NCBI GenBank assembly: GCA_963834845.1 | Contig: CAWICY010000003.1 | Coordinates: 61,114 to 125,113, forward strand | Direction: 5' to 3' | DNA: 64,000 nt | DNA from: an uncultured Pseudomonadota bacterium | GTDB taxonomy: Bacteria; Pseudomonadota; Gammaproteobacteria; Burkholderiales; SG8-39 | In this document: in pieces, positions 1-64,000 of the stretch | Position numbering within the stretch: the first letter of the stretch is position 1 | How the letters are laid out: each line of letters starts with the position of its first letter | Notes under the pieces: generated by a model | The model's input: the letters and a program-made list of their open reading frames with translations, nothing else | What the model was told of the DNA's origin: nothing | Database searches by the model: none | Program-made: the position numbers and the translations under genes

Positions 1-34
1 CTCGAAGGTCGCCGGCCGGGCCGCGTTGGTGAGC

Positions 35-1108
35 TTAACCACCGATGTAGGACATCTCGACTTTGGGCAGATGCGCGGTTTCCGCGGTGCGGATCTCGGA
101 GTAGCGGTCGTCGCGCGCGCGCCACACGGCGGCGATCTCGTTGCGGATCTGGTCGTCGCCCGCGCCGCCGCGCAGCAGCGCCTTCAAGTCGTGGCCGCTT
201 TGCGCGAACAGGCAGGTGTAAAGGGCCCCCTCGGTCGACAGGCGCATGCGGTTGCAGTCGCGGCAAAAGGCCTGCGTCACCGAGGCGATGACGCCGATCT
301 CGCCGGCGCCGTCGGCGTAGCGCCAGCGCTCGGCGACTTCGCCGGCGTAGTTCGGATCGGCCGGCTCGAGCGCGAAGTGCTCGCCGATGCGCGCCAGCAC
401 CTCGGCCGAGGGCATCACGTCGTCCAGGCGCCAGCCATTGGTGCTGCCGACGTCCATGAACTCGATGAAGCGCACGATGTGGCCCGAGCCGCGGAAGTGG
501 CGCGCCATCGGCACGATTTCCTGATCGTTGGTGCCGCGCTTGACCACCATGTTGATCTTGACCGGCGCGAGGCCCGCGGCCGCCGCGGCGTCGATGCCCT
601 CGAGCACCTTGGCCACCGGGAAGTCGGCATCGTTCATGGCGCGGAACACCGCGTCGTCGAGCGAGTCGAGGCTCACGGTGATGCGCTTGAGGCCCGCATC
701 GGCGAGCCGGCGTGCCTGCTTCGCGAGCAGCGAGCCGTTGGTGGTGAGCGTGAGATCGACGTCCAGCCGGGCAAGCTGCTCGACCAGCCGGTGCAGGTCG
801 CGCCGCACCAGCGGCTCGCCGCCCGTCAGCCTGATCTTCTTCACCCCCATGCCGACCAGCACACGCGCCAGGCGCGCGATCTCCTCGAACGTGAGGATCG
901 CGCTGTGCGGCAGGAACTTGTGCTCCGCGTCGAACACCTCGCGCGGCATGCAGTACACGCAGCGGAAGTTGCAGCGGTCGGTGACCGAGATGCGCAGATC
1001 CCGCAGCGGCCGGCCGAGCGTGTCGGCGAGCGGGCCGCCGTCGTATGGCGGGGCCGGCTGTCGCACAGCGCCGGCCGCAGGCCGGATGGGGATAACCTTG
1101 TCCTGCAT
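35..1108 (-). CDS. moaA: GTP 3',8-cyclase (molybdenum cofactor biosynthesis radical SAM)
   Basis: [18 protein letters not shown] radical-SAM motif, LTGGEP, C-terminal [10 protein letters not shown]...YTCLF cluster, ends MSYIGG. Confidence 0.97.
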
Positions 1109-1194
1109 GGTGTCTTTCGTCTCGCCTGAAGGGAAAATCTTAGCAGAGACGACTCTGCGCTATAGTTGTTCTACACGCGAGTTCGAGTTCGAGC

Positions 1195-1665
1195 ATGGAG
1201 AAACCGAAGTTCGGCGTCGCCGTCGTAATGCAGCGGCGCCCGATTCAAAATCGCTGGCAGTCCGAGATCTGGGAGCCTTGGGGCGTTCTCACCGCGCAGC
1301 CGGCGGGCGAGCCTCGGCTGCTGCTGGACGACGGCACCACGCAGCAATGGCTGTACCCCGGGTTCGAGCTGGTGCTGCACCGCGACGAGTGCGAGGGCTA
1401 CTGGCTGAACGTCTCCAGCCCGGAGCCGCGGGTGTTCGTCAGGTGGTCGATGCATGGCGATCGCGCCGTGCCCGAGTTGCTCACGCTGAGCTACGACGAA
1501 GCGAGCCGCTGGATGGACGGCGGCGCGCAGGTCGATGCCGTGGCGATGGCGCCCGAGCTGTTTGCCTGGCTGGGCGATTACGTGGAGAACAATTACCGGC
1601 CCGAGCCGAAGAAGCGCATCCGGCCGCAGTCTTTCAAGCATCCCAAGGACAGGGCGCAATCCTGA
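1195..1665 (+). CDS. DUF3305-family protein (formate dehydrogenase cluster-associated)
   Basis: NRWQ...LELHRDE-like (LVLHRDECEGYWLN), TLSYDEASRWMD; typical position upstream of betaproteobacterial fdh clusters. Confidence 0.8.
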   Translation: MEKPKFGVAVVMQRRPIQNRWQSEIWEPWGVLTAQPAGEPRLLLDDGTTQQWLYPGFELVLHRDECEGYWLNVSSPEPRVFVRWSMHGDRAVPELLTLSYDEASRWMDGGAQVDAVAMAPELFAWLGDYVENNYRPEPKKRIRPQSFKHPKDRAQS

Positions 1666-2099
1666 TGGCGAAGGACGACAGTTTCCTTTCGCGCTGGTCG
1701 CGGCGCAAGCTCGAGACCGAGAAGCAGCCGGAGCGGCCACAGGCGCCGGCCGCGCCTGCCCCGGAGCTGCCGTCGCTCGACAAACTGACCTCGGAATCGG
1801 ACTTTCGCGCATTCATGGATTCGCGGGTCGACCCGGGTCTGCGGCGCGCGGCGCTGAAGAAGCTGTTCAGTGATCCGCGCTTCAACGTGATCGACCAGCT
1901 GGACATCTACATCGACGACTACACCAAGAGCGACCCGATCCCGGAGGAAATGCTGAAGAGCCTGGAATACGCGAAGCGCAACCTGTTCGGCGGCGAGCAG
2001 AACAAGGAGATTGCCGAGGCCCCGCCGGCCGCGGAGCCGCCGGCGCCTGCCGCGGACGACCAGGCGCCAGGCGATCCGGACAAGAAAAATGGCGCTTGA
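1665..2099 (+). CDS. DUF3306-family protein
   Basis: ATG overlaps upstream TGA; FLSRWSRRK, SDFRAFM, LRRAALKKLF, LDIYIDDY motifs. Confidence 0.8.
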   Translation: MAKDDSFLSRWSRRKLETEKQPERPQAPAAPAPELPSLDKLTSESDFRAFMDSRVDPGLRRAALKKLFSDPRFNVIDQLDIYIDDYTKSDPIPEEMLKSLEYAKRNLFGGEQNKEIAEAPPAAEPPAPAADDQAPGDPDKKNGA

Positions 2100-4191
2100 A
2101 CACAAGACGCTCAAGCTCTGCAACTGCAACCGCAGCATCCCGCTCGACGCCAAGGCGCTCGGCCGCGCACTGAAGGTCGGCGCGCCGCTGCACGTGCACA
2201 GCGAGCTGTGCCGCAAGGAGGCCGGCGCGTTCCAGGCGGCGCTCGGCGATCCCGAGGTGATGGTGGCGTGCACGCAGGAGGCGCCGCTGTTCGCCGAGCT
2301 CGCCAGCGCCGCCGAATCGAATGCCGAGCTACGCTTCGTCAACATCCGCGAGATGGCCGGCTGGGCGGCGGAGGGCGGGCGGGCGACGCCCAAGATCGCG
2401 GCGCTGCTCGCCGCGGCGGCGCTGCCCGAGCCCGAGCCGGTCGCTTCGGTGGAATACAAGTCCGGCGGCCAGATGCTGGTGATCGGCCCGTCCGCCGCCG
2501 CGCTCGACTGGGCGGCGCGGCTTGCGGCGCACCTCGAAGTAAGCGTGCTGATCACGCGCCACGATGGCGGCGAGCTGCCGCTCGAGCGCAAGTACCCGGT
2601 ATGGTCGGGGCGCGTGACGCGCGTTGCCGGCTGGTTGGGCGAGTTCGAGGTCGAATGGACGCAGGACAACCCGATCGACCTAGAGCTGTGCACGCGCTGC
2701 AACGCCTGCGTCGCGGCGTGTCCCGAGAGCGCCATCGACTTCACCTACCAGGTGGACCTGGAAAAGTGCAAGTCGCATCGCGCCTGCGTCGAGTCCTGCG
2801 GTGCGATCGGCGCGGTCGATTTCGAGCGCCTGGACCGCGCGCGCAAGGAGCGCTTCGACATGGTGCTCGATCTGTCGGCCGAGCCGCTGCTGCGCACGCC
2901 CGATCTGCCGCAGGGCTACGCCGCGCCGGGCGCCGACCCGCTCGAGCAGTCGCTCGCCGCGGCCGCACTGGCGCAGATGGTGGGCGAGTTCGAGAAGCCG
3001 AAGTTCTTCGTCTACAAGGAGCGCATCTGCGCGCACAGCCGCGCGGGGCGCACGGGGTGCAACCGCTGCATAGACGTGTGCTCGACCGGCGCGATTCGCG
3101 GCGACGGCGACTATGTCAAGGTCGAGCCGCATCTGTGCGCCGGCTGTGGCGGCTGCTCGACCGTATGTCCTTCGGGCGCGATGGGCTACGCCTACCCGCG
3201 CGTGCCCGACATGGGCCGGCGCCTCAAGACCCTGCTCTCTACCTACCGCGAGGCCGGCGGCGAGGACGCGTGCCTGTTGTTCCACAACCTCGAGGACGGG
3301 CGCGAGCTGCTGCAAGGCGTCGGGCGCCGCGCGTCGCGCGGCGGCAAGGGCCTGCCGGCGCGCGCCATCCCGGTGGAAGCCTTCCACATTGCCTCGATCG
3401 GCATCGATGTGCTGCTCGGCGCGGTGTGCTACGGCGCGAGCCAGGTGGCGGTGGTGTCCACCGGCCGCGAGCCAGAGTCGTACGCCGCCGCGCTCGCAGA
3501 ACAGATGGCCCATGCCGAGACGATCTTAAATGCGCTCGGCTATGCGGGAAGGCACTTCGAGCTGGTCCGCGCCGAGGACGCCGCCGATCTCGAGCGCGCG
3601 CTGTGGGCGCTGCAGCCGGCGCAGACCGTGGCGACGGCCGCGAGCTTCAATCTCGCGGCCGAGAAGCGCGGCACGCTCGATTTCGCGCTCGATCACCTGG
3701 CGAAGCACGCGCCGGCGCCGCAGGAGCAGATCGCGCTGCAAAGGAGCGCGCCCTTCGGCGCGCTGAACGTGAACCGTCAGACGTGCACGCTGTGCAAGGC
3801 GTGCATCGGCGCCTGCCCGGAGGCCGCGCTGCTCGATGCGCCCGAGACGCCCGCTCTGCGCTTCATCGAGCGCAATTGCGTGCAGTGCGGACTGTGCGTC
3901 GACACCTGCCCCGAGCATGCGATCGCGCTGGTGCCGCGGCTGCTGCTCACACCACAGGCGAAGCAGGCGGTTACGCTGAACGAGGCCGAGCCGTTCAACT
4001 GCGTGCGCTGCGGCAAGCCCTTCGGCACGCGGCAGATGATCGACAACATGCTCGGCAAATTGACCGCGCACTCGATGTTCGCAGGCGGCGGTGCGCTCAA
4101 GCGCCTGCAGATGTGCGCCGACTGCCGCGTCGTCGACATGATGGAATCGAAGGACGAGCCCTCGATCCTCGACTATCCTGGGCCCAAATGA
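2089..4191 (+). CDS. Multi-[4Fe-4S] polyferredoxin-like protein
   Basis: Start MALEHKTLKLCNCN; several CxxCxxCxxxCP motifs (CTRCNACVAACP, CNRCIDVCS, CAGCGGCSTVCP, CTLCKACIGACP, CVQCGLCVDTCP). Confidence 0.88.
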   Translation: MALEHKTLKLCNCNRSIPLDAKALGRALKVGAPLHVHSELCRKEAGAFQAALGDPEVMVACTQEAPLFAELASAAESNAELRFVNIREMAGWAAEGGRATPKIAALLAAAALPEPEPVASVEYKSGGQMLVIGPSAAALDWAARLAAHLEVSVLITRHDGGELPLERKYPVWSGRVTRVAGWLGEFEVEWTQDNPIDLELCTRCNACVAACPESAIDFTYQVDLEKCKSHRACVESCGAIGAVDFERLDRARKERFDMVLDLSAEPLLRTPDLPQGYAAPGADPLEQSLAAAALAQMVGEFEKPKFFVYKERICAHSRAGRTGCNRCIDVCSTGAIRGDGDYVKVEPHLCAGCGGCSTVCPSGAMGYAYPRVPDMGRRLKTLLSTYREAGGEDACLLFHNLEDGRELLQGVGRRASRGGKGLPARAIPVEAFHIASIGIDVLLGAVCYGASQVAVVSTGREPESYAAALAEQMAHAETILNALGYAGRHFELVRAEDAADLERALWALQPAQTVATAASFNLAAEKRGTLDFALDHLAKHAPAPQEQIALQRSAPFGALNVNRQTCTLCKACIGACPEAALLDAPETPALRFIERNCVQCGLCVDTCPEHAIALVPRLLLTPQAKQAVTLNEAEPFNCVRCGKPFGTRQMIDNMLGKLTAHSMFAGGGALKRLQMCADCRVVDMMESKDEPSILDYPGPK

Positions 4192-4817
4192 CCGCCGACG
4201 CGGCGCCGTTGCAGTTCGTACCGACCCTGCCGCCCGAGGAGGCGGCGCGGGCGGACTTGTACGGGCTGCTCGCGCGGCTGTTCTACGCGCCGCCCGACGC
4301 CGAGCTGCTGGCCGCGCTTGCCGGCGCCGAGGAGATCGTGGCCGAGGCGCAGGCGGGGGAGGGTGCCGTGTCGCTGGCCCTCGCGTGGCGCGACCTGATG
4401 CTGGCGGCCGCCGCGGCCGATGCCGAGGTTGCCTCCGAGGAGTACGAGGCGCTGTTCATCGGCGTCGGCAAGGCGCCGGTGTCGCTCTATGCCGGGGCTT
4501 ACCTGATCAAGACCGCGGTCGACAGTCCCCTCGTCGATATCAGGGATTATCTTGCCGCGCGTGGCCTCGCGCGCCGTTCTTCGGTAAACGAGCCCGAGGA
4601 TCACATTGCGGCACTATGTGAGGTTATGCGCTACCTTGTTGCGGAGCAACACGCGCCGATCGGGGAACAAAGCAAGTTCTTCATGCGTTTTCTTTGGCCA
4701 AGCGCAATTCCGTTTTGCGAGGCCGTCGGACACGCGGAACAAGCGCGGCTTTATAAGCAGATTGCGATATTCGCGCGCAGCTTCCTGCAGGTTGAATTCG
4801 AAGCATTCAAAATGTGA
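4188..4817 (+). CDS. TorD/DmsD-family molybdoenzyme maturation chaperone
   Basis: ATG overlaps upstream TGA; RADLYGLLARLFYAPPD, EPEDHIAALCEVM (E-P-x-D-H motif). Confidence 0.9.
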   Translation: MTADAAPLQFVPTLPPEEAARADLYGLLARLFYAPPDAELLAALAGAEEIVAEAQAGEGAVSLALAWRDLMLAAAAADAEVASEEYEALFIGVGKAPVSLYAGAYLIKTAVDSPLVDIRDYLAARGLARRSSVNEPEDHIAALCEVMRYLVAEQHAPIGEQSKFFMRFLWPSAIPFCEAVGHAEQARLYKQIAIFARSFLQVEFEAFKM

Positions 4818-4846
4818 TTCCATGCATTGGCGAAGCGGTCTACAAT
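4818..4846 (+). promoter_or_regulatory. Putative sigma70 promoter of the fdh structural operon
   Basis: TTCCAT-17 nt-TACAAT in an AT-richer intergenic; SD GAGGAGG before 4912. Confidence 0.45.
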
Positions 4847-4911
4847 ATTTCAAAGGCGCGACACGGCCTCGCAGGCCTGAGCGTCCATAACAAGACAACG
4901 AGGAGGCGGCA

Positions 4912-5112
4912 ATGAGCGAACGCACCCGACGCCTGTCGCGGCGTCACTTCCTGTTCTCCGTCGGCGCCGGCGGCGCGGCCACAGCGGCCGCGATCGTCGC
5001 CAAGAAAGCGCCGCATGCACCGAAGGTCACGGCCGACGCCGGCAAGCGCACCACGCGCGGCTACCAGGCGTCGGAGCACGTGAACAACTACTACCGCACC
5101 ACCAAGGTCTGA
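4912..5112 (+). CDS. Small Tat-signal protein of formate dehydrogenase region
   Basis: LSRRHFL twin-arginine motif, C-terminal GYQASEHVNNYYRT; good SD. Confidence 0.85.
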   Translation: MSERTRRLSRRHFLFSVGAGGAATAAAIVAKKAPHAPKVTADAGKRTTRGYQASEHVNNYYRTTKV

Positions 5113-5122
5113 GGAGGGTGCC

Positions 5123-8068
5123 ATGCTGCTGACGAGAAAATCCGCTGCAACGGCGGTGGTCCAGTCGCGCCTGTCGCGCGGCCTGTCCGGAGTGCTTGCG
5201 AAGACCATCGACCGGCGCGCGTTCCTCAAGCGCTCGGGCGTGACGCTCGGAGCGGGCGCCGTCGCCGCGCAGTTGCCGTTCAACATGATCGGCAAGTCCG
5301 AGGCCGCGGATGCGCCGGAGGGCGGGGGGCAGGTCGAGGTCCGGCGCACCGTTTGCACCCACTGCTCGGTCGGCTGTGCCATCGACGCGGTGGTGCAGAA
5401 CGGCGTCTGGATCCGCCAGGAGCCGGTGTTCGACTCGCCGCTCAACCTCGGTGCGCACTGCGCCAAGGGCGCCTCGGTGCGCGAGCACGGCATGACGCAC
5501 GACTCGCACCGCCTGAAGTACCCGGTGAAGCTGGAAGGCGGCAAGTGGAAGAAGGTCTCCTGGGACCAGGCCTACGAGGAGATCTCGCAGAAGATGCTCG
5601 CGATCAGGAAGGAGAGCGGCCCGGACGCGCTCATGCTGATCGGCTCCTCGAAGCACAACAACGAGCAGTCCTACCTGCTGTGCAAGTGGGCGCGCCTGTG
5701 GGGATCGAACAACACCGACCACCAGGCACGCATCTGCCACTCGACGACGGTGGCCGGCATCGCCAATACCTGGGGCTACGGGGCGATGACCAACTCGTAC
5801 AACGACGAGCAGAACTCGAAATGCCTGTTCTTCCTCGGCTCGAACGCGGCGGAGGCGCACCCGGTGTCGATGCTGCACACGCTGCATGCCAAGGAGAATG
5901 GCGCCAAGGTGATCGTCGCCGACCCGCGCTACACGCGCACCGCGGCGAAGGCGGACAAATACGTTCGGGTGCGCTCGGGCACTGACGTCGCGTTCCTGTT
6001 CGGCATCCTGTACCACGTTTTCAAGAACGGCTGGGAAGACACGAAATACATCCATGAGCGCGTCTACGGCATGGACAAGGTGAAGGCCGAGGTGATGGCC
6101 AAGTACCCGCCGGCCGTGGTCGAGGAAGTCACGGGAGTGCCGGAGAAGGAGGTGTACGAGGTCGCCAAGATGCTCTCGGACAATCGCCCCGGATTCATCA
6201 TCTGGGCGATGGGGCAGACGCAGCACACCAACGGCAACGCCATCGTGCGCGCGAGCGCGGTCCTGATGCTGGCGCTCGGCAACGCCGGGCGCGGCGGCGG
6301 CGGAGCGAACATCTACCGCGGCCACGACAACGTGCAGGGCGCGACCGACATCGGCCCCAACCCCGACTCGCTGCCGGGCTACTACGGCATCGCCGCGGGC
6401 TCGTTCAAGCACTGGTGCCGGGTATGGAACGTCGACTACGAGTGGCTCAGCAAGCGGTATGCGCCGGGCATGATGGAGAAGCCGGGCATCACCGTGTCGC
6501 GCTGGATCGACGGCGTGCTGGAAAAGAACGATCACATCGACCAGGACCCGAACCTGCGCGCGGTCATCTTCTGGGGCCACGCGCCGAACTCGCAGAGCCG
6601 CGGCCTCGAGATGGTCGAGGCGATGAAGAAGCTCGACCTGATGGTGGTGATCGATCCCTACCCGTCGGCGAGCGCGTCGATGTTCGCCATGGTGAGGCAG
6701 GACGGCGCCTACCTGCTGCCGGCCGCCACGCAGTTCGAGTGCGAGGGAAGCGTGACCGCGTCCAACCGCTCGCTGCAGTGGCGCGAGAAGGTGTTCGACC
6801 CGCTGTTCGAGTCGCGCACCGACCACATGATCATGTATCAATTCGCGCAGAAGCTCGGCTTCGGCGACCAGCTCGTCGGCAAGGCGGGCGGCAAGCAGTC
6901 GATCAAGCTGGTCAAGGGCAAGGGGGGCATGGACGAACCCGACATGGCGGACACGCTGCGCGAGGTGAACCGCGGCTGCTGGACGATCGGCTACACGGGG
7001 CAGTCGCCCGAGCGGCTGCAGGCGCACATGCGCAACATGCACGTGTTCGACGTCAAGTCGCTGCGCGCCCGCGGCGGCAAGGACGCGAAGACCGGCTACG
7101 ACCTGACCGGCGACTACTACGGCCTGCCGTGGCCCTGCTGGGGCAATGCGGCCATGAAGCACCCGGGCTCGCCGAACCTGTACGACATCACCCGGGCGGT
7201 GATGGACGGGGGCGGCAACTTCCGCGCGCGCTTCGGCGTCGAGCACGACGGCGAGAACCTGCTGGCCGAGGACGGCTCGCATACCCCGGGGGCGGACATC
7301 ACCACGGGATATCCGGAGTTCGATCACGCGTTCCTGAAGAAGCTCGGTTGGTGGGACGACCTCACCGACGAGGAGAAGAAGGAGGCCGAGGGCAAGAACT
7401 GGAAGACCGACCTCTCGGGCGGCATCCAGCGCGTGGTGATGAAGGTCCACGGCTGCATGCCCTACGGCAACGCCAAGGCGCGCGCCGTGGTGTGGAATTT
7501 CCCGGACAGCGTGCCGCTGCACCGCGAGCCGCTGTTCACGCCGCGGCCCGACCTGATCGACAAGTGGCCGACGCACGACGACGTCAAGGTGAAGTGGCGC
7601 CTGCCGGTGCTGTTCAAGAGCGTGCAGCAGAAGAACAAGGACGCGGTGAAGCAGTTCCCCCTGATCCTCACCTCGGGACGTCTGGTCGAGTACGAGGGTG
7701 GCGGCGAGGAAACGCGCTCCAATCCCTGGCTCGCCGAGCTGATGCAGGACAACTTTGTCGAGATCAGCCCGAAGGCGGCAGCCGACCGGGGCATCCGCGG
7801 CGGCGAGTACGTCTGGGTGAGCACGCCCGAGGGCGCGAAGATCAAAGTCAAGGCCCTGGTGACCGAGCGCGTCGGTCCGGACACGGCGTTCATTCCGTTC
7901 CACTTCTCTGGATGGTGGCAGGGCAAGGACATGCTGCCGTACTACCCGGAGGGCGCGCACCCGATCGTGCGCGGCGAGGCGGTGAACACCGCCACCACCT
8001 ACGGCTACGACATCGTCACCATGATGCAGGAAACCAAGACGACGCTTTGCCAGGTCGCGAAGGCATAA
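5123..8068 (+). CDS. fdhA: Formate dehydrogenase alpha subunit (Mo/W-bisPGD, Cys ligand, Tat-exported)
   Basis: DRRAFLK Tat motif; CTHCSVGC...HCAKG Fe-S; HQARICHSTTV active site (TGC Cys, not TGA); RGHDNVQGATD. Confidence 0.95.
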   Translation: MLLTRKSAATAVVQSRLSRGLSGVLAKTIDRRAFLKRSGVTLGAGAVAAQLPFNMIGKSEAADAPEGGGQVEVRRTVCTHCSVGCAIDAVVQNGVWIRQEPVFDSPLNLGAHCAKGASVREHGMTHDSHRLKYPVKLEGGKWKKVSWDQAYEEISQKMLAIRKESGPDALMLIGSSKHNNEQSYLLCKWARLWGSNNTDHQARICHSTTVAGIANTWGYGAMTNSYNDEQNSKCLFFLGSNAAEAHPVSMLHTLHAKENGAKVIVADPRYTRTAAKADKYVRVRSGTDVAFLFGILYHVFKNGWEDTKYIHERVYGMDKVKAEVMAKYPPAVVEEVTGVPEKEVYEVAKMLSDNRPGFIIWAMGQTQHTNGNAIVRASAVLMLALGNAGRGGGGANIYRGHDNVQGATDIGPNPDSLPGYYGIAAGSFKHWCRVWNVDYEWLSKRYAPGMMEKPGITVSRWIDGVLEKNDHIDQDPNLRAVIFWGHAPNSQSRGLEMVEAMKKLDLMVVIDPYPSASASMFAMVRQDGAYLLPAATQFECEGSVTASNRSLQWREKVFDPLFESRTDHMIMYQFAQKLGFGDQLVGKAGGKQSIKLVKGKGGMDEPDMADTLREVNRGCWTIGYTGQSPERLQAHMRNMHVFDVKSLRARGGKDAKTGYDLTGDYYGLPWPCWGNAAMKHPGSPNLYDITRAVMDGGGNFRARFGVEHDGENLLAEDGSHTPGADITTGYPEFDHAFLKKLGWWDDLTDEEKKEAEGKNWKTDLSGGIQRVVMKVHGCMPYGNAKARAVVWNFPDSVPLHREPLFTPRPDLIDKWPTHDDVKVKWRLPVLFKSVQQKNKDAVKQFPLILTSGRLVEYEGGGEETRSNPWLAELMQDNFVEISPKAAADRGIRGGEYVWVSTPEGAKIKVKALVTERVGPDTAFIPFHFSGWWQGKDMLPYYPEGAHPIVRGEAVNTATTYGYDIVTMMQETKTTLCQVAKA

Positions 8069-8078
8069 GGAGAACGCC

Positions 8079-8702
8079 ATGGCCAGAATGAAATTCCTGT
8101 GCGATGCCGAGCGCTGCATCGAGTGCAATGGCTGCGTGACCGCCTGCAAGAACGAGAACGAGGTGCCTTGGGGGGTGAACCGGCGGCGCGTGGTCACGGT
8201 CAACGACGGCGTGGTGGGTGCGGAGAAGTCGATCTCGGTCGCGTGCATGCACTGCTCGGACGCGCCTTGCATGGCGGTGTGCCCGGTCGACTGCTTCTAC
8301 AAGACCGAGGACGGCGTGGTGCTGCACGACAAGGACCTGTGCATCGGCTGCGGCTACTGCTTCTACGCCTGCCCGTTCGGCGCGCCGCAGTTTCCGCAGG
8401 CGGGCGCCTTCGGCCTGCGCGGCAAGATGGACAAGTGCACCTTCTGCGCCGGCGGACCCGAGCCCGACCGCAGCGACGCCGAGTTCAAGAAGTACGGCAG
8501 GAACCGGCTCGCCGAAGGCAAGCTGCCGGCTTGCGCGGAAATGTGCTCGACCAAGGCGCTGCTGGGCGGCGACGGCGACATGGTCGCGGACATCTATCGG
8601 CAGCGCGTCACGGTGCGCGGCAAGGGCGCGGAGGTCTGGGGTTGGGGCACCGCCTACGGCCCGCCAAAGGGCGGGCAGCCCGCGGCCGGGAGCAAGTCAT
8701 GA
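8079..8702 (+). CDS. fdhB: Formate dehydrogenase Fe-S beta subunit
   Basis: CIECNGCVTACK, CMHCSDAPCMAVCP, CIGCGYCFYACP, KCTFC motifs. Confidence 0.95.
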   Translation: MARMKFLCDAERCIECNGCVTACKNENEVPWGVNRRRVVTVNDGVVGAEKSISVACMHCSDAPCMAVCPVDCFYKTEDGVVLHDKDLCIGCGYCFYACPFGAPQFPQAGAFGLRGKMDKCTFCAGGPEPDRSDAEFKKYGRNRLAEGKLPACAEMCSTKALLGGDGDMVADIYRQRVTVRGKGAEVWGWGTAYGPPKGGQPAAGSKS

Positions 8703-8953
8703 GCGCGCGCGCCGTCGTTGCAATCGTCGCAGCGCTCGGACTCGTCGCACTCGCCGGCTGCGGCGAAAAGCCGCAGGCGGCCGCCTACAAGCAAGGCAGG
8801 TATCAGGGCAAGCCGGACACGCAACCCTGGGACAACGCGCCGCTTGCCTACACGGACACCAACAAGTGGACCAAGGGTGACCAGAAGAGCTGGGAAGACG
8901 AGATCAAGACTCGCAACAAGCACCAGAACGAATACGTGCGTATCGGCCAGTAG
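8699..8953 (+). CDS. Small lipoprotein in fdh operon
   Basis: ATG overlaps fdhB stop; hydrophobic signal with lipobox LAG-C, then GKPDTQPW...W...W...R...QNEY. Confidence 0.75.
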   Translation: MSARAVVAIVAALGLVALAGCGEKPQAAAYKQGRYQGKPDTQPWDNAPLAYTDTNKWTKGDQKSWEDEIKTRNKHQNEYVRIGQ

Positions 8954-8980
8954 GCGGTCGCTTGCGGCCAGGAGGATGAG

Positions 8981-10048
8981 ATGACCAACCTAAGCACGCT
9001 GCTGGGCGCGTTGCTCGTGCTCGCCGCGCTCGCAGTCCCGGGCGCGGTGCAGGCGCAGCAGGCGGGCGATTCCGCCAAGGCACAGACCGAGCGCAGCATG
9101 GATCAGCCCGGCAACAACGCGCCCGTATGGCGCGACGTGAAGTCAGGCGAGTCGAATTACACCAGCGTGCCGGGGCGCGAGGTCGGCGTGCTGATCCAGG
9201 CGCCGTTGCGCTTCCCGGGGCAGGGCGCGTTCGCCACCGCAGGCGAGGCGTGGCGCAATTTCCGCAACGGTCCGCTCACCTTTTACGGCGGCTGGCTGCT
9301 GATCATCACCGCGCTGGGAATCGTCGGCTTCTATCTGGCGAAGGGCGCGCTCAAGCTGAAGGAAAGGCCGACCGGCCGCCTCATCGAGCGCTTCAACAGC
9401 CTCGAGCGCATCGCCCACTGGAGCGTGGCGATCAGCTTCGTCGTCCTCGCGCTGTCGGGGCTGATCATCCTGTTCGGCAAGTTCGTGCTGTTACCGGTGA
9501 TCGGCTATACGCTGTTTGCCTGGCTTTCGGCGCTCGCCAAGAACCTGCACAACTTCGTCGGCCCGTTCTTCATCCTGAGCACGCTGCTGATGATCGTGGT
9601 GTACGTAAAGGACAATTTCTGGCGTGCCGGCGACGCGGCCTGGATTGCGCAGGCGGGCGGCATGTTCACGGGTAAGCACGTGCCTTCGGGGCGCTTCAAT
9701 ATCGGCGAAAAGGGCTGGTTCTGGATCGGCGTCGTGGTGCTCGGCGCAATCATGAGCGTCACGGGGCTGATCATGCTGTTCCCGAACTTCGACCAGGTGC
9801 GCGAGACGATGCAGCAGGCGAACGTGATCCACGTCATCGGCGCGGTAGTCTTCGTTGCGTTGTCGTTCGGGCACATCTACCTCGGCACCATCGGCGTCGA
9901 GGGCGCCTACCAGGCGATGCGCAGCGGCTACGTCGACGAGGTCTGGGCCAAGGAGCACCACGAGCTCTGGTACAACGACGTCAAGTCGGGCAAGGTCTCG
10001 GCGAAATCGACCGGCGCCGCGGCGGGAGCGCCGCAGGCCCAGCACTGA
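8981..10048 (+). CDS. fdhC: Formate dehydrogenase gamma (cytochrome b556) subunit with exported N-terminal extension
   Basis: ERFNSLERIAHW, KNLHN, GRFNIGEKGWFW, HIYLGT, WAKEHHELWY; multiple TM helices. Confidence 0.92.
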   Translation: MTNLSTLLGALLVLAALAVPGAVQAQQAGDSAKAQTERSMDQPGNNAPVWRDVKSGESNYTSVPGREVGVLIQAPLRFPGQGAFATAGEAWRNFRNGPLTFYGGWLLIITALGIVGFYLAKGALKLKERPTGRLIERFNSLERIAHWSVAISFVVLALSGLIILFGKFVLLPVIGYTLFAWLSALAKNLHNFVGPFFILSTLLMIVVYVKDNFWRAGDAAWIAQAGGMFTGKHVPSGRFNIGEKGWFWIGVVVLGAIMSVTGLIMLFPNFDQVRETMQQANVIHVIGAVVFVALSFGHIYLGTIGVEGAYQAMRSGYVDEVWAKEHHELWYNDVKSGKVSAKSTGAAAGAPQAQH

Positions 10049-10066
10049 GAGGAAGGGGAAACAGCC

Positions 10067-10315
10067 ATGAAGCGCACCGCCATCGTCACCGCATTCGCCG
10101 CCAGCCTGGTGTTCGGCGCATCCGCCGCGCAGGCGAAGCTGCCACCAGTTCCGCCCAAGAGCGATGCGGAAAAGGCCGCCGAGGCGCAGAAAGCCGCTGC
10201 CGCCAAAGCGAAGGAAGCCGCGGCCATGCAGAAGGCCGAAGACAAGGCCGTCGCGAGCTACCACATGAAGAAGGGCATGGCCGCGCCGATGCCCGAGAAG
10301 ATGGAGAAGAAGTAG
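10067..10315 (+). CDS. Small exported Ala/Lys-rich protein, last gene of fdh operon
   Basis: SD GGAAGGGG, signal peptide ending AQA-KLPP; followed by terminator. Confidence 0.7.
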   Translation: MKRTAIVTAFAASLVFGASAAQAKLPPVPPKSDAEKAAEAQKAAAAKAKEAAAMQKAEDKAVASYHMKKGMAAPMPEKMEKK

Positions 10316-10333
10316 CGTCGGGGCAGGCTGCAG

Positions 10334-10364
10334 CGAAAAAGGGCGCCGCGCGGCGCCCTTTTCG
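10334..10364. terminator. Bidirectional rho-independent terminator
   Basis: AAAAGGGCGCCG-cg-CGGCGCCCTTTT inverted repeat between convergent genes. Confidence 0.85.
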
Positions 10365-10370
10365 TTATTG

Positions 10371-10658
10371 CTACAGGCCCTCGACCAGGATCAGCTTCGA
10401 CTTCGACGCCTTCTTGCGGATCGCGAGCACCGCCGAGTATTCCCCGGAGTCGTAGAACTTGCGCGCCTGCTCCATGCTCGGGAACTCGAGGATCACGAAC
10501 CGCTGGGGCGTCCAACCGCCTTCCTTGCTCTCGACTTTTCCGCCGCGCACCAGGTACTTGCCGCCGTATTTCGCGATGATGGCCGGAACCTGCTTGCGGT
10601 ACTCCTCGTAGGCGGCGGGGTCGGTGATCTCGACTTCGGCGATGAGATATGCGGACAC
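10371..10658 (-). CDS. DUF1330-family protein
   Basis: AYLIAEVEITDP..YEEY..GGKYLVRGG..EFPSMEQARKFYDS.EY; SD GGAGG before GTG. Confidence 0.85.
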   Translation of the reverse strand: MSAYLIAEVEITDPAAYEEYRKQVPAIIAKYGGKYLVRGGKVESKEGGWTPQRFVILEFPSMEQARKFYDSGEYSAVLAIRKKASKSKLILVEGL

Positions 10659-10683
10659 TGCGGTTCCTCCCTGGCGGACGATT

Positions 10684-12018
10684 CTAAGCTATCCCGGAGA
10701 GATGTAGCGCCGCGCCCAGCGCCGCCGCGACGCCGATCACCGGGATCAGCCCGATCCTGAATCGCAGCAGCGCGACCAGGGCAAGCGACGTGCCCGACAG
10801 CGCCAGCCAGTCGATGCCGGCGGCGACGCCGCGCGGCCAGAACACGTGCTGCGCGAAGAACAGCGCCAGGCTCAGCACGACGCCGACCACCGCGGCGGTG
10901 ATGCCGGTGAGCGGCGCGGTGAATTTCAGGTCGCCGTGCGTCGATTCGACCAGCGGGCCGCCCACCAGGATGAACACGAACGAGGGCAGAAAGGTGAAGA
11001 ACGTGACCACTACCGCGGCGGCGGCTCCGGCAAGGAACAGATGCTCGGGCCCGAACAGCGCCTTGCCCCAGCCGCCGACGAAGCCGACGAACGCGACCAC
11101 CATGATGAGCGGACCGGGCGTCGTCTCGCCCAGCGCCAGCCCGTCGATCATCTGCGGCGCGGTGAGCCAATGGAACTGCTGGACCGCCGCCTGGTAGACG
11201 TAAGGCAGCACTGCATAGGCGCCGCCGAAGGTGAGCAACGCCGCCTTGGTGAAGAACAACCCCATGCGGGTCAGCGTCCCGTCCCAGCCGAACGCGGCGA
11301 CCAGGGCGAGCATGGCGAGGAGCCACAGCCCCAGGCCGGCCGCCAGGTATCCGGCCAGCCGCCGCGAGCTGTAGCGCGCGTGCTCCGGCGTCGGCGTGTC
11401 GTCGCCGATCAGCGCCGGGCCGAAGCTCTCCGCGGCCTTGCCGTGCGCCTGGCCCGAAGCGAATGCGCGGGGTGCGATGCGCCCGCCGAGCGCGCCGAGG
11501 CCCGCCGCGGCAAGAACGATCGCGGGAAATGGAACCTTGAGAAAGTAGATCGCGACGAATGCCGCAAGGCTGATGGCCCATAGCGCGGGGTGGCGCAGCG
11601 CGCGCGAGCCAATGCGCCAGGCCGCGGCCAGCACGATCGCCACCACCGCGGGCTTGACTCCGTACAGCAGCCCGGCGACCAGGGGCAGCTCGCCGTACGC
11701 CATGTAGGCGTACGACAGGCCGATCAGCACGAACACCGAGGGCAGCACGAACAGTCCGCCCGCCGCGATGCCGCCCCAGGTGCGATGCATCAGCCAGCCG
11801 ATGTAGGTGGCGAGTTGCGTCGCTTCCGGACCCGGCAGCAGCATGCAGTAGTTGAGCGCGTGCAGGAAACGCCGCTCGGAGATCCAACGGCGCCGAACGA
11901 CCAGCTCCTCGTGCATGATCGCGATCTGCCCCGCTGGTCCGCCGAAGCTGATGAAGCCGAGCTTGAGCCAGAAGCCGACTGCCTGGCGCAGGCTTATCGG
12001 TAGGCGGCCGGATTCCAC
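10684..12018 (-). CDS. chrA: Chromate ion transporter (long-chain CHR family)
   Basis: LGFISFGGPAGQIA, LLPGPEATQL, TFGGAYAVLP, GETTPGPLIM duplicated CHR motifs; GTG start inferred at 12018. Confidence 0.93.
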   Translation of the reverse strand: MESGRLPISLRQAVGFWLKLGFISFGGPAGQIAIMHEELVVRRRWISERRFLHALNYCMLLPGPEATQLATYIGWLMHRTWGGIAAGGLFVLPSVFVLIGLSYAYMAYGELPLVAGLLYGVKPAVVAIVLAAAWRIGSRALRHPALWAISLAAFVAIYFLKVPFPAIVLAAAGLGALGGRIAPRAFASGQAHGKAAESFGPALIGDDTPTPEHARYSSRRLAGYLAAGLGLWLLAMLALVAAFGWDGTLTRMGLFFTKAALLTFGGAYAVLPYVYQAAVQQFHWLTAPQMIDGLALGETTPGPLIMVVAFVGFVGGWGKALFGPEHLFLAGAAAAVVVTFFTFLPSFVFILVGGPLVESTHGDLKFTAPLTGITAAVVGVVLSLALFFAQHVFWPRGVAAGIDWLALSGTSLALVALLRFRIGLIPVIGVAAALGAALHLSGIA

Positions 12019-12788
12019 GTGTGCACCTCGTCCTTTCCTTCCCTGCACCACGCGTAGAGCGCATCGTAGACGACGCAGCCGTGCTCGAGCATGTCGTGGT
12101 CGTCGCGAAAGCTCCGCGACAGGCCGAGCGAGATCGCGGCGAGCCCTGCGGCCTGCGGCGCCAGGTCCAGGTGGCCGGTGTCCGCACCGCGCACGATCAG
12201 CGCCAGCTCGCCGAGCGCCGGGTCGCGCAGCCGATAGGCTTCGAGGAAGGCGTCGAAGCTGCAGCGCTCGCCTTGGTGCGAGAACTTCACCTCGGGAATG
12301 TCGTAGGGCAGCGCATCGCGCTCCGCCGCGATGCGGTGCACATCCGCAGCCGGGACATAGAGAAACTCGGCCTCCGGGTCGATGAAGCGCCGGATCAGCC
12401 ACGGGCAGGCGATGCGGTCGATCTTGGGCCGCTCGCGCGTCACCCAGCGCGTGGCGGCGCCGCCGGGCTTGCGCTCGAGCCCGCCGCCCGCGGCGCGCCA
12501 GCCCTCCAGGCCGCCTTCGAGGACCTGCGCGCAAAGGCCGAGCGCCCCGAGCGTGCGCGCGACGCCCTGGCTCACCTCATGGCCGTGGGTGCAGTACACG
12601 ACGACGCTCGCCGCAGAAGGCAGCGCGGCCGCCCACTCGGCGCATCGCGCCGGATCGCGGCGCAACGCGCCGCGGATCACGTCGCGGGCGCCGATGAAGG
12701 TGGGCTTGCGCCGGACGTCGACGAGCAGCGGGGGATTGTCGGATAACAGCGATTGCCGCAGTGCGGCGGCGGTAACGAACGCGTCCAT
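11994..12788 (-). CDS. Rhodanese (ChrE-like) fused to ChrB C-terminal (ChrF-like) domain
   Basis: N-term LLVDVRR...VVVYCTHGHEVSQ...LEGGLEGW rhodanese; C-term WVTRERPKIDRIACPWLIRRFIDPEAEF, CSFDAF, VYDALYAW. Confidence 0.88.
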   Translation of the reverse strand: MDAFVTAAALRQSLLSDNPPLLVDVRRKPTFIGARDVIRGALRRDPARCAEWAAALPSAASVVVYCTHGHEVSQGVARTLGALGLCAQVLEGGLEGWRAAGGGLERKPGGAATRWVTRERPKIDRIACPWLIRRFIDPEAEFLYVPAADVHRIAAERDALPYDIPEVKFSHQGERCSFDAFLEAYRLRDPALGELALIVRGADTGHLDLAPQAAGLAAISLGLSRSFRDDHDMLEHGCVVYDALYAWCREGKDEVHTWNPAAYR

Positions 12789-12872
12789 GGCTCCTCTCCT
12801 TTGGAGTAGCTGCAGAGCTTGGACGGACCGCCGTCTTGGAAGCGCCGGGAGCCTGCGTCCCGACGTGATGTG
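12789..12872 (-). ncRNA. Candidate structured cis-regulatory leader (possible chrB-a/chrB-b-type RNA motif)
   Basis: ~84-nt 5'UTR with two hairpins (GUCGGGA/UCCCGGC; GCUU-GACGG/CCGUC-AAGC) between promoter and chr genes; Rfam match not verified. Confidence 0.5.
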
Positions 12873-12878
12873 CTGGAA

Positions 12879-12907
12879 AGTCTAGATGAACCTCGGATCG
12901 AGGGCAA
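12879..12907 (-). promoter_or_regulatory. sigma70 promoter of chr operon
   Basis: TTGCCC-17 nt-TAGACT on minus strand. Confidence 0.65.
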
Positions 12908-12925
12908 GCCAGGCAGAGCCAAGCG

Positions 12926-14014
12926 TCACGCGTACCCCACGCTGTGCCGGTCGATGGCGACCGACTTGATGAGCGCATAGACCGGCACGCCGGGCGCGAG
13001 GCCGAGCGCCGTGGCCGACTTGCGCGTGATGCGCGCGATGAGCGCGGTGCCCGCGATGTCGAGCTGCACGTCGACGCTCGCGCCGCTCGCCTGGCCGATG
13101 GCGGCGACGTTGCCGGCCAGCACGTTGAGCATGCTGATCGCCTCGGGCCGGGCGAGCGCGAGCGAGACGTCGCGCGCGCGGATGCGCACGCGCACCCGCT
13201 CGCCGACCAGCGCATCGACGTCGGGCGCATACAGCGTGCCGCCGGGGAAATCGAGCCGCGCCAGCCCCATGTCCAGGTCGTGCTCGGCGACGCGCGCCTC
13301 GATCACCGCGCCGCCCTCGAAGCGGCCGAGATAGGGGCGCAGCTCCATGCGCGCCATGGTCTCGCCAACCGTCCCCGCCTCGAGCACGCGCCCCTCGGAC
13401 ATCACCACCACCCTGTCGGCGAGCCGCACCACCTCGTCGAGCGAATGGCTGACGTAGACGATGGGCACGCCGAGCTCGTCGCGCAGCCGCTCGATGTAGT
13501 ACAGGATCTCGGTCTTGCGCGGCGCATCGAGCGCGGCGAGCGGCTCGTCCATCAGCAGGATGCGCGGCTCGGCGAGCAGCGCGCGGCCGATGGCGACGCG
13601 CTGCTTCTCGCCGCCCGACAGGTCGTAGGGGCGGCGCTCGAGCAGCGTGCCGAGCCCGAGCAGCGAGACGACCCGCTCGAGCTCGCCGGGGCCGGAGCGA
13701 CCGGCGAAGCGGCGGCCGTAGAGCAGGTTCTGGCGCACGCTCAGGTGCGGCATCAGTCGGCCTTCCTGGAACACGTAGCCGACGCGGCGCCGGTGCGCGG
13801 GCAGGTCGATGCGCGCCGCGGCGTCGAACAGCGGCTCGCCGTCGAGCGCGATGCGGCCGCGCTCGGGACGCAGCAGGCCGGCGATCGCATTCAGCACGCT
13901 CGTCTTGCCCGAGCCCGAGCGGCCGAACAACGCGGTGACCACACCTTCGCTCGCGAACTCGGTCTCGAGCGCGAAGCCGCCGAGGCGCCTGCCGATGGAA
14001 ACCTCGAGCCTCAC
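12926..14014 (-). CDS. modC: Molybdate ABC transporter ATP-binding subunit
   Basis: GRSGSGKT, LSGGEKQRVAIGRALL, C-terminal TOBE/Mop (SMLNVLAG...ARITRKS...YALIKSV); GTG overlaps modB stop. Confidence 0.95.
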   Translation of the reverse strand: MRLEVSIGRRLGGFALETEFASEGVVTALFGRSGSGKTSVLNAIAGLLRPERGRIALDGEPLFDAAARIDLPAHRRRVGYVFQEGRLMPHLSVRQNLLYGRRFAGRSGPGELERVVSLLGLGTLLERRPYDLSGGEKQRVAIGRALLAEPRILLMDEPLAALDAPRKTEILYYIERLRDELGVPIVYVSHSLDEVVRLADRVVVMSEGRVLEAGTVGETMARMELRPYLGRFEGGAVIEARVAEHDLDMGLARLDFPGGTLYAPDVDALVGERVRVRIRARDVSLALARPEAISMLNVLAGNVAAIGQASGASVDVQLDIAGTALIARITRKSATALGLAPGVPVYALIKSVAIDRHSVGYA

Positions 14015-14703
14015 GTTCCCTGCGCGCGGCGCCGTGCGCGGCGCAGCAGCAGCTCCGAGACCATGAGCGCGGTGAGCGACAGCAGGATCGCCAGCACGCA
14101 CAGGCGCAGCGCCTGCGCGTCGCCGCCGGGCACCTGCGTCAGCCCGTAGATGGCGAGCGGCAGGGTCTGCGTCTCGCCCGGAATGTTGGACACGAAGGTG
14201 ATGGTGGCGCCGAACTCGCCCAGGCTGCGCGCGAAGGCGAGCAGCATGCCGTTCAACACCCCCGGCATGATCAGCGGCAGCGTGACCGTGGCGAACACGG
14301 CGAGCGGCGGCGCGCCGAGGGTGGCGGCGGCGGCCTCGAGCCTGCGGTCCACGTTCTCGACCGATTGGCGCATGGCGCGCACCGCGAGCGGCAGGCCCAT
14401 CGCCGCCGACGCGAGCGCCGCGCCGGTCCAGCGGAATGCGAACACAATGCCGAAATGCTCGGCGAGGAAAGCGCCGATTTGACCGTTGCGACCGAATTCG
14501 AGCAGCAGCAGGTAGCCGATCACCACCGGCGGCAGCACCAGCGGCAGGTGCACCACGCCGTCGAGCAGCGTCTTGCCGGGGAAATCCGCGCGCGCCAGCA
14601 AGAAGGCGAGGCCGAGCGCCAGCGGCAGGCTGACGAGCACGCTGGTGAGCGCGATCTTGACGCTCAGCCCCAGGATCTCGAGTTCCGCGGGAGTCAGTGG
14701 CAC
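14011..14703 (-). CDS. modB: Molybdate ABC transporter permease
   Basis: LPLVLPPVVIGYLLL, FARSLGEFGATITFVSNIPGETQTLPLAIY. Confidence 0.95.
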   Translation of the reverse strand: MPLTPAELEILGLSVKIALTSVLVSLPLALGLAFLLARADFPGKTLLDGVVHLPLVLPPVVIGYLLLLEFGRNGQIGAFLAEHFGIVFAFRWTGAALASAAMGLPLAVRAMRQSVENVDRRLEAAAATLGAPPLAVFATVTLPLIMPGVLNGMLLAFARSLGEFGATITFVSNIPGETQTLPLAIYGLTQVPGGDAQALRLCVLAILLSLTALMVSELLLRRARRRAQGT

Positions 14704-14707
14704 GCCG

Positions 14708-15454
14708 TCAGTTTAGCGGGGTAAAGCCGTGCTTCGCGAAGGCGCGCCGCGCCCGCTCGCTGTGCAGGAACGCGAGCAGGTCGCCGGCCGATGCCGGCGC
14801 GCCCCGGAGCAGCGCGACGGGATAGACGATCGGCGGGTGCAGCGAGGGATCGAAGCTGCCCACGACGCGCACTTTTGGCTCCTCGCGCGCGTCGGTCGCG
14901 TACACGATCCCGAGCGGCGCTTCGCCGCGCGCCACCAGCGCGAGCGCGACGCGCACGTTCTCGGTCGCGGCAATGCGCGCGCGCACCGAGTCCCACACGC
15001 CGAGCGACTCGAGCGCCGCCTTGGCGTACTTGCCCGCCGGCACGTGGCCCGGATCGCCCATCGCGAGGCGACCGTTACTTCCCAGCCAGCGGGCGAGCGG
15101 CATGCCGCGCTCGATGCGCGCTTGCGAGCCACGCGAGGCCGGCGCGATCAGCACCAGGCGGTTGCCGAGCAGGTCGTTCCTCGTGCCGGCCACCAGTCGC
15201 CCGTGCCGCTCGAGGTAGTCCATCCAGTCGCGATCGGCGGAGATGAATATCGCAGCCGGGGCGCCGCGCTCGATCTGCCTGGCGAGCGACGAGCTGCCGG
15301 CGTACGAAACCACCGGCGTCGGCCCCTTGTAGGCGGCGATGGCGTCGTCGAGCGCGTTCCTGAGGCTCGCAGCTGCGAACAGCACGACGGGCTCCTGCCC
15401 CCAGGCGGGAAGCGCCCAACACGCCGACAACAACATGGCGAACAATATGCGCAT
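14708..15454 (-). CDS. modA: Molybdate ABC transporter periplasmic binding protein
   Basis: Signal peptide; FAAASL, AGSSSLARQIERGA, HVPAGKYA, ENVRVAL, GIVYATDA. Confidence 0.95.
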   Translation of the reverse strand: MRILFAMLLSACWALPAWGQEPVVLFAAASLRNALDDAIAAYKGPTPVVSYAGSSSLARQIERGAPAAIFISADRDWMDYLERHGRLVAGTRNDLLGNRLVLIAPASRGSQARIERGMPLARWLGSNGRLAMGDPGHVPAGKYAKAALESLGVWDSVRARIAATENVRVALALVARGEAPLGIVYATDAREEPKVRVVGSFDPSLHPPIVYPVALLRGAPASAGDLLAFLHSERARRAFAKHGFTPLN

Positions 15455-15456
15455 GC

Positions 15457-16542
15457 TCAGATCTTTCCGTCCTTGAGCGCTTCGACGCCACACAGCTCCC
15501 CAGCGCCGCGCGCATCGTAGCCGACGTAGCCGCGCGCCAGCCGCTGGAATGCGCGCCCGGCAAGGGCGGCGCATAGGCGCTCGACGGGCTGATCACCAGC
15601 AGCGCGCACGCGCACCGCGAACCAATAGCGCTCGCGCTGCAGGGGCAGAAAATCGAGGCCGAAGCGCGCCGCGGCGGCGTGCACGCCGAAGCCGGCGTCC
15701 GCGCGCCCCGCGGCGACGCTCACCGCGACCGCCAGATGGGTGAACTCCTCGTCGCGGTAGCCGTTGATGTCGGTGGCGTTGATGCCGTGCTGCGCGAGCA
15801 GCTGGTCGAACAGCAGCCGGGTGCCGGAGCCGCGCTGGCGGTTGACGAAACGCAGCCGCTTGCGTGCGAGGTCAGCGAGCGTGCGGATCCGCTTCGGGTT
15901 TCCCGGCGCCAGCATCAGCCCCTGCTCGCGCTCGGCAAAACGGATCAGGCGGTCGCGCCGCGGGCTGAGACGCGCGAACAGAGGGTCGTCGCCGGCCGCG
16001 GCGTCGTCGCGCAGCGGCACGTGAAAGCCCGCGAGGTCCGCGCGCCCGGCGGCGTAGTCGGCCAGACTATCGAGGCTGCCCTTGAACTGCAGCTCGAGCG
16101 CGAGCTCGGCGCGCGTCGCCGGCTCCTCGATGAACGCGGCGAGCAGTGGGTCGTGGCTCGCCGTCACGCGCAGCGCGCGCCCGCCGGAGCCGCGCTCGCC
16201 CGCGGCGAGGACGACCGCCAGCCCCGGCTCGAGGCGCAGCAGCTGGCTGCGCGCGGCCTCGTCTGCCGCGACCAGCCGCTCGGCGAGCGGCGTGAGCCGG
16301 GCGCCACGACCCTGCTCGAGCGTCACCAGGATCCCGCCGGCGGCCTCGGATTGAGCGAGCAGCAGATCCCAGGCCGTGCGGTACGGGATCCCGAGGTGCG
16401 CGGCCGCCGCGCGCAGCGTGGCGCGGCGCGCGATCTCGCGCAGTAAAGGCACGAGGCGGGCATCGAGCCGGGTTCCGTCATGGCCCGCACGCCGCCAGCC
16501 GATTTCAGGTACCAGCCTCACGCTCAAGCTGCCGTCGCCCAA
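15457..16542 (-). CDS. ModE/LysR-type HTH plus periplasmic-binding-like domain regulator (FdsR-like)
   Basis: N-term TLRAAAAHLGIPYRTAWDLL HTH; C-term ASHD, GSLDSL, FVNRQRGSGTR, EEFTHLAVA; TTG start uncertain. Confidence 0.85.
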   Translation of the reverse strand: MGDGSLSVRLVPEIGWRRAGHDGTRLDARLVPLLREIARRATLRAAAAHLGIPYRTAWDLLLAQSEAAGGILVTLEQGRGARLTPLAERLVAADEAARSQLLRLEPGLAVVLAAGERGSGGRALRVTASHDPLLAAFIEEPATRAELALELQFKGSLDSLADYAAGRADLAGFHVPLRDDAAAGDDPLFARLSPRRDRLIRFAEREQGLMLAPGNPKRIRTLADLARKRLRFVNRQRGSGTRLLFDQLLAQHGINATDINGYRDEEFTHLAVAVSVAAGRADAGFGVHAAAARFGLDFLPLQRERYWFAVRVRAAGDQPVERLCAALAGRAFQRLARGYVGYDARGAGELCGVEALKDGKI

Positions 16543-16546
16543 TTAG

Positions 16547-16636
16547 ATATGCAAGCCATAACATATTTCGTGCTGCCGGGGTGCCAGCTATGATGCCTGG
16601 GCCCGGTTTTCGCTAATTATGCACCGAAAGGCATAT
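16547..16636. promoter_or_regulatory. Two copies of a (A/T)TATG-N10-CATAT operator-like palindrome
   Basis: ATATG caagccataa CATAT (16547-16566) and TTATG caccgaaagg CATAT (16617-16636) in the divergent regulator/tupA intergenic. Confidence 0.7.
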
Positions 16637-16665
16637 TTTCCGTCGTTCGACCCCAGGAGGATTGC

Positions 16666-17478
16666 ATGGCAGCCCGCAGCGTATTCAGGATTGCAATCGC
16701 CGCAGCGCTCTTCGCAGCCGGCACTGCGGTTGCGATGAAGGACATCAAGATGGCGACCACCACCAGCACCGACAATTCCGGCCTGCTCCAGTACCTGCTG
16801 CCGAAGTTCGAGGCGGATTGCGGCTGCAAATTGCACTACACCGCCGTCGGCACCGGCGCGGCACTGAAGCTGGGCGAGAATGGCGACGTCGACGTGGTGC
16901 TGGTGCACGCGCGTCCTGCCGAGGACAAGTTCGTCGCCGCCGGCTACGGCGTCAACCGGCGCGACGTCATGTACAACGACTTCGTGATAGTGGGACCGGC
17001 CTCCGACCCGGCTGGTATAAAGGGCATGAGCGACCCGCTCGCGGCGTTGAAGAAGCTGCACGCATCGGGCGCCACCTTCGTCTCGCGCGGCGACGATTCG
17101 GGCACCAACAAGAAGGAGTTGTCGTACTGGAAGGTGCTCGGCATCGATCCGAAGGGGCCGCACTACCTCGCGGTCGGGCAGGGCATGGGGCAGACGCTGA
17201 CCGTGGCGGGGGAGAAGCAAGGCTACACCCTGTCCGATCGCGCCACCTACACCACCTACGCGTCGAAGACGGGGCTCGAAGTCATGGTGCAGGACGACAA
17301 GCAGCTGCTCAACCCCTACGGCGTGATCGCCGTCAATCCGAAGCGCTACCCGAAGGTGAACTACGAAGGCGCGATGGCCTTCATCGAATGGCTGACCTCG
17401 GACAAGGGGCAGCAGGCGATCGGCGACTACCGCTTCAAGGGCGCGCAGCTCTTCCACCCGGATTACAAGAAACTGTAA
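16666..17478 (+). CDS. tupA: Tungstate ABC transporter binding protein
   Basis: ATTTSTDNSGLL TupA signature, GTGAAL, MYNDFVIVGP, SRGDDSGT, YTLSDRAT. Confidence 0.93.
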   Translation: MAARSVFRIAIAAALFAAGTAVAMKDIKMATTTSTDNSGLLQYLLPKFEADCGCKLHYTAVGTGAALKLGENGDVDVVLVHARPAEDKFVAAGYGVNRRDVMYNDFVIVGPASDPAGIKGMSDPLAALKKLHASGATFVSRGDDSGTNKKELSYWKVLGIDPKGPHYLAVGQGMGQTLTVAGEKQGYTLSDRATYTTYASKTGLEVMVQDDKQLLNPYGVIAVNPKRYPKVNYEGAMAFIEWLTSDKGQQAIGDYRFKGAQLFHPDYKKL

Positions 17479-18170
17479 TTGGACCTGCTCGAGCCGACCC
17501 GCCAGGCGTTTCGGCTCCTCTTCTCCGGCGATCCGGAGCTCTGGCGGATCATTTGGCTGTCGCTGTGGGTCTCGGTGGCGGCGATCGCGCTGGTCGCCGC
17601 GCCTTCGATCGGGCTCGGCTTCCTGCTCGCCAAGAAGCGCTTTCCCGGTCAGCGCGCGGCGGTCGTGCTGGTGCAGGCGCTGCTTTCGTTCCCCACGGTC
17701 GTGATCGGGCTGGTAATTTACCTGCTCCTGTCGCGGCGCGGCCCGCTCGGATCGTACGAGCTGCTGTTCACGCCGTGGGCGATCATGTTCGGCTACATGG
17801 TGATCGCATTGCCGATCCTGGTGGTGTTCACCATCTCGGCGGTACAGGGCGCCGACCCGCGCGTTTACGAGACAGCGCGTTGTCTCGGCGCTCGCCCGCT
17901 CACGGCTTCGCTCACCACGCTGTGGGAAGTGCGCTTCGGCATCCTGGCAGCGGTGGTGAACGGCTTCGGGCGCGCGATCTCCGAGGTCGGCTGCGCCATC
18001 ATGGTCGGCGGCAACATCGCCGGCCTGACGCGCAACATCCCAACCGCAATCGCGCTCGAGACGACCAAGGGCGACTTCGCCCAGGGCATCGCGCTCGGCT
18101 TCGTGCTGATGGTGGTGGCGCTCGGCGTCAACGTGCTCCTTGCGCTGCTGCAGGGCGAGGGCGGACTGAA

Positions 18171-18174
<4 letters not shown>
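17479..18174 (+). CDS. tupB: Tungstate ABC transporter permease
   Basis: PTVVIGL..YLLLSRRGPLG, GFGRAISEVG..MVGGNI..TR..TAIALET; TTG start. Confidence 0.9.
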
Positions 18175-18833
<659 letters not shown>

Positions 18834-18868
18834 AATGTGCGCTCCGCCCGCAAGGGCCGAGGACGTGC

Positions 18869-19363
18869 ATGAAAGTTTTCGGGTTCGCAGGGTATTCGGG
18901 CAGCGGCAAGACCACATTGATCGAGCAGCTCATACCGCGTTTCGTGAAGCGTGGTCTGCGCGTTTCGCTCATCAAGCACGCGCACCACAGCTTCGACGTC
19001 GACCAGCCGGGCAAGGACTCGTACCGCCACCGCCATGCCGGGGCGGGCGAGGTGCTGGTCACCTCCTCGCGCCGCTGGGTGCTGATGCACGAGCTGCGCG
19101 GCGGGCCGGAACCGTCGTTCGAGGAGCAGATGAAGCACATGTCTCCCTGCGATCTGCTGCTGGTCGAGGGCTTCAAGTTCGCGCCGATTCCGAAGCTCGA
19201 GGTCTGGCGCGCCGTGACGGGTGAGGCGCTGCTGCACCCGAACGACCCGCACATCGTGGCGGTGGCGAGCGACGAGAAGCTGGAAACGAAGCTGCCGCTG
19301 CTCGAGCTGAACGACGCGGACGGCATCGCGGCGTTTGTCCTGTCCGAGGTGGGGCTCGCATGA
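18869..19363 (+). CDS. mobB: Molybdopterin-guanine dinucleotide biosynthesis protein B
   Basis: GYSGSGKTTL, IKHAHH.FDVDQPGKDSYRHR, LVEGFK. Confidence 0.95.
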   Translation: MKVFGFAGYSGSGKTTLIEQLIPRFVKRGLRVSLIKHAHHSFDVDQPGKDSYRHRHAGAGEVLVTSSRRWVLMHELRGGPEPSFEEQMKHMSPCDLLLVEGFKFAPIPKLEVWRAVTGEALLHPNDPHIVAVASDEKLETKLPLLELNDADGIAAFVLSEVGLA

Positions 19364-20568
19364 ACGGCAAGGGACTACTTTCGGTCGACGAGGCGCTCGA
19401 CGTGCTGCTCGCGGGTGCGAAGCCCGTGGCGGAAATCGAGGAAGTGCCGACCCTCGAGGCGACCGGTCGCGTGCTGGCGCGCGCGCAGGCCTCGGCGATG
19501 GATGTGCCGCCACTGGACAACAGCGCCATGGACGGCTATGCGCTGCGCATCGCCGACGTCGTCGCGCCCGAGGCGCGGCTGCGCGTGGCGCAGCGCATCG
19601 CCGCCGGCGCGGTGGGCCAGCCGCTCGAGCCGGGCACTGCGGCGCGCATCTTCACCGGCGCGCCCATCCCGCCGGGCGCAGACGCGATCGTGATGCAGGA
19701 GTTCTGCGCGGCGGACGGCGATCACGTGGTCGTGAAGAAAGTACCGCAGCCGGAGGAGTGGATCAGGCGCCGCGGCAGCGACATCCGCGAAGGGGCTACG
19801 ATCCTCGAGGCGGGCATCAGGCTGCGGCCCCAGGACACCGGGCTCGCGGCCTCGGTCGGCATCAAGTCCCTGCCGGTGTACCGGCGCGTGCGGCTGGCGC
19901 TGTTCTTCACCGGCGACGAGCTGGTGATGCCCGGCGACCCGCTGCTTCCGGGGCGCATCTACAACTCCAACCGCTTTACGCTGAACGGGCTGGCGCAGAT
20001 CTTCGACTGCGAGGTAAGCGACTACGGCATCGTGCCCGACAGCCTGTCCGCGACGCGCGAAGTGCTGCGCCGCGCGGCCGCGCAAAGCGATGTCATCGTC
20101 ACCTCGGGCGGCGTGTCGGTGGGCGAAGAAGACCACGTCAGGCCCGCGGTCGAGGCCGAGGGGTCGCTGCTGATGTGGCGCATCGCGATGAAGCCGGGCA
20201 GGCCCCTCGCGTTCGGCAAGGTGGGCGGGGCGTCGTTCATCGGCCTTCCCGGCAACCCGGTTTCCAGTTTCGTGACGTTTCTGGTCTTCGTGCGGCCGTT
20301 CCTCCTCAAGACGCAGGGCGTCGCGCACGTCGCGCCGCGCGCCATCGAGGCGCGCGCCGATTTCGACTGGCCGAAGCCGGACTCGAGGCGCGAGTTCCTG
20401 CGCGTAAAATGGAATACGCAGGGCGGTCTCGACCTCTACCCGACGCAGGACTCGGCGGTGATGACCTCGACCGCATGGGCCGACGGCCTGGTGGACAATC
20501 CGCCGAACCATCCGATCGCGAAAGGTGACCGCGTCCGCTTCCTGCCGTTTTCGGAGCTCTACGGATGA
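19360..20568 (+). CDS. moeA: Molybdopterin molybdotransferase
   Basis: DNSAMDGYA, RIFTGAPIP, TGDEL, SGGVSVGEEDH, GLPGNPVS. Confidence 0.96.
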   Translation: MNGKGLLSVDEALDVLLAGAKPVAEIEEVPTLEATGRVLARAQASAMDVPPLDNSAMDGYALRIADVVAPEARLRVAQRIAAGAVGQPLEPGTAARIFTGAPIPPGADAIVMQEFCAADGDHVVVKKVPQPEEWIRRRGSDIREGATILEAGIRLRPQDTGLAASVGIKSLPVYRRVRLALFFTGDELVMPGDPLLPGRIYNSNRFTLNGLAQIFDCEVSDYGIVPDSLSATREVLRRAAAQSDVIVTSGGVSVGEEDHVRPAVEAEGSLLMWRIAMKPGRPLAFGKVGGASFIGLPGNPVSSFVTFLVFVRPFLLKTQGVAHVAPRAIEARADFDWPKPDSRREFLRVKWNTQGGLDLYPTQDSAVMTSTAWADGLVDNPPNHPIAKGDRVRFLPFSELYG

Positions 20569-20822
20569 AGGTCAAGCTACTGTTCTTCGCCGGGCTGCGC
20601 GAGCAACTCGGCACTGCCGGGGAGGAGATCGAGCTGCCCGCCGGCGTCACCACGCTCGCCGGATTGCGCGACCATCTCAGGGCGCGCGGTGGAAACTACG
20701 AGAAGGCTTTTTCCGAGAAAGCGCTCGTCCGCATGGCAGTCAACCAGGAGATGGCGAAGCCCGGCGCGACGCTCGGGCAGGGCGACGAGATAGCGTTCTT
20801 TCCGCCGGTCACGGGAGGCTGA
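20565..20822 (+). CDS. moaD: Molybdopterin synthase sulfur carrier
   Basis: LFFAGLRE...AVNQE...GDEIAFFPPVTGG. Confidence 0.96.
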   Translation: MKVKLLFFAGLREQLGTAGEEIELPAGVTTLAGLRDHLRARGGNYEKAFSEKALVRMAVNQEMAKPGATLGQGDEIAFFPPVTGG

Positions 20823-20823
20823 C

Positions 20824-21276
20824 ATGAAAATTGCCGTGCAGCGCGAGGACTTCGATGCGGGCGCGGAAATGCGTGCGCTGTCGCGCGACCCCAGGGTGGG
20901 CGCGGTGGCGAGCTTCGTCGGCGTGGTGCGCGAGGTGCCGATGACGCTCGAACATTACGCGGGCATGACCGAGCGCGAGATCGCGAAAATCGTCGAGGAG
21001 GCGAAATCACGCTGGCGGGTGATGGACTGCACCGTCATCCACCGCTACGGCGAGCTGAAGCCCACCGACCAGATCGTCCTGGTGGTGGTGGCGAGCGCGC
21101 ATCGCGGCGACGCGTTCGCCGCCTGCGAATTCATCATGGACTACCTCAAGACGCGCGCGCCGTTCTGGAAGAAGGAGCAGACGCCCGAGGGCGCGCGCTG
21201 GGTCGAGGCGCGCGCGAGCGACGACGCAGCAGCGGGGCGCTGGGACGGGTTGGCAGAACCAAAGCGTTTCGGCTAG
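20824..21276 (+). CDS. moaE: Molybdopterin synthase catalytic subunit
   Basis: GAVASFVGVVR, LEHYAGMT, HRYGEL, SAHRGDAF, DYLKTRAPFWKKE. Confidence 0.96.
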   Translation: MKIAVQREDFDAGAEMRALSRDPRVGAVASFVGVVREVPMTLEHYAGMTEREIAKIVEEAKSRWRVMDCTVIHRYGELKPTDQIVLVVVASAHRGDAFAACEFIMDYLKTRAPFWKKEQTPEGARWVEARASDDAAAGRWDGLAEPKRFG

Positions 21277-21289
21277 ACTTCCCATGCAC

Positions 21290-21342
21290 GGGAGATGGCA
21301 TTCCTCCCTCGAGAAACCGCCGCAAGGCTGATGATGCCTACG
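21290..21342 (+). ncRNA. Fluoride riboswitch (crcB motif) aptamer
   Basis: GGAGAUGGCAUUCCUCC...AAACCGCC-GCAA-GGCUGAUGAUGCCUAC matches the consensus; directly upstream of crcB. Confidence 0.93.
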
Positions 21343-21380
21343 TGAGTCGCCGGAGTGGGGCGGAAGCGTAGGCATTTTTT
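21334..21380 (+). terminator. Riboswitch expression-platform terminator
   Basis: ATGCCTACG (21334-21342, aptamer 3' strand) pairs with CGTAGGCAT (21367-21375), followed by a T-run. Confidence 0.75.
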
Positions 21381-21428
21381 CTTCCCCTCTCCGACGCAGG
21401 CGGAACCACAACTGTCGGAGGTGTGCGC

Positions 21429-21815
21429 GTGAGTCTCTTCGGTTTCCTGGTGGTCGGTTGCGGCGCTGCCGCGGGCGCCTGGCTGCGCTGGTGGCTGGGC
21501 CTCGTTCTGAACCCGATGTTTCCTACGGTGCCGCTGGGTACTTTCGCGGCCAACATGGTCGGCGGCTACCTGATGGGCATTTCGCTCGGCGCATTCACCA
21601 GCTTCCAGGCTCTATCGCCCGAGGCGCGGCTGTTTATCACCACCGGATTCCTGGGCGGGCTGACGACCTTCTCGACGTTCTCGGCCGAAGCCACCACGCT
21701 GCTCGCGCGGCAGCAGCTCGGCTGGGGCGCGCTGCTGATCGGCGGCCACGTGGCGGGCTCGATCCTCATGACCTTTGCGGGCATCGCCACGGCGCGCCTG
21801 CTGCTTCGCTTTTAG
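21429..21815 (+). CDS. crcB: Fluoride efflux channel Fluc
   Basis: GAWLRW, PLGTFAANMVGG, TGFLGGLTTFSTFSAE; SD GGAGG 7 nt before GTG. Confidence 0.95.
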   Translation: MSLFGFLVVGCGAAAGAWLRWWLGLVLNPMFPTVPLGTFAANMVGGYLMGISLGAFTSFQALSPEARLFITTGFLGGLTTFSTFSAEATTLLARQQLGWGALLIGGHVAGSILMTFAGIATARLLLRF

Positions 21816-21833
21816 CCGCCCGCGGAGGACGCC

Positions 21834-22157
21834 ATGCAGGGCATATCGCTGCGCATCTACATGCACGAGAACCATCGCCATCACGGCGTGCTCCTGTACG
21901 AGTGGCTGCTCGAGCAGGCCAAGGAGATGGGAATCCACGGCGGGTCGGCGTTTCGCGCCATCGCCGGCTACGGCCGCCACGGCGTGCTGCACGAGCAGCA
22001 CTTCTTCGAGCTGGCGGGCGATGTGCCGGTGGTGGTCGAGTTCATCGTCGGCGACGAGGAGGCGCAGCGCCTGCTGGACCTGGCGCGGCGCGAGAAGGTG
22101 CGCGCGTTCTTCACCAGGACGGTGATCGAATTCGGCACGCTCAACGGCGGCGCGTGA
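21834..22157 (+). CDS. DUF190-family (PII-like) protein
   Basis: LRIYMHE..LYEWLL..GGSAFRAIAGYGRHG..LAGDVPVVVEF; commonly follows crcB. Confidence 0.88.
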   Translation: MQGISLRIYMHENHRHHGVLLYEWLLEQAKEMGIHGGSAFRAIAGYGRHGVLHEQHFFELAGDVPVVVEFIVGDEEAQRLLDLARREKVRAFFTRTVIEFGTLNGGA

Positions 22158-22175
22158 GAGGCGCGAGTGCGCCCG

Positions 22176-23981
22176 TCAAGCCTGTTGCAGGGCCGACTTC
22201 AGTTCGGCGAGCTCGGGTTCGGCGAGCGTTTCCTTCGCCAGCAGCATTTGCGCGCCGCGCTCGAGAATGTCGCGCTGGCGCTGGATGATGACGACCGCGC
22301 GGTCGAAGGCGTTCTTGACGATGTCGCGCACCGCGATGTCGATCTCGCGCGCCGTTTCCTCGCTGTACTCGCGCTGCTGCGCCACCGGAACGCCGAGGAA
22401 GTTCGGGCGCTCCTCGTCGAAGGACACGTAGCCCAGCTTCTCGACCATGCCGTAGCGCAGCGCCATGCTGCGCGCGATGCCGGTCACCTTGGCGAGGTCG
22501 TCGGCCGCGCCGGTGGACAGGTGGCCGAACACGACGTGCTCGGCGGCGCGCCCGCCGAGCAGCACCGTCATCTTGTTCTCCAGCTCCTCGCGCGTCATGA
22601 GGAAGCGATCCTCGGTGGGGCGCTGGATGGTGTAGCCGAGCGCGCCGATGCCGCGCGGGATGATGGAGATCTTGTGCACGGGGTCGGAGCCCGGCACCGA
22701 CATCGCGACCAGCGCGTGCCCCATCTCGTGGTAGGCGACCGTGCGCCGCTCCTTCTCGTTGAGCACCCGGCTCCGCTTCTCCAGGCCGGCGACGATGCGC
22801 TCGACCGCCTGGGTGAAGTCCTCCAGCGTCACCGAGTCCGCGCTGCGCCGCGTCGCGAGCAGCGCCGCCTCGTTCACCAGGTTGGCGAGGTCCGCGCCGG
22901 AGAATCCGGGCGTGAGCGCTGCAATCTGCTCGAGCTCCACCCCGGGCGCGAGGCGGATCTTCTTCACGTGCACGGCGAGGATCTGGAGGCGCCCCTTCTT
23001 GTCGGGCCGGTCGACCAGCACCTGCCGGTCGAAGCGACCCGCGCGCAGCAGCGCCGGATCGAGGATCTCCGGGCGGTTGGTGGCCGCGAGCAGCACCAGC
23101 CCCGTGCTCGGGTCGAAGCCGTCCAGCTCCGAGAGCAGCTGGTTGAGCGTCTGCTCCTTCTCGTCGTGCCCGCCCATCAGGCCGGTGCCGCGTGCGCGGC
23201 CCAGAGCGTCGAGCTCGTCAATGAAGATGATCGCAGGGGCCTTCAGCCGCGCCTGCTCAAACAGGTCGCGCACGCGCGCGGCGCCCACGCCGACGAACAT
23301 CTCGACGAACTCGGAGCCCGATATGGAAAAGAACGGCACGCCGGCCTCGCCGGCGACCGCGCGCGCGAGCAACGTCTTGCCGGTGCCCGGCGGGCCGACC
23401 AGCAGCACGCCCTTGGGCACGTGCGCTCCGAGGCGGCCGTAACGGGCGGGGTCTTTGAGGAATTCGACCACTTCCTGCAGCTCGGCTTTGGCCTCATCCA
23501 CGCCGGCCACGTCCGCGAAGGTGACGCCGGTCTGCTTCTCGACGTAGACCTTGGCGCGGCTCTTGCCGATACTCATGAAGCCGCCCATGCCCTGCTGGCT
23601 GGCGAAGCGCCGAACCAGGAAGAACCACACGCCGAAGAACACCAGCGCCGGCACTACCCAGGAGAGCAGGTCGCGCAGGAAGGTGCTCTCGTAGACGCGC
23701 GTGAACTTGACGTTGTATTTCGACAGCCGATCGGCGATGTCGGGCTGGACGATGTTCGCGACCACGGTGCTCTTGCCGGCCTGTGGGGACTTCAGCTTGC
23801 CGGTGATGGTCTGATCCGAGACCACCACCTCCGAGATCTGGTTGTCGGCGAGCAGCTTCTCGAACTGGCTGTAGGGCACCACCTCGACGGTTTGCACCTG
23901 GTGCCACCACTGCTGCACCAGGGTGATGGCGAAAAAGGCGAAGATCAGGTAGGCAATGTTGACTAAGGTTCGTTTTTCCAT
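22176..23981 (-). CDS. ftsH: ATP-dependent zinc metalloprotease FtsH (paralog)
   Basis: Two TM helices, [36 protein letters not shown] zinc motif. Confidence 0.95.
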
Positions 23982-24005
23982 CGTCTTGGCCGGGGCTTTT
24001 TGGCA

Positions 24006-24034
24006 ATGTGGGGGCTGGTCCCCGGCTTGGCAAG
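24006..24034 (-). promoter_or_regulatory. sigma32-like promoter for ftsH
   Basis: CTTGCCA-13 nt-CCCCCACAT on minus strand. Confidence 0.55.
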
Positions 24035-24056
24035 CCCCGAAGGCGGCGTCTAGGCG

Positions 24057-24084
24057 CTTGAAACCGCGCCCAAAGGCCCCATTT
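24057..24084 (+). promoter_or_regulatory. sigma32 promoter for clpB
   Basis: CTTGAAA-13 nt-CCCCATTT, near-consensus RpoH promoter. Confidence 0.85.
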
Positions 24085-24115
24085 GCCTTCCAGGAATTCG
24101 ATTAGGATCAGGGCG

Positions 24116-26707
24116 ATGCGCTTCGACAAATTCACCACCAAGCTGCAGGAGGCTCTGGCGGAAGCCCAGAGCATGGCCGTCGGGCAGGATCACCAGTACA
24201 TCGAGCCACAGCACCTGCTGCTCGCGCTGCTCGAGCAGGAGGAGGGTGGCGCCGCGGCGCTGGTCGCCAAGGCAGGGGGCAATGCAGGCACCCTAAAGCA
24301 GGCGCTGCGCCAGGCGGTTGCCAGGCTGCCCAAGGTCGAAGGTGCCGGAGGCGAGGTACACGTTTCGCGCGACCTCACGGCGCTGCTCAACGTCACCGAC
24401 AAGGAGGCGCAGAAACGCGGTGACCAGTACATCGCCTCCGAGATGTTTCTGCTGGCCGCGGTTGCGGACAAGGGCGAGACCGGCAAGCTGCTCAAGCAGG
24501 CGGGCGTCGCCAAGGGCGCGCTCGAGAAGGCGATCGAGCAGGTGCGCGGCGGTGCCAGCGTGACCGGACAGGCCGACGAGTCGCAGCGCCAGGCGCTCGC
24601 CAAGTACACGCTCGACCTCACCGAGCGCGCACGGCAGGGCAAGCTCGATCCGGTGATCGGGCGCGACGACGAGATCCGACGCGCGATCCAGATCCTGCAG
24701 CGGCGCACCAAGAACAACCCCGTGCTGATCGGCGAGCCCGGAGTGGGCAAGACCGCGATCGTCGAAGGCCTCGCGCAGCGCATCGTCAACGGCGAGGTGC
24801 CCGAAACACTGAAGAACAAGCGCGTGCTGGTGCTCGACATGGCTTCGCTGCTGGCGGGCGCGAAGTATCGCGGCGAGTTCGAGGAGCGCCTCAAATCGGT
24901 GCTCAAGGAGCTGGCGCAGGATGAGGGCAACACCATCGTCTTCATCGACGAGCTGCACACCATGGTGGGCGCGGGCAAGGCCGAGGGTGCGATCGACGCC
25001 GGCAACATGCTGAAACCCGCTCTCGCGCGCGGCGAGCTGCATTGCATCGGCGCCACCACGCTGGATGAATACCGCAAGTACGTCGAAAAGGACGCGGCGC
25101 TCGAGCGCCGCTTCCAGAAGGTGCTGATCGGCGAGCCCAGCGTGGAGGCGACCATCGCCATACTGCGCGGCCTGCAGGAAAAGTACGAGGTGCACCACGG
25201 CGTCGAGATCACCGACCCGGCGATCGTCGCCGCGGCGGAGCTGTCGCACCGCTACATCACCGACCGTTTCCTGCCCGACAAGGCGATCGATCTGATCGAC
25301 GAGGCGGCGGCGCGCATCAAGATGGAGATCGATTCGAAGCCCGAGTCGATGGACCGTCTCGACCGGCGCCTGATTCAGCTGCGCATCGAGCGCGAGGCGG
25401 TGAAGAAGGAGAAGGACGAGGCCTCGCAGAAGCGCCTCGGCCTCATCGAGGCGGAGATCGCCAAGCTGGAGAAGGAATACTCGGACCTGGAGGAAATCTG
25501 GAAGGCCGAGAAGGCGCAGGTGGCCGGCAGCCAGCACGTCAAGGAAGAGCTCGAGAAGCTCAAGCAGCAGATGGAAGACGCGCGCCGCAAGGGCGACTGG
25601 CAGAAGATGAGCGAGATCCAGTACGGCAGAATCCCGCAGCTCGAGGCGCAGCTCAAGCAGACCGAGAAGCCGGAGCCGAAGAAAGCCAGGCTGGTGCGCA
25701 CCCAGGTCGGCGCGGAGGAGATCGCCGAGGTGGTGTCGCGCGCCACCGGCATCCCGGTTTCGAAGATGATGCAGGGCGAGCGCGACAAGCTGCTCAAGAT
25801 GGAAGACAAGCTCCACGAGCGCGTCGTCGGCCAGGACGAGGCGGTGCGCCTCGTTTCGGACGCGATTCGGCGCTCGCGCTCGGGCCTTTCTGATCCCAAT
25901 CGGCCTTATGGAAGCTTTCTATTTTTGGGACCAACGGGAGTCGGCAAAACGGAACTCTGCAAGGCGCTCGCCGCGTTCCTGTTCGATTCGGAAGAGCACC
26001 TGATCCGCGTCGACATGTCCGAGTTCATGGAAAAGCACTCGGTCGCGCGCCTGATCGGCGCGCCCCCGGGATACGTCGGCTACGAGGAGGGCGGCCACCT
26101 CACCGAGCAGGTGCGCAGGAAGCCCTACTCGGTGATCCTGTTCGACGAGATCGAGAAGGCGCACCCGGACGTGTTCAACGTGCTCTTGCAGGTGCTCGAC
26201 GATGGGCGTCTGACCGACGGACAGGGGCGCACCGTGGACTTCAAGAACACGGTGATCGTGATGACCTCGAACCTCGGCTCGCACATGATCCAGCAGATGG
26301 CCGACAGCGACTATGGCGTGGTGAAGCTCGCGGTGATGGCCGAGGTGAAGACGCATTTCCGCCCCGAGTTCATCAACCGCATCGACGAGGTGGTCGTGTT
26401 CCACGGCCTGGGCGAAGCCCAGATCGCCGCCATCGCCAGGATCCAGCTCGCGGTCCTCAGGCAGCGGCTGGCGAAGATGGACTACGCGCTCGAAGTATCG
26501 GACGCGGCGATCGCGGAACTGGCGAAGGTCGGCTTCGACCCGGTGTACGGCGCGCGGCCTCTCAAGCGCGCGATCCAGTCCGAGATCGAGAATCCGCTGT
26601 CGAAGGCCATCCTCGAGGGGCGCTTCGCGCCGAAAGACACCGTCGTGGTCGACTTCCGCGGCGGCAAGATGATCTTCGACAAGGCGCCGTCACGCGCTGC
26701 CGCCTGA
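24116..26707 (+). CDS. clpB: ATP-dependent disaggregase ClpB
   Basis: MRFDKFTTK; GEPGVGKT and GPTGVGKTE Walker A motifs; coiled-coil M-domain; [10 protein letters not shown]. Confidence 0.98.
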
Positions 26708-26761
26708 CGCGACTGCGGCCTCTGCCCGGGGCACCGACCCGCCAGGGTCGCAGCACACCGC

Positions 26762-27382
26762 CTAGCTAGCGCGCAGCCTTTTGGGGCGCGCAGCGTGCGC
26801 ACCGGTGGCGCGCTCCAGCAGCTCCTTCCACAAGCTGCTCGTGTCCTCGCGGAAAATGTCGTCCTCGTCGGCGGGCAGGACGTACCAGTCGTGGCGTAGC
26901 AGCTCGCCCTCCAGCTGGTGCGGCGCCCAACCCGCGAATCCGACGTACAGCCGATAGCGCCCGCCGCTTCGCTGCAGCAGCGCCTTGATGTTCTCGGGGT
27001 GCATGCTCAGGTACGTCGCCTCGAGCAGGTGGAAGGCCGGCGCCGCAGGCTTCCGTACGGAGCGAAACACCGCGACGACCGCCTGCCTGAGGATCGGGCC
27101 GCCGAAGAATACCGCGTCGGCATAGTTGGACGTCGGCAGGTCCGGCGGCAGGATATCGGCCGCCTTCAGCGGCGTCGGGCGATTGAGTATCACGCCGACG
27201 GTTTCGGCCTCGGGCGTCTGCGTGGCAAGTACCACGGTCTGGCTGAAATTCGGATCGAGCAGGGTCGGTTTGGCGACCAGCAGGACTGCATTCGGCGGCT
27301 CTTCAGCGGGATCGCGCGCCTGAGAGGGAAGCGCAAGGGCGAGCGAGATGGCGCACAGCACGAAGGCGCAGCGGCGCGGCAT
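26762..27382 (-). CDS. YqgE/AlgH (DUF179) family protein with N-terminal signal peptide
   Basis: LLVAKPTLLDPNFSQTVVL, GVILNRP, FFGGP, GFAGWAPHQLEGE..W; start MPRRCAFVLCAISLALALPSQA. Confidence 0.85.
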   Translation of the reverse strand: MPRRCAFVLCAISLALALPSQARDPAEEPPNAVLLVAKPTLLDPNFSQTVVLATQTPEAETVGVILNRPTPLKAADILPPDLPTSNYADAVFFGGPILRQAVVAVFRSVRKPAAPAFHLLEATYLSMHPENIKALLQRSGGRYRLYVGFAGWAPHQLEGELLRHDWYVLPADEDDIFREDTSSLWKELLERATGAHAARPKRLRAS

Positions 27383-27429
27383 GCGGCCATTATCCTGCCT
27401 GCCCGGTCGTGTCCTCAACCCAGGTCGGC

Positions 27430-27443
27430 TTGACCGGGATCAA
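27430..27443 (+). promoter_or_regulatory. FNR/Anr-type box (class II) upstream of USP
   Basis: TTGAC-CGGG-ATCAA (1 mismatch to TTGAT-N4-ATCAA); -10 TAGCCT at 27465-27470 fits -41.5 geometry. Confidence 0.75.
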
Positions 27444-27501
27444 TGGACCGCGCGGGTGGCAGGCTAGCCTGAACGTGCGGAACGCTGCATGGGAGACGGC
27501 G

Positions 27502-27924
27502 GTGAAACGCTTGCTGGTACCGGTGGATGGTTCGGAGGGCTCGTCGCACGCGCTGCGGCATGCGATCGAGCGCGCGCGCGAGGCGGGCGCCGAAGTGCAC
27601 GTGCTACACGTCGAGCCGCCGATGGCCTACGAGGAACTGCGCGTGTACGTGATGCGCGAGGAAATCAGGCAGCTGCGGCGCAAGGCTTGCGAGCGCGTGC
27701 TGGCGGCCGCTGCTACCGTGCTCGACGAAGCCAAGGTGTCGCATGTGTCGCACCTGCTCGAGGGCGAGGTCGGTCAGTCCATCGCGCGCTTCGCCGACGC
27801 GCACCATATCGATGAAGTGATCATGGGGACGCGCGGCATGGGGGCCACGGGCAACCTGTTGCTGGGTTCCGTCGCGACGCGCGTCGTTCATCTGGCGCCG
27901 GTGCCCGTAACCTTGGTCAAGTAA
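27502..27924 (+). CDS. Universal stress protein
   Basis: LLVPVDGSEGS, VIMGTRGMG...LLGSVATRVVH.APVPVTLVK; SD GGGAG. Confidence 0.92.
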   Translation: MKRLLVPVDGSEGSSHALRHAIERAREAGAEVHVLHVEPPMAYEELRVYVMREEIRQLRRKACERVLAAAATVLDEAKVSHVSHLLEGEVGQSIARFADAHHIDEVIMGTRGMGATGNLLLGSVATRVVHLAPVPVTLVK

Positions 27925-28036
27925 GCTCCTGCTGCAGCGCAGCAATGCCTTCTCACAACAGCTTACACATCGAAACGTGAGACTCCGCTAGAAATACGGC
28001 TTCTGGCGCAAGCGCCGGAATGGGGAAGGCAATACC

Positions 28037-29886
<1,850 letters not shown>

Positions 29887-29890
<4 letters not shown>

Positions 29891-31089
29891 TTGGCGAACG
29901 CTGCGATGCCGGTCTGCGCGCGCCCGAGGATCAGCGCGTGCACGTCGTGCGTGCCCTCGTAAGTGTTCACCACCTCGAGGTTGACCAAGTGGCGCGCCAC
30001 GCCGAACTCGTCCGAGATGCCGTTGCCGCCCATCATGTCGCGCGCCATGCGCGCGATGTCGAGCGCCTTGCCGCATGAGTTGCGCTTGAGGATCGAGGTG
30101 ATCTCGGGGGTCGCGCTGCCTTCGTCCTTCATGCGCCCCAGGCGCAGGCAGCCCTGGAGCCCGAGGGTGATCTCGGTTTGCATGTCGGCGAGCTTCTTCT
30201 GGATCAGCTGGTTGGCCGCCAGCGGCCGCCCGAACTGCTTTCGATCGAGCACGTACTGCCTGGCGCGATGCCAGCAGTCCTCCGCCGCGCCGAGCGCGCC
30301 CCAGGCGATGCCATAGCGCGCCGAGTTGAGGCAGGTGAAGGGGCCCTTCAGGCCGCGCACCTCGGGGAATGCGTTCTCCTCCGGACAGAATACTGCGTCC
30401 ATGACGATTTCGCCGGTGATCGAGGCGCGCAGCCCGACCTTGCCGTGGATGGCGGGCGCGCTCAACCCCTTGAACTGCTTTTCCAATACAAAGCCCCTGA
30501 TGACGCCTTCGTCGTCCTTCGCCCAAACCACGAACACGTCGGCGATGGGGGAGTTGGAGATCCACATTTTCGAGCCACTGAGGCTGTAGCCGCCCTGCAC
30601 TTTCTTGGCGCGCGTCTGCATCGATCCGGGATCCGAGCCGTGGTTCGGCTCGGTCAGGCCGAAGCAACCGATCCACTCGCCCTTGCCGAGCTTGGGCAGG
30701 AACTTCTGCTTTTGCGCCTCGGTGCCGAACTCGTTGATCGGCACCATGACGAGCGACGACTGCACGCTCATCATGGACCGGTAGCCCGAGTCGACGCGCT
30801 CGACTTCGCGCGCGATCACCCCGTAGCTGACGTAGTTGAGCTCGGGGCCGCCGTACTGCGCCGGGATCGTGGGTCCGAGCAGGCCCACTTCACCCATCTC
30901 GCGGAAGATAGAAGGATCGGTCTTCTCGTAGCGGAACGCCTCGAGCACCCGCGGCGCGAGCTTCTCCTGGCAGTAGGCGCTCGCCGCGTCGCGCACCATG
31001 CGCTCGTCCTCGGTGAGCTGGTCGTTGAGCAGCAGCGGGTCGTCCCAAACGAAGCGTGCCTTGGGCGTCGATTTGAGCGGGGCGTTCAT
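29887..31089 (-). CDS. gcdH: Glutaryl-CoA dehydrogenase
   Basis: [65 protein letters not shown]. Confidence 0.95.
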
Positions 31090-31106
31090 GGCGATCTCCT
31101 GTGAGG

Positions 31107-32315
31107 CTAGTTTACGCGCTCGAGGATCAAGGCGAGGCCCTGGCCGACGCCGATGCACAGCGACACCGCGGCGTAGCGGCCGCCGCTTTGCTGCAGCTCG
31201 CGCGCCACGGTGAGCGCGAGACGCGCGCCGGAGCAGCCGAGCGGGTGTCCGATGGCGATCGCGCCGCCGTTCGGATTGACGCGCGGGTCCTCGGTGTCGA
31301 CCCCCATGAGCTTGAGGCAGCCCAGCACCTGGCTCGCGAAAGCCTCGTTGATCTCAATGATGTCGAGGTCCTTGAGCGCGAGCCTAGCGCGCTGCAGAGC
31401 GAGCGGAATGGCATACGCCGGCCCCACGCCCATGATGCGCGGCTCGACTCCTGCCGAGGCTGCCGACAGGATCTTCGCGAACGGCTTCTTGCCGTGCTTC
31501 TCGCCCCAGGCGCGGCTCGCAACCAGCAGCGCCGCGGCGCCGTCGTTCACCCCGGACGCGTTTCCGGCGGTGACCACCCCGCCCTCGAACAGCGGCTTCA
31601 GCCGGGCGAGGGATTCCATGCTCGAGTCGCGCCGCGGGTGCTCGTCGACCTCCACCACGGCGGGTGGCGCGTCCTTCTTCCTGGCCGGCAGCGAAACCGG
31701 CATGATCTCGCCCTTGTAGAAGCCTTCCGCTTCCGCCTTGGCGTACTTTTGCTGCGATCCGAGCGCGAACTCGTCGGCCTGTTCGCGCGTGATGCCGAAT
31801 TCCTTGGCGACGTTGTCGCCCGTCTGTGGCATAGAGTGGTCGCCGAACTTCTTGGCGAAGCGCGGGTTGGGAAAGCGCGAGCCGATGGTGGTGTCGTACA
31901 TCTTGACGTCGCGGCTGTAGGGCGAGTCCGCCTTCGCCAGGACGTAGGGCGCGCGCGTCATGCTCTCGACGCCGCCCGCCACGTAGAGCTCCCCTTCGCC
32001 GCAGGTGATGGCGCGCGCGGCGTCGGTGACCGCCTGCAGGCCGCTGGCGCACAGCCGGTTGACGGTGACACCGGGCGTGGTGGCGGGCAGTCCGGCGAGC
32101 AGCGCCGCAAAGCGCGCGACGTTGCGGCAGTCCTCGCCCGACTGCGTGACGCAGCCGAGCACCACGTCGGAGATTTCGCCTGGATCGACCTTGTTGCGCG
32201 CGATTACCTCGCGAATCACTTCGCCGGCAAGGTCGTCGGGGCGCAGCGGGGCCAGCTTGCCTGCGTGGCGGCCGATCGGGGAGCGCAATCCGTCGTAGAT
32301 GTATGCGTCGAGCAT
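31107..32315 (-). CDS. 3-oxoadipyl-CoA/acetyl-CoA thiolase (PcaF/PaaJ-like)
   Basis: [39 protein letters not shown]. Confidence 0.93.
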
Positions 32316-32320
32316 GTCGG

Positions 32321-33817
32321 TTACTCCGGTGTGAGCAGGGAAACGCCGAGCCTGGCGCGTCGCGTGAGCCAGGGGCTCGGCCGGTAGCGCGGTTCCTTGT
32401 AGAAATCGTACATCGCCTCGAGCACCGCGAGTATCCTGGCCGCGCCGATGGCGTCGCCCATGGCGAGCGGCCCATGCGGATAGCCGAGGCCCAGCACCAC
32501 GGCGCGATCGAGGTCCTGCGGCGAGGCGATTCGCTGTTGCACGATGTCGCAGCCGACGTTGACGACATGCGCGACAACGCGCTGCGCAACGAAGCCCGCG
32601 GAGTCGCGTATCACCGACACCGGCACCCCGTCGGCGGCGAGCAGCGCGTGCGCGGCATCGCGTGCCGCGGGCGTGGTAACCGGGGTGGTCATGAGCGTGC
32701 GGCGCTTGCCGAATCCGAACATCGGATCGAGGGCGACGGTACGCGCGGCAGGCAGCCCCAGCTCGAGCGCGCTCGCGGTGGCGTCCTTGCCGAGCGGCGC
32801 GACCATGCACACCGAGGCGGCGGATGTGTCGCTCGCCGTCCTGGCGCCGAGCCTCGTGACCAGCTCCTTCAGCTCGGGAACGCACCATACCGACTCTGGC
32901 CGTGCAGCCGGCACCGGCTGCTCGGGGACCTTGGCGGCTGCCCCGTCCATGCCGTACACGTACCAGCCGCGCCCGGTCTTGCGCCCGAACAGTCCTGCGG
33001 CCACGCGCGGCTCGTTCAGGTAGGACGGCCTGTATTTCGGCTCCTCGTAGTACTGCTGGTACATCGAGCGCATTACGGCGTGCGTCACGTCGAGCCCGAC
33101 GAGGTCCATGAGGCCGAAGGGGCCGAGGCGAAAGCCCGCGGCATCGACCAGGATGCGATCGATGGTGGCGAAGTCCGCGATGCCCTCCGAGAGTACGCGC
33201 AGCGACTCCGGGACGTAGGCGCGCCCCGCATGGTTGACGATGAAGCCCGGGGTGTCATTGCAGCGCACCGGCGTGTGCCCGAAGCGCTTTGCCAGAGCGC
33301 CGAGCGCCTCGCCGACCCAGGGCTCGGTCAGCGCGCCATCGACCACCTCGACGATCTTCATCACCGGCACCGGATTGAAGAAGTGGTAGCCGGCGACGCG
33401 TCCCGGCTTGCGGCATGCGGCCGCCATTGCAGTGACCGAAAGCGACGAGGTGTTGGAGGCGAGGATGCACTCCGGGGCGACGATCGCCTCGAGCGCGCGG
33501 AACAGCTCCTGCTTGGCGTCCAGCTTCTCGACGATCGCCTCGATCACCACGTGGGCGGGCGCCAGGGCATCGAGCGATGCGGCGATCTCGATGCGCGCCA
33601 GCGCCGCCTCCGCGTCCGCTTGCTGCACGCGCCCCTTTTCGACCAGCTTGCCGAGGGCCTGGGCGATTGCCTCGCGCGCCTTGCCGGCGGCACCGGGCTG
33701 GGCATCGAACACCAGCGTGCGCACGCCGCATTGGGCGAGCACCTGCACGACGCCGCGGCCCATGGTCCCAGCGCCGGCTACGCCGGCGACGAGGTCGCTG
33801 CGGGAGGCGTCGAGCAT
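32321..33817 (-). CDS. paaH: 3-hydroxyacyl-CoA dehydrogenase (PaaH-like)
   Basis: GAGTMGRG, IEAIVE, LASNTSS, HFFNPVP, PGFIVN, duplicated C-terminal domain. Confidence 0.9.
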   Translation of the reverse strand: MLDASRSDLVAGVAGAGTMGRGVVQVLAQCGVRTLVFDAQPGAAGKAREAIAQALGKLVEKGRVQQADAEAALARIEIAASLDALAPAHVVIEAIVEKLDAKQELFRALEAIVAPECILASNTSSLSVTAMAAACRKPGRVAGYHFFNPVPVMKIVEVVDGALTEPWVGEALGALAKRFGHTPVRCNDTPGFIVNHAGRAYVPESLRVLSEGIADFATIDRILVDAAGFRLGPFGLMDLVGLDVTHAVMRSMYQQYYEEPKYRPSYLNEPRVAAGLFGRKTGRGWYVYGMDGAAAKVPEQPVPAARPESVWCVPELKELVTRLGARTASDTSAASVCMVAPLGKDATASALELGLPAARTVALDPMFGFGKRRTLMTTPVTTPAARDAAHALLAADGVPVSVIRDSAGFVAQRVVAHVVNVGCDIVQQRIASPQDLDRAVVLGLGYPHGPLAMGDAIGAARILAVLEAMYDFYKEPRYRPSPWLTRRARLGVSLLTPE

Positions 33818-34006
33818 GGGATCCTGGAAAAACTGCAATTGTAGCGGGAGCCGCCCCTGGCTCCGCGGAAATGAGCGAAACCGGCGTCAAATGCTGAGGC
33901 TATAATCAACCAGCTAATGCTGGGTTATGCGGCCGGGGGGCCCGGAGGGAGCCCCTCGCGACGTAGAATAAATAAATGCGCCGCATGCGGCGCAAGGAGC
34001 CGGCAA

Positions 34007-34447
34007 ATGAAGTATCGCAAGATCCTTCTCGCCTACAACGGGTCCAACGAGGGCAAGCGCGCGCTGCTGGAATGCGCGGAGCTGGCAAACTTCCTCGGCG
34101 CCGAAACCCACCTGCTCGCGGTTGCGAGCATGCCGCCCAGCCTGTTCCTCACCGAAGGCTTCGTTCCCGAGGAACTCCTCGAAGAGGAGAAGAAGCGCAC
34201 CCAATCGGTGCTCGACGAAGGCATCCGCTCGCTGACCGAGAAGGGCTTCAAGGCCGCCGGCCACCTTGCGGTGGGTGAGCCGGTGGAGGAGATCTGCCGC
34301 GTGGCGAAGGAGCTCGGTGTCGACCTGATCGTGATCGGCCACAACCAGAATACGTCGTTTGCGGCGCGCTGGTGGAAGGGCTCGGTAGGCGCATCGCTGC
34401 TCGATTACGCACCCTGCAGCATCCTGATCGCACTGTCGCGCGCCTGA
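34007..34447 (+). CDS. Universal stress protein
   Basis: YRKILLAYNGS, GEPVEEI, DLIVIGH, GSVGASLLDYAPCSILI; SD AAGGAG. Confidence 0.92.
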   Translation: MKYRKILLAYNGSNEGKRALLECAELANFLGAETHLLAVASMPPSLFLTEGFVPEELLEEEKKRTQSVLDEGIRSLTEKGFKAAGHLAVGEPVEEICRVAKELGVDLIVIGHNQNTSFAARWWKGSVGASLLDYAPCSILIALSRA

Positions 34448-34505
34448 ATTTGTCGTTTCGAGTATTCGCGCGCAGCGTTCTGCCGCGCGCTTGTAGAATG
34501 TAGTC

Positions 34506-36842
34506 ATGCAGAGCTTCGGCACCAAAGGCAGGCTTGAAGACGAGCGCATGTTGAAGGGTCTGGGGCGCTACGTCTCCGACTGGGATCTTCCGCGGCAGGC
34601 CCATGCGCATTTCCTGCGCTCCGACCGGCCGCACGCGCGGATCGTCTCGATCGACACCAGCGCGGCGCTGGCGATGCCGGGCGTGATCGCGGTGCTCACC
34701 GGAGAGGACGTCGCGGCGGCGGGTGCGCAGGGACTGCCGGCGGCGGCGCCGGTCAAGGGACGCGACGGCTCGGAGCAGCCCAGGGTGCACCGTCCCGCGC
34801 TGGCGCAAGGCAAGGTACGCCACGTCGGCGAGGCTGTGGCGCTGGTGATCGCCGAGACGCGGCCGCAGGCGCAGGACGCGGCCGAGGCGGTGCTGGTCGA
34901 GTACGAGGACCTGCCCGCCGTGATCGGAGCGCAGGAGGCCATCGCGCCGGGCGCGCCGCAGCTGCACGACGGCATCGCCGGAAATCTCCTGCTCGACTTC
35001 GCCGGCGGCGACGAGGCGGCGACCAACGCGGCATTCGAGCGCGCGGCGCGCGTGGTGTCGCTCAACGCCTATCACACGCGCGTGGTGGGCAATCCGATGG
35101 AGCCGCGCGCCTGCACCGGCGTCTACGACGCGGCGGCCGACATGTACCAGCTGTATGCCTGCACCCAGGGTGCCTCGGCGATGCGCGGCCAGATCGCCGC
35201 CGTGCTGGGCATCGCGCCGGAAAAGATGCGCGTCGTCGCGGAGGAGGTCGGCGGCGGGTTCGGCGTGCGGTTCAATGCCTACCCGGAATACTGCGCCGTG
35301 CTGATCGCGGCCAAGAAGCTCGGCAGGCCGGTGAAGTGGGTCGGCACGCGCTCCGACGTGTTTCTCTCCGACGAGCAGGCGCGCGACGTGGTGCACCGCG
35401 GCGAGATGGCGCTCGACGATTCGGGGCGCATCCTCGGCATGCGCTTCGATTTCGTCTGCAACCTGGGCGCCTACGTGGCCTTCACCGGCACCTTCGTCAA
35501 CACCGTCAACCTGGTCAATGTGGCGAGCGGGGTGTACGACGTGCAGGCGATCCACGTGCGCGCCCGGCTGGCATTGACCAACACGGTGCCGACGGCGGCC
35601 TACCGCGGCGCCGGCCGGCCGGTGAGCTCCTACGCGATCGAGCGGCTGGTCGATCAGGCGGCCTGGGAGCTCAAGATGGACCCGGCCGAGTTCAGGCGCC
35701 GCAACCTGGTGCCCAAGAGCGCCTTTCCCTTCAAGATCGCGACCGGCTTCGAGTACGACTGCGGCGACTTCGAGGGCGTGCTCGCCGATGCGCTGAAGGC
35801 GGCGGACTGGAAGGGGTTCGAGACACGTCGCGCGGCCTCGGCGAAGCGCGGCTGGCTGCGCGGGCGCGGCATCGCCTGCTACATCGAGGCGACCGGCTCG
35901 GGCGGATTCGCGCCCTACGACCAGGTGCAGGTCTCGTGGGAGGAGCAAGCGCGCATCACGCTGCGCGCGACCTCCCACAACCACGGCCAGGGGCACGAAA
36001 CGGCGTTCGCGCAGATCGTCGCTGGCGTGCTCGGCGTGCCGATGGAGTCGATCCGGCTGCGCACCGCCGACCCCGACATGAACCTGACCGGGAACCCGAC
36101 CGGCGGCTCGCGCTCGCTGCACGGGGTGGGCAGCGTGATGCTGCTCGCGTCGCAGGAAGTGGTGAAGAAGGGCATGGCGCTGGCGGCCGACGATCTGGAG
36201 GTGGCGCAAGCCGACATCGAATTCGTCGACGGCCGCTACCGGGTCAAGGGCACCGACCGCGAGGTTGCGATCACGGCGCTAGCGAAGAAGCACCGCGGCG
36301 CGCTGGATGTCAACCTGAAGGACAAGAAGGTGGGATCGACGTTCCCGAACGGTTGCCACATCGCGGAGGTCGAGATCGAGCCCGACACGGGGATGGTGGA
36401 GATCGTCTCCTACCTCGCCTGCGACGATGCCGGCAACATCATCAACGATCAGTTGGTCGAGGGCCAGATGCAGGGCGGGATCACGCAGGGCGCCGGCCAC
36501 ATCCTGGGCGAGCAGGCGCTCTACGACCGCGACACCGGCCAGCTGCTCACCGGCAGCTTCATGGATTACCCGATGCCGCGCGCGCTGCTCGTCGACGGCC
36601 TGAGGGTGATCCACCACCCGGTGCCGACCAAGACCAATCCGCTGGGCGCCAAGGGCGTCGGCGAGGCCGGCGTCACGGGCTCGATGCCGTGCATCATGAA
36701 CGCGATCCTCGACGCCCTGCGCACGGCGGGCGTGACTCATTTCGACATGCCGGCGAGCCCGCACCGCGTCTGGCAGGCGCTCGCCGCGGCGAAGACCGGC
36801 AATCCGCGCGCCATGGCCGTGGCGCAGTCGCCTACGCTATAA
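34506..36842 (+). CDS. Xanthine dehydrogenase-family molybdopterin-binding subunit (CoxL form II-like)
   Basis: EDERMLKGLGRY, VGGGFG, AYRGAGRP, HGQGHET, QMQGGITQG, GAKGVGEAG. Confidence 0.92.
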   Translation: MQSFGTKGRLEDERMLKGLGRYVSDWDLPRQAHAHFLRSDRPHARIVSIDTSAALAMPGVIAVLTGEDVAAAGAQGLPAAAPVKGRDGSEQPRVHRPALAQGKVRHVGEAVALVIAETRPQAQDAAEAVLVEYEDLPAVIGAQEAIAPGAPQLHDGIAGNLLLDFAGGDEAATNAAFERAARVVSLNAYHTRVVGNPMEPRACTGVYDAAADMYQLYACTQGASAMRGQIAAVLGIAPEKMRVVAEEVGGGFGVRFNAYPEYCAVLIAAKKLGRPVKWVGTRSDVFLSDEQARDVVHRGEMALDDSGRILGMRFDFVCNLGAYVAFTGTFVNTVNLVNVASGVYDVQAIHVRARLALTNTVPTAAYRGAGRPVSSYAIERLVDQAAWELKMDPAEFRRRNLVPKSAFPFKIATGFEYDCGDFEGVLADALKAADWKGFETRRAASAKRGWLRGRGIACYIEATGSGGFAPYDQVQVSWEEQARITLRATSHNHGQGHETAFAQIVAGVLGVPMESIRLRTADPDMNLTGNPTGGSRSLHGVGSVMLLASQEVVKKGMALAADDLEVAQADIEFVDGRYRVKGTDREVAITALAKKHRGALDVNLKDKKVGSTFPNGCHIAEVEIEPDTGMVEIVSYLACDDAGNIINDQLVEGQMQGGITQGAGHILGEQALYDRDTGQLLTGSFMDYPMPRALLVDGLRVIHHPVPTKTNPLGAKGVGEAGVTGSMPCIMNAILDALRTAGVTHFDMPASPHRVWQALAAAKTGNPRAMAVAQSPTL

Positions 36843-36855
36843 GAGGAGGTGCCAC

Positions 36856-37200
36856 GTGAAGGCAGCGATGAAGCCGATCAGGAACGAATTCCCGTGGGGC
36901 ACGATCGAGTGGCTGGCCAACGACGAGGTGGGCAATAGCCATGAGCTTTCGCTTGCGCGCATGACGCTGCCCGCGGGCAATGCGACTGATACCCATATAC
37001 ACGCCAACTGCGAGGAATCGATATACGTGGTGCGCGGCAAGGTGGAGTGCCGCATCGGCAAGGACCGTGTGCAGATGTCGGCGGGCGGGCAGTCGGTGGT
37101 TCCCAGGGGGGCGGTGCACGGTATCCGCAACGTCGGCGACGCGCCGGCGGAAATCATCCTGTCCTATTCGTCGGCGGCGCGCGCGTTCGAGCTGGCCTGA
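36856..37200 (+). CDS. Cupin-domain protein
   Basis: HIHANCEESIYVVRG and VPRGAVHGIRNVG cupin motifs; SD GAGGAGG. Confidence 0.88.
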   Translation: MKAAMKPIRNEFPWGTIEWLANDEVGNSHELSLARMTLPAGNATDTHIHANCEESIYVVRGKVECRIGKDRVQMSAGGQSVVPRGAVHGIRNVGDAPAEIILSYSSAARAFELA

Positions 37201-37240
37201 AACGCGGAGCTGCGCAGCACGCGGTCTAAGCTGCGCAACG

Positions 37241-37648
37241 ATGCAGTTCGATTATTTCGAGCACGACGCCGACGTCGGGGTGATCGGGCGCGGAGCCACG
37301 CTTGAGCAGGCTTTTGTCGCGGGCGCGCAGGCGGTGTTCTCCCTTATCACGCAGCTCGATGCCATCCAGCAGCGCGAACGACTCGACGTGGAATTCGAGG
37401 AGGCGGACGCCGAGCTCGCGTTCGTGACCTGGATCAACCTGCTGCTCGCACGGGCGCAGGAAAATGAGCTTGTGCTAGGAAAATTCGAGCTCGAGCGTGA
37501 CGGCGATCGCTGGCGCGGACGCGCCTGGGGAGAGCCCTGGCGTGCCGACATGGAGCGCGGCGTCGACGTCAAGGGCGCGACCCTGACCATGCTATCGGTG
37601 GCGCAGGCAGATGGCGGCTGGGAAGCGCGCTGCATCGTGGACGTGTGA
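37241..37648 (+). CDS. Archease
   Basis: YFEHDADVGVIGRG, DVKGAT, C-terminal IVDV. Confidence 0.92.
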   Translation: MQFDYFEHDADVGVIGRGATLEQAFVAGAQAVFSLITQLDAIQQRERLDVEFEEADAELAFVTWINLLLARAQENELVLGKFELERDGDRWRGRAWGEPWRADMERGVDVKGATLTMLSVAQADGGWEARCIVDV

Positions 37649-37658
37649 GGCGACGAAC

Positions 37659-39092
37659 ATGGACATGACGCGCCTCAACGCGATCGACCCTTGGACGTGG
37701 ACCGTGCCGCTCGCTCTCGGCGAGTCGCGGCATGAGGTGAAGCTCTACGGCTCGCGCGAGCTGCTCGAGACCATGGACGACAAGGTGCTCGAGCAGATCA
37801 CCAACGTGGCGCGGCTGCCAGGCCTGGTCGGCGCGGCGATGACCATGCCGGATGCGCATTGGGGCTACGGCTTCCCAATCGGCGGCGTGGCGGCCTTCGA
37901 CGCCGAGCGCGGCGGCATCATTTCGGCCGGCGGCGTGGGATTCGATATTTCCTGCGGCATTCGCTGCCTGCGCACCGACCTGACCCTCGCCGACATCATG
38001 CCGCGGCTCAAGCCGCTCGCCGACGGCCTGTACCGCGACATCCCGGCCGGGGTGGGCGAGGGCGGGCACATCCGGCTCGACGTTCCGGCGCTCGACCGCG
38101 TGCTCGCGGGTGGCGCCGAGTGGGCGGTCGAGCAGGGCTATGGCGAGCGATCGGACCTCGAGTACGTGGAGGAGAAGGGGCGCGCTTCGGGTGCCGTGCC
38201 GGGGAGCGTTTCCGCGCTGGCGAAGAAGCGCCAGCTGGGCGAAATGGGCACGCTCGGCTCCGGCAACCACTACCTCGAGGTGCAGTGGGTCGAGCGCATC
38301 CTCGATGCGGAGGCGGCGCGCGCATTTGGGCTTTTCGAGGGTCAGATCTTGATCTCGATTCATTGTGGCTCACGCGGCCTCGGTCACCAGATCGGCACGG
38401 AGTACCTGGTCAGCCTCGCCAAGGCCGCCGGGCGCCTGGGCATTGCCTTGCCCGATCGCGAGCTCGCTTGCGCGCCGATCAACTCCGACGAAGGTCGCGC
38501 CTACCTCGGCGCGATGCACGCGGCGACGAACTGCGCCCTCGCCAACCGCCAGATCCTTGCGCATCTGACGCGCCGCGTGTTCGCGCATCATTTTCCGCAG
38601 CGGCGGCTCGAGACTCTGTTCGACGTCTCGCACAACACCTGCAAGGCGGAGTGGCACGAGGTCGAGGGAAGGCGGCGCCTGCTCTACGTGCACCGCAAGG
38701 GCGCCACGCGCGCCTTCGGCCCGGGGCACCCCGCCTTGCCTGCGCGCTACCGTGAGGTCGGCCAGCCGGTGATCATCGGCGGCAGCATGGGCACGGGTTC
38801 GTACATCCTCGCCGGCACCGCGGAGAGCGAGGCGCGCGCGTTCAGCTCGGCAAGCCACGGCGCCGGCCGTGCGATGAGTCGCCACGCCGCGCTGAAGCGC
38901 TGGCAGGGCCGCGAGCTGCTGAAGGATCTCGAGACCCGCGGGGTGCTCGTGCGCACGCGCTCGATGCGCGGCGCGGCCGAGGAGGCGCCCGGCGCCTACA
39001 AGGACGTCGAGCGTGTTGCCGAGGCGACCGAGCGCGCCGGCCTCGCGCGCCGCGTTGCGGTGCTGCGGCCGAAGATTTGCGTCAAGGGCTGA
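37659..39092 (+). CDS. rtcB: RNA 3'-phosphate/2',3'-cyclic phosphate ligase RtcB (archaeal/archease-dependent type)
   Basis: MPDAHWGYGFPIGGV, GFDISCG, GTLGSGNHYLE, HCGSRG, DVSHN, HRKGAT, SHGAGR, EEAPGAYKD. Confidence 0.96.
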   Translation: MDMTRLNAIDPWTWTVPLALGESRHEVKLYGSRELLETMDDKVLEQITNVARLPGLVGAAMTMPDAHWGYGFPIGGVAAFDAERGGIISAGGVGFDISCGIRCLRTDLTLADIMPRLKPLADGLYRDIPAGVGEGGHIRLDVPALDRVLAGGAEWAVEQGYGERSDLEYVEEKGRASGAVPGSVSALAKKRQLGEMGTLGSGNHYLEVQWVERILDAEAARAFGLFEGQILISIHCGSRGLGHQIGTEYLVSLAKAAGRLGIALPDRELACAPINSDEGRAYLGAMHAATNCALANRQILAHLTRRVFAHHFPQRRLETLFDVSHNTCKAEWHEVEGRRRLLYVHRKGATRAFGPGHPALPARYREVGQPVIIGGSMGTGSYILAGTAESEARAFSSASHGAGRAMSRHAALKRWQGRELLKDLETRGVLVRTRSMRGAAEEAPGAYKDVERVAEATERAGLARRVAVLRPKICVKG

Positions 39093-39096
39093 AAGG

Positions 39097-40653
39097 GTGA
39101 TCGAGGAACTGCGCGATCCGGGGCGCTACCCGCATCCGGCGGACCACGTCGAAGTGCTGGAAACGCACATCTCGTGGGTGCTGCTGGCCGGCGAATATGC
39201 CTACAAGGTGAAGAAGCCGGTCAACCTCGGCTTTCTCGACTTCAGCACCCTGGAGGCGCGGCACTACTATTGCGAGGAGGAGTTGCGGCTCAACCGCCGC
39301 ACGGCGCCGCGGCTCTACCTGGAGGTGGTGCCGATCACCGGCAGTGAATCGGCGCCGCAGCTCGGCGGAACGGGCGATGCGATCGAGTACGCAGTGAAGA
39401 TGCGGCGCTTTCCGCAGGAAGCGCTGCTCAGCCGCATGGCGCTGGACGGCGCGCTCGGCGAAGCGCATATCGACGCGCTGGCGCACGGCATCGCCGCGTT
39501 CCATGCGCGCATCGCGCGTGCCGACCCGGCGCGCTCGCACGGTTCGCCCGCCGACGTGCTGGCGCCCGCCGTGCAGAATATCGACCAGATCGAGGCATTG
39601 ATCGGCTCGGGCGCAGAGGTGCCAGAGCTGGAGCGGCTGCGCGGCTGGACGCGGGACGAGCACGCGCGCCTGCGCGCCATCTTCGAGGCGCGCAAGCGCG
39701 AGGGCTACGTGCGCGAATGCCACGGCGACCTGCACCTGGGCAACATCGCGCTCATCGACGACGAGCCGACGCCGTTCGACGGCATCGAGTTCAACGAGGC
39801 GCTCAGGTGGATCGACGTCATGAACGAGGTCGCGTTCCTGGTGATGGACCTGCTGGACCGCCGGCTGCCGCGGCTCGCATACCGCTTTCTGAACGCTTAT
39901 CTGGAGGCTACCGGGGACTATGCCGGACTCGCGGTGCTGCGCTTTTACCTGGTGTACCGCGCCCTGGTGCGGGCCAAGGTGGCGTGCATCCGCGTGCACC
40001 AGCAGGGGCTGCCGGGCGACGAACAGCGCCGTGCCGGGCGCGACTACCTCGAGTACCTGCGCCTCGCGCACTCGCTCGCTCTGGAGTCGAAGCGCGCGCT
40101 GATCGTCATGCACGGCCTCTCGGGATCGGGAAAGACGACCATCGCCCAATATCTGCTCGAGACGTACGGCGCAGTGCGCGTTCGCTCGGACATCGAGCGC
40201 AAGCGCCTGCTGGGCCTCGAGGCCCGGGCACGCACCGGCTCCGCACCCGGCGCAGGCACCTATGCCGCGGACCTCACGGCGCGAACCTACGAGCGGCTGG
40301 CGACCCTGTCCCGCGCGGTCCTGGCGGCAGGCTATCCGGCGATCGTCGACGCGACCTTTCTCGCTCGCGCGCAGCGCGAGGCGTTCGCCGCGCTGGCGCG
40401 CGACATGGGACTGCCCTTTGCCATTGCGGCCTGCGAGGCGCCGGAAGCGGTGCTGCGCGACAGGGTGGCGAGCCGCGAGCGGGAAGCGAGGGATGCTTCG
40501 GAGGCGGGCGTGAGCGTGCTCGAGTACCAGCTCGCGACCTGCGAGCCGCTGTCGGATGCGGAGCGGCGCGACTGCTTCACATTCGACTCGCGGCGGGAGC
40601 CGCGCGAGTCGGCATCTGCGCTCGCACGCAAGCTCGGATTGACGCTATCCTGA
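39097..40653 (+). CDS. Bifunctional APH-like kinase / P-loop (AAA_33) nucleotide kinase (Rv2004c-like)
   Basis: ETHISWVLL..YKVKKPV.LGFLDFST, ECHGDLHLGNI, FDGIEFN; HGLSGSGKTT, RSDIERK, IVDATF, DASEA; GTG start inferred. Confidence 0.9.
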   Translation: MIEELRDPGRYPHPADHVEVLETHISWVLLAGEYAYKVKKPVNLGFLDFSTLEARHYYCEEELRLNRRTAPRLYLEVVPITGSESAPQLGGTGDAIEYAVKMRRFPQEALLSRMALDGALGEAHIDALAHGIAAFHARIARADPARSHGSPADVLAPAVQNIDQIEALIGSGAEVPELERLRGWTRDEHARLRAIFEARKREGYVRECHGDLHLGNIALIDDEPTPFDGIEFNEALRWIDVMNEVAFLVMDLLDRRLPRLAYRFLNAYLEATGDYAGLAVLRFYLVYRALVRAKVACIRVHQQGLPGDEQRRAGRDYLEYLRLAHSLALESKRALIVMHGLSGSGKTTIAQYLLETYGAVRVRSDIERKRLLGLEARARTGSAPGAGTYAADLTARTYERLATLSRAVLAAGYPAIVDATFLARAQREAFAALARDMGLPFAIAACEAPEAVLRDRVASREREARDASEAGVSVLEYQLATCEPLSDAERRDCFTFDSRREPRESASALARKLGLTLS

Positions 40654-40659
40654 GCGGCG

Positions 40660-41625
40660 ATGAAGTATTTTGATGTGTTCAATGGCGACGCGGACGGCAT
40701 CTGTGCGCTGCACCAACTGCGCCTCGCTGACCCGCAGCATGCCGAGCTGGTGACCGGGGTGAAGCGCGACATCGAGCTGCTGCAGCGCGTCGCGGCTACC
40801 GCGGGCGACCGCGTCACGGTGCTCGACGTTTCACTCGAGCGCAATCGCGGCGCCCTGCTCAGGCTCCTCGATCGGGGCGTCAAGGTGCGCTATTTCGATC
40901 ACCACTCCGCCGGAGAGCTGCCGTCGCATCCGGGGCTCGAGACCTTCATCGACCAGGCGGGGGGCGTGTGCACCAGCATGCTCGTGGACCGCTACCTGGA
41001 GGGCAGATACCGAATCTGGGCGGTGGTCGCCGCGTTCGGCGACCAGCTGCCGGAATCCGCGCTGCGCCTCGGCGCCGGCCTCGCGCTCGGTGCGCCGCAG
41101 CTGCAGGTGCTGCGCGCGCTCGGTGAGAACCTCAACTACAACGCCTACGGCGAAACCGAGGCCGATCTGCTGGTGCCGCCTGCCGAGCTGTTCCGCGTCG
41201 TGAGCCGCTTCGCCGATCCGTTTCTCCTGAGCGCTGAAGAACCGTTGGTTCGGCGCCTGAGCGGGCAGCGCGCGGCGGACATGGACCAGGCGCTGCGGGT
41301 CGCGCCGTACCGCTCCGCGCCCAGTTTCGACGCTTTCATGCTGCCCGACGAGGCCTGGAGCCGGCGCGTCAGCGGCAGCTTCGCCAATCACCTTGCGCGC
41401 ACCGACCCGGGCCGGGCGCATGCGGTGCTCACCCCGAGCTCCCGTGGCGGGTATTCGGTCAGCGTGCGCGCGCCCGCGGCGGGCGGCATTTTTGCGGCGG
41501 ACGTGTGCAGACGCTTTCCGACCGGTGGCGGGCGCCGCGAGGCCGGAGGCATCGACCGGCTCGAGCCGCGCCGGCTCGACGAGTTTCTCGCCGTGCTCGA
41601 GCAGAGCTACCCGTCGGGCGACTAG
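40660..41625 (+). CDS. DHH-family phosphoesterase
   Basis: FNGDADG, VLDVS, YFDHH, AAFGD, C-terminal SVSVRAP...GGGRREAGG. Confidence 0.85.
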   Translation: MKYFDVFNGDADGICALHQLRLADPQHAELVTGVKRDIELLQRVAATAGDRVTVLDVSLERNRGALLRLLDRGVKVRYFDHHSAGELPSHPGLETFIDQAGGVCTSMLVDRYLEGRYRIWAVVAAFGDQLPESALRLGAGLALGAPQLQVLRALGENLNYNAYGETEADLLVPPAELFRVVSRFADPFLLSAEEPLVRRLSGQRAADMDQALRVAPYRSAPSFDAFMLPDEAWSRRVSGSFANHLARTDPGRAHAVLTPSSRGGYSVSVRAPAAGGIFAADVCRRFPTGGGRREAGGIDRLEPRRLDEFLAVLEQSYPSGD

Positions 41626-42233
41626 AGCCCGAGGGCCATCAGCGGCACCGGATCATTGGCACCGTCGACGGTGCAGCTGGCGACCGAGGCACGCGTGCTG
41701 CCGCTGGAGAAGTTGCCGTCATCGGTCTTGGCGTCGAGGTCCAGGGCGATCTGGCACGGCACCGTGGCGACCTCGATCAGGTTGCGCGTGCTGGACGGGA
41801 AACTGGCCGCCAGCGCGCTTGCCGAGCGTGCGATGACGCGCAGCGTGACGATGCCTTTGGTGGTGGAGAACGTGATCGGCGCATTCGACTTGATGATCCC
41901 GGCGCGGAACAGATGCTCGGTGACGCAGAGCACCTCCGCGGCGTCCACCTGGCCGTTGCCGTCGCCATTGGCGGTCGTGGGTGCGCCCACGGGGTTGCAC
42001 TTCCCGACGTTCGGGAGGCGCGTCGAGGCATCGGGCATGTCGCCCGGCAGGTAACTGTAGGTCGAGCGGAACTGCGCCACGCCCGCGCCCAGGTCCTTCA
42101 CCGCGGCGAGCACCTGCTGCGACTGCCCGGTGCCGATGAGCGCACCGCCCTTGAACAGCACCAGCATGAGCAGCGAGATGATCACGATGACCACCGCCAG
42201 CTCGATCAGCGTGAAGCCGCGCGCGTCCATCAC
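41622..42233 (-). CDS. Prepilin/pseudopilin (type III signal peptide)
   Basis: RG|FTLIELAVVIVIISLL; YLPGD and LDAKTDDG motifs. Confidence 0.88.
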   Translation of the reverse strand: MMDARGFTLIELAVVIVIISLLMLVLFKGGALIGTGQSQQVLAAVKDLGAGVAQFRSTYSYLPGDMPDASTRLPNVGKCNPVGAPTTANGDGNGQVDAAEVLCVTEHLFRAGIIKSNAPITFSTTKGIVTLRVIARSASALAASFPSSTRNLIEVATVPCQIALDLDAKTDDGNFSSGSTRASVASCTVDGANDPVPLMALGL

Positions 42234-43510
42234 GGAAGGGCGCCTGTCAGACCCGTGCGCATATCCGTGACCGTGACGGTGATGGACAGGTCGTCACCGC
42301 CCCCGGGAGTGCGGTCCGGACCAAAGGAGCTGAGCGTGTAGGCGTTCAAGGTCCCGGGCGGGAATGTGCTGCCGATGCCGCCATGGTAGCTGGCGCCGTC
42401 GCTTAGGCTGGTGGTCACGATGGTGTAACGAATCGGCCGTCCCCACGGGTCCCACACGTTGCCGATAGCCATGCCGGCGACGCTCGCCCACGGAAACCCT
42501 CCGTCATACAGTCCGGAATTGAGGAGGCCGTCGCCGTAGTAGAAGTCCGCATACGGAACCACGCGACACTTTGTTCCGGCGAAGGAATTCGTGCAGTCCG
42601 AGTTGCCATAGGTGCCGCCATTGGCGATCGCATACTGCCCGATCGCATTCCTGAGGCGCTGGAAGGTGTCCGCGAGCTGCGCCGCGGGCGTCTTGAGTGA
42701 GCCATCCTTGAACAAGGGACCGAGCAGATCGTCCGAGGTCAAGAACATCACGCGGTCGTCGAACGCGCCGCCGATGGCGGCATCGTCGGTGGTCGCTGTG
42801 CGGCGGAAATAGACGGTGTCGCTGCCGCCATTGGTGTTCTCGAGCTCGTCGGCCCCGCCCGGCAGCGTGTTGCGCGTTCCGGAGATGGTGTACGCGCCGA
42901 AGCCGTTCGGGCCGTGGGAAACGATCACCGCCACGACATTCGTCGCGGCCGCGAAAACGGTGCCGGCCGCATCGCGGTCGTTGACCGTGAGCTCGCCGAT
43001 GTTCCCCGAGCGCAGGTTGGCGGTCAGGGTCCAATCCCGATAGGGGGCGGGGATGGGCGTGTTGTACGAGGGGGTGCCGGGATTGAATGCCTCGGTGAAA
43101 AACGCGTTCGATACCTGGTAGCTGAAGAAGTTGCCCCAGCCGTCGATCGCGGCATCGCGCGCGAGGCCGAGCGTCACGTAGGGCACGATTCCGAAGCGGG
43201 CGTTGCTGGTCGCGGTGGCGCAAGGCGTCGTCGGGTCCGGCGCCGCAGCCGTGCCGCCGGTCCGGTTCTCGATTCCGTCCGGAGCCGCGAAATCGACGTC
43301 CGCGCACGGTAGGCGACCGTTGCGGCGCAGATAGCCGATCAGGGCCTCTTTGATCGCATTTTGCTTGCTGAGCGTCTGGCTGACCGCCTGCGCGTCCTGG
43401 CTTGCCTTGAATGCCGCTAAACCCATGGTGAGGAAGATGCCGACCAGAAGGGTCACCACGGCCATCTCGACCAGGCTGAAGCCGGTGACCCGCGGCGCCC
43501 CGCGGCGCAT
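42230..43510 (-). CDS. Large prepilin/pseudopilin (type III signal peptide)
   Basis: TG|FSLVEMAVVTLLVG; GRLPCAD, DGWGNFFSY, SHGPNG.GAY, FDDRV, DPWGRPIRY; start approximate. Confidence 0.85.
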   Translation of the reverse strand: MRRGAPRVTGFSLVEMAVVTLLVGIFLTMGLAAFKASQDAQAVSQTLSKQNAIKEALIGYLRRNGRLPCADVDFAAPDGIENRTGGTAAAPDPTTPCATATSNARFGIVPYVTLGLARDAAIDGWGNFFSYQVSNAFFTEAFNPGTPSYNTPIPAPYRDWTLTANLRSGNIGELTVNDRDAAGTVFAAATNVVAVIVSHGPNGFGAYTISGTRNTLPGGADELENTNGGSDTVYFRRTATTDDAAIGGAFDDRVMFLTSDDLLGPLFKDGSLKTPAAQLADTFQRLRNAIGQYAIANGGTYGNSDCTNSFAGTKCRVVPYADFYYGDGLLNSGLYDGGFPWASVAGMAIGNVWDPWGRPIRYTIVTTSLSDGASYHGGIGSTFPPGTLNAYTLSSFGPDRTPGGGDDLSITVTVTDMRTGLTGALP

Positions 43511-43669
43511 CGTCACGGCAGTCATTTCCTGCGGTATTTCAATCACCTGCCCAGTATAGCGGAAGCCCTGCAAACCCAATCGGTAAGAGAAGGTCAACAA
43601 TGTGACTTTGTGCGCCGCGGGCCACTGACACCGTACGCAACATCATGCCGTTGCCGAGTGGGAACCGCC

Positions 43670-44116
43670 ATGACCGAGTCCGAACCCGTCTATCCCCAGC
43701 GCCAGTTCGCAGCATTCGCTTTCGGCCTGCTGATCGCGCTCTCGTTCATATCGACGCTGGCCTGGAACATCAATCTCGGCAGCGACAATTTTGGCGTGCG
43801 GGACGTGTCGGCGCAGGAAGCCAAGGCGATGCTCGATGCCGGCGCCATCGCTATCGACGTTCGCGAGAAGGCGGTTGCTGCGGGCTCGCACTTGCCCGGC
43901 TCGCTCGTGATTCCGCTTGAAGTCCTCGCCGCCAACCTGCCGCGGCTCGAGGCGTACAAGGCGTATCCGGTCGTCGTCTACTGCGGGAACGGCAGCTCCA
44001 GCGGACCCGAGGCCGCCGCGCTCCTAGGCCGGGCGGGCTTTTCCAAGGTCGTCAACCTGAGGCACGGCATCGAGGGCTGGCGCAGCGCGGGGCTGCGAAC
44101 CGTGAACAACGGCTGA
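43670..44116 (+). CDS. Membrane-anchored rhodanese-domain protein
   Basis: N-terminal TM helix; IDVRE..HLPGS..VVVYCGNG..GIEGW. Confidence 0.85.
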   Translation: MTESEPVYPQRQFAAFAFGLLIALSFISTLAWNINLGSDNFGVRDVSAQEAKAMLDAGAIAIDVREKAVAAGSHLPGSLVIPLEVLAANLPRLEAYKAYPVVVYCGNGSSSGPEAAALLGRAGFSKVVNLRHGIEGWRSAGLRTVNNG

Positions 44117-44131
44117 GCCGCGCGAGGCAAG

Positions 44132-45151
44132 TCAGTCCCAGCCGGCGAGCACCAACTTTCCGATCATCGTTCCCGACTCGATCCTTTGGTGCGCGACGCG
44201 CATGTTCGCCGCGTTGATCGGGGAGAGCGTCTCACGCAGCGTGCCGCGGATGCGCCCCGCATCGATCCAGTCGCCGACCCGATCGAGCAGGCGATGCTGT
44301 TCGATCATGTCGGGCAGTCCGAGGCGCGGGCGCGTGAACATCGCCTCCCAGCAGAGCGTTGCGCTCTTGGCGCGCAGCGCGTCCTGCGCCAGCGGTCCGC
44401 GGCTGGCGACGATCGATACGATCGTGCCCTGGGGCCGAATCAGCTCGCAGATGGCCTGCCAGTGGCGGTCGGTATCGTTGAAGTTGGCGATGTAGTCCAC
44501 GTGCTTCATGCCGAGCGCGTGCAGTTGAGGCGCCATGGGCCGGGAGTGGTCGACGACGTGGTCCGCGCCGAGTTCCTTGACCCACGCCACGGACGCGGGG
44601 CGTGAGGCAGTGGCGACGACCGTCAGGCCGGCGAGCTTCGCGAGCTGGATGCCAATCGACCCGACCCCTCCGGCTCCGCCGATGATGAGCAGCGTCGCGC
44701 CGCGCTGCGCGCCGCCGACGTCGATTCGCATGCGATCGAAGAACGATTCCCAGGCGGTGATCGCGGTGAGCGGCAGCGCTGCCGCCTGGGCGAAATCCAT
44801 GCTGCGCGGCTTCGAACCGACGATGCGCTCGTCGACCAGCTGCAGCTCGCTGTTGCTTCCCGGGCGGCTGATGTCGCCGGCGTAATACACGTCATCGCCA
44901 GGCTTGAAGAGCGTGACCTCGGGCCCCGTCGCCTCGACGGTGCCTGCGGCGTCCCAGCCGAGCACGCGCGGCCGAGGCTCGATCTTGCCGCCCGCTGCGC
45001 GCTGCTTGGTGTCCACCGGATTGACCGAGACGGCGTGAACGCGCACCAGCAGGTCGCGTCCCTGCGGAGGGCCTGGGTCGGGGAGTATGACGTCGACGAG
45101 CGATGCCGGATCGTCGATCGGAAGATAGCGAGTAAGCGCGACGGCTTTCAT
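44132..45151 (-). CDS. Zinc-binding alcohol dehydrogenase-like / quinone oxidoreductase
   Basis: SVNPVDTK, LGWDAAG, LPLTAITAWE, IGGAGGVGS, GKLVL. Confidence 0.92.
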   Translation of the reverse strand: MKAVALTRYLPIDDPASLVDVILPDPGPPQGRDLLVRVHAVSVNPVDTKQRAAGGKIEPRPRVLGWDAAGTVEATGPEVTLFKPGDDVYYAGDISRPGSNSELQLVDERIVGSKPRSMDFAQAAALPLTAITAWESFFDRMRIDVGGAQRGATLLIIGGAGGVGSIGIQLAKLAGLTVVATASRPASVAWVKELGADHVVDHSRPMAPQLHALGMKHVDYIANFNDTDRHWQAICELIRPQGTIVSIVASRGPLAQDALRAKSATLCWEAMFTRPRLGLPDMIEQHRLLDRVGDWIDAGRIRGTLRETLSPINAANMRVAHQRIESGTMIGKLVLAGWD

Positions 45152-45380
45152 TTCCCCTGTTCAGCTCCTGACGCTGCGACCACTCGCGGGATTGGTGGCG
45201 CGGCTGCCCATCTCCGGTACGGTTCGGTGACCCAGCAGTATTGCGCACTAAGCGCCCGGAAGATCCGCATCTTCTCTTGACGCCGCCGCGGTTGCCTCTG
45301 CGATCGCCCGCGTCGTGCAGAACGCCCCGCCGCTTACTCGACGTCCGCGACCGAAATCCGCAACAGTCAGGTCTTTCGTC

Positions 45381-45397
45381 TGTCGGAATTTTTTACA
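45381..45397 (+). promoter_or_regulatory. Orphan TGT-N11-ACA enhancer-like site
   Basis: TGTCGGAATTTTTTACA, near-identical to the site upstream of the PEP-CTERM gene. Confidence 0.6.
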
Positions 45398-45409
45398 TTT
45401 TACTCAGTG

Positions 45410-45563
45410 CGTAAGCTCCCCCGAAATGTAGACAGTCTGGAAGTAGAGCTTTCTGGCACGATGATACGTGAGGGAGGCTCGAATGAAGCGATCACGGTTT
45501 ACGGAGCAGCAGATTGTGGGGATTCTGAAGTCGGCCGAGGCGGCGGCGCTCCCTTGGGCGTAG
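45410..45563 (+). mobile_element. IS3-family remnant (left end plus truncated orfA)
   Basis: IR-like GTAAGCTCCCCCGAAATGTAGACA; SD GGGAGG; 45483 MKRSRFTEQQIVGILKSAEA then premature stop. Confidence 0.8.
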
Positions 45564-45630
45564 GGCGGCCAATTGTGCGCACGGGACGAAGGGCCGTCGC
45601 ATCCGGCAGCGGTGCCGCGACACAATCCGC

Positions 45631-45662
45631 AAGAACAAGAAAGCCCGCACGCGGCGGGCTTC
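45631..45662 (-). terminator. Rho-independent terminator of PEP-CTERM gene
   Basis: AAGCCCGC-5 nt-GCGGGCTT hairpin, followed by TCTTGTTCTT on minus strand. Confidence 0.75.
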
Positions 45663-45684
45663 GTGTGAGTGATTCGCGACCTAT

Positions 45685-46737
45685 TCAGTTCAGCTTACGT
45701 CGGCGAGAGAAGCCGAGTCCCAATAAACCGATCCCGAGAAGCGCGAGCGTGGCGGGTTCGGGCACCGTCCCGCACTGTGGTGTACCGGGCGGGCACGAGC
45801 CGGCTCCGGACAAGGGGGCGATGTCATCGAGAAAGGACGCAAGAAACGTCACATTACTGTAATTACTCGAGTTGGAGATATCGTTGGACGAAGCGTAATC
45901 GATAAATGCGAGATTTCCGCTGTTTCCTGCCAGGAACAGGTGGCCTTGGCCATCGACTGCCGACTGGTCAAGGTTGTCATTCCCAATGGTCGTCAGATGA
46001 AACGTGGTCGTTCCCGGATCGTACTGGGCAACGTGATTAGAACTACTCGCAATGATCGTGTCCGTATACGGATCGTAGGTGAGGCCGTGGGCGTAGATGC
46101 CGCCCTCTATAAGCGTCAGCGTCGCAGTATGGGCTGTGTCGTCGAACACAACCGTCCCGAACTGTCCAGACCCGCCGTCGGGCGCCGTTCCGTAGTACCA
46201 AATGCCGGGAGTTGGATCGTAGGCTAGACCGCGGACGTCCGTGCTGCACCCGGCTGGACATGAAACGGTGTAGGCGACACCGCTCGCCGACAACCCGCCA
46301 CCGGACAATGTGGTCGCAGAGATGGCGGTGCTTCCGCCGCCGCCAGACCCATTCCACAGGTTGTAAAGGATGGCGTCGGACGCGTTGCTCGAAAGAGCCA
46401 TGTGATACGAGCCTGTTCCGGCACCGACAGTGTTCACCGCCGCGCCACCGGTCGTAATTTCGTGAAGACTATTAGTATTCTGTCCGGCCACAATCAGATT
46501 TCCATCTGGCGCGAATAGAATGCCGTCGGCGCCCTGTGTAGAGGCCACGTTAACGCTAGGGCTCAGAGTGAACGTGCTCGCATAGGAATAGTCGACTCTC
46601 CACACGTTTTGTCCGCCGTTATACGTTGTGTAGTACAGCGTCCCGCTGAAGACTGGCGCCGCCATCAGTGAAGTCGCAGCACCTGCCAACCCTAAAAAGA
46701 CCGCCATTCTCTTTAAGACGGATTTGACATTGCTCAT
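45685..46737 (-). CDS. PEP-CTERM exosortase-target surface protein (Gly/Ser/Thr-rich, beta-propeller-like)
   Basis: Signal peptide; C-terminal VPEPATLALLGIGLLGLGFSRRRK; lower GC than flanks. Confidence 0.92.
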   Translation of the reverse strand: MSNVKSVLKRMAVFLGLAGAATSLMAAPVFSGTLYYTTYNGGQNVWRVDYSYASTFTLSPSVNVASTQGADGILFAPDGNLIVAGQNTNSLHEITTGGAAVNTVGAGTGSYHMALSSNASDAILYNLWNGSGGGGSTAISATTLSGGGLSASGVAYTVSCPAGCSTDVRGLAYDPTPGIWYYGTAPDGGSGQFGTVVFDDTAHTATLTLIEGGIYAHGLTYDPYTDTIIASSSNHVAQYDPGTTTFHLTTIGNDNLDQSAVDGQGHLFLAGNSGNLAFIDYASSNDISNSSNYSNVTFLASFLDDIAPLSGAGSCPPGTPQCGTVPEPATLALLGIGLLGLGFSRRRKLN

Positions 46738-46802
46738 CGCGATATCCCCCTGTTCTCCCGCATTGCAGTATCCGCAACGCAATCAATGAGGCTTCCTTGC
46801 GA

Positions 46803-46899
46803 AGCAAGAGGCGGACCTACTGTTGGATCAATCACAAAAACAGTGACTTAGGCAATACCGCCCAGAGTGCTGCAATGCACTCTGTAAAAAAGGCCGACG
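46803..46899 (-). promoter_or_regulatory. sigma54 promoter, IHF-like site and upstream enhancer of PEP-CTERM gene
   Basis: TAGGTCCGCCTCTTGCT (GG-N10-GC, 46803-46819); AT-rich AAACAGTGACTTA (~46838-46850); CGTCGGCCTTTTTTACA (46883-46899). Confidence 0.7.
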
Positions 46900-46979
46900 G
46901 GCATCTCAACAGGGCTGATGCCCCGAGTTGATTTCTCGTAGTCGTTCAAGCTGGAGTCGAGGCTCCATTTGAGGGTCAC

Positions 46980-47239
46980 CGACGTGATCCCCGGTTTTAG
47001 TAGCGTTATGCTTTGGAGTCCGATTTCACCCAGAGGGGATCGGGCGAATGAAGAAAGGATTTTCGGAAGAGCAGATCATCGGGTATCTGCGGGAAGCTGA
47101 ATCGGGGCTGGCGGTAAAGGATCGGTGCCGCCGGCACGGGTTCTCGGAGGCGAGCTACTACCTGTGGAAGTCGAAGTTCGGCGGAATGTCGGTGCCGGAT
47201 GCGAAGAGGCTGAAGCACCTGGAGACGGAGAACAGTTAG
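46980..47239 (+). mobile_element. IS3-family (IS407 group-like) remnant with truncated orfA
   Basis: IR-like GACGTGATCCCCGGTTTTAGTAGC; 47048 MKKGFSEEQIIGYLREAESG..CRRHGFSEASYYLWKSKFGGM..AKRLKHLETEN-stop; no orfB. Confidence 0.85.
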
Positions 47240-47245
47240 TGGCAT

Positions 47246-47298
47246 TTTGGGGGCAACTCGCTTTGGGATTTGGCGAGTTGCCCCCAAAGTTGTCCCCA
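47246..47298. repeat. 16-bp perfect inverted repeat plus tandem GTTG(C/T)CCCCA direct repeat next to tmRNA 3' end
   Basis: TTTGGGGGCAACTCGC-11 nt-GCGAGTTGCCCCCAAA then GTTGTCCCCA. Confidence 0.75.
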
Positions 47299-47412
47299 CG
47301 AGGGTCCGGCTGTCAAGAGACGAGGCGAGACCGCCTCGGACACAGTTCCGGAGTAAAATCATGTCCTTGAAGGACATCCGGGGACTTCGGTGGACTTCCT
47401 CGGACGGTCGGA

Positions 47413-47779
47413 TGGTGGAGGCGGCGGGAATCGAACCCGCGTCCGCAAGCCCTAGACAGTCAGGACTACATGCTTAGCCTGGTCATTTGGATCTCGCCTC
47501 GCGCCCGCCGACCGGCAGGCTGACGCTCAGCCAGCCGCTTCGACGGATCCCCCCGGCCAAGCGGCCAGACCGGGAGGAGAGGCTGATGTAAATGACGCTG
47601 CACCCCTTTCGGGGCCTAGCCCATCAGCAGGCTAGTGCAGCGTCTCGCCGGTGTTAGGCGGCGAGAGCGAAACGCTCGTCGTTGGCGTTTATGTGTTTCC
47701 AGACTGGATTTGCGAGGTCATCTGGTCCTCGGCATGCCCTGCGCTGCTTCGCGACCCACGTCGAGACCAAGTCGCCCCC
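47413..47779 (-). ncRNA. ssrA: tmRNA
   Basis: 5' GGGGGCG pairs with 3' CGCCUCC-ACCA (G3.U70); T-arm GGUUCGAUUCC; tag ORF 47654-47686 encodes ANDERFALAA-stop. Confidence 0.97.
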
Positions 47780-47809
47780 GTGTTCGTTGCAGCACCGACA
47801 TTATCCCAC

Positions 47810-47835
47810 ATGGGGGCGCGCGCCCCGGCTTCAAG
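47810..47835 (-). promoter_or_regulatory. sigma32-like promoter upstream of ssrA (adjacent extended -10 TGgGATAAT)
   Basis: CTTGAA-14 nt-CCCCAT on minus strand. Confidence 0.65.
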
Positions 47836-47836
47836 C

Positions 47837-48505
47837 CTAGAGGTGAGCGATAAGGTCGATCGGGTGCGCGATGATCGCGTCCGCGTTCCAGCTCGAGGGG
47901 CCACCGTTGTCGATGCCGTGGTAGCCGTACTGCACGGCGATGGCGCGCATCCCGGCGGCATGGGCGGCCTGCACGTCGCGCAGGTCATCGCCCAGGTAGC
48001 AACAAACGCCCGGCGCGAGGCCGAGACGCTCCGCTGCATGCAGCAGCGGAGCAGGATGAGGCTTGCTGTAGGGCGTGGTATCGCCGCAGACCACGCAGTC
48101 CGGCGAGACGCCGAGCGCGGCGACGATCGGCTCGGTGAATCGCGTCGCCTTGTTGGTCACGATGCCCCATCTCACGCCGCGCGCGGTGAGCTCCGCGAGC
48201 AGCTCGGCAATGCCCGGGAACAGCCGCGTCTGGACGCACACGCGCTCGGCGTAGTGCGCGAGGAAGGCATCGCGCATGCTTTCGTAGTCGGGGTCCCCGG
48301 GGTTCATGCCGAGCCCGACGCGCAGCAGCCCGCGTGCGCCGCTCGAGGCATACGCGCGCACCTCGTCCGGCGAGAGATCCGGCAAACCGCGGGTCGCGCG
48401 CAAGCGGTTTACCGCGGCGCCGAGGTCGGCGGCGGTGTCGGCGAGCGTGCCGTCGAAATCGAACAGCACGGCGCGCGTGGCGCCGCGCCAGTCCCCGTCA
48501 CTCAT
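47837..48505 (-). CDS. gph: HAD phosphatase (phosphoglycolate phosphatase/MupP-like)
   Basis: [32 protein letters not shown]; conserved after ubiG. Confidence 0.9.
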
Positions 48506-49205
48506 CCCGCTTGCAGCGCAGGAGGTAATTGACGCCGCTGTCGGGCCCGAGCCCGTAGCGCCGGCTGAAGGGGTTGTAGGTCATGCCGATCAGCTCGACC
48601 GGGCGCAGTCCGGCGTCGCGGCACCAGCGCGCCAGCTCGTGCGGCCTGATGAAGCGGGCATAGTCGTGCGTGCCCTTGGGCAGCAGCTTGAGCAGGTACT
48701 CGGCGCCGAGGATGGCGAACAGGTACGCCTTGGGATTGCGGTTGATGGTCGAGAAGAATACGTGCCCGCCCGCCTTGGTGAGGCGCGCGCAGGCCGCCAC
48801 CGTGCTCGACGGATCCGGCACGTGCTCGAGCAGCTCCATGCAGGTGATGACATCGAACGCTCCGGCGTGATCCTCAGCGAACTCCTCGGCCGAAGCCTTG
48901 GCGTAATTCACCGGCGTCCGGCTCTCCAGGAGATGCAGTTGCGCCACTTTCAGCGCCTTCTCGGACAAATCGATGCCGGTGACTTGCGCGCCGAGCCGCG
49001 CCATCGATTCCGCGAGGATGCCGCCGCCGCAGCCCACGTCGAGCACCGTCTTGCCGGAGAGCCGCGCGTGCTGATCGATCCAGGCCAGACGCAGCGGGTT
49101 GATCTCGTGCAGGGGCCGGAACTCGCTCTCAGGGTCCCACCAGCGATGCGCTAGCTCGCTGAACTTGTCGAGCTCCGCCGGATCGGCGTTCGGAGCAGGG
49201 GTCAT
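48498..49205 (-). CDS. ubiG: Ubiquinone biosynthesis O-methyltransferase
   Basis: [48 protein letters not shown]. Confidence 0.97.
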
Positions 49206-49246
49206 GATCGACCGGGCTGTTTCAACGCTCCGCGTTCCGTCCATGC

Positions 49247-49273
49247 AAAAAAAAGCCCTGCCTAGGCAGGGCT
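49247..49273 (-). terminator. Rho-independent terminator of ompA-2
   Basis: AGCCCTGCC-ta-GGCAGGGCT stem with T8 tail on minus strand. Confidence 0.85.
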
Positions 49274-49290
49274 CGTGCGGAGACCACAAG

Positions 49291-49974
49291 TCATTTCTTC
49301 TGCGTGCCTACGACTTCCAGCTCGACGCGACGGTTCGGTGCCAGGCAGGCAACGTAGTCCTTGAAGCCCTTCGTGCGCGTGCATGCCTTGACCTGCTGCG
49401 TCTCGCCCTTGCCTTCGGTGTAGATGCGGTTGGTTTCGACACCCTTCGACACGAGGTAGGCTTTGACCGCATTGGCGCGGCGCACCGAAAGCTTCTGGTT
49501 GTACGCACTGGCGCCGATCAAGTCCGTGTGGCCGATCGCAATCACGACCTCGAGATTGACCCCGCCCATCTTGCCGACCAGATCATCCAACCGTGCCTTG
49601 CCGTCGGGCTTGATCACGGACTTGTCGAAATCGAACAACACGTCCGTCGTGAGAGTCACTTTTTGCGCTACCGGCGCGGGCGCGGGCGCGGGCGCAGGCA
49701 TCGGCGCTGGCGCGGGTGCCGGTGCGGGCGCTGCCGCGGGCGTCGGCGCAGCCATAGGCTTCTTCACCAGATCTGGATCGCACTCCGCGATCGCCATCGC
49801 AGGGCTCCAGTAACCGGCGCGCCAGCACTCGCCGGAGCTGTTCCTCCATGGAATGTTGTTTCCCGCCGGCTCGGTCCAGTTACCTTCCTTGGATTGCGCC
49901 GTGGCATCGAATGGCGCTGCCATGAGCAGCAGGCTCGATGCAGCGGCAATAATAGTCCAGAATTTCTTCCCCAT
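49291..49974 (-). CDS. ompA: OmpA/RmpM-family peptidoglycan-binding protein (copy 2)
   Basis: Signal peptide, [10 protein letters not shown], Pro-Ala linker, [28 protein letters not shown]. Confidence 0.92.
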
Positions 49975-50011
49975 ATCATCCTCTCATTCGTGAGTCTGTC
50001 CGAAAAACCGC

Positions 50012-51343
50012 TTACCGCTCAATAACCTGCACCCTAAGTGCATTCTGCCACATTTCGACCCGGGTGTCCAAGGACGAGAAGCTCGGGCCTTTCACCTTCA
50101 AGGAACCGTCAACAACCCGCGGCTGTCCGGCGACCCAGACATGGCTGACGTGCTCGCGCCCGGCGACATATACCAGATGCGAAACCGGGTCGTAGCAGGG
50201 TGCGAGCTCGGGTCCGTCGAGACGGACCGCCACGAGGTCGCCTTGCTTGCCGGCGGCGATTGAGCCGATCTTGCTGTCCAGGCCCAACGCGATGGCGCCG
50301 CCGAGCGTCGCCGCGCGCAGTGCTGCGTGCGCCGGCACCGCTGCCGCGTCGCGCGCCACCGCCTTCGCCAGCAGGGCGGCCTGACGCGTCTCCTGAAACA
50401 TGTCGAGCCGGTTATTGCTCGCCGCGCCGTCGGTTCCGAGGGCGACGTTGACGCCCGCATCGAGCAGCGCCGCGACCGGAGCGAAGCCACTCGCGAGCTT
50501 CAGGTTCGACGAAGGGCAATGGACCACCGAGCAGCCGTGTCGGCCGAGCATCGCTATCTCGTCCGGTGACAGGTGCACCGCGTGCACTGCGATCAGTCCG
50601 GGACCGAGCAGCCCGAGGCGACGCAGCCGCTCCAGCGGACGAACCCCGTGCTCGGCGATCGAACGCGCTACCTCGTCCTCGGTTTCATGCACGTGAAGGT
50701 GCACCGGCACATCGAGCTCGGCTGCGAGCCGCGACACCTTGCGGAAGCTCTCGTCCGATACCGTGTACGGAGCGTGTGGCGCAATGCAGAACGACAGCAA
50801 CTCGTGCTCGCCAAAGCGATCGCGCAGCGCGAGACCCTTGCGCAGATAGTCGTCGGGGTCGGCGGCATAGGCCGACGGAAACTCGATCACGATCGCGCCG
50901 AGCGCGGCGCGCATGCCCGCCTCCAGTGCTGCCTCGAGCGAGGCCTCCGGGAAGAAATACATATCGTTGAAGCAGGTCGTGCCGCCGCGCAACATCTCGG
51001 CGCAGGCAAGCAGCGTCCCGTCCTTCACGAACTGCGGCGACACGTGCTTCACTTCCGCGGGCCAGATGTGTTCCTGCAGCCAGCGCATCAAGGGCATGTC
51101 GTCGGCCAGCCCCCGCATGAGCGACATCGCTGCATGGGTGTGCGCGTTGACCAGACCTGGAATCAGCGCATGTTGCGCGAGTCGGATTTCGCGGTAAGCG
51201 GAAAAGCGCGTCGCCGCCTGTGCCACGGGCAGCACGGCCTCGATGCGGCCATCGCGCACGGCGACTGCGGTGTGCTCGAGCACGACGCCGTCGGGCTCGA
51301 CGGGAACGACCCAGCGCGGAAGGATCAGAAGCGGTTCGGGCAC
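50012..51343 (-). CDS. mtaD: TRZ/ATZ amidohydrolase (MTA/SAH deaminase-like)
   Basis: PGLVNAHTHAAM, APHAPYTV, HVHET, HCPSSNLKLASG, GTDGAASNN. Confidence 0.88.
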   Translation of the reverse strand: MPEPLLILPRWVVPVEPDGVVLEHTAVAVRDGRIEAVLPVAQAATRFSAYREIRLAQHALIPGLVNAHTHAAMSLMRGLADDMPLMRWLQEHIWPAEVKHVSPQFVKDGTLLACAEMLRGGTTCFNDMYFFPEASLEAALEAGMRAALGAIVIEFPSAYAADPDDYLRKGLALRDRFGEHELLSFCIAPHAPYTVSDESFRKVSRLAAELDVPVHLHVHETEDEVARSIAEHGVRPLERLRRLGLLGPGLIAVHAVHLSPDEIAMLGRHGCSVVHCPSSNLKLASGFAPVAALLDAGVNVALGTDGAASNNRLDMFQETRQAALLAKAVARDAAAVPAHAALRAATLGGAIALGLDSKIGSIAAGKQGDLVAVRLDGPELAPCYDPVSHLVYVAGREHVSHVWVAGQPRVVDGSLKVKGPSFSSLDTRVEMWQNALRVQVIER

Positions 51344-51372
51344 AAAGCAAAAGGCCCCGACTCGGCGGGGCC
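51344..51372 (-). terminator. Terminator of ompA-1 abutting mtaD start
   Basis: GGCCCCG-6 nt-CGGGGCC hairpin then TTTTGCTTT on minus strand. Confidence 0.6.
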
Positions 51373-51396
51373 CCGGTCATCCACCAAAGGGTGCAC

Positions 51397-52080
51397 CTAG
51401 CGCGGCGTGCCCTGGAACTCAATCACCACGCGCCGGTTGGGTGCCAGGCATTCGATGAGGGCCTTGCGGTTCTTCTGATTGCAACCGTGTTTGATGGGTT
51501 GCGTCTTGCCGAAGCCGTAGGTCTCGATCTTCGAACCGTCGATACCCTGCGACACGAGGTACGACTTGACCGCCTCGGCGCGCTTCTCCGAGAGCTGCTG
51601 GTTGTATGTCTGCGATCCGATACGGTCGGTATGGCCACTGACGTTGATGAAGCGAATCGTGCCTGCTTGGCGTAGTTTCGCAATCACTTCGGTGTCGATG
51701 TCTCGCTTCGCCTCCGGGCTCAGGGTGCTCTTGCCGAACGCGAATAGATGGTCGCTCGACAACGTTATGGGCTTCGGCGCGGCCGCGGGAGCAGCGGCAG
51801 GGGTCGGCGCAGGCGCCGGCGCTGCCATCGGCGCGGGTGCGGGCGCCGCGATCGGGGCCGCCATCGGCTTCTTCACCAGATCGGGATCGCACTCTTCAGT
51901 CGCCATCGAGGGTGACCAGTAGCCGGCGCGCCAGCACTGGCCCGCGCTGTTCCGCCACGGCGCATTGCCGCCCGCAGGCTCCGTCCAATAGCCTTCTTTC
52001 GATTGCGCTGCTGCGACACCGTAAGTGCCGCCGAGGACGGCCGCAAACATGGAGGCAAAAAGCAGCTTGGAGGTTTTCAC
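51397..52080 (-). CDS. ompA: OmpA/RmpM-family peptidoglycan-binding protein (copy 1)
   Basis: Signal peptide, WRNSAGQCWR, Pro-Ala linker, GHTDRIGS, NQQLSEKRA, PNRRVVIE; SD GGGAG. Confidence 0.92.
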   Translation of the reverse strand: MKTSKLLFASMFAAVLGGTYGVAAAQSKEGYWTEPAGGNAPWRNSAGQCWRAGYWSPSMATEECDPDLVKKPMAAPIAAPAPAPMAAPAPAPTPAAAPAAAPKPITLSSDHLFAFGKSTLSPEAKRDIDTEVIAKLRQAGTIRFINVSGHTDRIGSQTYNQQLSEKRAEAVKSYLVSQGIDGSKIETYGFGKTQPIKHGCNQKNRKALIECLAPNRRVVIEFQGTPR

Positions 52081-52374
52081 AGCATTCTCCCTGTCATGAT
52101 TGAAGCATACCCGAGCGGGTCTCGTGCCAGCGTCGAGCCGATGAGGCGAATTTAAGCATAGGGCAAGCCCTCACCACAAGCGCGAGCACCAACATTTCGC
52201 AAGTGAAAACCGTGATTTGCCGCGCTGCCATGGTGGCGCAAGGCCCCTCTGTCGGAGGCAACACGCCAGGCCGCGCGTGCTAAAATTTCCCGTTTTTCAC
52301 CGCTCCAATCCGGCCGGCCACATGGGCCCTGCGGAGAGGGTGCAACGGCCCCCCCCGCAATTCGCAAATCAAGC

Positions 52375-54990
52375 ATGGATCAATTCGCAAAAGAAACCCT
52401 CCCCGTAAGCCTCGAAGAGGAAATGCGCCGCTCGTATCTCGATTACGCGATGAGCGTGATCGTGGGGCGGGCGCTGCCCGACGTTCGTGACGGCCTCAAG
52501 CCGGTGCACCGGCGCATCCTCTACGGCATGAACGAGCTCGGCAACCACTGGAACCGCCCATACAAGAAATCGGCGCGCGTGTCCGGCGACGTGATGGGCA
52601 AGTTCCATCCGCACGGCGACGCCGCGATCTACGACACGATGGTCCGCATGGCGCAGAGCTTTAGCCTGCGCTACCTGCTGATCGACGGACAGGGAAATTT
52701 CGGCTCCGTAGACGGCGACAACGCGGCGGCGTCGCGCTATACGGAGGTGAGGCTCACCAAATTCGCGCACGAAATGCTGGCCGACATCGACCGCGAAACG
52801 GTCGACTTCGTTCCGAACTATGACGGCCAGGAGCAGGAGCCCGCGGTGCTGCCGGCGCGAGTCCCGAACCTGCTGGTCAACGGCTCATCCGGAATCGCGG
52901 TCGGCATGGCGACCAATATTCCGCCGCACAACCTCTCCGAAGTGGTCGATGCCTGCCTGCTGGTGCTGCGCCAGCCGCATTGCGCGATCGAGGAGCTTAT
53001 CAAGCTGATTCCCGCGCCAGATTTCCCGACCGCCGGGATCATCTACGGCGTTTCCGGCGTGCACGAGGGCTACCGCACAGGTCGCGGACGTGTGGTGATG
53101 CGCGCGCGCACCCACTTCGAGGAAATCGGCAAGGGCGACCGCCAGGCAGTGATCGTCGACGAGCTGCCCTACCAGGTCAACAAGAAAGCGCTGCTCGAGC
53201 GCATCGCCGAGCTGGTCACGGAGAAGCGCATCGAGGGGATTTCCGACATCCGCGACGAGTCCGACAAGTCGGGCATGCGTGTCGTGATCGAACTCAAGCG
53301 CGGCGAGATTCCCGAGGTCGTGCTCAACAACCTCTACAAGCAGACGCAGTTGCAGGACAGCTTCGGGATGAACATGGTCGCGCTGGTCGACGGTCAGCCC
53401 AAGCTGCTCGATCTGAAATCCATGATCGAGGCCTTCATCGCGCATCGTCGCGAGGTGGTGACGCGGCGCACGGTATTCGATCTGCGCAAGGCGCGCGAGC
53501 GCGGTCACGTCCTCGAAGGCCTGGCGGTTGCGCTGTCGAACGTCGACGAGGTAATCGACGCTGATCAAGCGCGCGCCGACCCCGGCCGAGGCGAAGCGCG
53601 GGCTGATGGCGAAGCCCTGGCACTCGGAGCTGGTGCGCGAGATGCTCACGCGGGCATCCTCTGAGCAATTCCGCCCTGCCGGCCTGGCGCAGGAGTTCGG
53701 CCTGAAGGCCGACGGCTACCGCCTGTCCGACGAGCAGGCGCAGGCGATCCTCGAGCTGCGCCTGCAGCGCCTCACCGGCCTCGAGCAGGACAAGATCCGC
53801 GACGAGTACAGGGAGGTTATGGAGGTGATCGCCGATCTCTCGACATCCTCGAGAAGCCCGCGCGCATCGTGGCGATCATCGCGGATGAGCTGGGCAGCAT
53901 CAGGGAAGAGTTCGGCGATGCTCGACGCAGCGAGATCGTTACGGTCGCCGAGGATATCTCGCTCGAGGACCTGATCGCGCCGCAGGACATGGTGGTCACG
54001 TTCTCGCACAGCGGCTACGTGAAGTCGCAGCCGCTCGCCGACTACCGCGCGCAGCGGCGCGGCGGGCGGGGGAGAATGGCAGCGGCGACCAAGGAGGACG
54101 ACTTCATCGAGCGGCTGTTCGTGGCGCATTCGCACGATAACTTGCTGTGCTTCTCCAGCCGCGGGCGGCTTTACTGGCTCAAGGTCTACGAGGTGCCGCA
54201 AGGCAGCCGCACCAGCCGCGGCAAGCCGGTGGTGAACATGTTTCCGCTCGAAGAGGGCGAGAAGATCACCGCCGTGGTCCCGGTGCGGGAGTTCGACGAG
54301 CATCACTACGTGTTCATGGCCACGGCGCATGGGACGGTCAAGAAGACGCCGCTGGCGGATTTCTCGCGTCCGCGACCGTCGGGGATCATCGCCGTGGGTC
54401 TCGAGGACGGCGACTACCTGATCGGCGCGGCGCTCACTGACGGCAGCTGCGACGCGATGCTGTTCTCCTCGGACGGCAAAGCGGTGCGCTTTGCGGAGGG
54501 GGAGGTGCGGCCGATGGGCCGTCAAGCGACAGGTGTGCGCGGCATGCGGCTCGGCAAGGGGGTGCGCGTGGTGTGCATGCTGGTGGCGAAGAGCGAGGAT
54601 CAGACGGTTCTCACCGCTACCGAGAGAGGCTACGGCAAGCGTACGCCGGTGAGGGAATACACGCGGCACGGTCGCGGTGGCCAGGGAATGATCGCGATCC
54701 AGACCTCGGAGCGTAACGGCAAGCTGGTCGGCGCGGTCATGGTGGACGACCGCGACGAGGTCATGCTGATCTCCACGGGCGGCGTGCTGATCCGCACCGC
54801 GGTCGCGCAGATCCGCGAGCAGGGACGCAGCACGCAGGGCGTGACGCTGATTTCGCTCGGGGAGGGCGAGAAGCTCGCGGGCCTGGAGCGCATCGACGAG
54901 CGCGACGACCAGATGAACGGCAACGGCGCCGACGGTGAGGACGCCGGCGATGCGCACGAGGAGGGGCCGTCGGGGGAGATCCTGCACTGA
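52375..54990 (+). CDS. gyrA: DNA gyrase subunit A (two apparent frameshifts, ~53558 and ~53838, probably sequence errors)
   Basis: [25 protein letters not shown], GyrA-box QRRGGRG; homology continues across three ORFs. Confidence 0.95.
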
Positions 54991-56072
54991 TGGCGCGCCT
55001 ATTCAACTTCAGCGCCGGTCCGGCGGTCCTGCCCGAGGAAGTTCTGGCGCGCGCCGGCGACGAGATGCTCGACTGGCACGGATCGGGCATGTGCGTCATG
55101 GAGATGAGCCACCGCGGCAAGGAGTTCATTGCGATCGCGGAGGAGGCCGAAAAGGACCTGCGCGAGCTGCTCGCCATTCCGGCGCATTACAAGGTGCTGT
55201 TCCTGCAAGGGGGCGCGACCCTGCAGTTCGCGCAGATCCCGATGAACCTGCTGAGCGGCAAGGGCGCGGCCGACTACGTGCTCACCGGCGAATGGTCGAA
55301 GAAGGCCGCCAAGGAGGCGAAGTCCTACTGCAACGCGCGCATCGCCGCGAGCTCGGAGGACCGCGGCTTCACCTACGCTCCGCCGCAGGGTGCGTGGAAG
55401 CTGAGCGCCGATGCCGCATACGTTCACTACTGCTCGAACGAGACGATCGGCGGTGTCGAGTTCAACTGGATCCCGGACACCGGCGCGGTGCCGCTGGTTG
55501 CCGACGCGTCGTCGCATATCCTGTCGCGGCCCCTCGACGTGTCCAGGTTCGGGCTGATCTATGCCGGCGCGCAGAAGAACATCGGGCCGGCCGGCTTGAC
55601 GATCGTCATCGTGCGCGAAGACCTCGTCGGGCGGGCGCAAAAGGGCACTCCGTCGGTCATGGATTACAAGCTGCAGGCCGACGCCGGATCGATGCTGAAC
55701 ACGCCCGCGACCTATTCGATCTACGTCGCAGGCCTGGTGTTCAAGTGGCTCAAGCAGCTCGGCGGACTGGCCGAGATCGAGCGACGCAACATCGCCAAGG
55801 CGCGCCTGCTCTACGACTGCCTCGATCGCGGCGGGTTCTACGGGAACCCAGTGGCGAAATCCGATCGTTCGCGCATGAACGTGCCGTTCACGCTGGCGGA
55901 CCCAACGCTCGACGGCGAGTTCCTGAAGGGTGCCGAGGCGCGTGGCATGGTGCAGCTGAAGGGGCACCGCTCGGTCGGGGGCATGCGCGCCTCGATCTAC
56001 AACGCGATGCCTCTGGAGGGCGTGCAGCACCTGGTGGAGTACATGAAGGAGTTCGAAGCGCGCCATGGATAG
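54990..56072 (+). CDS. serC: Phosphoserine aminotransferase
   Basis: [44 protein letters not shown]. Confidence 0.97.
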
Positions 56073-57266
56073 GGCTCAGACCGCGACGAAGACGAAACTC
56101 GAGGTGCTGGTGCTCAACGAGATTGCGCCGCTCGGGCTGCAGCAGCTTCCCGCGGAACGCTACGCGGTGGTGAAGGCGTCGACGGCTCCGGACGCCATCC
56201 TGGTGCGCTCGCGCGAGCTGCACGGTTACGAGTTCGGCGCGCGCCTCAAGGCGGTAGGGCGCGCGGGAGCGGGCGTCAACAATATTCCGGTCGCGGAGCT
56301 TTCCGTGCGCGGCGTGCCGGTGTTCAATGCGCCGGGCGCAAACGCGAACGCGGTGAAGGAGCTGGTTCTCGCCGGAATGCTGATGGCGGCGCGCAATCTG
56401 GCGCCGGCGCTCGATTTCGTGCGCGGCCTCGACCCGGCGGCGACCGATCTCGGCCGCAGGGTCGAAGACGGCAAGAAGCGGTTCGCGGGGATCGAACTGC
56501 CGGGGCATACCCTCGGCGTCGTCGGGCTGGGAAAGATCGGCAGCCTGGTCGCCGACGCTGCGATCCGGCTCGGGATGAACGTGCTCGGATACGATCCCGA
56601 GATCACCGTCGATGCCGCCTGGAGCCTGCCGTCGCAGGTGCGCCGCGCCGCATCCATCGAGGAAGTCCTCAAGGCAAGCCATTTCATCACGCTGCACGTG
56701 CCGCTGCACAAGCAGACGCGCCACCTGCTCAATGCAGGCAACGTCGGGCAGTCGCGGCCGGGCGCCGATTCTCCTCAATTTCTCGCGCGACGGCGTGGTC
56801 GACGATGGGGCGGTGCTCGCGGGCCTGCGCAGCGGCCGGCTGAAGTGTTACGTCACGGATTTCCCGAGCGCCGTTCTACTGCGCGAGCCCGGCGTGGTGG
56901 CGCTGCCGCATCTCGGGGCATCGACCGGCGAGGCCGAGGAAAACAGCGCCGTGATGGTGGTCAATCAGGTGCGCGACTATCTCGAGCACGGCAACCTGCG
57001 CAACGCGGTCAATTTCCCCGAGGCCTCGATGCCCCGGGAGTCCCCGTTCAGGCTGGCGATCGCCAACGCCAACGTCCCCGAAATGCTGGCGCGCATCTCG
57101 CACGTTCTCGGCGAGCCGCAAGCTCAACATCCACAACATGCTGAACAAGTCGAAGGGGGACATGGCGTACACGCTGGTCGACGTGGACAGCGAGGTGCCG
57201 CAGGAAACGCTCGACGGGCTACGCCAGATCGACGGCGTGCTCGCCGTGCGCTATCTTCCGCTGTAG
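56065..57266 (+). CDS. serA: D-3-phosphoglycerate dehydrogenase with ACT domain (apparent +1 shifts at ~56765 and ~57116)
   Basis: [59 protein letters not shown] across three frames. Confidence 0.9.
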
Positions 57267-57289
57267 CCGGGACCATACCGGGAAGGCGA

Positions 57290-58375
57290 ATGCGGGACGT
57301 GGACGACATCGGGAGGCTCCGCAGGCGAGATCGACGCCATCGACGACGAGTTGCTGGCGCTGTTCAACCGGCGCGCGGACCTGGCGCGGCGCATCGGCAG
57401 CTTCAAGGCGGGCGCGCCGGCCTACCGGCCCGAGCGCGAGGCCGAGATCCTGCGACGCGTCGCGCAGGGCAACCCCGGGCCGCTCGCCGGCGAGCGCGTT
57501 GCCGCGCTGTTTCGCGAGGTGATCTCGGCCTGCCGCGCGCATGGAGCATCGCGCTGCGCGTCGCGTACCTCGGTCCGGAAGGCACCTTCAGCGAGCAGGC
57601 GGCGCGCAAGCACTTCGGCCAAGCCGCGGAAGCGCTGCCTTCGGCTTCGGTCGACGAGGTCTTCCGCTGCTGCGAATCCGGAGCGGCGCACTTTGCCGTG
57701 GTGCCCGTGGAGAATTCCACCGAAGGTGCGGTGGGGCGGACGCTCGACCTGTTGCTCGTCACACCGCTCAGAATCGTCGGCGAGATCGAGCTCAGAGTGC
57801 AGCAGAACCTGCTGTCGCGCGCCGCGAGCCTCAAGGACGTGACGCGCGTCTATTCGCACGCGCAGTCGCTGGCGCAGTGCCATGCCTGGCTCAATCGGAA
57901 CCTGCCCGGCGCGGAGCGCATCCAGGTCGTTTCGAACGCCGAAGCCGCGCGGCGCGCCGGCGAAGAGAGCGGGGCGGCCGCGATTGCGGGGGAGAACGCG
58001 GCGGCGCGCTACCAGTTGAACGTGCTGGCGCGCTCGATCGAGGACGACCCGAACAACACCACCCGCTTCCTGGTGCTCGGCAGCCTCGAGCCCGCGGCCA
58101 CCGGCAATGACCGCACCTCGATGGTGATGTCAGCCGAGAACAAGCCGGGCGCGGTGCATGCATTGCTGTCGCCGCTGGCGGCGAACAAGGTGAGCATGAC
58201 GCGCATCGAGTCGCGTCCCGCGCGCGCCATGCGCGGCGCGCTCTGGGAATACGTGTTCTTCATCGACGTCCAGGGTCACCAGCAGGACGAGCCCGTCGCC
58301 GCGGCACTCGCCGAGCTGCGGCGGAAGGCGCCGTTCCTGAAGATCCTCGGATCCTATCCCGCAGCCATCGCCTGA
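57290..58375 (+). CDS. pheA: Chorismate mutase/prephenate dehydratase P-protein (apparent +1 shifts at ~57323, ~57541, ~57550)
   Basis: EIDAIDDELL..YRPERE (CM); VAYLGPEGTFSE, PVENSTEG, NTTRFLV, IESRP, LGSYP (PDT). Confidence 0.92.
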   Translation: MRDVDDIGRLRRRDRRHRRRVAGAVQPARGPGAAHRQLQGGRAGLPARARGRDPATRRAGQPRAARRRARCRAVSRGDLGLPRAWSIALRVAYLGPEGTFSEQAARKHFGQAAEALPSASVDEVFRCCESGAAHFAVVPVENSTEGAVGRTLDLLLVTPLRIVGEIELRVQQNLLSRAASLKDVTRVYSHAQSLAQCHAWLNRNLPGAERIQVVSNAEAARRAGEESGAAAIAGENAAARYQLNVLARSIEDDPNNTTRFLVLGSLEPAATGNDRTSMVMSAENKPGAVHALLSPLAANKVSMTRIESRPARAMRGALWEYVFFIDVQGHQQDEPVAAALAELRRKAPFLKILGSYPAAIA

Positions 58376-58402
58376 CGGCGCCCCATGGGAAGCCTACGCA
58401 CT

Positions 58403-59512
58403 ATGAACATGGACCTTTGCGAACTTTCGCCTTCGTACGTGCGGAGCATCGCGCCGTACCAGCCCGGGAAGCCGATCTCCGAGCTGGCGCGTGAATTCGG
58501 CCTCGACGAGCGGAACATCGTCAAGCTCGCTTCAAACGAGAATCCGCGTGGCATCGGGCCGCGCACGCGCGCCGCGATCGACGCCGCGCTCGGCGAGATC
58601 GCACGCTACCCGGATGGCAACGGCTACGAGCTCAAGCTTGCGCTGTCCAGGCGCCACAGCGTCGACATGTCCGCGATCGTGCTCGGCAACGGGTCCAATG
58701 ACGTGCTCGAGCTGGTGTCGCTCGCGTTTCTGGGCCCGGGTCGCTCGGCCGTCCTGTCGCAGCATGCGTTCGCCGTGTATCCGCTCGCCACGCAGGCGCG
58801 CGGCGCGCGAGCGATCGTGGTCCCGGCGAAGGACTATGGCCACGATCTCGAGGCGATGGCGAAGGCCGTCGATGAAGACACGTACGTGCTGTGGGTGGCG
58901 AACCCCAACAACCCGACCGGCACCTACGCGTATGCGCAGCAGGTCGAGGCGCTGCTACGCCGGGTGCCGGAGCGCGTCATCGTGGTGCTCGACGAGGCGT
59001 ACAACGAGTATCTGCCAGCGGACCTGAAAGGCGACTCGCTCAAATGGTTCAAGCGCCACCCCAATCTCGTCGTCATGCGGACATTTTCCAAGGCTTACGG
59101 GCTCGCCGGGCTGCGCGTGGGCTACGGTCTGGCGCATCCCTCGATCGCCGACGTCATGAACCGGGTGCGCCAGCCATTCAACGTGAACAGCCTCGCGCTC
59201 GCCGCCGCGGCGGCTGCGCTCGACGACATGGAGTTCGTGGCCAAGAGCTATGCAGAGAATCTCCAGGGTATGCGCCAGCTCGAGCAGGGCGCGAGGGCGC
59301 TCGGCCTGGAATACATCCCGTCGTTCGGCAATTTCGTCACCATCCGCGTGGGCAAGGCCGCGGAAATCTACAAGCGGCTCTTGCGCAGGGGCGTGATCGT
59401 GCGGCCGGTAGGGGGCGGCTACGAGCTGCCCGAGCACCTGCGCGTGACGTCGGGAACGCCGGAAGAGAACGAGATGTTCCTGGCGGCACTCCGCGCAAGC
59501 CTCAGGGAATGA
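58403..59512 (+). CDS. hisC: Histidinol-phosphate aminotransferase
   Basis: YQPGKP, KLASNENP, NPNNPTG, DEAY, RTFSKAYGLAGLRVGY. Confidence 0.95.
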   Translation: MNMDLCELSPSYVRSIAPYQPGKPISELAREFGLDERNIVKLASNENPRGIGPRTRAAIDAALGEIARYPDGNGYELKLALSRRHSVDMSAIVLGNGSNDVLELVSLAFLGPGRSAVLSQHAFAVYPLATQARGARAIVVPAKDYGHDLEAMAKAVDEDTYVLWVANPNNPTGTYAYAQQVEALLRRVPERVIVVLDEAYNEYLPADLKGDSLKWFKRHPNLVVMRTFSKAYGLAGLRVGYGLAHPSIADVMNRVRQPFNVNSLALAAAAAALDDMEFVAKSYAENLQGMRQLEQGARALGLEYIPSFGNFVTIRVGKAAEIYKRLLRRGVIVRPVGGGYELPEHLRVTSGTPEENEMFLAALRASLRE

Positions 59513-60387
59513 TTCTCTTTGAGCGCGTCGCCGTTATCGGAGTCGGCCTGATCGGCGGTTCGTTCGGGCTGGCCTTGAAGCACGCGAAGGCCTGCGCGCA
59601 GATCGTGGGCTTCGGCCGCGACCCGCGCAACATGAAGCTCGCGCTTGAGCGCGGCGTCGTGGATACGGTCGCGGAGAACATCGCCGAGGCGGTGCGCGGT
59701 GCGGACCTGGTATTGCTGGCGACTCCCGTGGCGCAGTATCCCGCCGTGCTGGCCGCGCTCTCCCCGGCGCTCTCCGCCAGGACGCTGGTCACCGATGCCG
59801 GCAGCACCAAGCGTGACGTGGTGGCGGCGGCGCGCGCCAGCCTCGCCGGCAAGCTCGCGCAGTTCGTTCCGGCGCACCCGATCGCGGGCGCCGAGCTGAG
59901 CGGCGTCGCAGCGGCCAAGGTCGACCTGTTCCGCGGCAGGAAAGCCGTGCTCACGCCGCTCGCGGAGAGCTCGCCACAGGCGATCGAGCGCGTGGCGGCA
60001 GCCTGGCAGGCCTGCGGGGCGCGTATCCACCGCATGTCGCCGGAGGAGCACGATGAGGTATTCGCCGCCGTCAGTCACTTGCCGCATCTGCTGGCCTACG
60101 CATTGGTCCACGAGCTTGCCGGGCGCAAGAATTCGGCGCAGCTATTCGGCTACGCGGCCGGCGGCTTCCGCGATTTCACGCGTATCGCGTCGAGCCATCC
60201 GGAGATGTGGCGAGACATCTGCGTCGCCAATCGCGACACGCTGCTCGCCGAGCTGCGGCGCTTCGAGCAGGAGCTGGAGGCGGTGCGCGCGATGCTCGCC
60301 GCGTCAGATGCGGCCGGACTTGAGGCGCTGTTCGTCGCCGCGCGCGATGCGCGCAACCGCTGGCTCAGCGGCGAATTCGAGGACTGA
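59509..60387 (+). CDS. tyrA: Prephenate/arogenate dehydrogenase
   Basis: [45 protein letters not shown]. Confidence 0.93.
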
Positions 60388-60397
60388 GCGGAGCGGC

Positions 60398-61663
60398 ATG
60401 AACACGCTGCGGCTCGATCCAATCCGGCGCATCGCCGGTACCGTGCGCCTGCCCGGTTCCAAGAGCATCTCCAACCGTGTGCTTCTTCTCGCCGCGCTGG
60501 CCGAGGGCGAAACGCTCATCCGTCATCTGCTGGATGCGGACGACACGCGCGTGATGCTTCAGGCACTGAGTGATCTTGGGGTGAGGTGCGATCCCGGCAG
60601 GGTCGTAGGGGTCGGGGGACCCTTTCCCGTCAAGAAAGCCGATCTCTTTCTCGGCAATGCGGGAACGGCGTTCCGGCCGCTTACCGCGGTGCTCGCCTTG
60701 TGCGGCGGCGAGTACCGGCTCTCGGGCGTCGAGCGCATGCACGAGCGGCCGATCGGCGATCTGGTCGACGCGCTGCGCGCCGCGGGCGCGAGCATCGAAT
60801 ACCTGGGAAAGGGGGGCTATCCGCCGCTACGGATCCTCCCGGCGAGGATCGTTATCGGGAAGCCCATTGCCGTTCGAGGCGAGGCGTCGTCGCAGTTCCT
60901 CAGCGCGTTGCTCATGGCGCTGCCGCTCGGTGGCGGCGGCAGCGTGGAGGTCGTCGGCGAGCTGATCTCCAGACCCTACGTGGAGATCACGCTGAACCTG
61001 ATGCGCCGGTTCGGCGTCGAGGTGCGGCGCAATGGCTGGCGCTCGTTCGAAATTCCCGGCCGCGCCTATGTTTCTCCGGGTGAGATCCCGGTCGAGGGGG
61101 ACGCGTCGTCGGCTTCGTATTTCCTCGCGGCCGGCGCGATCGCCGGCGGCCCGGTGCGCGTCGAAGGCGTCGGTCGAAGCAGCATTCAGGGCGACGTTCG
61201 CTTCTGCGAAGTGCTCGAGCGCATGGGTGCAAAGGTCTCGACAGGGGATTCGTGGATCGAGGCCTCGTCGCAGGGAAAGCTGCGCGCCTTCGACCTCGAT
61301 CTGAATCATATTCCCGACGCGGCGATGACCGCCGCCGTGATGGCGCTGTTCGCGAGCGGTCCGAGCACGATCCGCAACGTCGCAAGCTGGCGTATCAAGG
61401 AAACCGACCGCCTGGCAGCGATGGCCACCGAGCTGCGCAAGCTCGGCGCGAAGGTGGAGGAAGGGGCCGATTACCTGCGCGTCGAGCCGCCCGCTCGCCT
61501 GTGCGCGGACGTCGCGATCGACACCTATGACGACCACCGCATGGCGATGTGCTTCTCGCTGGTGCCACTCGGGGGCGTACCGGTGCGCATCAACGATCCG
61601 GATTGCGTCGCCAAGACCTATCCGGAGTACTTCAAGGCGCTTGCACAGTTGGTGCAGGCTTGA
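60398..61663 (+). CDS. aroA: 3-phosphoshikimate 1-carboxyvinyltransferase
   Basis: [44 protein letters not shown]. Confidence 0.97.
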
Positions 61664-62331
61664 GCGCTCCCGTCATCACGGTCGACGGGCCGTCGGCGTC
61701 CGGCAAGGGCACCGTCGCGCGGCGGATCGCCGAGGCGCTCGGGTTTCATTATCTGGAAAGCGGTGCCTTGTACCGGCTGGTCGCGTTGGCTTCAATGCAC
61801 GCGGGAGTCGCGGCCAGTGACGAAGCGAGTCTGGAGAGTATTGCCCGAGGCCTCGATGTGCGCTTCTCCGATGGAACGATAAGCCTTTCGAATCATGATG
61901 TTACGGACGATCTGTACACCGAGGATTGTGGCACTCGGGCATCCGAGATCGCACGCTTGCCGCGCGTTCGCGCGGCCTTGCTCGAGCGGCAGCGTGGCTT
62001 CCGCCGCCCGCCCGGGCTGGTAGCCGACGGCCGCGACATGGGGAGCGTGGTGTTTCCTGACGCGGCGTTGAAGGTGTTTCTCAGCGCCAGTCCCGCGGTG
62101 CGCGCCCAGCGTCGATATAAGCAGTTGAAAGAAAAAGGAATCCATGCTACTCTGCACGCCCTTTCCAGTGAGCTGGAAGCGCGCGATGCGCGTGACGCGG
62201 CGCGCGCGGTCGCTCCGCTAGTAGCGGCGGCCGACGCGATGCATCTCGATTCCTCCGAGCTGTCGGTAGAGGAGGTCGTGAGCCGGATTCTCCGCTGGTG
62301 GCGGGAACCCGGCAAACGCGAGACCACCTGA
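61660..62331 (+). CDS. cmk: Cytidylate kinase
   Basis: [34 protein letters not shown]; TTG start overlaps aroA stop. Confidence 0.95.
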
Positions 62332-62434
62332 TTTGGAAAGGAAATTCGGTGGGTGGCGCCTGACGGCCCGCCCGTGTGTGCAACCTGACCCGCACGCCCC
62401 TTAACGCGCGGCGGCCCAAGAGGTTTTTCCTTAC

Positions 62435-64000
62435 ATGCCCAGCATTTCCCCCGCAGTATCCAAGCCCTCCTCATCCAACGAGTCGTTTGCCGCGCTGTTC
62501 GAAGAAAGCCTGTCGCGCAAGGAAATGCGCATCGGCGAGGTGATTACCGCCGAAGTGGTGCGCGTCGATCCGAACTACGTCGTGGTCAACGCCGGACTGA
62601 AGTCGGAGAGCCTGATCGCGACTGAAGAATTCAAGACCGATGCCGGTGAGATCGAAGTCAAGCCTGGCGATTTCGTCGCCGTGTCGATCGAAGCGCTCGA
62701 GGACGGCTACGGCGAAACGCGGCTGTCCCGCGAGAAAGCCAAGCGGCTCGCGGCGTGGCTCGACCTCGAAAAGGCGCTCGAAAAGGGCGAGAAGATTGAA
62801 GGCGTCATCACCGGCAAGGTGAAGGGCGGCCTGACGGTCATGACCAACGGCATCCGCGCGTTCCTGCCCGGCTCGCTCGTCGATCTGCGCCCGGTGAAGG
62901 ACACGACGCCCTACGAGGGCAAGCAGATGGATTTCAAGGTCATCAAGCTCGATCGCAAGCGCAACAACGTGGTCGTATCGCGTCGTGCGGTGCTGGAAGA
63001 AACGGTCGGAGCGGAGCGCGAGCAGCTGCTGTCGACGCTGCAGGAAGGCGCGACCGTCAAGGGCATCGTCAAGAACATCACTGACTATGGCGCGTTCGTC
63101 GACCTCGGCGGAATCGACGGCTTGCTGCACATCACCGATCTTGCGTGGCGCCGCGTGAAGCATCCCTCCGAGGTGCTAAACGTGGGTGACGAGGTGACCG
63201 CCAAGGTATTGAAGTTCGACGCGGAGAAGAACCGCGTGTCGCTCGGCATGAAGCAGCTCGGCGAGGATCCGTGGGTCGGCATCTCGCGCCGTTACCCGCA
63301 GGGCACGCGGCTGTTCGGCAAGGTCACCAACCTCACCGACTACGGCGCGTTCGTCGAGGTGGAGGCTGGCATCGAGGGTCTGGTCCACGTGTCCGAGATG
63401 GACTGGACAAACAAGAACGTTCATCCGTCGAAGGTGGTGCAGGTAGGCGACGAAGTCGAGGTCATGATCCTCGAGATCGACGAGGAGCGGCGCCGCATCT
63501 CGCTCGGCATGAAGCAATGCATGCCCAACCCGTGGGAAGACTTTGCGCGCGAGTTCAAGAAGGGCGACCGCGTCAAGGGGCAGATCAAGTCGATCACCGA
63601 CTTCGGGGTTTTCGTCGGGCTGGCGGGCGGCATCGACGGTTTGGTGCACCTTTCGGACCTGTCCTGGAGCGATGCCGGCGAGGAAGCCGTTAAGAAGTTC
63701 AAGAAGGGCGAGGACGTCGATGCAGTCGTGTTGTCGATCGACGTCGAGCGCGAGCGCATCTCGCTCGGGATCAAGCAGCTCGAGGGCGATCCGTTCACCA
63801 ATTTCCTGGCCAGCCATGAGAAGAACAGCATCGTCGCCGGTACCGTCAAATCGGTCGATGCGAAGGGCGCGGTGATCGCCATCACGGGCGACGTCGAGGG
63901 CTATCTGCGTGCTTCCGAGTTCTCGCGCGATCGTGTCGAGGACCTTCGCGCCCACCTGAAGGAGGGCGACACGGTAAGCGCAATGATCATCAACCTCGAT
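62435..64000 (+). CDS. rpsA: 30S ribosomal protein S1 (partial, runs off window end)
   Basis: [17 protein letters not shown], repeated S1 domains ([35 protein letters not shown]); absent from ORF track because it is open-ended. Confidence 0.97.

Follow-up and report, generated by a model that had tools for sequence, protein, structure and literature searches.

An archease–RtcB–kinase–DHH phosphoesterase cluster read as a local joining of separable stasis modules

Introduction

Does a tight row of genes for archease, the RNA ligase RtcB, a two-domain kinase and a DHH phosphoesterase form a dedicated pathway for processing RNA ends, or have genes that can live apart come to lie together? The question is raised by an uncultured bacterium of the Burkholderiales (GTDB lineage SG8-39), where the four genes occupy positions 37241 to 41625 of a 64,000-nucleotide stretch of DNA (GCA_963834845.1, contig CAWICY010000003.1), here called the window. 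The listed sequencing runs are of DNA, from soil, marsh and sediment. RtcB joins a 3'-phosphate or 2',3'-cyclic phosphate to a 5'-OH, and a sequence-only reading of the window had proposed an RNA end-processing operon in which the kinase and the DHH protein edit or triage ends for the ligase. The evidence assembled here points elsewhere. The best reading of the four-gene cluster is that of a recent local assembly, present in a few soil bacteria, and not of a dedicated end-healing pathway.

The locus and its surroundings

All four genes lie head to tail on the forward strand: archease (37241..37648), RtcB (37659..39092), the kinase (39097..40653, with a GTG start) and the DHH/DHHA1 phosphoesterase (40660..41625). 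The open reading frames and the gaps of 10, 4 and 6 nt are as first described, and the gene identities (archease, archaeal-type RtcB, APH-like plus P-loop kinase, DHH protein) are borne out by Pfam matches, motifs and folds. Judged by this spacing alone, the four genes are probably co-transcribed. Three further genes upstream on the same strand had been overlooked. The run opens with a universal stress protein (USP; open reading frame 33917..34447, Pfam Usp, E 2e-23), whose likely true start on inspection of the sequence is the ATG at 34008, preceded by AAGGAG. It continues with the large, molybdopterin-binding subunit of a molybdenum oxidoreductase of the aldehyde oxidase/CO-dehydrogenase type (34506..36842; Pfam MoCoBD_1/2 and Ald_Xan_dh_C, and NCBIfam) and a small cupin protein (36856..37200; Cupin_2, E 7e-15). 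As the gaps leading up to archease measure 58, 13 and 40 nt, the transcription unit may comprise seven genes, from the USP to the DHH protein. A simple promoter scan showed no sigma70-like site, and the terminator-like hairpins found by a simple terminator scan lie in coding regions only.

The ligase module

RtcB matches the whole of profile PF01139 (1-426 of 426, E 4e-165) and is of the archaeal/eukaryal type; its alignment with Pyrococcus horikoshii PH1602 (E 1e-150) spans the entire protein. The alignment keeps Asp95, Cys98, the Asn-His near 203, His234, the His near 329/330 and His404, so that the catalytic motifs are intact, as had been claimed. The Asp/Cys, Asn-His and His residues serve as metal ligands and one His as the GMP acceptor. 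The protein is the single RtcB of the genome. Its activator archease is encoded 10 nt upstream and covers the full profile of PF01951 (1-136 of 136, E 2e-32).

The stress-linked rtcBA system of E. coli and Salmonella likewise uses an RtcB ligase for RNA repair, but there the operon is governed by RtcR and sigma54, whereas the RtcB studied here is archaeal-type and accompanied by archease. The statement that rtcA, rtcR and a sigma54 promoter are missing holds within the window; the genome, however, does have RtcA, with its sole match on a different contig from the cluster (G000:C4:2970714-2971679). RtcR (PF06956) was not found in the genome, which is 96% complete. The sigma54 pattern occurs 56 times in the window against 72 expected, with no match at a relevant intergenic site. 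Another parallel is the archease–RtcB 'tRNA splicing' operon, which the accessible text of Desai et al. (2014, PMC3973293; 2015, PMC4604427) places in archaea and diverse bacteria. As in that operon, archease adjoins an archaeal-type RtcB with complete catalytic residues, and the two genes act as one cassette. The present cluster differs in adding the kinase and DHH genes on the 3' side and the USP, oxidoreductase subunit and cupin on the 5' side.

The two-domain kinase

The kinase combines an N-terminal APH/choline-kinase-like domain (about residues 1-330) with a C-terminal AAA_33 P-loop kinase (about 335-518). It is a candidate member of the COG2187 or Rv2004c-like 'bifunctional aminoglycoside phosphotransferase/ATP-binding protein' family; close relatives are named 'aminoglycoside phosphotransferase family enzyme/predicted kinase' or 'AAA family ATPase' in their source records. 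The Pfam match to AAA_33 is strong (E 6e-39, residues 335-485), and that to APH (E 3e-5, residues 60-279) lies barely above its cut-off (24.2 against 23.2 bits). The catalytic loop HxDxxxxN, metal-binding Asp, ATP-binding Lys/Glu pair and bilobal fold of APH-type enzymes are nevertheless present, and across 33 relatives K37/K39/K40, E61/E62, H209-G-D211-x-H213-x-x-N216 and D228 are invariant. In the P-loop domain G340...G345-K346 (GxxGxGK) and R368 are invariant over the same relatives, with D365 conserved in at least 90%; polynucleotide 5'-kinases have a Walker A motif, an Asp that activates the acceptor and an Arg that binds phosphate.

In the structure model (pLDDT 93.5), the N-terminal domain resembles choline kinase, maltokinase, APH(2''), homoserine kinase and methylthioribose kinase, and the P-loop part resembles sugar kinase 4eun. 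Profile matches of the P-loop domain are to PNKP (6e-6), sugar kinase 4eun (8e-6), the CthPnkp kinase (4e-5), PSTK (6e-5), APS kinase (1e-4) and T4 Pnk (7e-3), so the sugar kinase matches about as well as the polynucleotide kinases do. Pfam also reports Zeta_toxin and APS-kinase-like families, and the match to the NCBIfam Pnkp model falls far under its family cut-off. From fold and profile matches, neither domain is assignable to RNA ends.

Variants of the family were also inspected. A fusion of DHH to the kinase in homologues of about 880 residues was considered and rejected; the protein in question (P0049) has no similarity to the DHH protein, and in the long forms Pfam shows APH and AAA_33 only (5/5 tested). 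Short matches recalling the N-terminal domain give a weak hint that the extra C-terminal part may be a second APH-like domain. The protein database also contains short relatives in which the P-loop part stands alone, most of them on contigs of 1-4 kb and perhaps truncated, and all 14 matches in 391 genomes of the phylum lie within open frames longer than 500 residues. A predicted kinase–DHH complex scored 0.01 against a mark of 0.32, which speaks neither for nor against contact.

The DHH phosphoesterase

The DHH protein is recognised by motifs and fold more readily than by Pfam, which scores DHHA1 below its cut-off (E 5e-4; 20.8 against 25.9 bits) and does not detect the DHH domain itself. Among 24 relatives the DxD motif (D10, D12), D56, D80-H81-H82, D128 and G289-G-G-R292 are invariant. 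The last of these reads GGGR where the usual DHHA1 motif is GGGH. The model (pLDDT 93.8) has a two-domain DHH plus DHHA1 fold, and its best match is the PAP phosphatase 8a8k of Methanothermococcus thermolithotrophicus (E 3e-13, TM 0.70), followed by RecJ, NrnA, GdpP and Rv2837c, all with probability 1.00. With 8a8k and NrnA/Rv2837c the protein shares this fold, a length of about 320 residues and complete metal-binding motifs, but identity is 14-19% and the Arg at the DHHA1 motif and the Pfam-silent DHH domain set it apart.

Gene context agrees with the structural match. In the class sample, which comprises 400 genomes drawn evenly, 16 of 63 loci of DHH orthologues have sulfate-activation genes within 6 kb (APS kinase at 11, a sulfate symporter-like gene at 7, ATP sulfurylase at 5). 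Since it folds most like the PAP phosphatase, the protein is probably a 3'-phosphatase of nucleoside 3',5'-bisphosphates (PAP/pNp) or a nanoRNase. On fold and sulfate-activation neighbours it looks more like a PAP/pNp phosphatase than like the RNA-end editor first suggested.

Conservation of gene order

A four-gene order confined to close relatives had been named beforehand as an outcome that would refute the operon. Conservation of the order was examined around the 80 closest kinase relatives, one per species, with neighbours counted by tblastn together with a GC3-filtered gene call; the filter loses genes, yielding 13 DHH open reading frames where tblastn finds 27. A clustering of all open reading frames in the neighbourhoods was dropped, as spurious frames in GC-rich DNA caused the kinase, DHH and archease to fall into one cluster.

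The order seen in the window occurs at 3 of the 80 loci only, all in close relatives: complete in L004 and contig-truncated in L001 and L003. This is the refuting outcome named beforehand. Six sister loci (L002, L005, L006, L066, L007 and L073) carry cupin, kinase and DHH genes without archease and RtcB at the same site. In L002 a Na+/H+ exchanger gene occupies the gap, and in the junction alignment of L007 and L073 the kinase gene follows directly after the cupin stop codon.

The pairwise links are a different matter. At 15 of the 80 loci the distance between RtcB and the kinase is 6 kb or less, in four arrangements (window-like 3, kinase>archease>rtcB 3, convergent 8, divergent 1), and this adjacency changes six times on a kinase tree of 76 rows. 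The DHH gene adjoins the kinase at 27 loci (22 downstream, 5 upstream), again with six changes. Two genomes of the class sample add further arrangements: in G257 the kinase is divergent from a Balon-like baeRF12 gene, which is followed by archease and RtcB, and in G135 a Band7 gene precedes an E. coli-type RtcB and then the kinase. A non-random link between the kinase family and RtcB therefore exists, and to this extent the idea of an RNA end-processing operon stands, although the order is local and the sister loci lack archease–RtcB.

Further, the recurrence seen in this neighbourhood survey is offset by the class sample, in which the partners are mostly apart. The kinase is present in 182 of the 400 genomes, namely in 67 of 86 with an archaeal-type RtcB and in 115 of 314 without, counts that are uncorrected for kinship. 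In 59 of the 63 genomes with listed positions for kinase and archaeal-type RtcB, the two genes sit on separate contigs or at a distance above 11 kb; the distance is within 2 kb in two genomes and within 11 kb in two more. Of the 38 genomes with both a DHH and a kinase gene, only that of the window has them side by side, and the genomes with the RtcB nearest to that of the window (G074, G247 and G393) have no kinase. The kinase–RtcB and kinase–DHH links are real but facultative.

Stasis-type neighbours and regulatory sites

What else surrounds the kinase? Across the 80 loci the recurrent neighbours are an S30AE hibernation factor carrying a fused cold-shock domain (18), phosphoribosyltransferase (11), Cpn60-like (10), CBS (8), LonC (8), Hsp20 (7) and NAPRTase (7), along with PRPP-synthase-like genes and, at 6-7 loci, an alpha-glucan phosphorylase-like gene. 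The neighbourhoods in G165 and G257 also hold USP, DksA, PCMT, Hsp70 and DnaJ, and the kinase tree shows eleven independent kinase–S30AE juxtapositions.

Several described systems have a similar composition. According to the accessible text of the source (PMC5309233), the M. tuberculosis DosR regulon includes the blocks Rv2003c-2007c and Rv2623-2631, with Rv2631 an RtcB, Rv0079 a ribosome factor and Rv0571c a phosphoribosyltransferase. In the portions available, lxa is a low-oxygen locus of Burkholderia cenocepacia (PMC3721108), and Balon genes lie in stress operons with RaiA, Hsp20, DnaK/J and RtcB (PMC10901736). Kinase-family neighbourhoods in general share gene content with these low-oxygen and dormancy regulons: RtcB, archease, hibernation factor, Hsp20, CBS, USP, phosphoribosyltransferases and a Balon-like factor are families common to them, as far as those texts go, and to the loci around the kinase in Betaproteobacteria. 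The same portions of the three papers do not name the kinase or the DHH protein as a partner of RtcB. An operon of RtcB, archease, DHH and kinase was not met with in the literature searched; the main survey of RtcB neighbourhoods, by Burroughs and Aravind (2016, NAR 44:8525), may name the kinase or a DHH gene as an RtcB neighbour.

FNR-type boxes stand 40-216 nt upstream of the kinase open reading frame at nine loci. Kinase loci hold 85 of them per 900 kb, roughly ten times as many as shuffles (5-12), but this density is hardly above that at the unrelated DHH loci used as a control (58 per 728 kb), which come from other, often AT-richer genomes. As density alone is therefore not specific to kinase loci, reliance is placed only on the position of boxes in front of genes for the kinase, S30AE, Cpn60 and archease. 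The four-gene cluster differs from the DosR, lxa and Balon systems in that no regulator site was found before it: no FNR-type box with up to two mismatches occurs in 33839-34007 or 37201-37240. The sole box in the window with at most one mismatch, at 27430, precedes another USP, and the FNR-box islands of the genome (S30AE-CSD, phosphoribosyltransferase, Hsp20, Cpn60-like/NAPRTase and LonC-USP-CBS) are on another contig. Stress regulation of the four-gene cluster in this genome is putative.

Weighing the explanations

Taken as a whole, the best explanation is one of three modules and a proposed way of working, to which we give a probability of roughly 0.55. Its structural part is likely: the cluster would be a lineage-specific joining of three separable modules from a widespread stasis or low-oxygen network of ribosome and RNA maintenance. 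The first module, archease and RtcB, would reseal RNA breaks in which a 5'-OH faces a 3'-phosphate or 2',3'-cyclic phosphate. The second is the common two-domain kinase: its predicted APH fold is intact and of the small-molecule-kinase kind, and its P-loop domain belongs to the polynucleotide-kinase/APS-kinase clan. The third is a DHH/DHHA1 enzyme whose family most likely strips the 3'-phosphate from PAP or pNp and may degrade very short RNAs. In non-growing cells RtcB and archease would mend cleaved tRNA or rRNA, and the kinase and DHH enzyme would deal with 3'-phosphorylated nucleotides and oligonucleotides unfit for resealing. The P-loop domain may phosphorylate a free hydroxyl, turning 3'-NMP or short RNA into pNp, from which the DHH enzyme would take the 3'-phosphate to leave a usable 5'-NMP. 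This pNp-recycling chemistry for the kinase and DHH protein is tentative and less likely than not.

A rival account does without RNA. The substrate of the kinase would be a small molecule, a cofactor or a protein, with candidates in a sugar, NAD or another adenosine nucleotide phosphorylated on the ribose (as by APS kinase and zeta-like enzymes) or a damaged protein (as by fructosamine kinases), and the DHH protein would be a housekeeping PAP phosphatase; both would owe their place beside RtcB solely to the shuffling of stress-regulon genes. The small-molecule kinases matched by the N-terminal fold, the P-loop matches to 4eun, Zeta_toxin and APS-kinase-like families, the metabolic, PCMT and chaperone genes near the kinase and the sulfate-activation genes near DHH orthologues all suit it. 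However, six independent kinase–RtcB and eleven kinase–S30AE juxtapositions exceed what a shuffled regulon easily gives, and the best profile matches include polynucleotide and tRNA kinases, which fit an RNA or nucleotide substrate. This account seems to us doubtful.

The dedicated end-healing pathway, in which kinase and DHH protein act on broken RNA ends and prepare or triage them for RtcB much as the kinase and phosphatase domains of Pnkp do, is less easily upheld. Like Pnkp/Hen1 and T4 Pnk/Rnl, the cluster unites an RNA ligase with a phosphoesterase and a P-loop kinase, the kinase being from the same clan; its phosphoesterase, however, is of the DHH rather than the calcineurin or HAD type, its kinase has an extra APH-like domain, and RtcB needs a 3'-phosphate and 5'-OH, the opposite of Pnkp-made ends. 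A 5'-kinase would, by established RtcB chemistry, destroy the very 5'-OH that RtcB requires. The repeated, independent placing of RtcB beside the kinase, the tight packing (gaps of 4-10 nt), the P-loop matches to PNKP, CthPnkp, PSTK and T4 Pnk and the RecJ and NrnA nucleases among the DHH relatives are all consistent with end healing, and a preprint, in its accessible text, describes an RNA 3'-kinase feeding RtcB as 'yet to be discovered' (PMC12776372). Against this, the order is confined to close relatives, sister genomes have no archease–RtcB at the site, kinase and RtcB are far apart in most genomes holding both, 115 sampled genomes have the kinase without an archaeal-type RtcB, 19 of 86 RtcB genomes (those with the closest RtcB among them) have no kinase, and the DHH family elsewhere keeps company with sulfate activation and not with RNA repair genes. 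Such a pathway is unlikely. Very improbable is its 'end-inversion' form, in which the kinase would be the missing RNA 3'-kinase or a dual 3'/5' end kinase and the DHH protein would remove 5'-phosphates or trim ends, so that 5'-phosphate/3'-OH breaks, such as PIN-type toxins and many RNases make, become 3'-phosphate/5'-OH ends for RtcB during dormancy.

Significance

As the four-gene 'operon' is a local, recent assembly, conclusions from this single locus are not to be generalised. If true, the end-inversion route would explain what the DosR-regulon kinase family does. The wider interest lies in the two-domain kinase, which is among the commoner uncharacterised enzymes of the Proteobacteria and probably shares its family with a DosR-regulon protein of M. 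tuberculosis. It is repeatedly found beside RtcB and hibernation factors, in several lineages it pairs with a probable pNp phosphatase and its motifs are intact in both domains; these three results single out 3'-NMPs, pNp, RNA ends and adenosine nucleotides as candidate substrates.

Gene content of the cluster

Four genes lie on the + strand at 37241–41625 with gaps of only 10, 4 and 6 nt, just as the sequence-only reading had placed them. The first encodes archease (37241–37648; PF01951, E = 2e-32, full length) and the second RtcB (37659–39092; PF01139, E = 4e-165, full length), whose alignment with P. horikoshii PH1602 spans the whole protein and shows that the metal ligands and the histidine accepting GMP are retained. 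The third (39097–40653, GTG start) encodes a two-domain kinase of 518 residues, of which 60–279 match APH weakly (E = 3e-5) and 335–485 match AAA_33 strongly (E = 6e-39); the catalytic residues of both domains are conserved among 33 relatives, among them K37, D211 and D228 in the N-terminal domain and K346 in the P-loop domain, with D365 conserved in at least 90%. The fourth product (40660–41625, 321 residues) gave only a sub-threshold Pfam match to DHHA1 (E = 5e-4). The motifs DxD, D, DHH, D and GGGR are invariant across 24 relatives, and the structural model (pLDDT 93.8) matched DHH/DHHA1 structures with a probability of 1.00; from motifs and model together, the protein is predicted to be a genuine DHH enzyme.

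Three further genes on the same strand directly precede archease. They encode, in order, a universal stress protein (USP), a subunit of a molybdopterin oxidoreductase and a cupin, and the gaps after them are 58, 13 and 40 nt, so that the transcription unit may comprise seven genes. The earlier remark that the cluster lacks rtcA, rtcR and a sigma54 promoter also holds: the genome has a single RtcB, its RtcA is encoded on a contig other than that of the window, RtcR was not detected in the genome, which is 96% complete, and no sigma54-type promoter was seen in the window. The RtcA gene sits beside a phosphoribosyltransferase-like gene (G000:C4:2970714-2972345, contig C4 of the window genome), and some ten FNR-type boxes form an island ~27 kb away (C4 2.98–3.04 Mb).

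Several other features of the window were recorded. A tmRNA gene (47413–47779, −; Rfam 202.8 bits; tag peptide ANDERFALAA) lies 5.8 kb downstream of the cluster, and its proximity to RtcB may be a coincidence. A fluoride riboswitch (21282–21347, +) precedes crcB and a DUF190 gene (21423–21815 and 21834–22157), and a chrB-b RNA motif (12812–12863, −) lies beside a chromate transporter gene (10684–12534). gyrA (52375–54990, +) reads as two same-frame ORFs (52375–53664 and 53869–54990); the stretch at ~53575–53840 seems to be translated out of frame and contains one stop codon, which may reflect two indels that compensate each other, possibly introduced during assembly.

Conservation of the gene order

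Conservation was assessed in the 80 closest kinase loci, one per species, with neighbours placed by tblastn. The cultured carriers of the kinase include Nitrosospira multiformis (L053, L055 and L076) and Methylobacillus sp. MM3 (L045). The complete set in the order of the window occurs only in locus L004, plus L001 and L003, which are truncated by contig ends. Within the same clade, six loci (L002, L005, L006, L066, L007 and L073) carry the molybdopterin oxidoreductase, cupin, kinase and DHH genes without archease and RtcB. In L002 the gap is occupied by a Na+/H+ exchanger gene on the opposite strand, while in L007 and L073 the cupin stop codon is followed directly by the kinase. Since the RtcB-bearing members of this clade do not form one group on the kinase tree, archease–RtcB must have undergone two or more losses or gains at precisely this site. 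The sequence-only reading had proposed a dedicated operon for RNA end processing and repair and had staked it on an order conserved beyond close relatives; by that measure a strict four-gene operon is refuted.

Of the 80 loci, 15 have RtcB <6 kb from the kinase. RtcB is co-oriented and upstream in 3 of them, co-oriented and downstream in 3, convergent in 8 and divergent in 1; these four arrangements are spread over four clades and require 6 changes on the kinase tree. By our own estimate (~12 kb of a 3–4 Mb genome), chance would account for well under one locus. In an even class sample of 400 genomes, the kinase is present in 182 (a tally that takes in G296 and G039, both flagged as unpublished) and archaeal-type RtcB (E below 1e-100) in 86. 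The kinase occurs in 67 of these 86 genomes versus 115 of the 314 lacking RtcB, as raw counts that ignore kinship. Among the 63 of the 67 genomes with both positions listed, the two genes lie within 2 kb of each other only in the window genome and G257; the spacing is 8–11 kb in two others (G165 and G357) and 23 kb in G080. In G135, a Band-7 gene is followed by an E. coli-type RtcB and then, close by, the kinase. The genomes whose RtcB is nearest to that of the window have no kinase. The link between kinase and RtcB is real yet facultative.

The DHH gene adjoins the kinase in 27 of the 80 loci, downstream in 22 and upstream in 5, the latter all from Nitrosospira, with 6 changes on the tree. 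In the class sample the DHH gene was found in 66/401 genomes, of which 38 also have the kinase; among these 38, the two genes adjoin only in the window genome.

Stress and dormancy genes around the kinase

Neighbours in the 80 kinase loci were counted by ORF clustering, a Pfam scan of representatives and tblastn. The most frequent is an S30AE ribosome hibernation factor fused to a cold-shock domain (CSD; 18/80, among them L045:3723-4295), a link involving 11 changes on the kinase tree. It is followed by a phosphoribosyltransferase (11/80), a Cpn60-like chaperonin (10/80), a CBS pair protein and a LonC-like protease (8/80 each), and Hsp20 and nicotinate phosphoribosyltransferase (7/80 each); other repeated neighbours are EAL proteins and an alpha-glucan phosphorylase-like protein. 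In G257 (locus L083, G257:C1:270000-287000), the kinase heads a run with hydrolase, AdoHcyase, PCMT, Hsp70 and DnaJ genes, divergent from a Balon-like baeRF12/Host_attach gene, archease, RtcB and DUF72, with an FNR-type box in the space separating these runs. In G165, 11 kb hold archease–RtcB, S30AE, a tRNA-editing domain, DksA, LonC, USP and the kinase. Within the window, stress-type genes also lie upstream of the cluster at 22176–29890 (FtsH-like protease, ClpB, AlgH-like protein, USP and hybrid histidine kinase).

These gene families match published stress and dormancy sets. The M. tuberculosis DosR regulon includes the blocks Rv2003c-2007c and Rv2623-2631, with Rv2631 as RtcB, Rv0079 as a ribosome-associated factor and Rv0571c as a phosphoribosyltransferase (PMC5309233). 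Balon stress operons hold RaiA, Hsp20, DnaK/DnaJ and RtcB, and the word 'kinase' is absent from the main text of that report (PMC10901736). The Burkholderia lxa low-oxygen locus, likened to the DosR regulon by its own authors (PMC3721108), draws on the same families.

Predicted FNR-type boxes (TTGAT-N4-ATCAA, at most one mismatch) lie 40–216 nt upstream of the kinase ORF in 9 loci and also precede S30AE, Cpn60-like, CBS and archease genes. Their density in kinase loci is ~10 times that of shuffled sequence but not clearly above control loci from other genomes, so the argument rests on box position only. In the window genome, C4 carries FNR-box islands with S30AE-CSD, phosphoribosyltransferase, Hsp20, Cpn60-like/nicotinate phosphoribosyltransferase and LonC-USP-CBS genes; its S30AE-CSD gene (G000:C4:2997742-2998275) has a box 64 nt upstream. 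No box was found in front of the window cluster, and the sole good box in the window, at 27430, precedes a USP gene of the 22176–29890 region.

Predicted functions of the kinase and the DHH enzyme

The kinase model (pLDDT 93.5) matched choline kinase, maltokinase, APH(2''), homoserine kinase and methylthioribose kinase in its N-terminal domain and the sugar kinase 4eun in its P-loop part. A profile of 33 relatives matched the solved structures of PNKP (6e-6), 4eun (8e-6), the CthPnkp kinase domain (4e-5), PSTK (6e-5), APS kinase (1e-4) and T4 Pnk (7e-3). Profile and fold matches together assign the P-loop domain to the clan whose members phosphorylate ribose or terminal hydroxyls of nucleotides and nucleic acids, the acceptor itself not being readable from sequence. 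No split form of the kinase turned up in 391 genomes of the phylum, where all 14 matches fall in open frames longer than 500 aa; most short stand-alone P-loop relatives in the protein database come from contigs of 1–4 kb and may be truncated. Longer relatives of ~875–904 residues (P0041, P0049, P0054, P0056 and P0088) have an extra C-terminal part of ~360 residues, which gave no Pfam match and was ruled out as a DHH domain; to judge from short matches, it may be a second APH-like domain.

For the DHH enzyme, the top fold match was the M. thermolithotrophicus PAP phosphatase 8a8k (E = 3e-13, TM 0.70), followed by RecJ, NrnA, Rv2837c and GdpP. Sulfate-activation genes lie within 6 kb in 16 of 63 orthologue loci from the class sample (11 with APS kinase, 5 with ATP sulfurylase and 7 with a sulfate symporter-like gene), in several cases only 11–350 nt from the DHH gene. 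As PAP is the by-product released by PAPS users, the family is most simply a predicted PAP/pNp 3'-phosphatase, perhaps with additional NrnA-like nanoRNase activity. In nine of the 63 genomes (L092, L112, L126, L127, L135–L137, L139 and L147), pyrD, encoding dihydroorotate dehydrogenase, directly adjoins the orthologue.

Interpretation

We favour, with a probability of roughly 0.65, that the cluster comprises three modules from a network of stasis and RNA maintenance, strung together by one Burkholderiales lineage. RtcB and archease would reseal 3'-P/5'-OH breaks in stable RNA, and the kinase and DHH enzyme would be a looser pair whose reactions fit one after the other. Cleavage by metal-independent RNases and toxins yields 3'-phosphorylated fragments and 3'-NMPs, and the smallest substrate on which Pnk acts is a 3'-NMP. 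A Pnk-like kinase would convert Np to pNp, and a pNp phosphatase would convert pNp to 5'-NMP; that the pair recycles nucleotides by this route is a tentative possibility.

The best-surviving alternative, in itself rather unlikely, is that both are accessory enzymes without any RNA substrate, placed here by shuffling of regulon genes. A dedicated end-healing pathway serving RtcB has the recurrent proximity of kinase and RtcB on its side and the facultative nature of that link against it, and is improbable. The boldest reading, that the kinase is an RNA 3'-kinase and the DHH enzyme a 5'-phosphatase, the two inverting ends for RtcB, is very doubtful. One preprint speaks of such a 3'-kinase feeding RtcB as 'yet to be discovered' (PMC12776372).

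Our literature search found no report tying this kinase or DHH enzyme to RtcB; the survey of Burroughs and Aravind (2016), which lay outside the search, may cover the link. The RtcB–archease cassette is itself known, and here it has unusual, recurrent partners. The cluster suggests substrates on which this kinase, very common but uncharacterised, could be tested.
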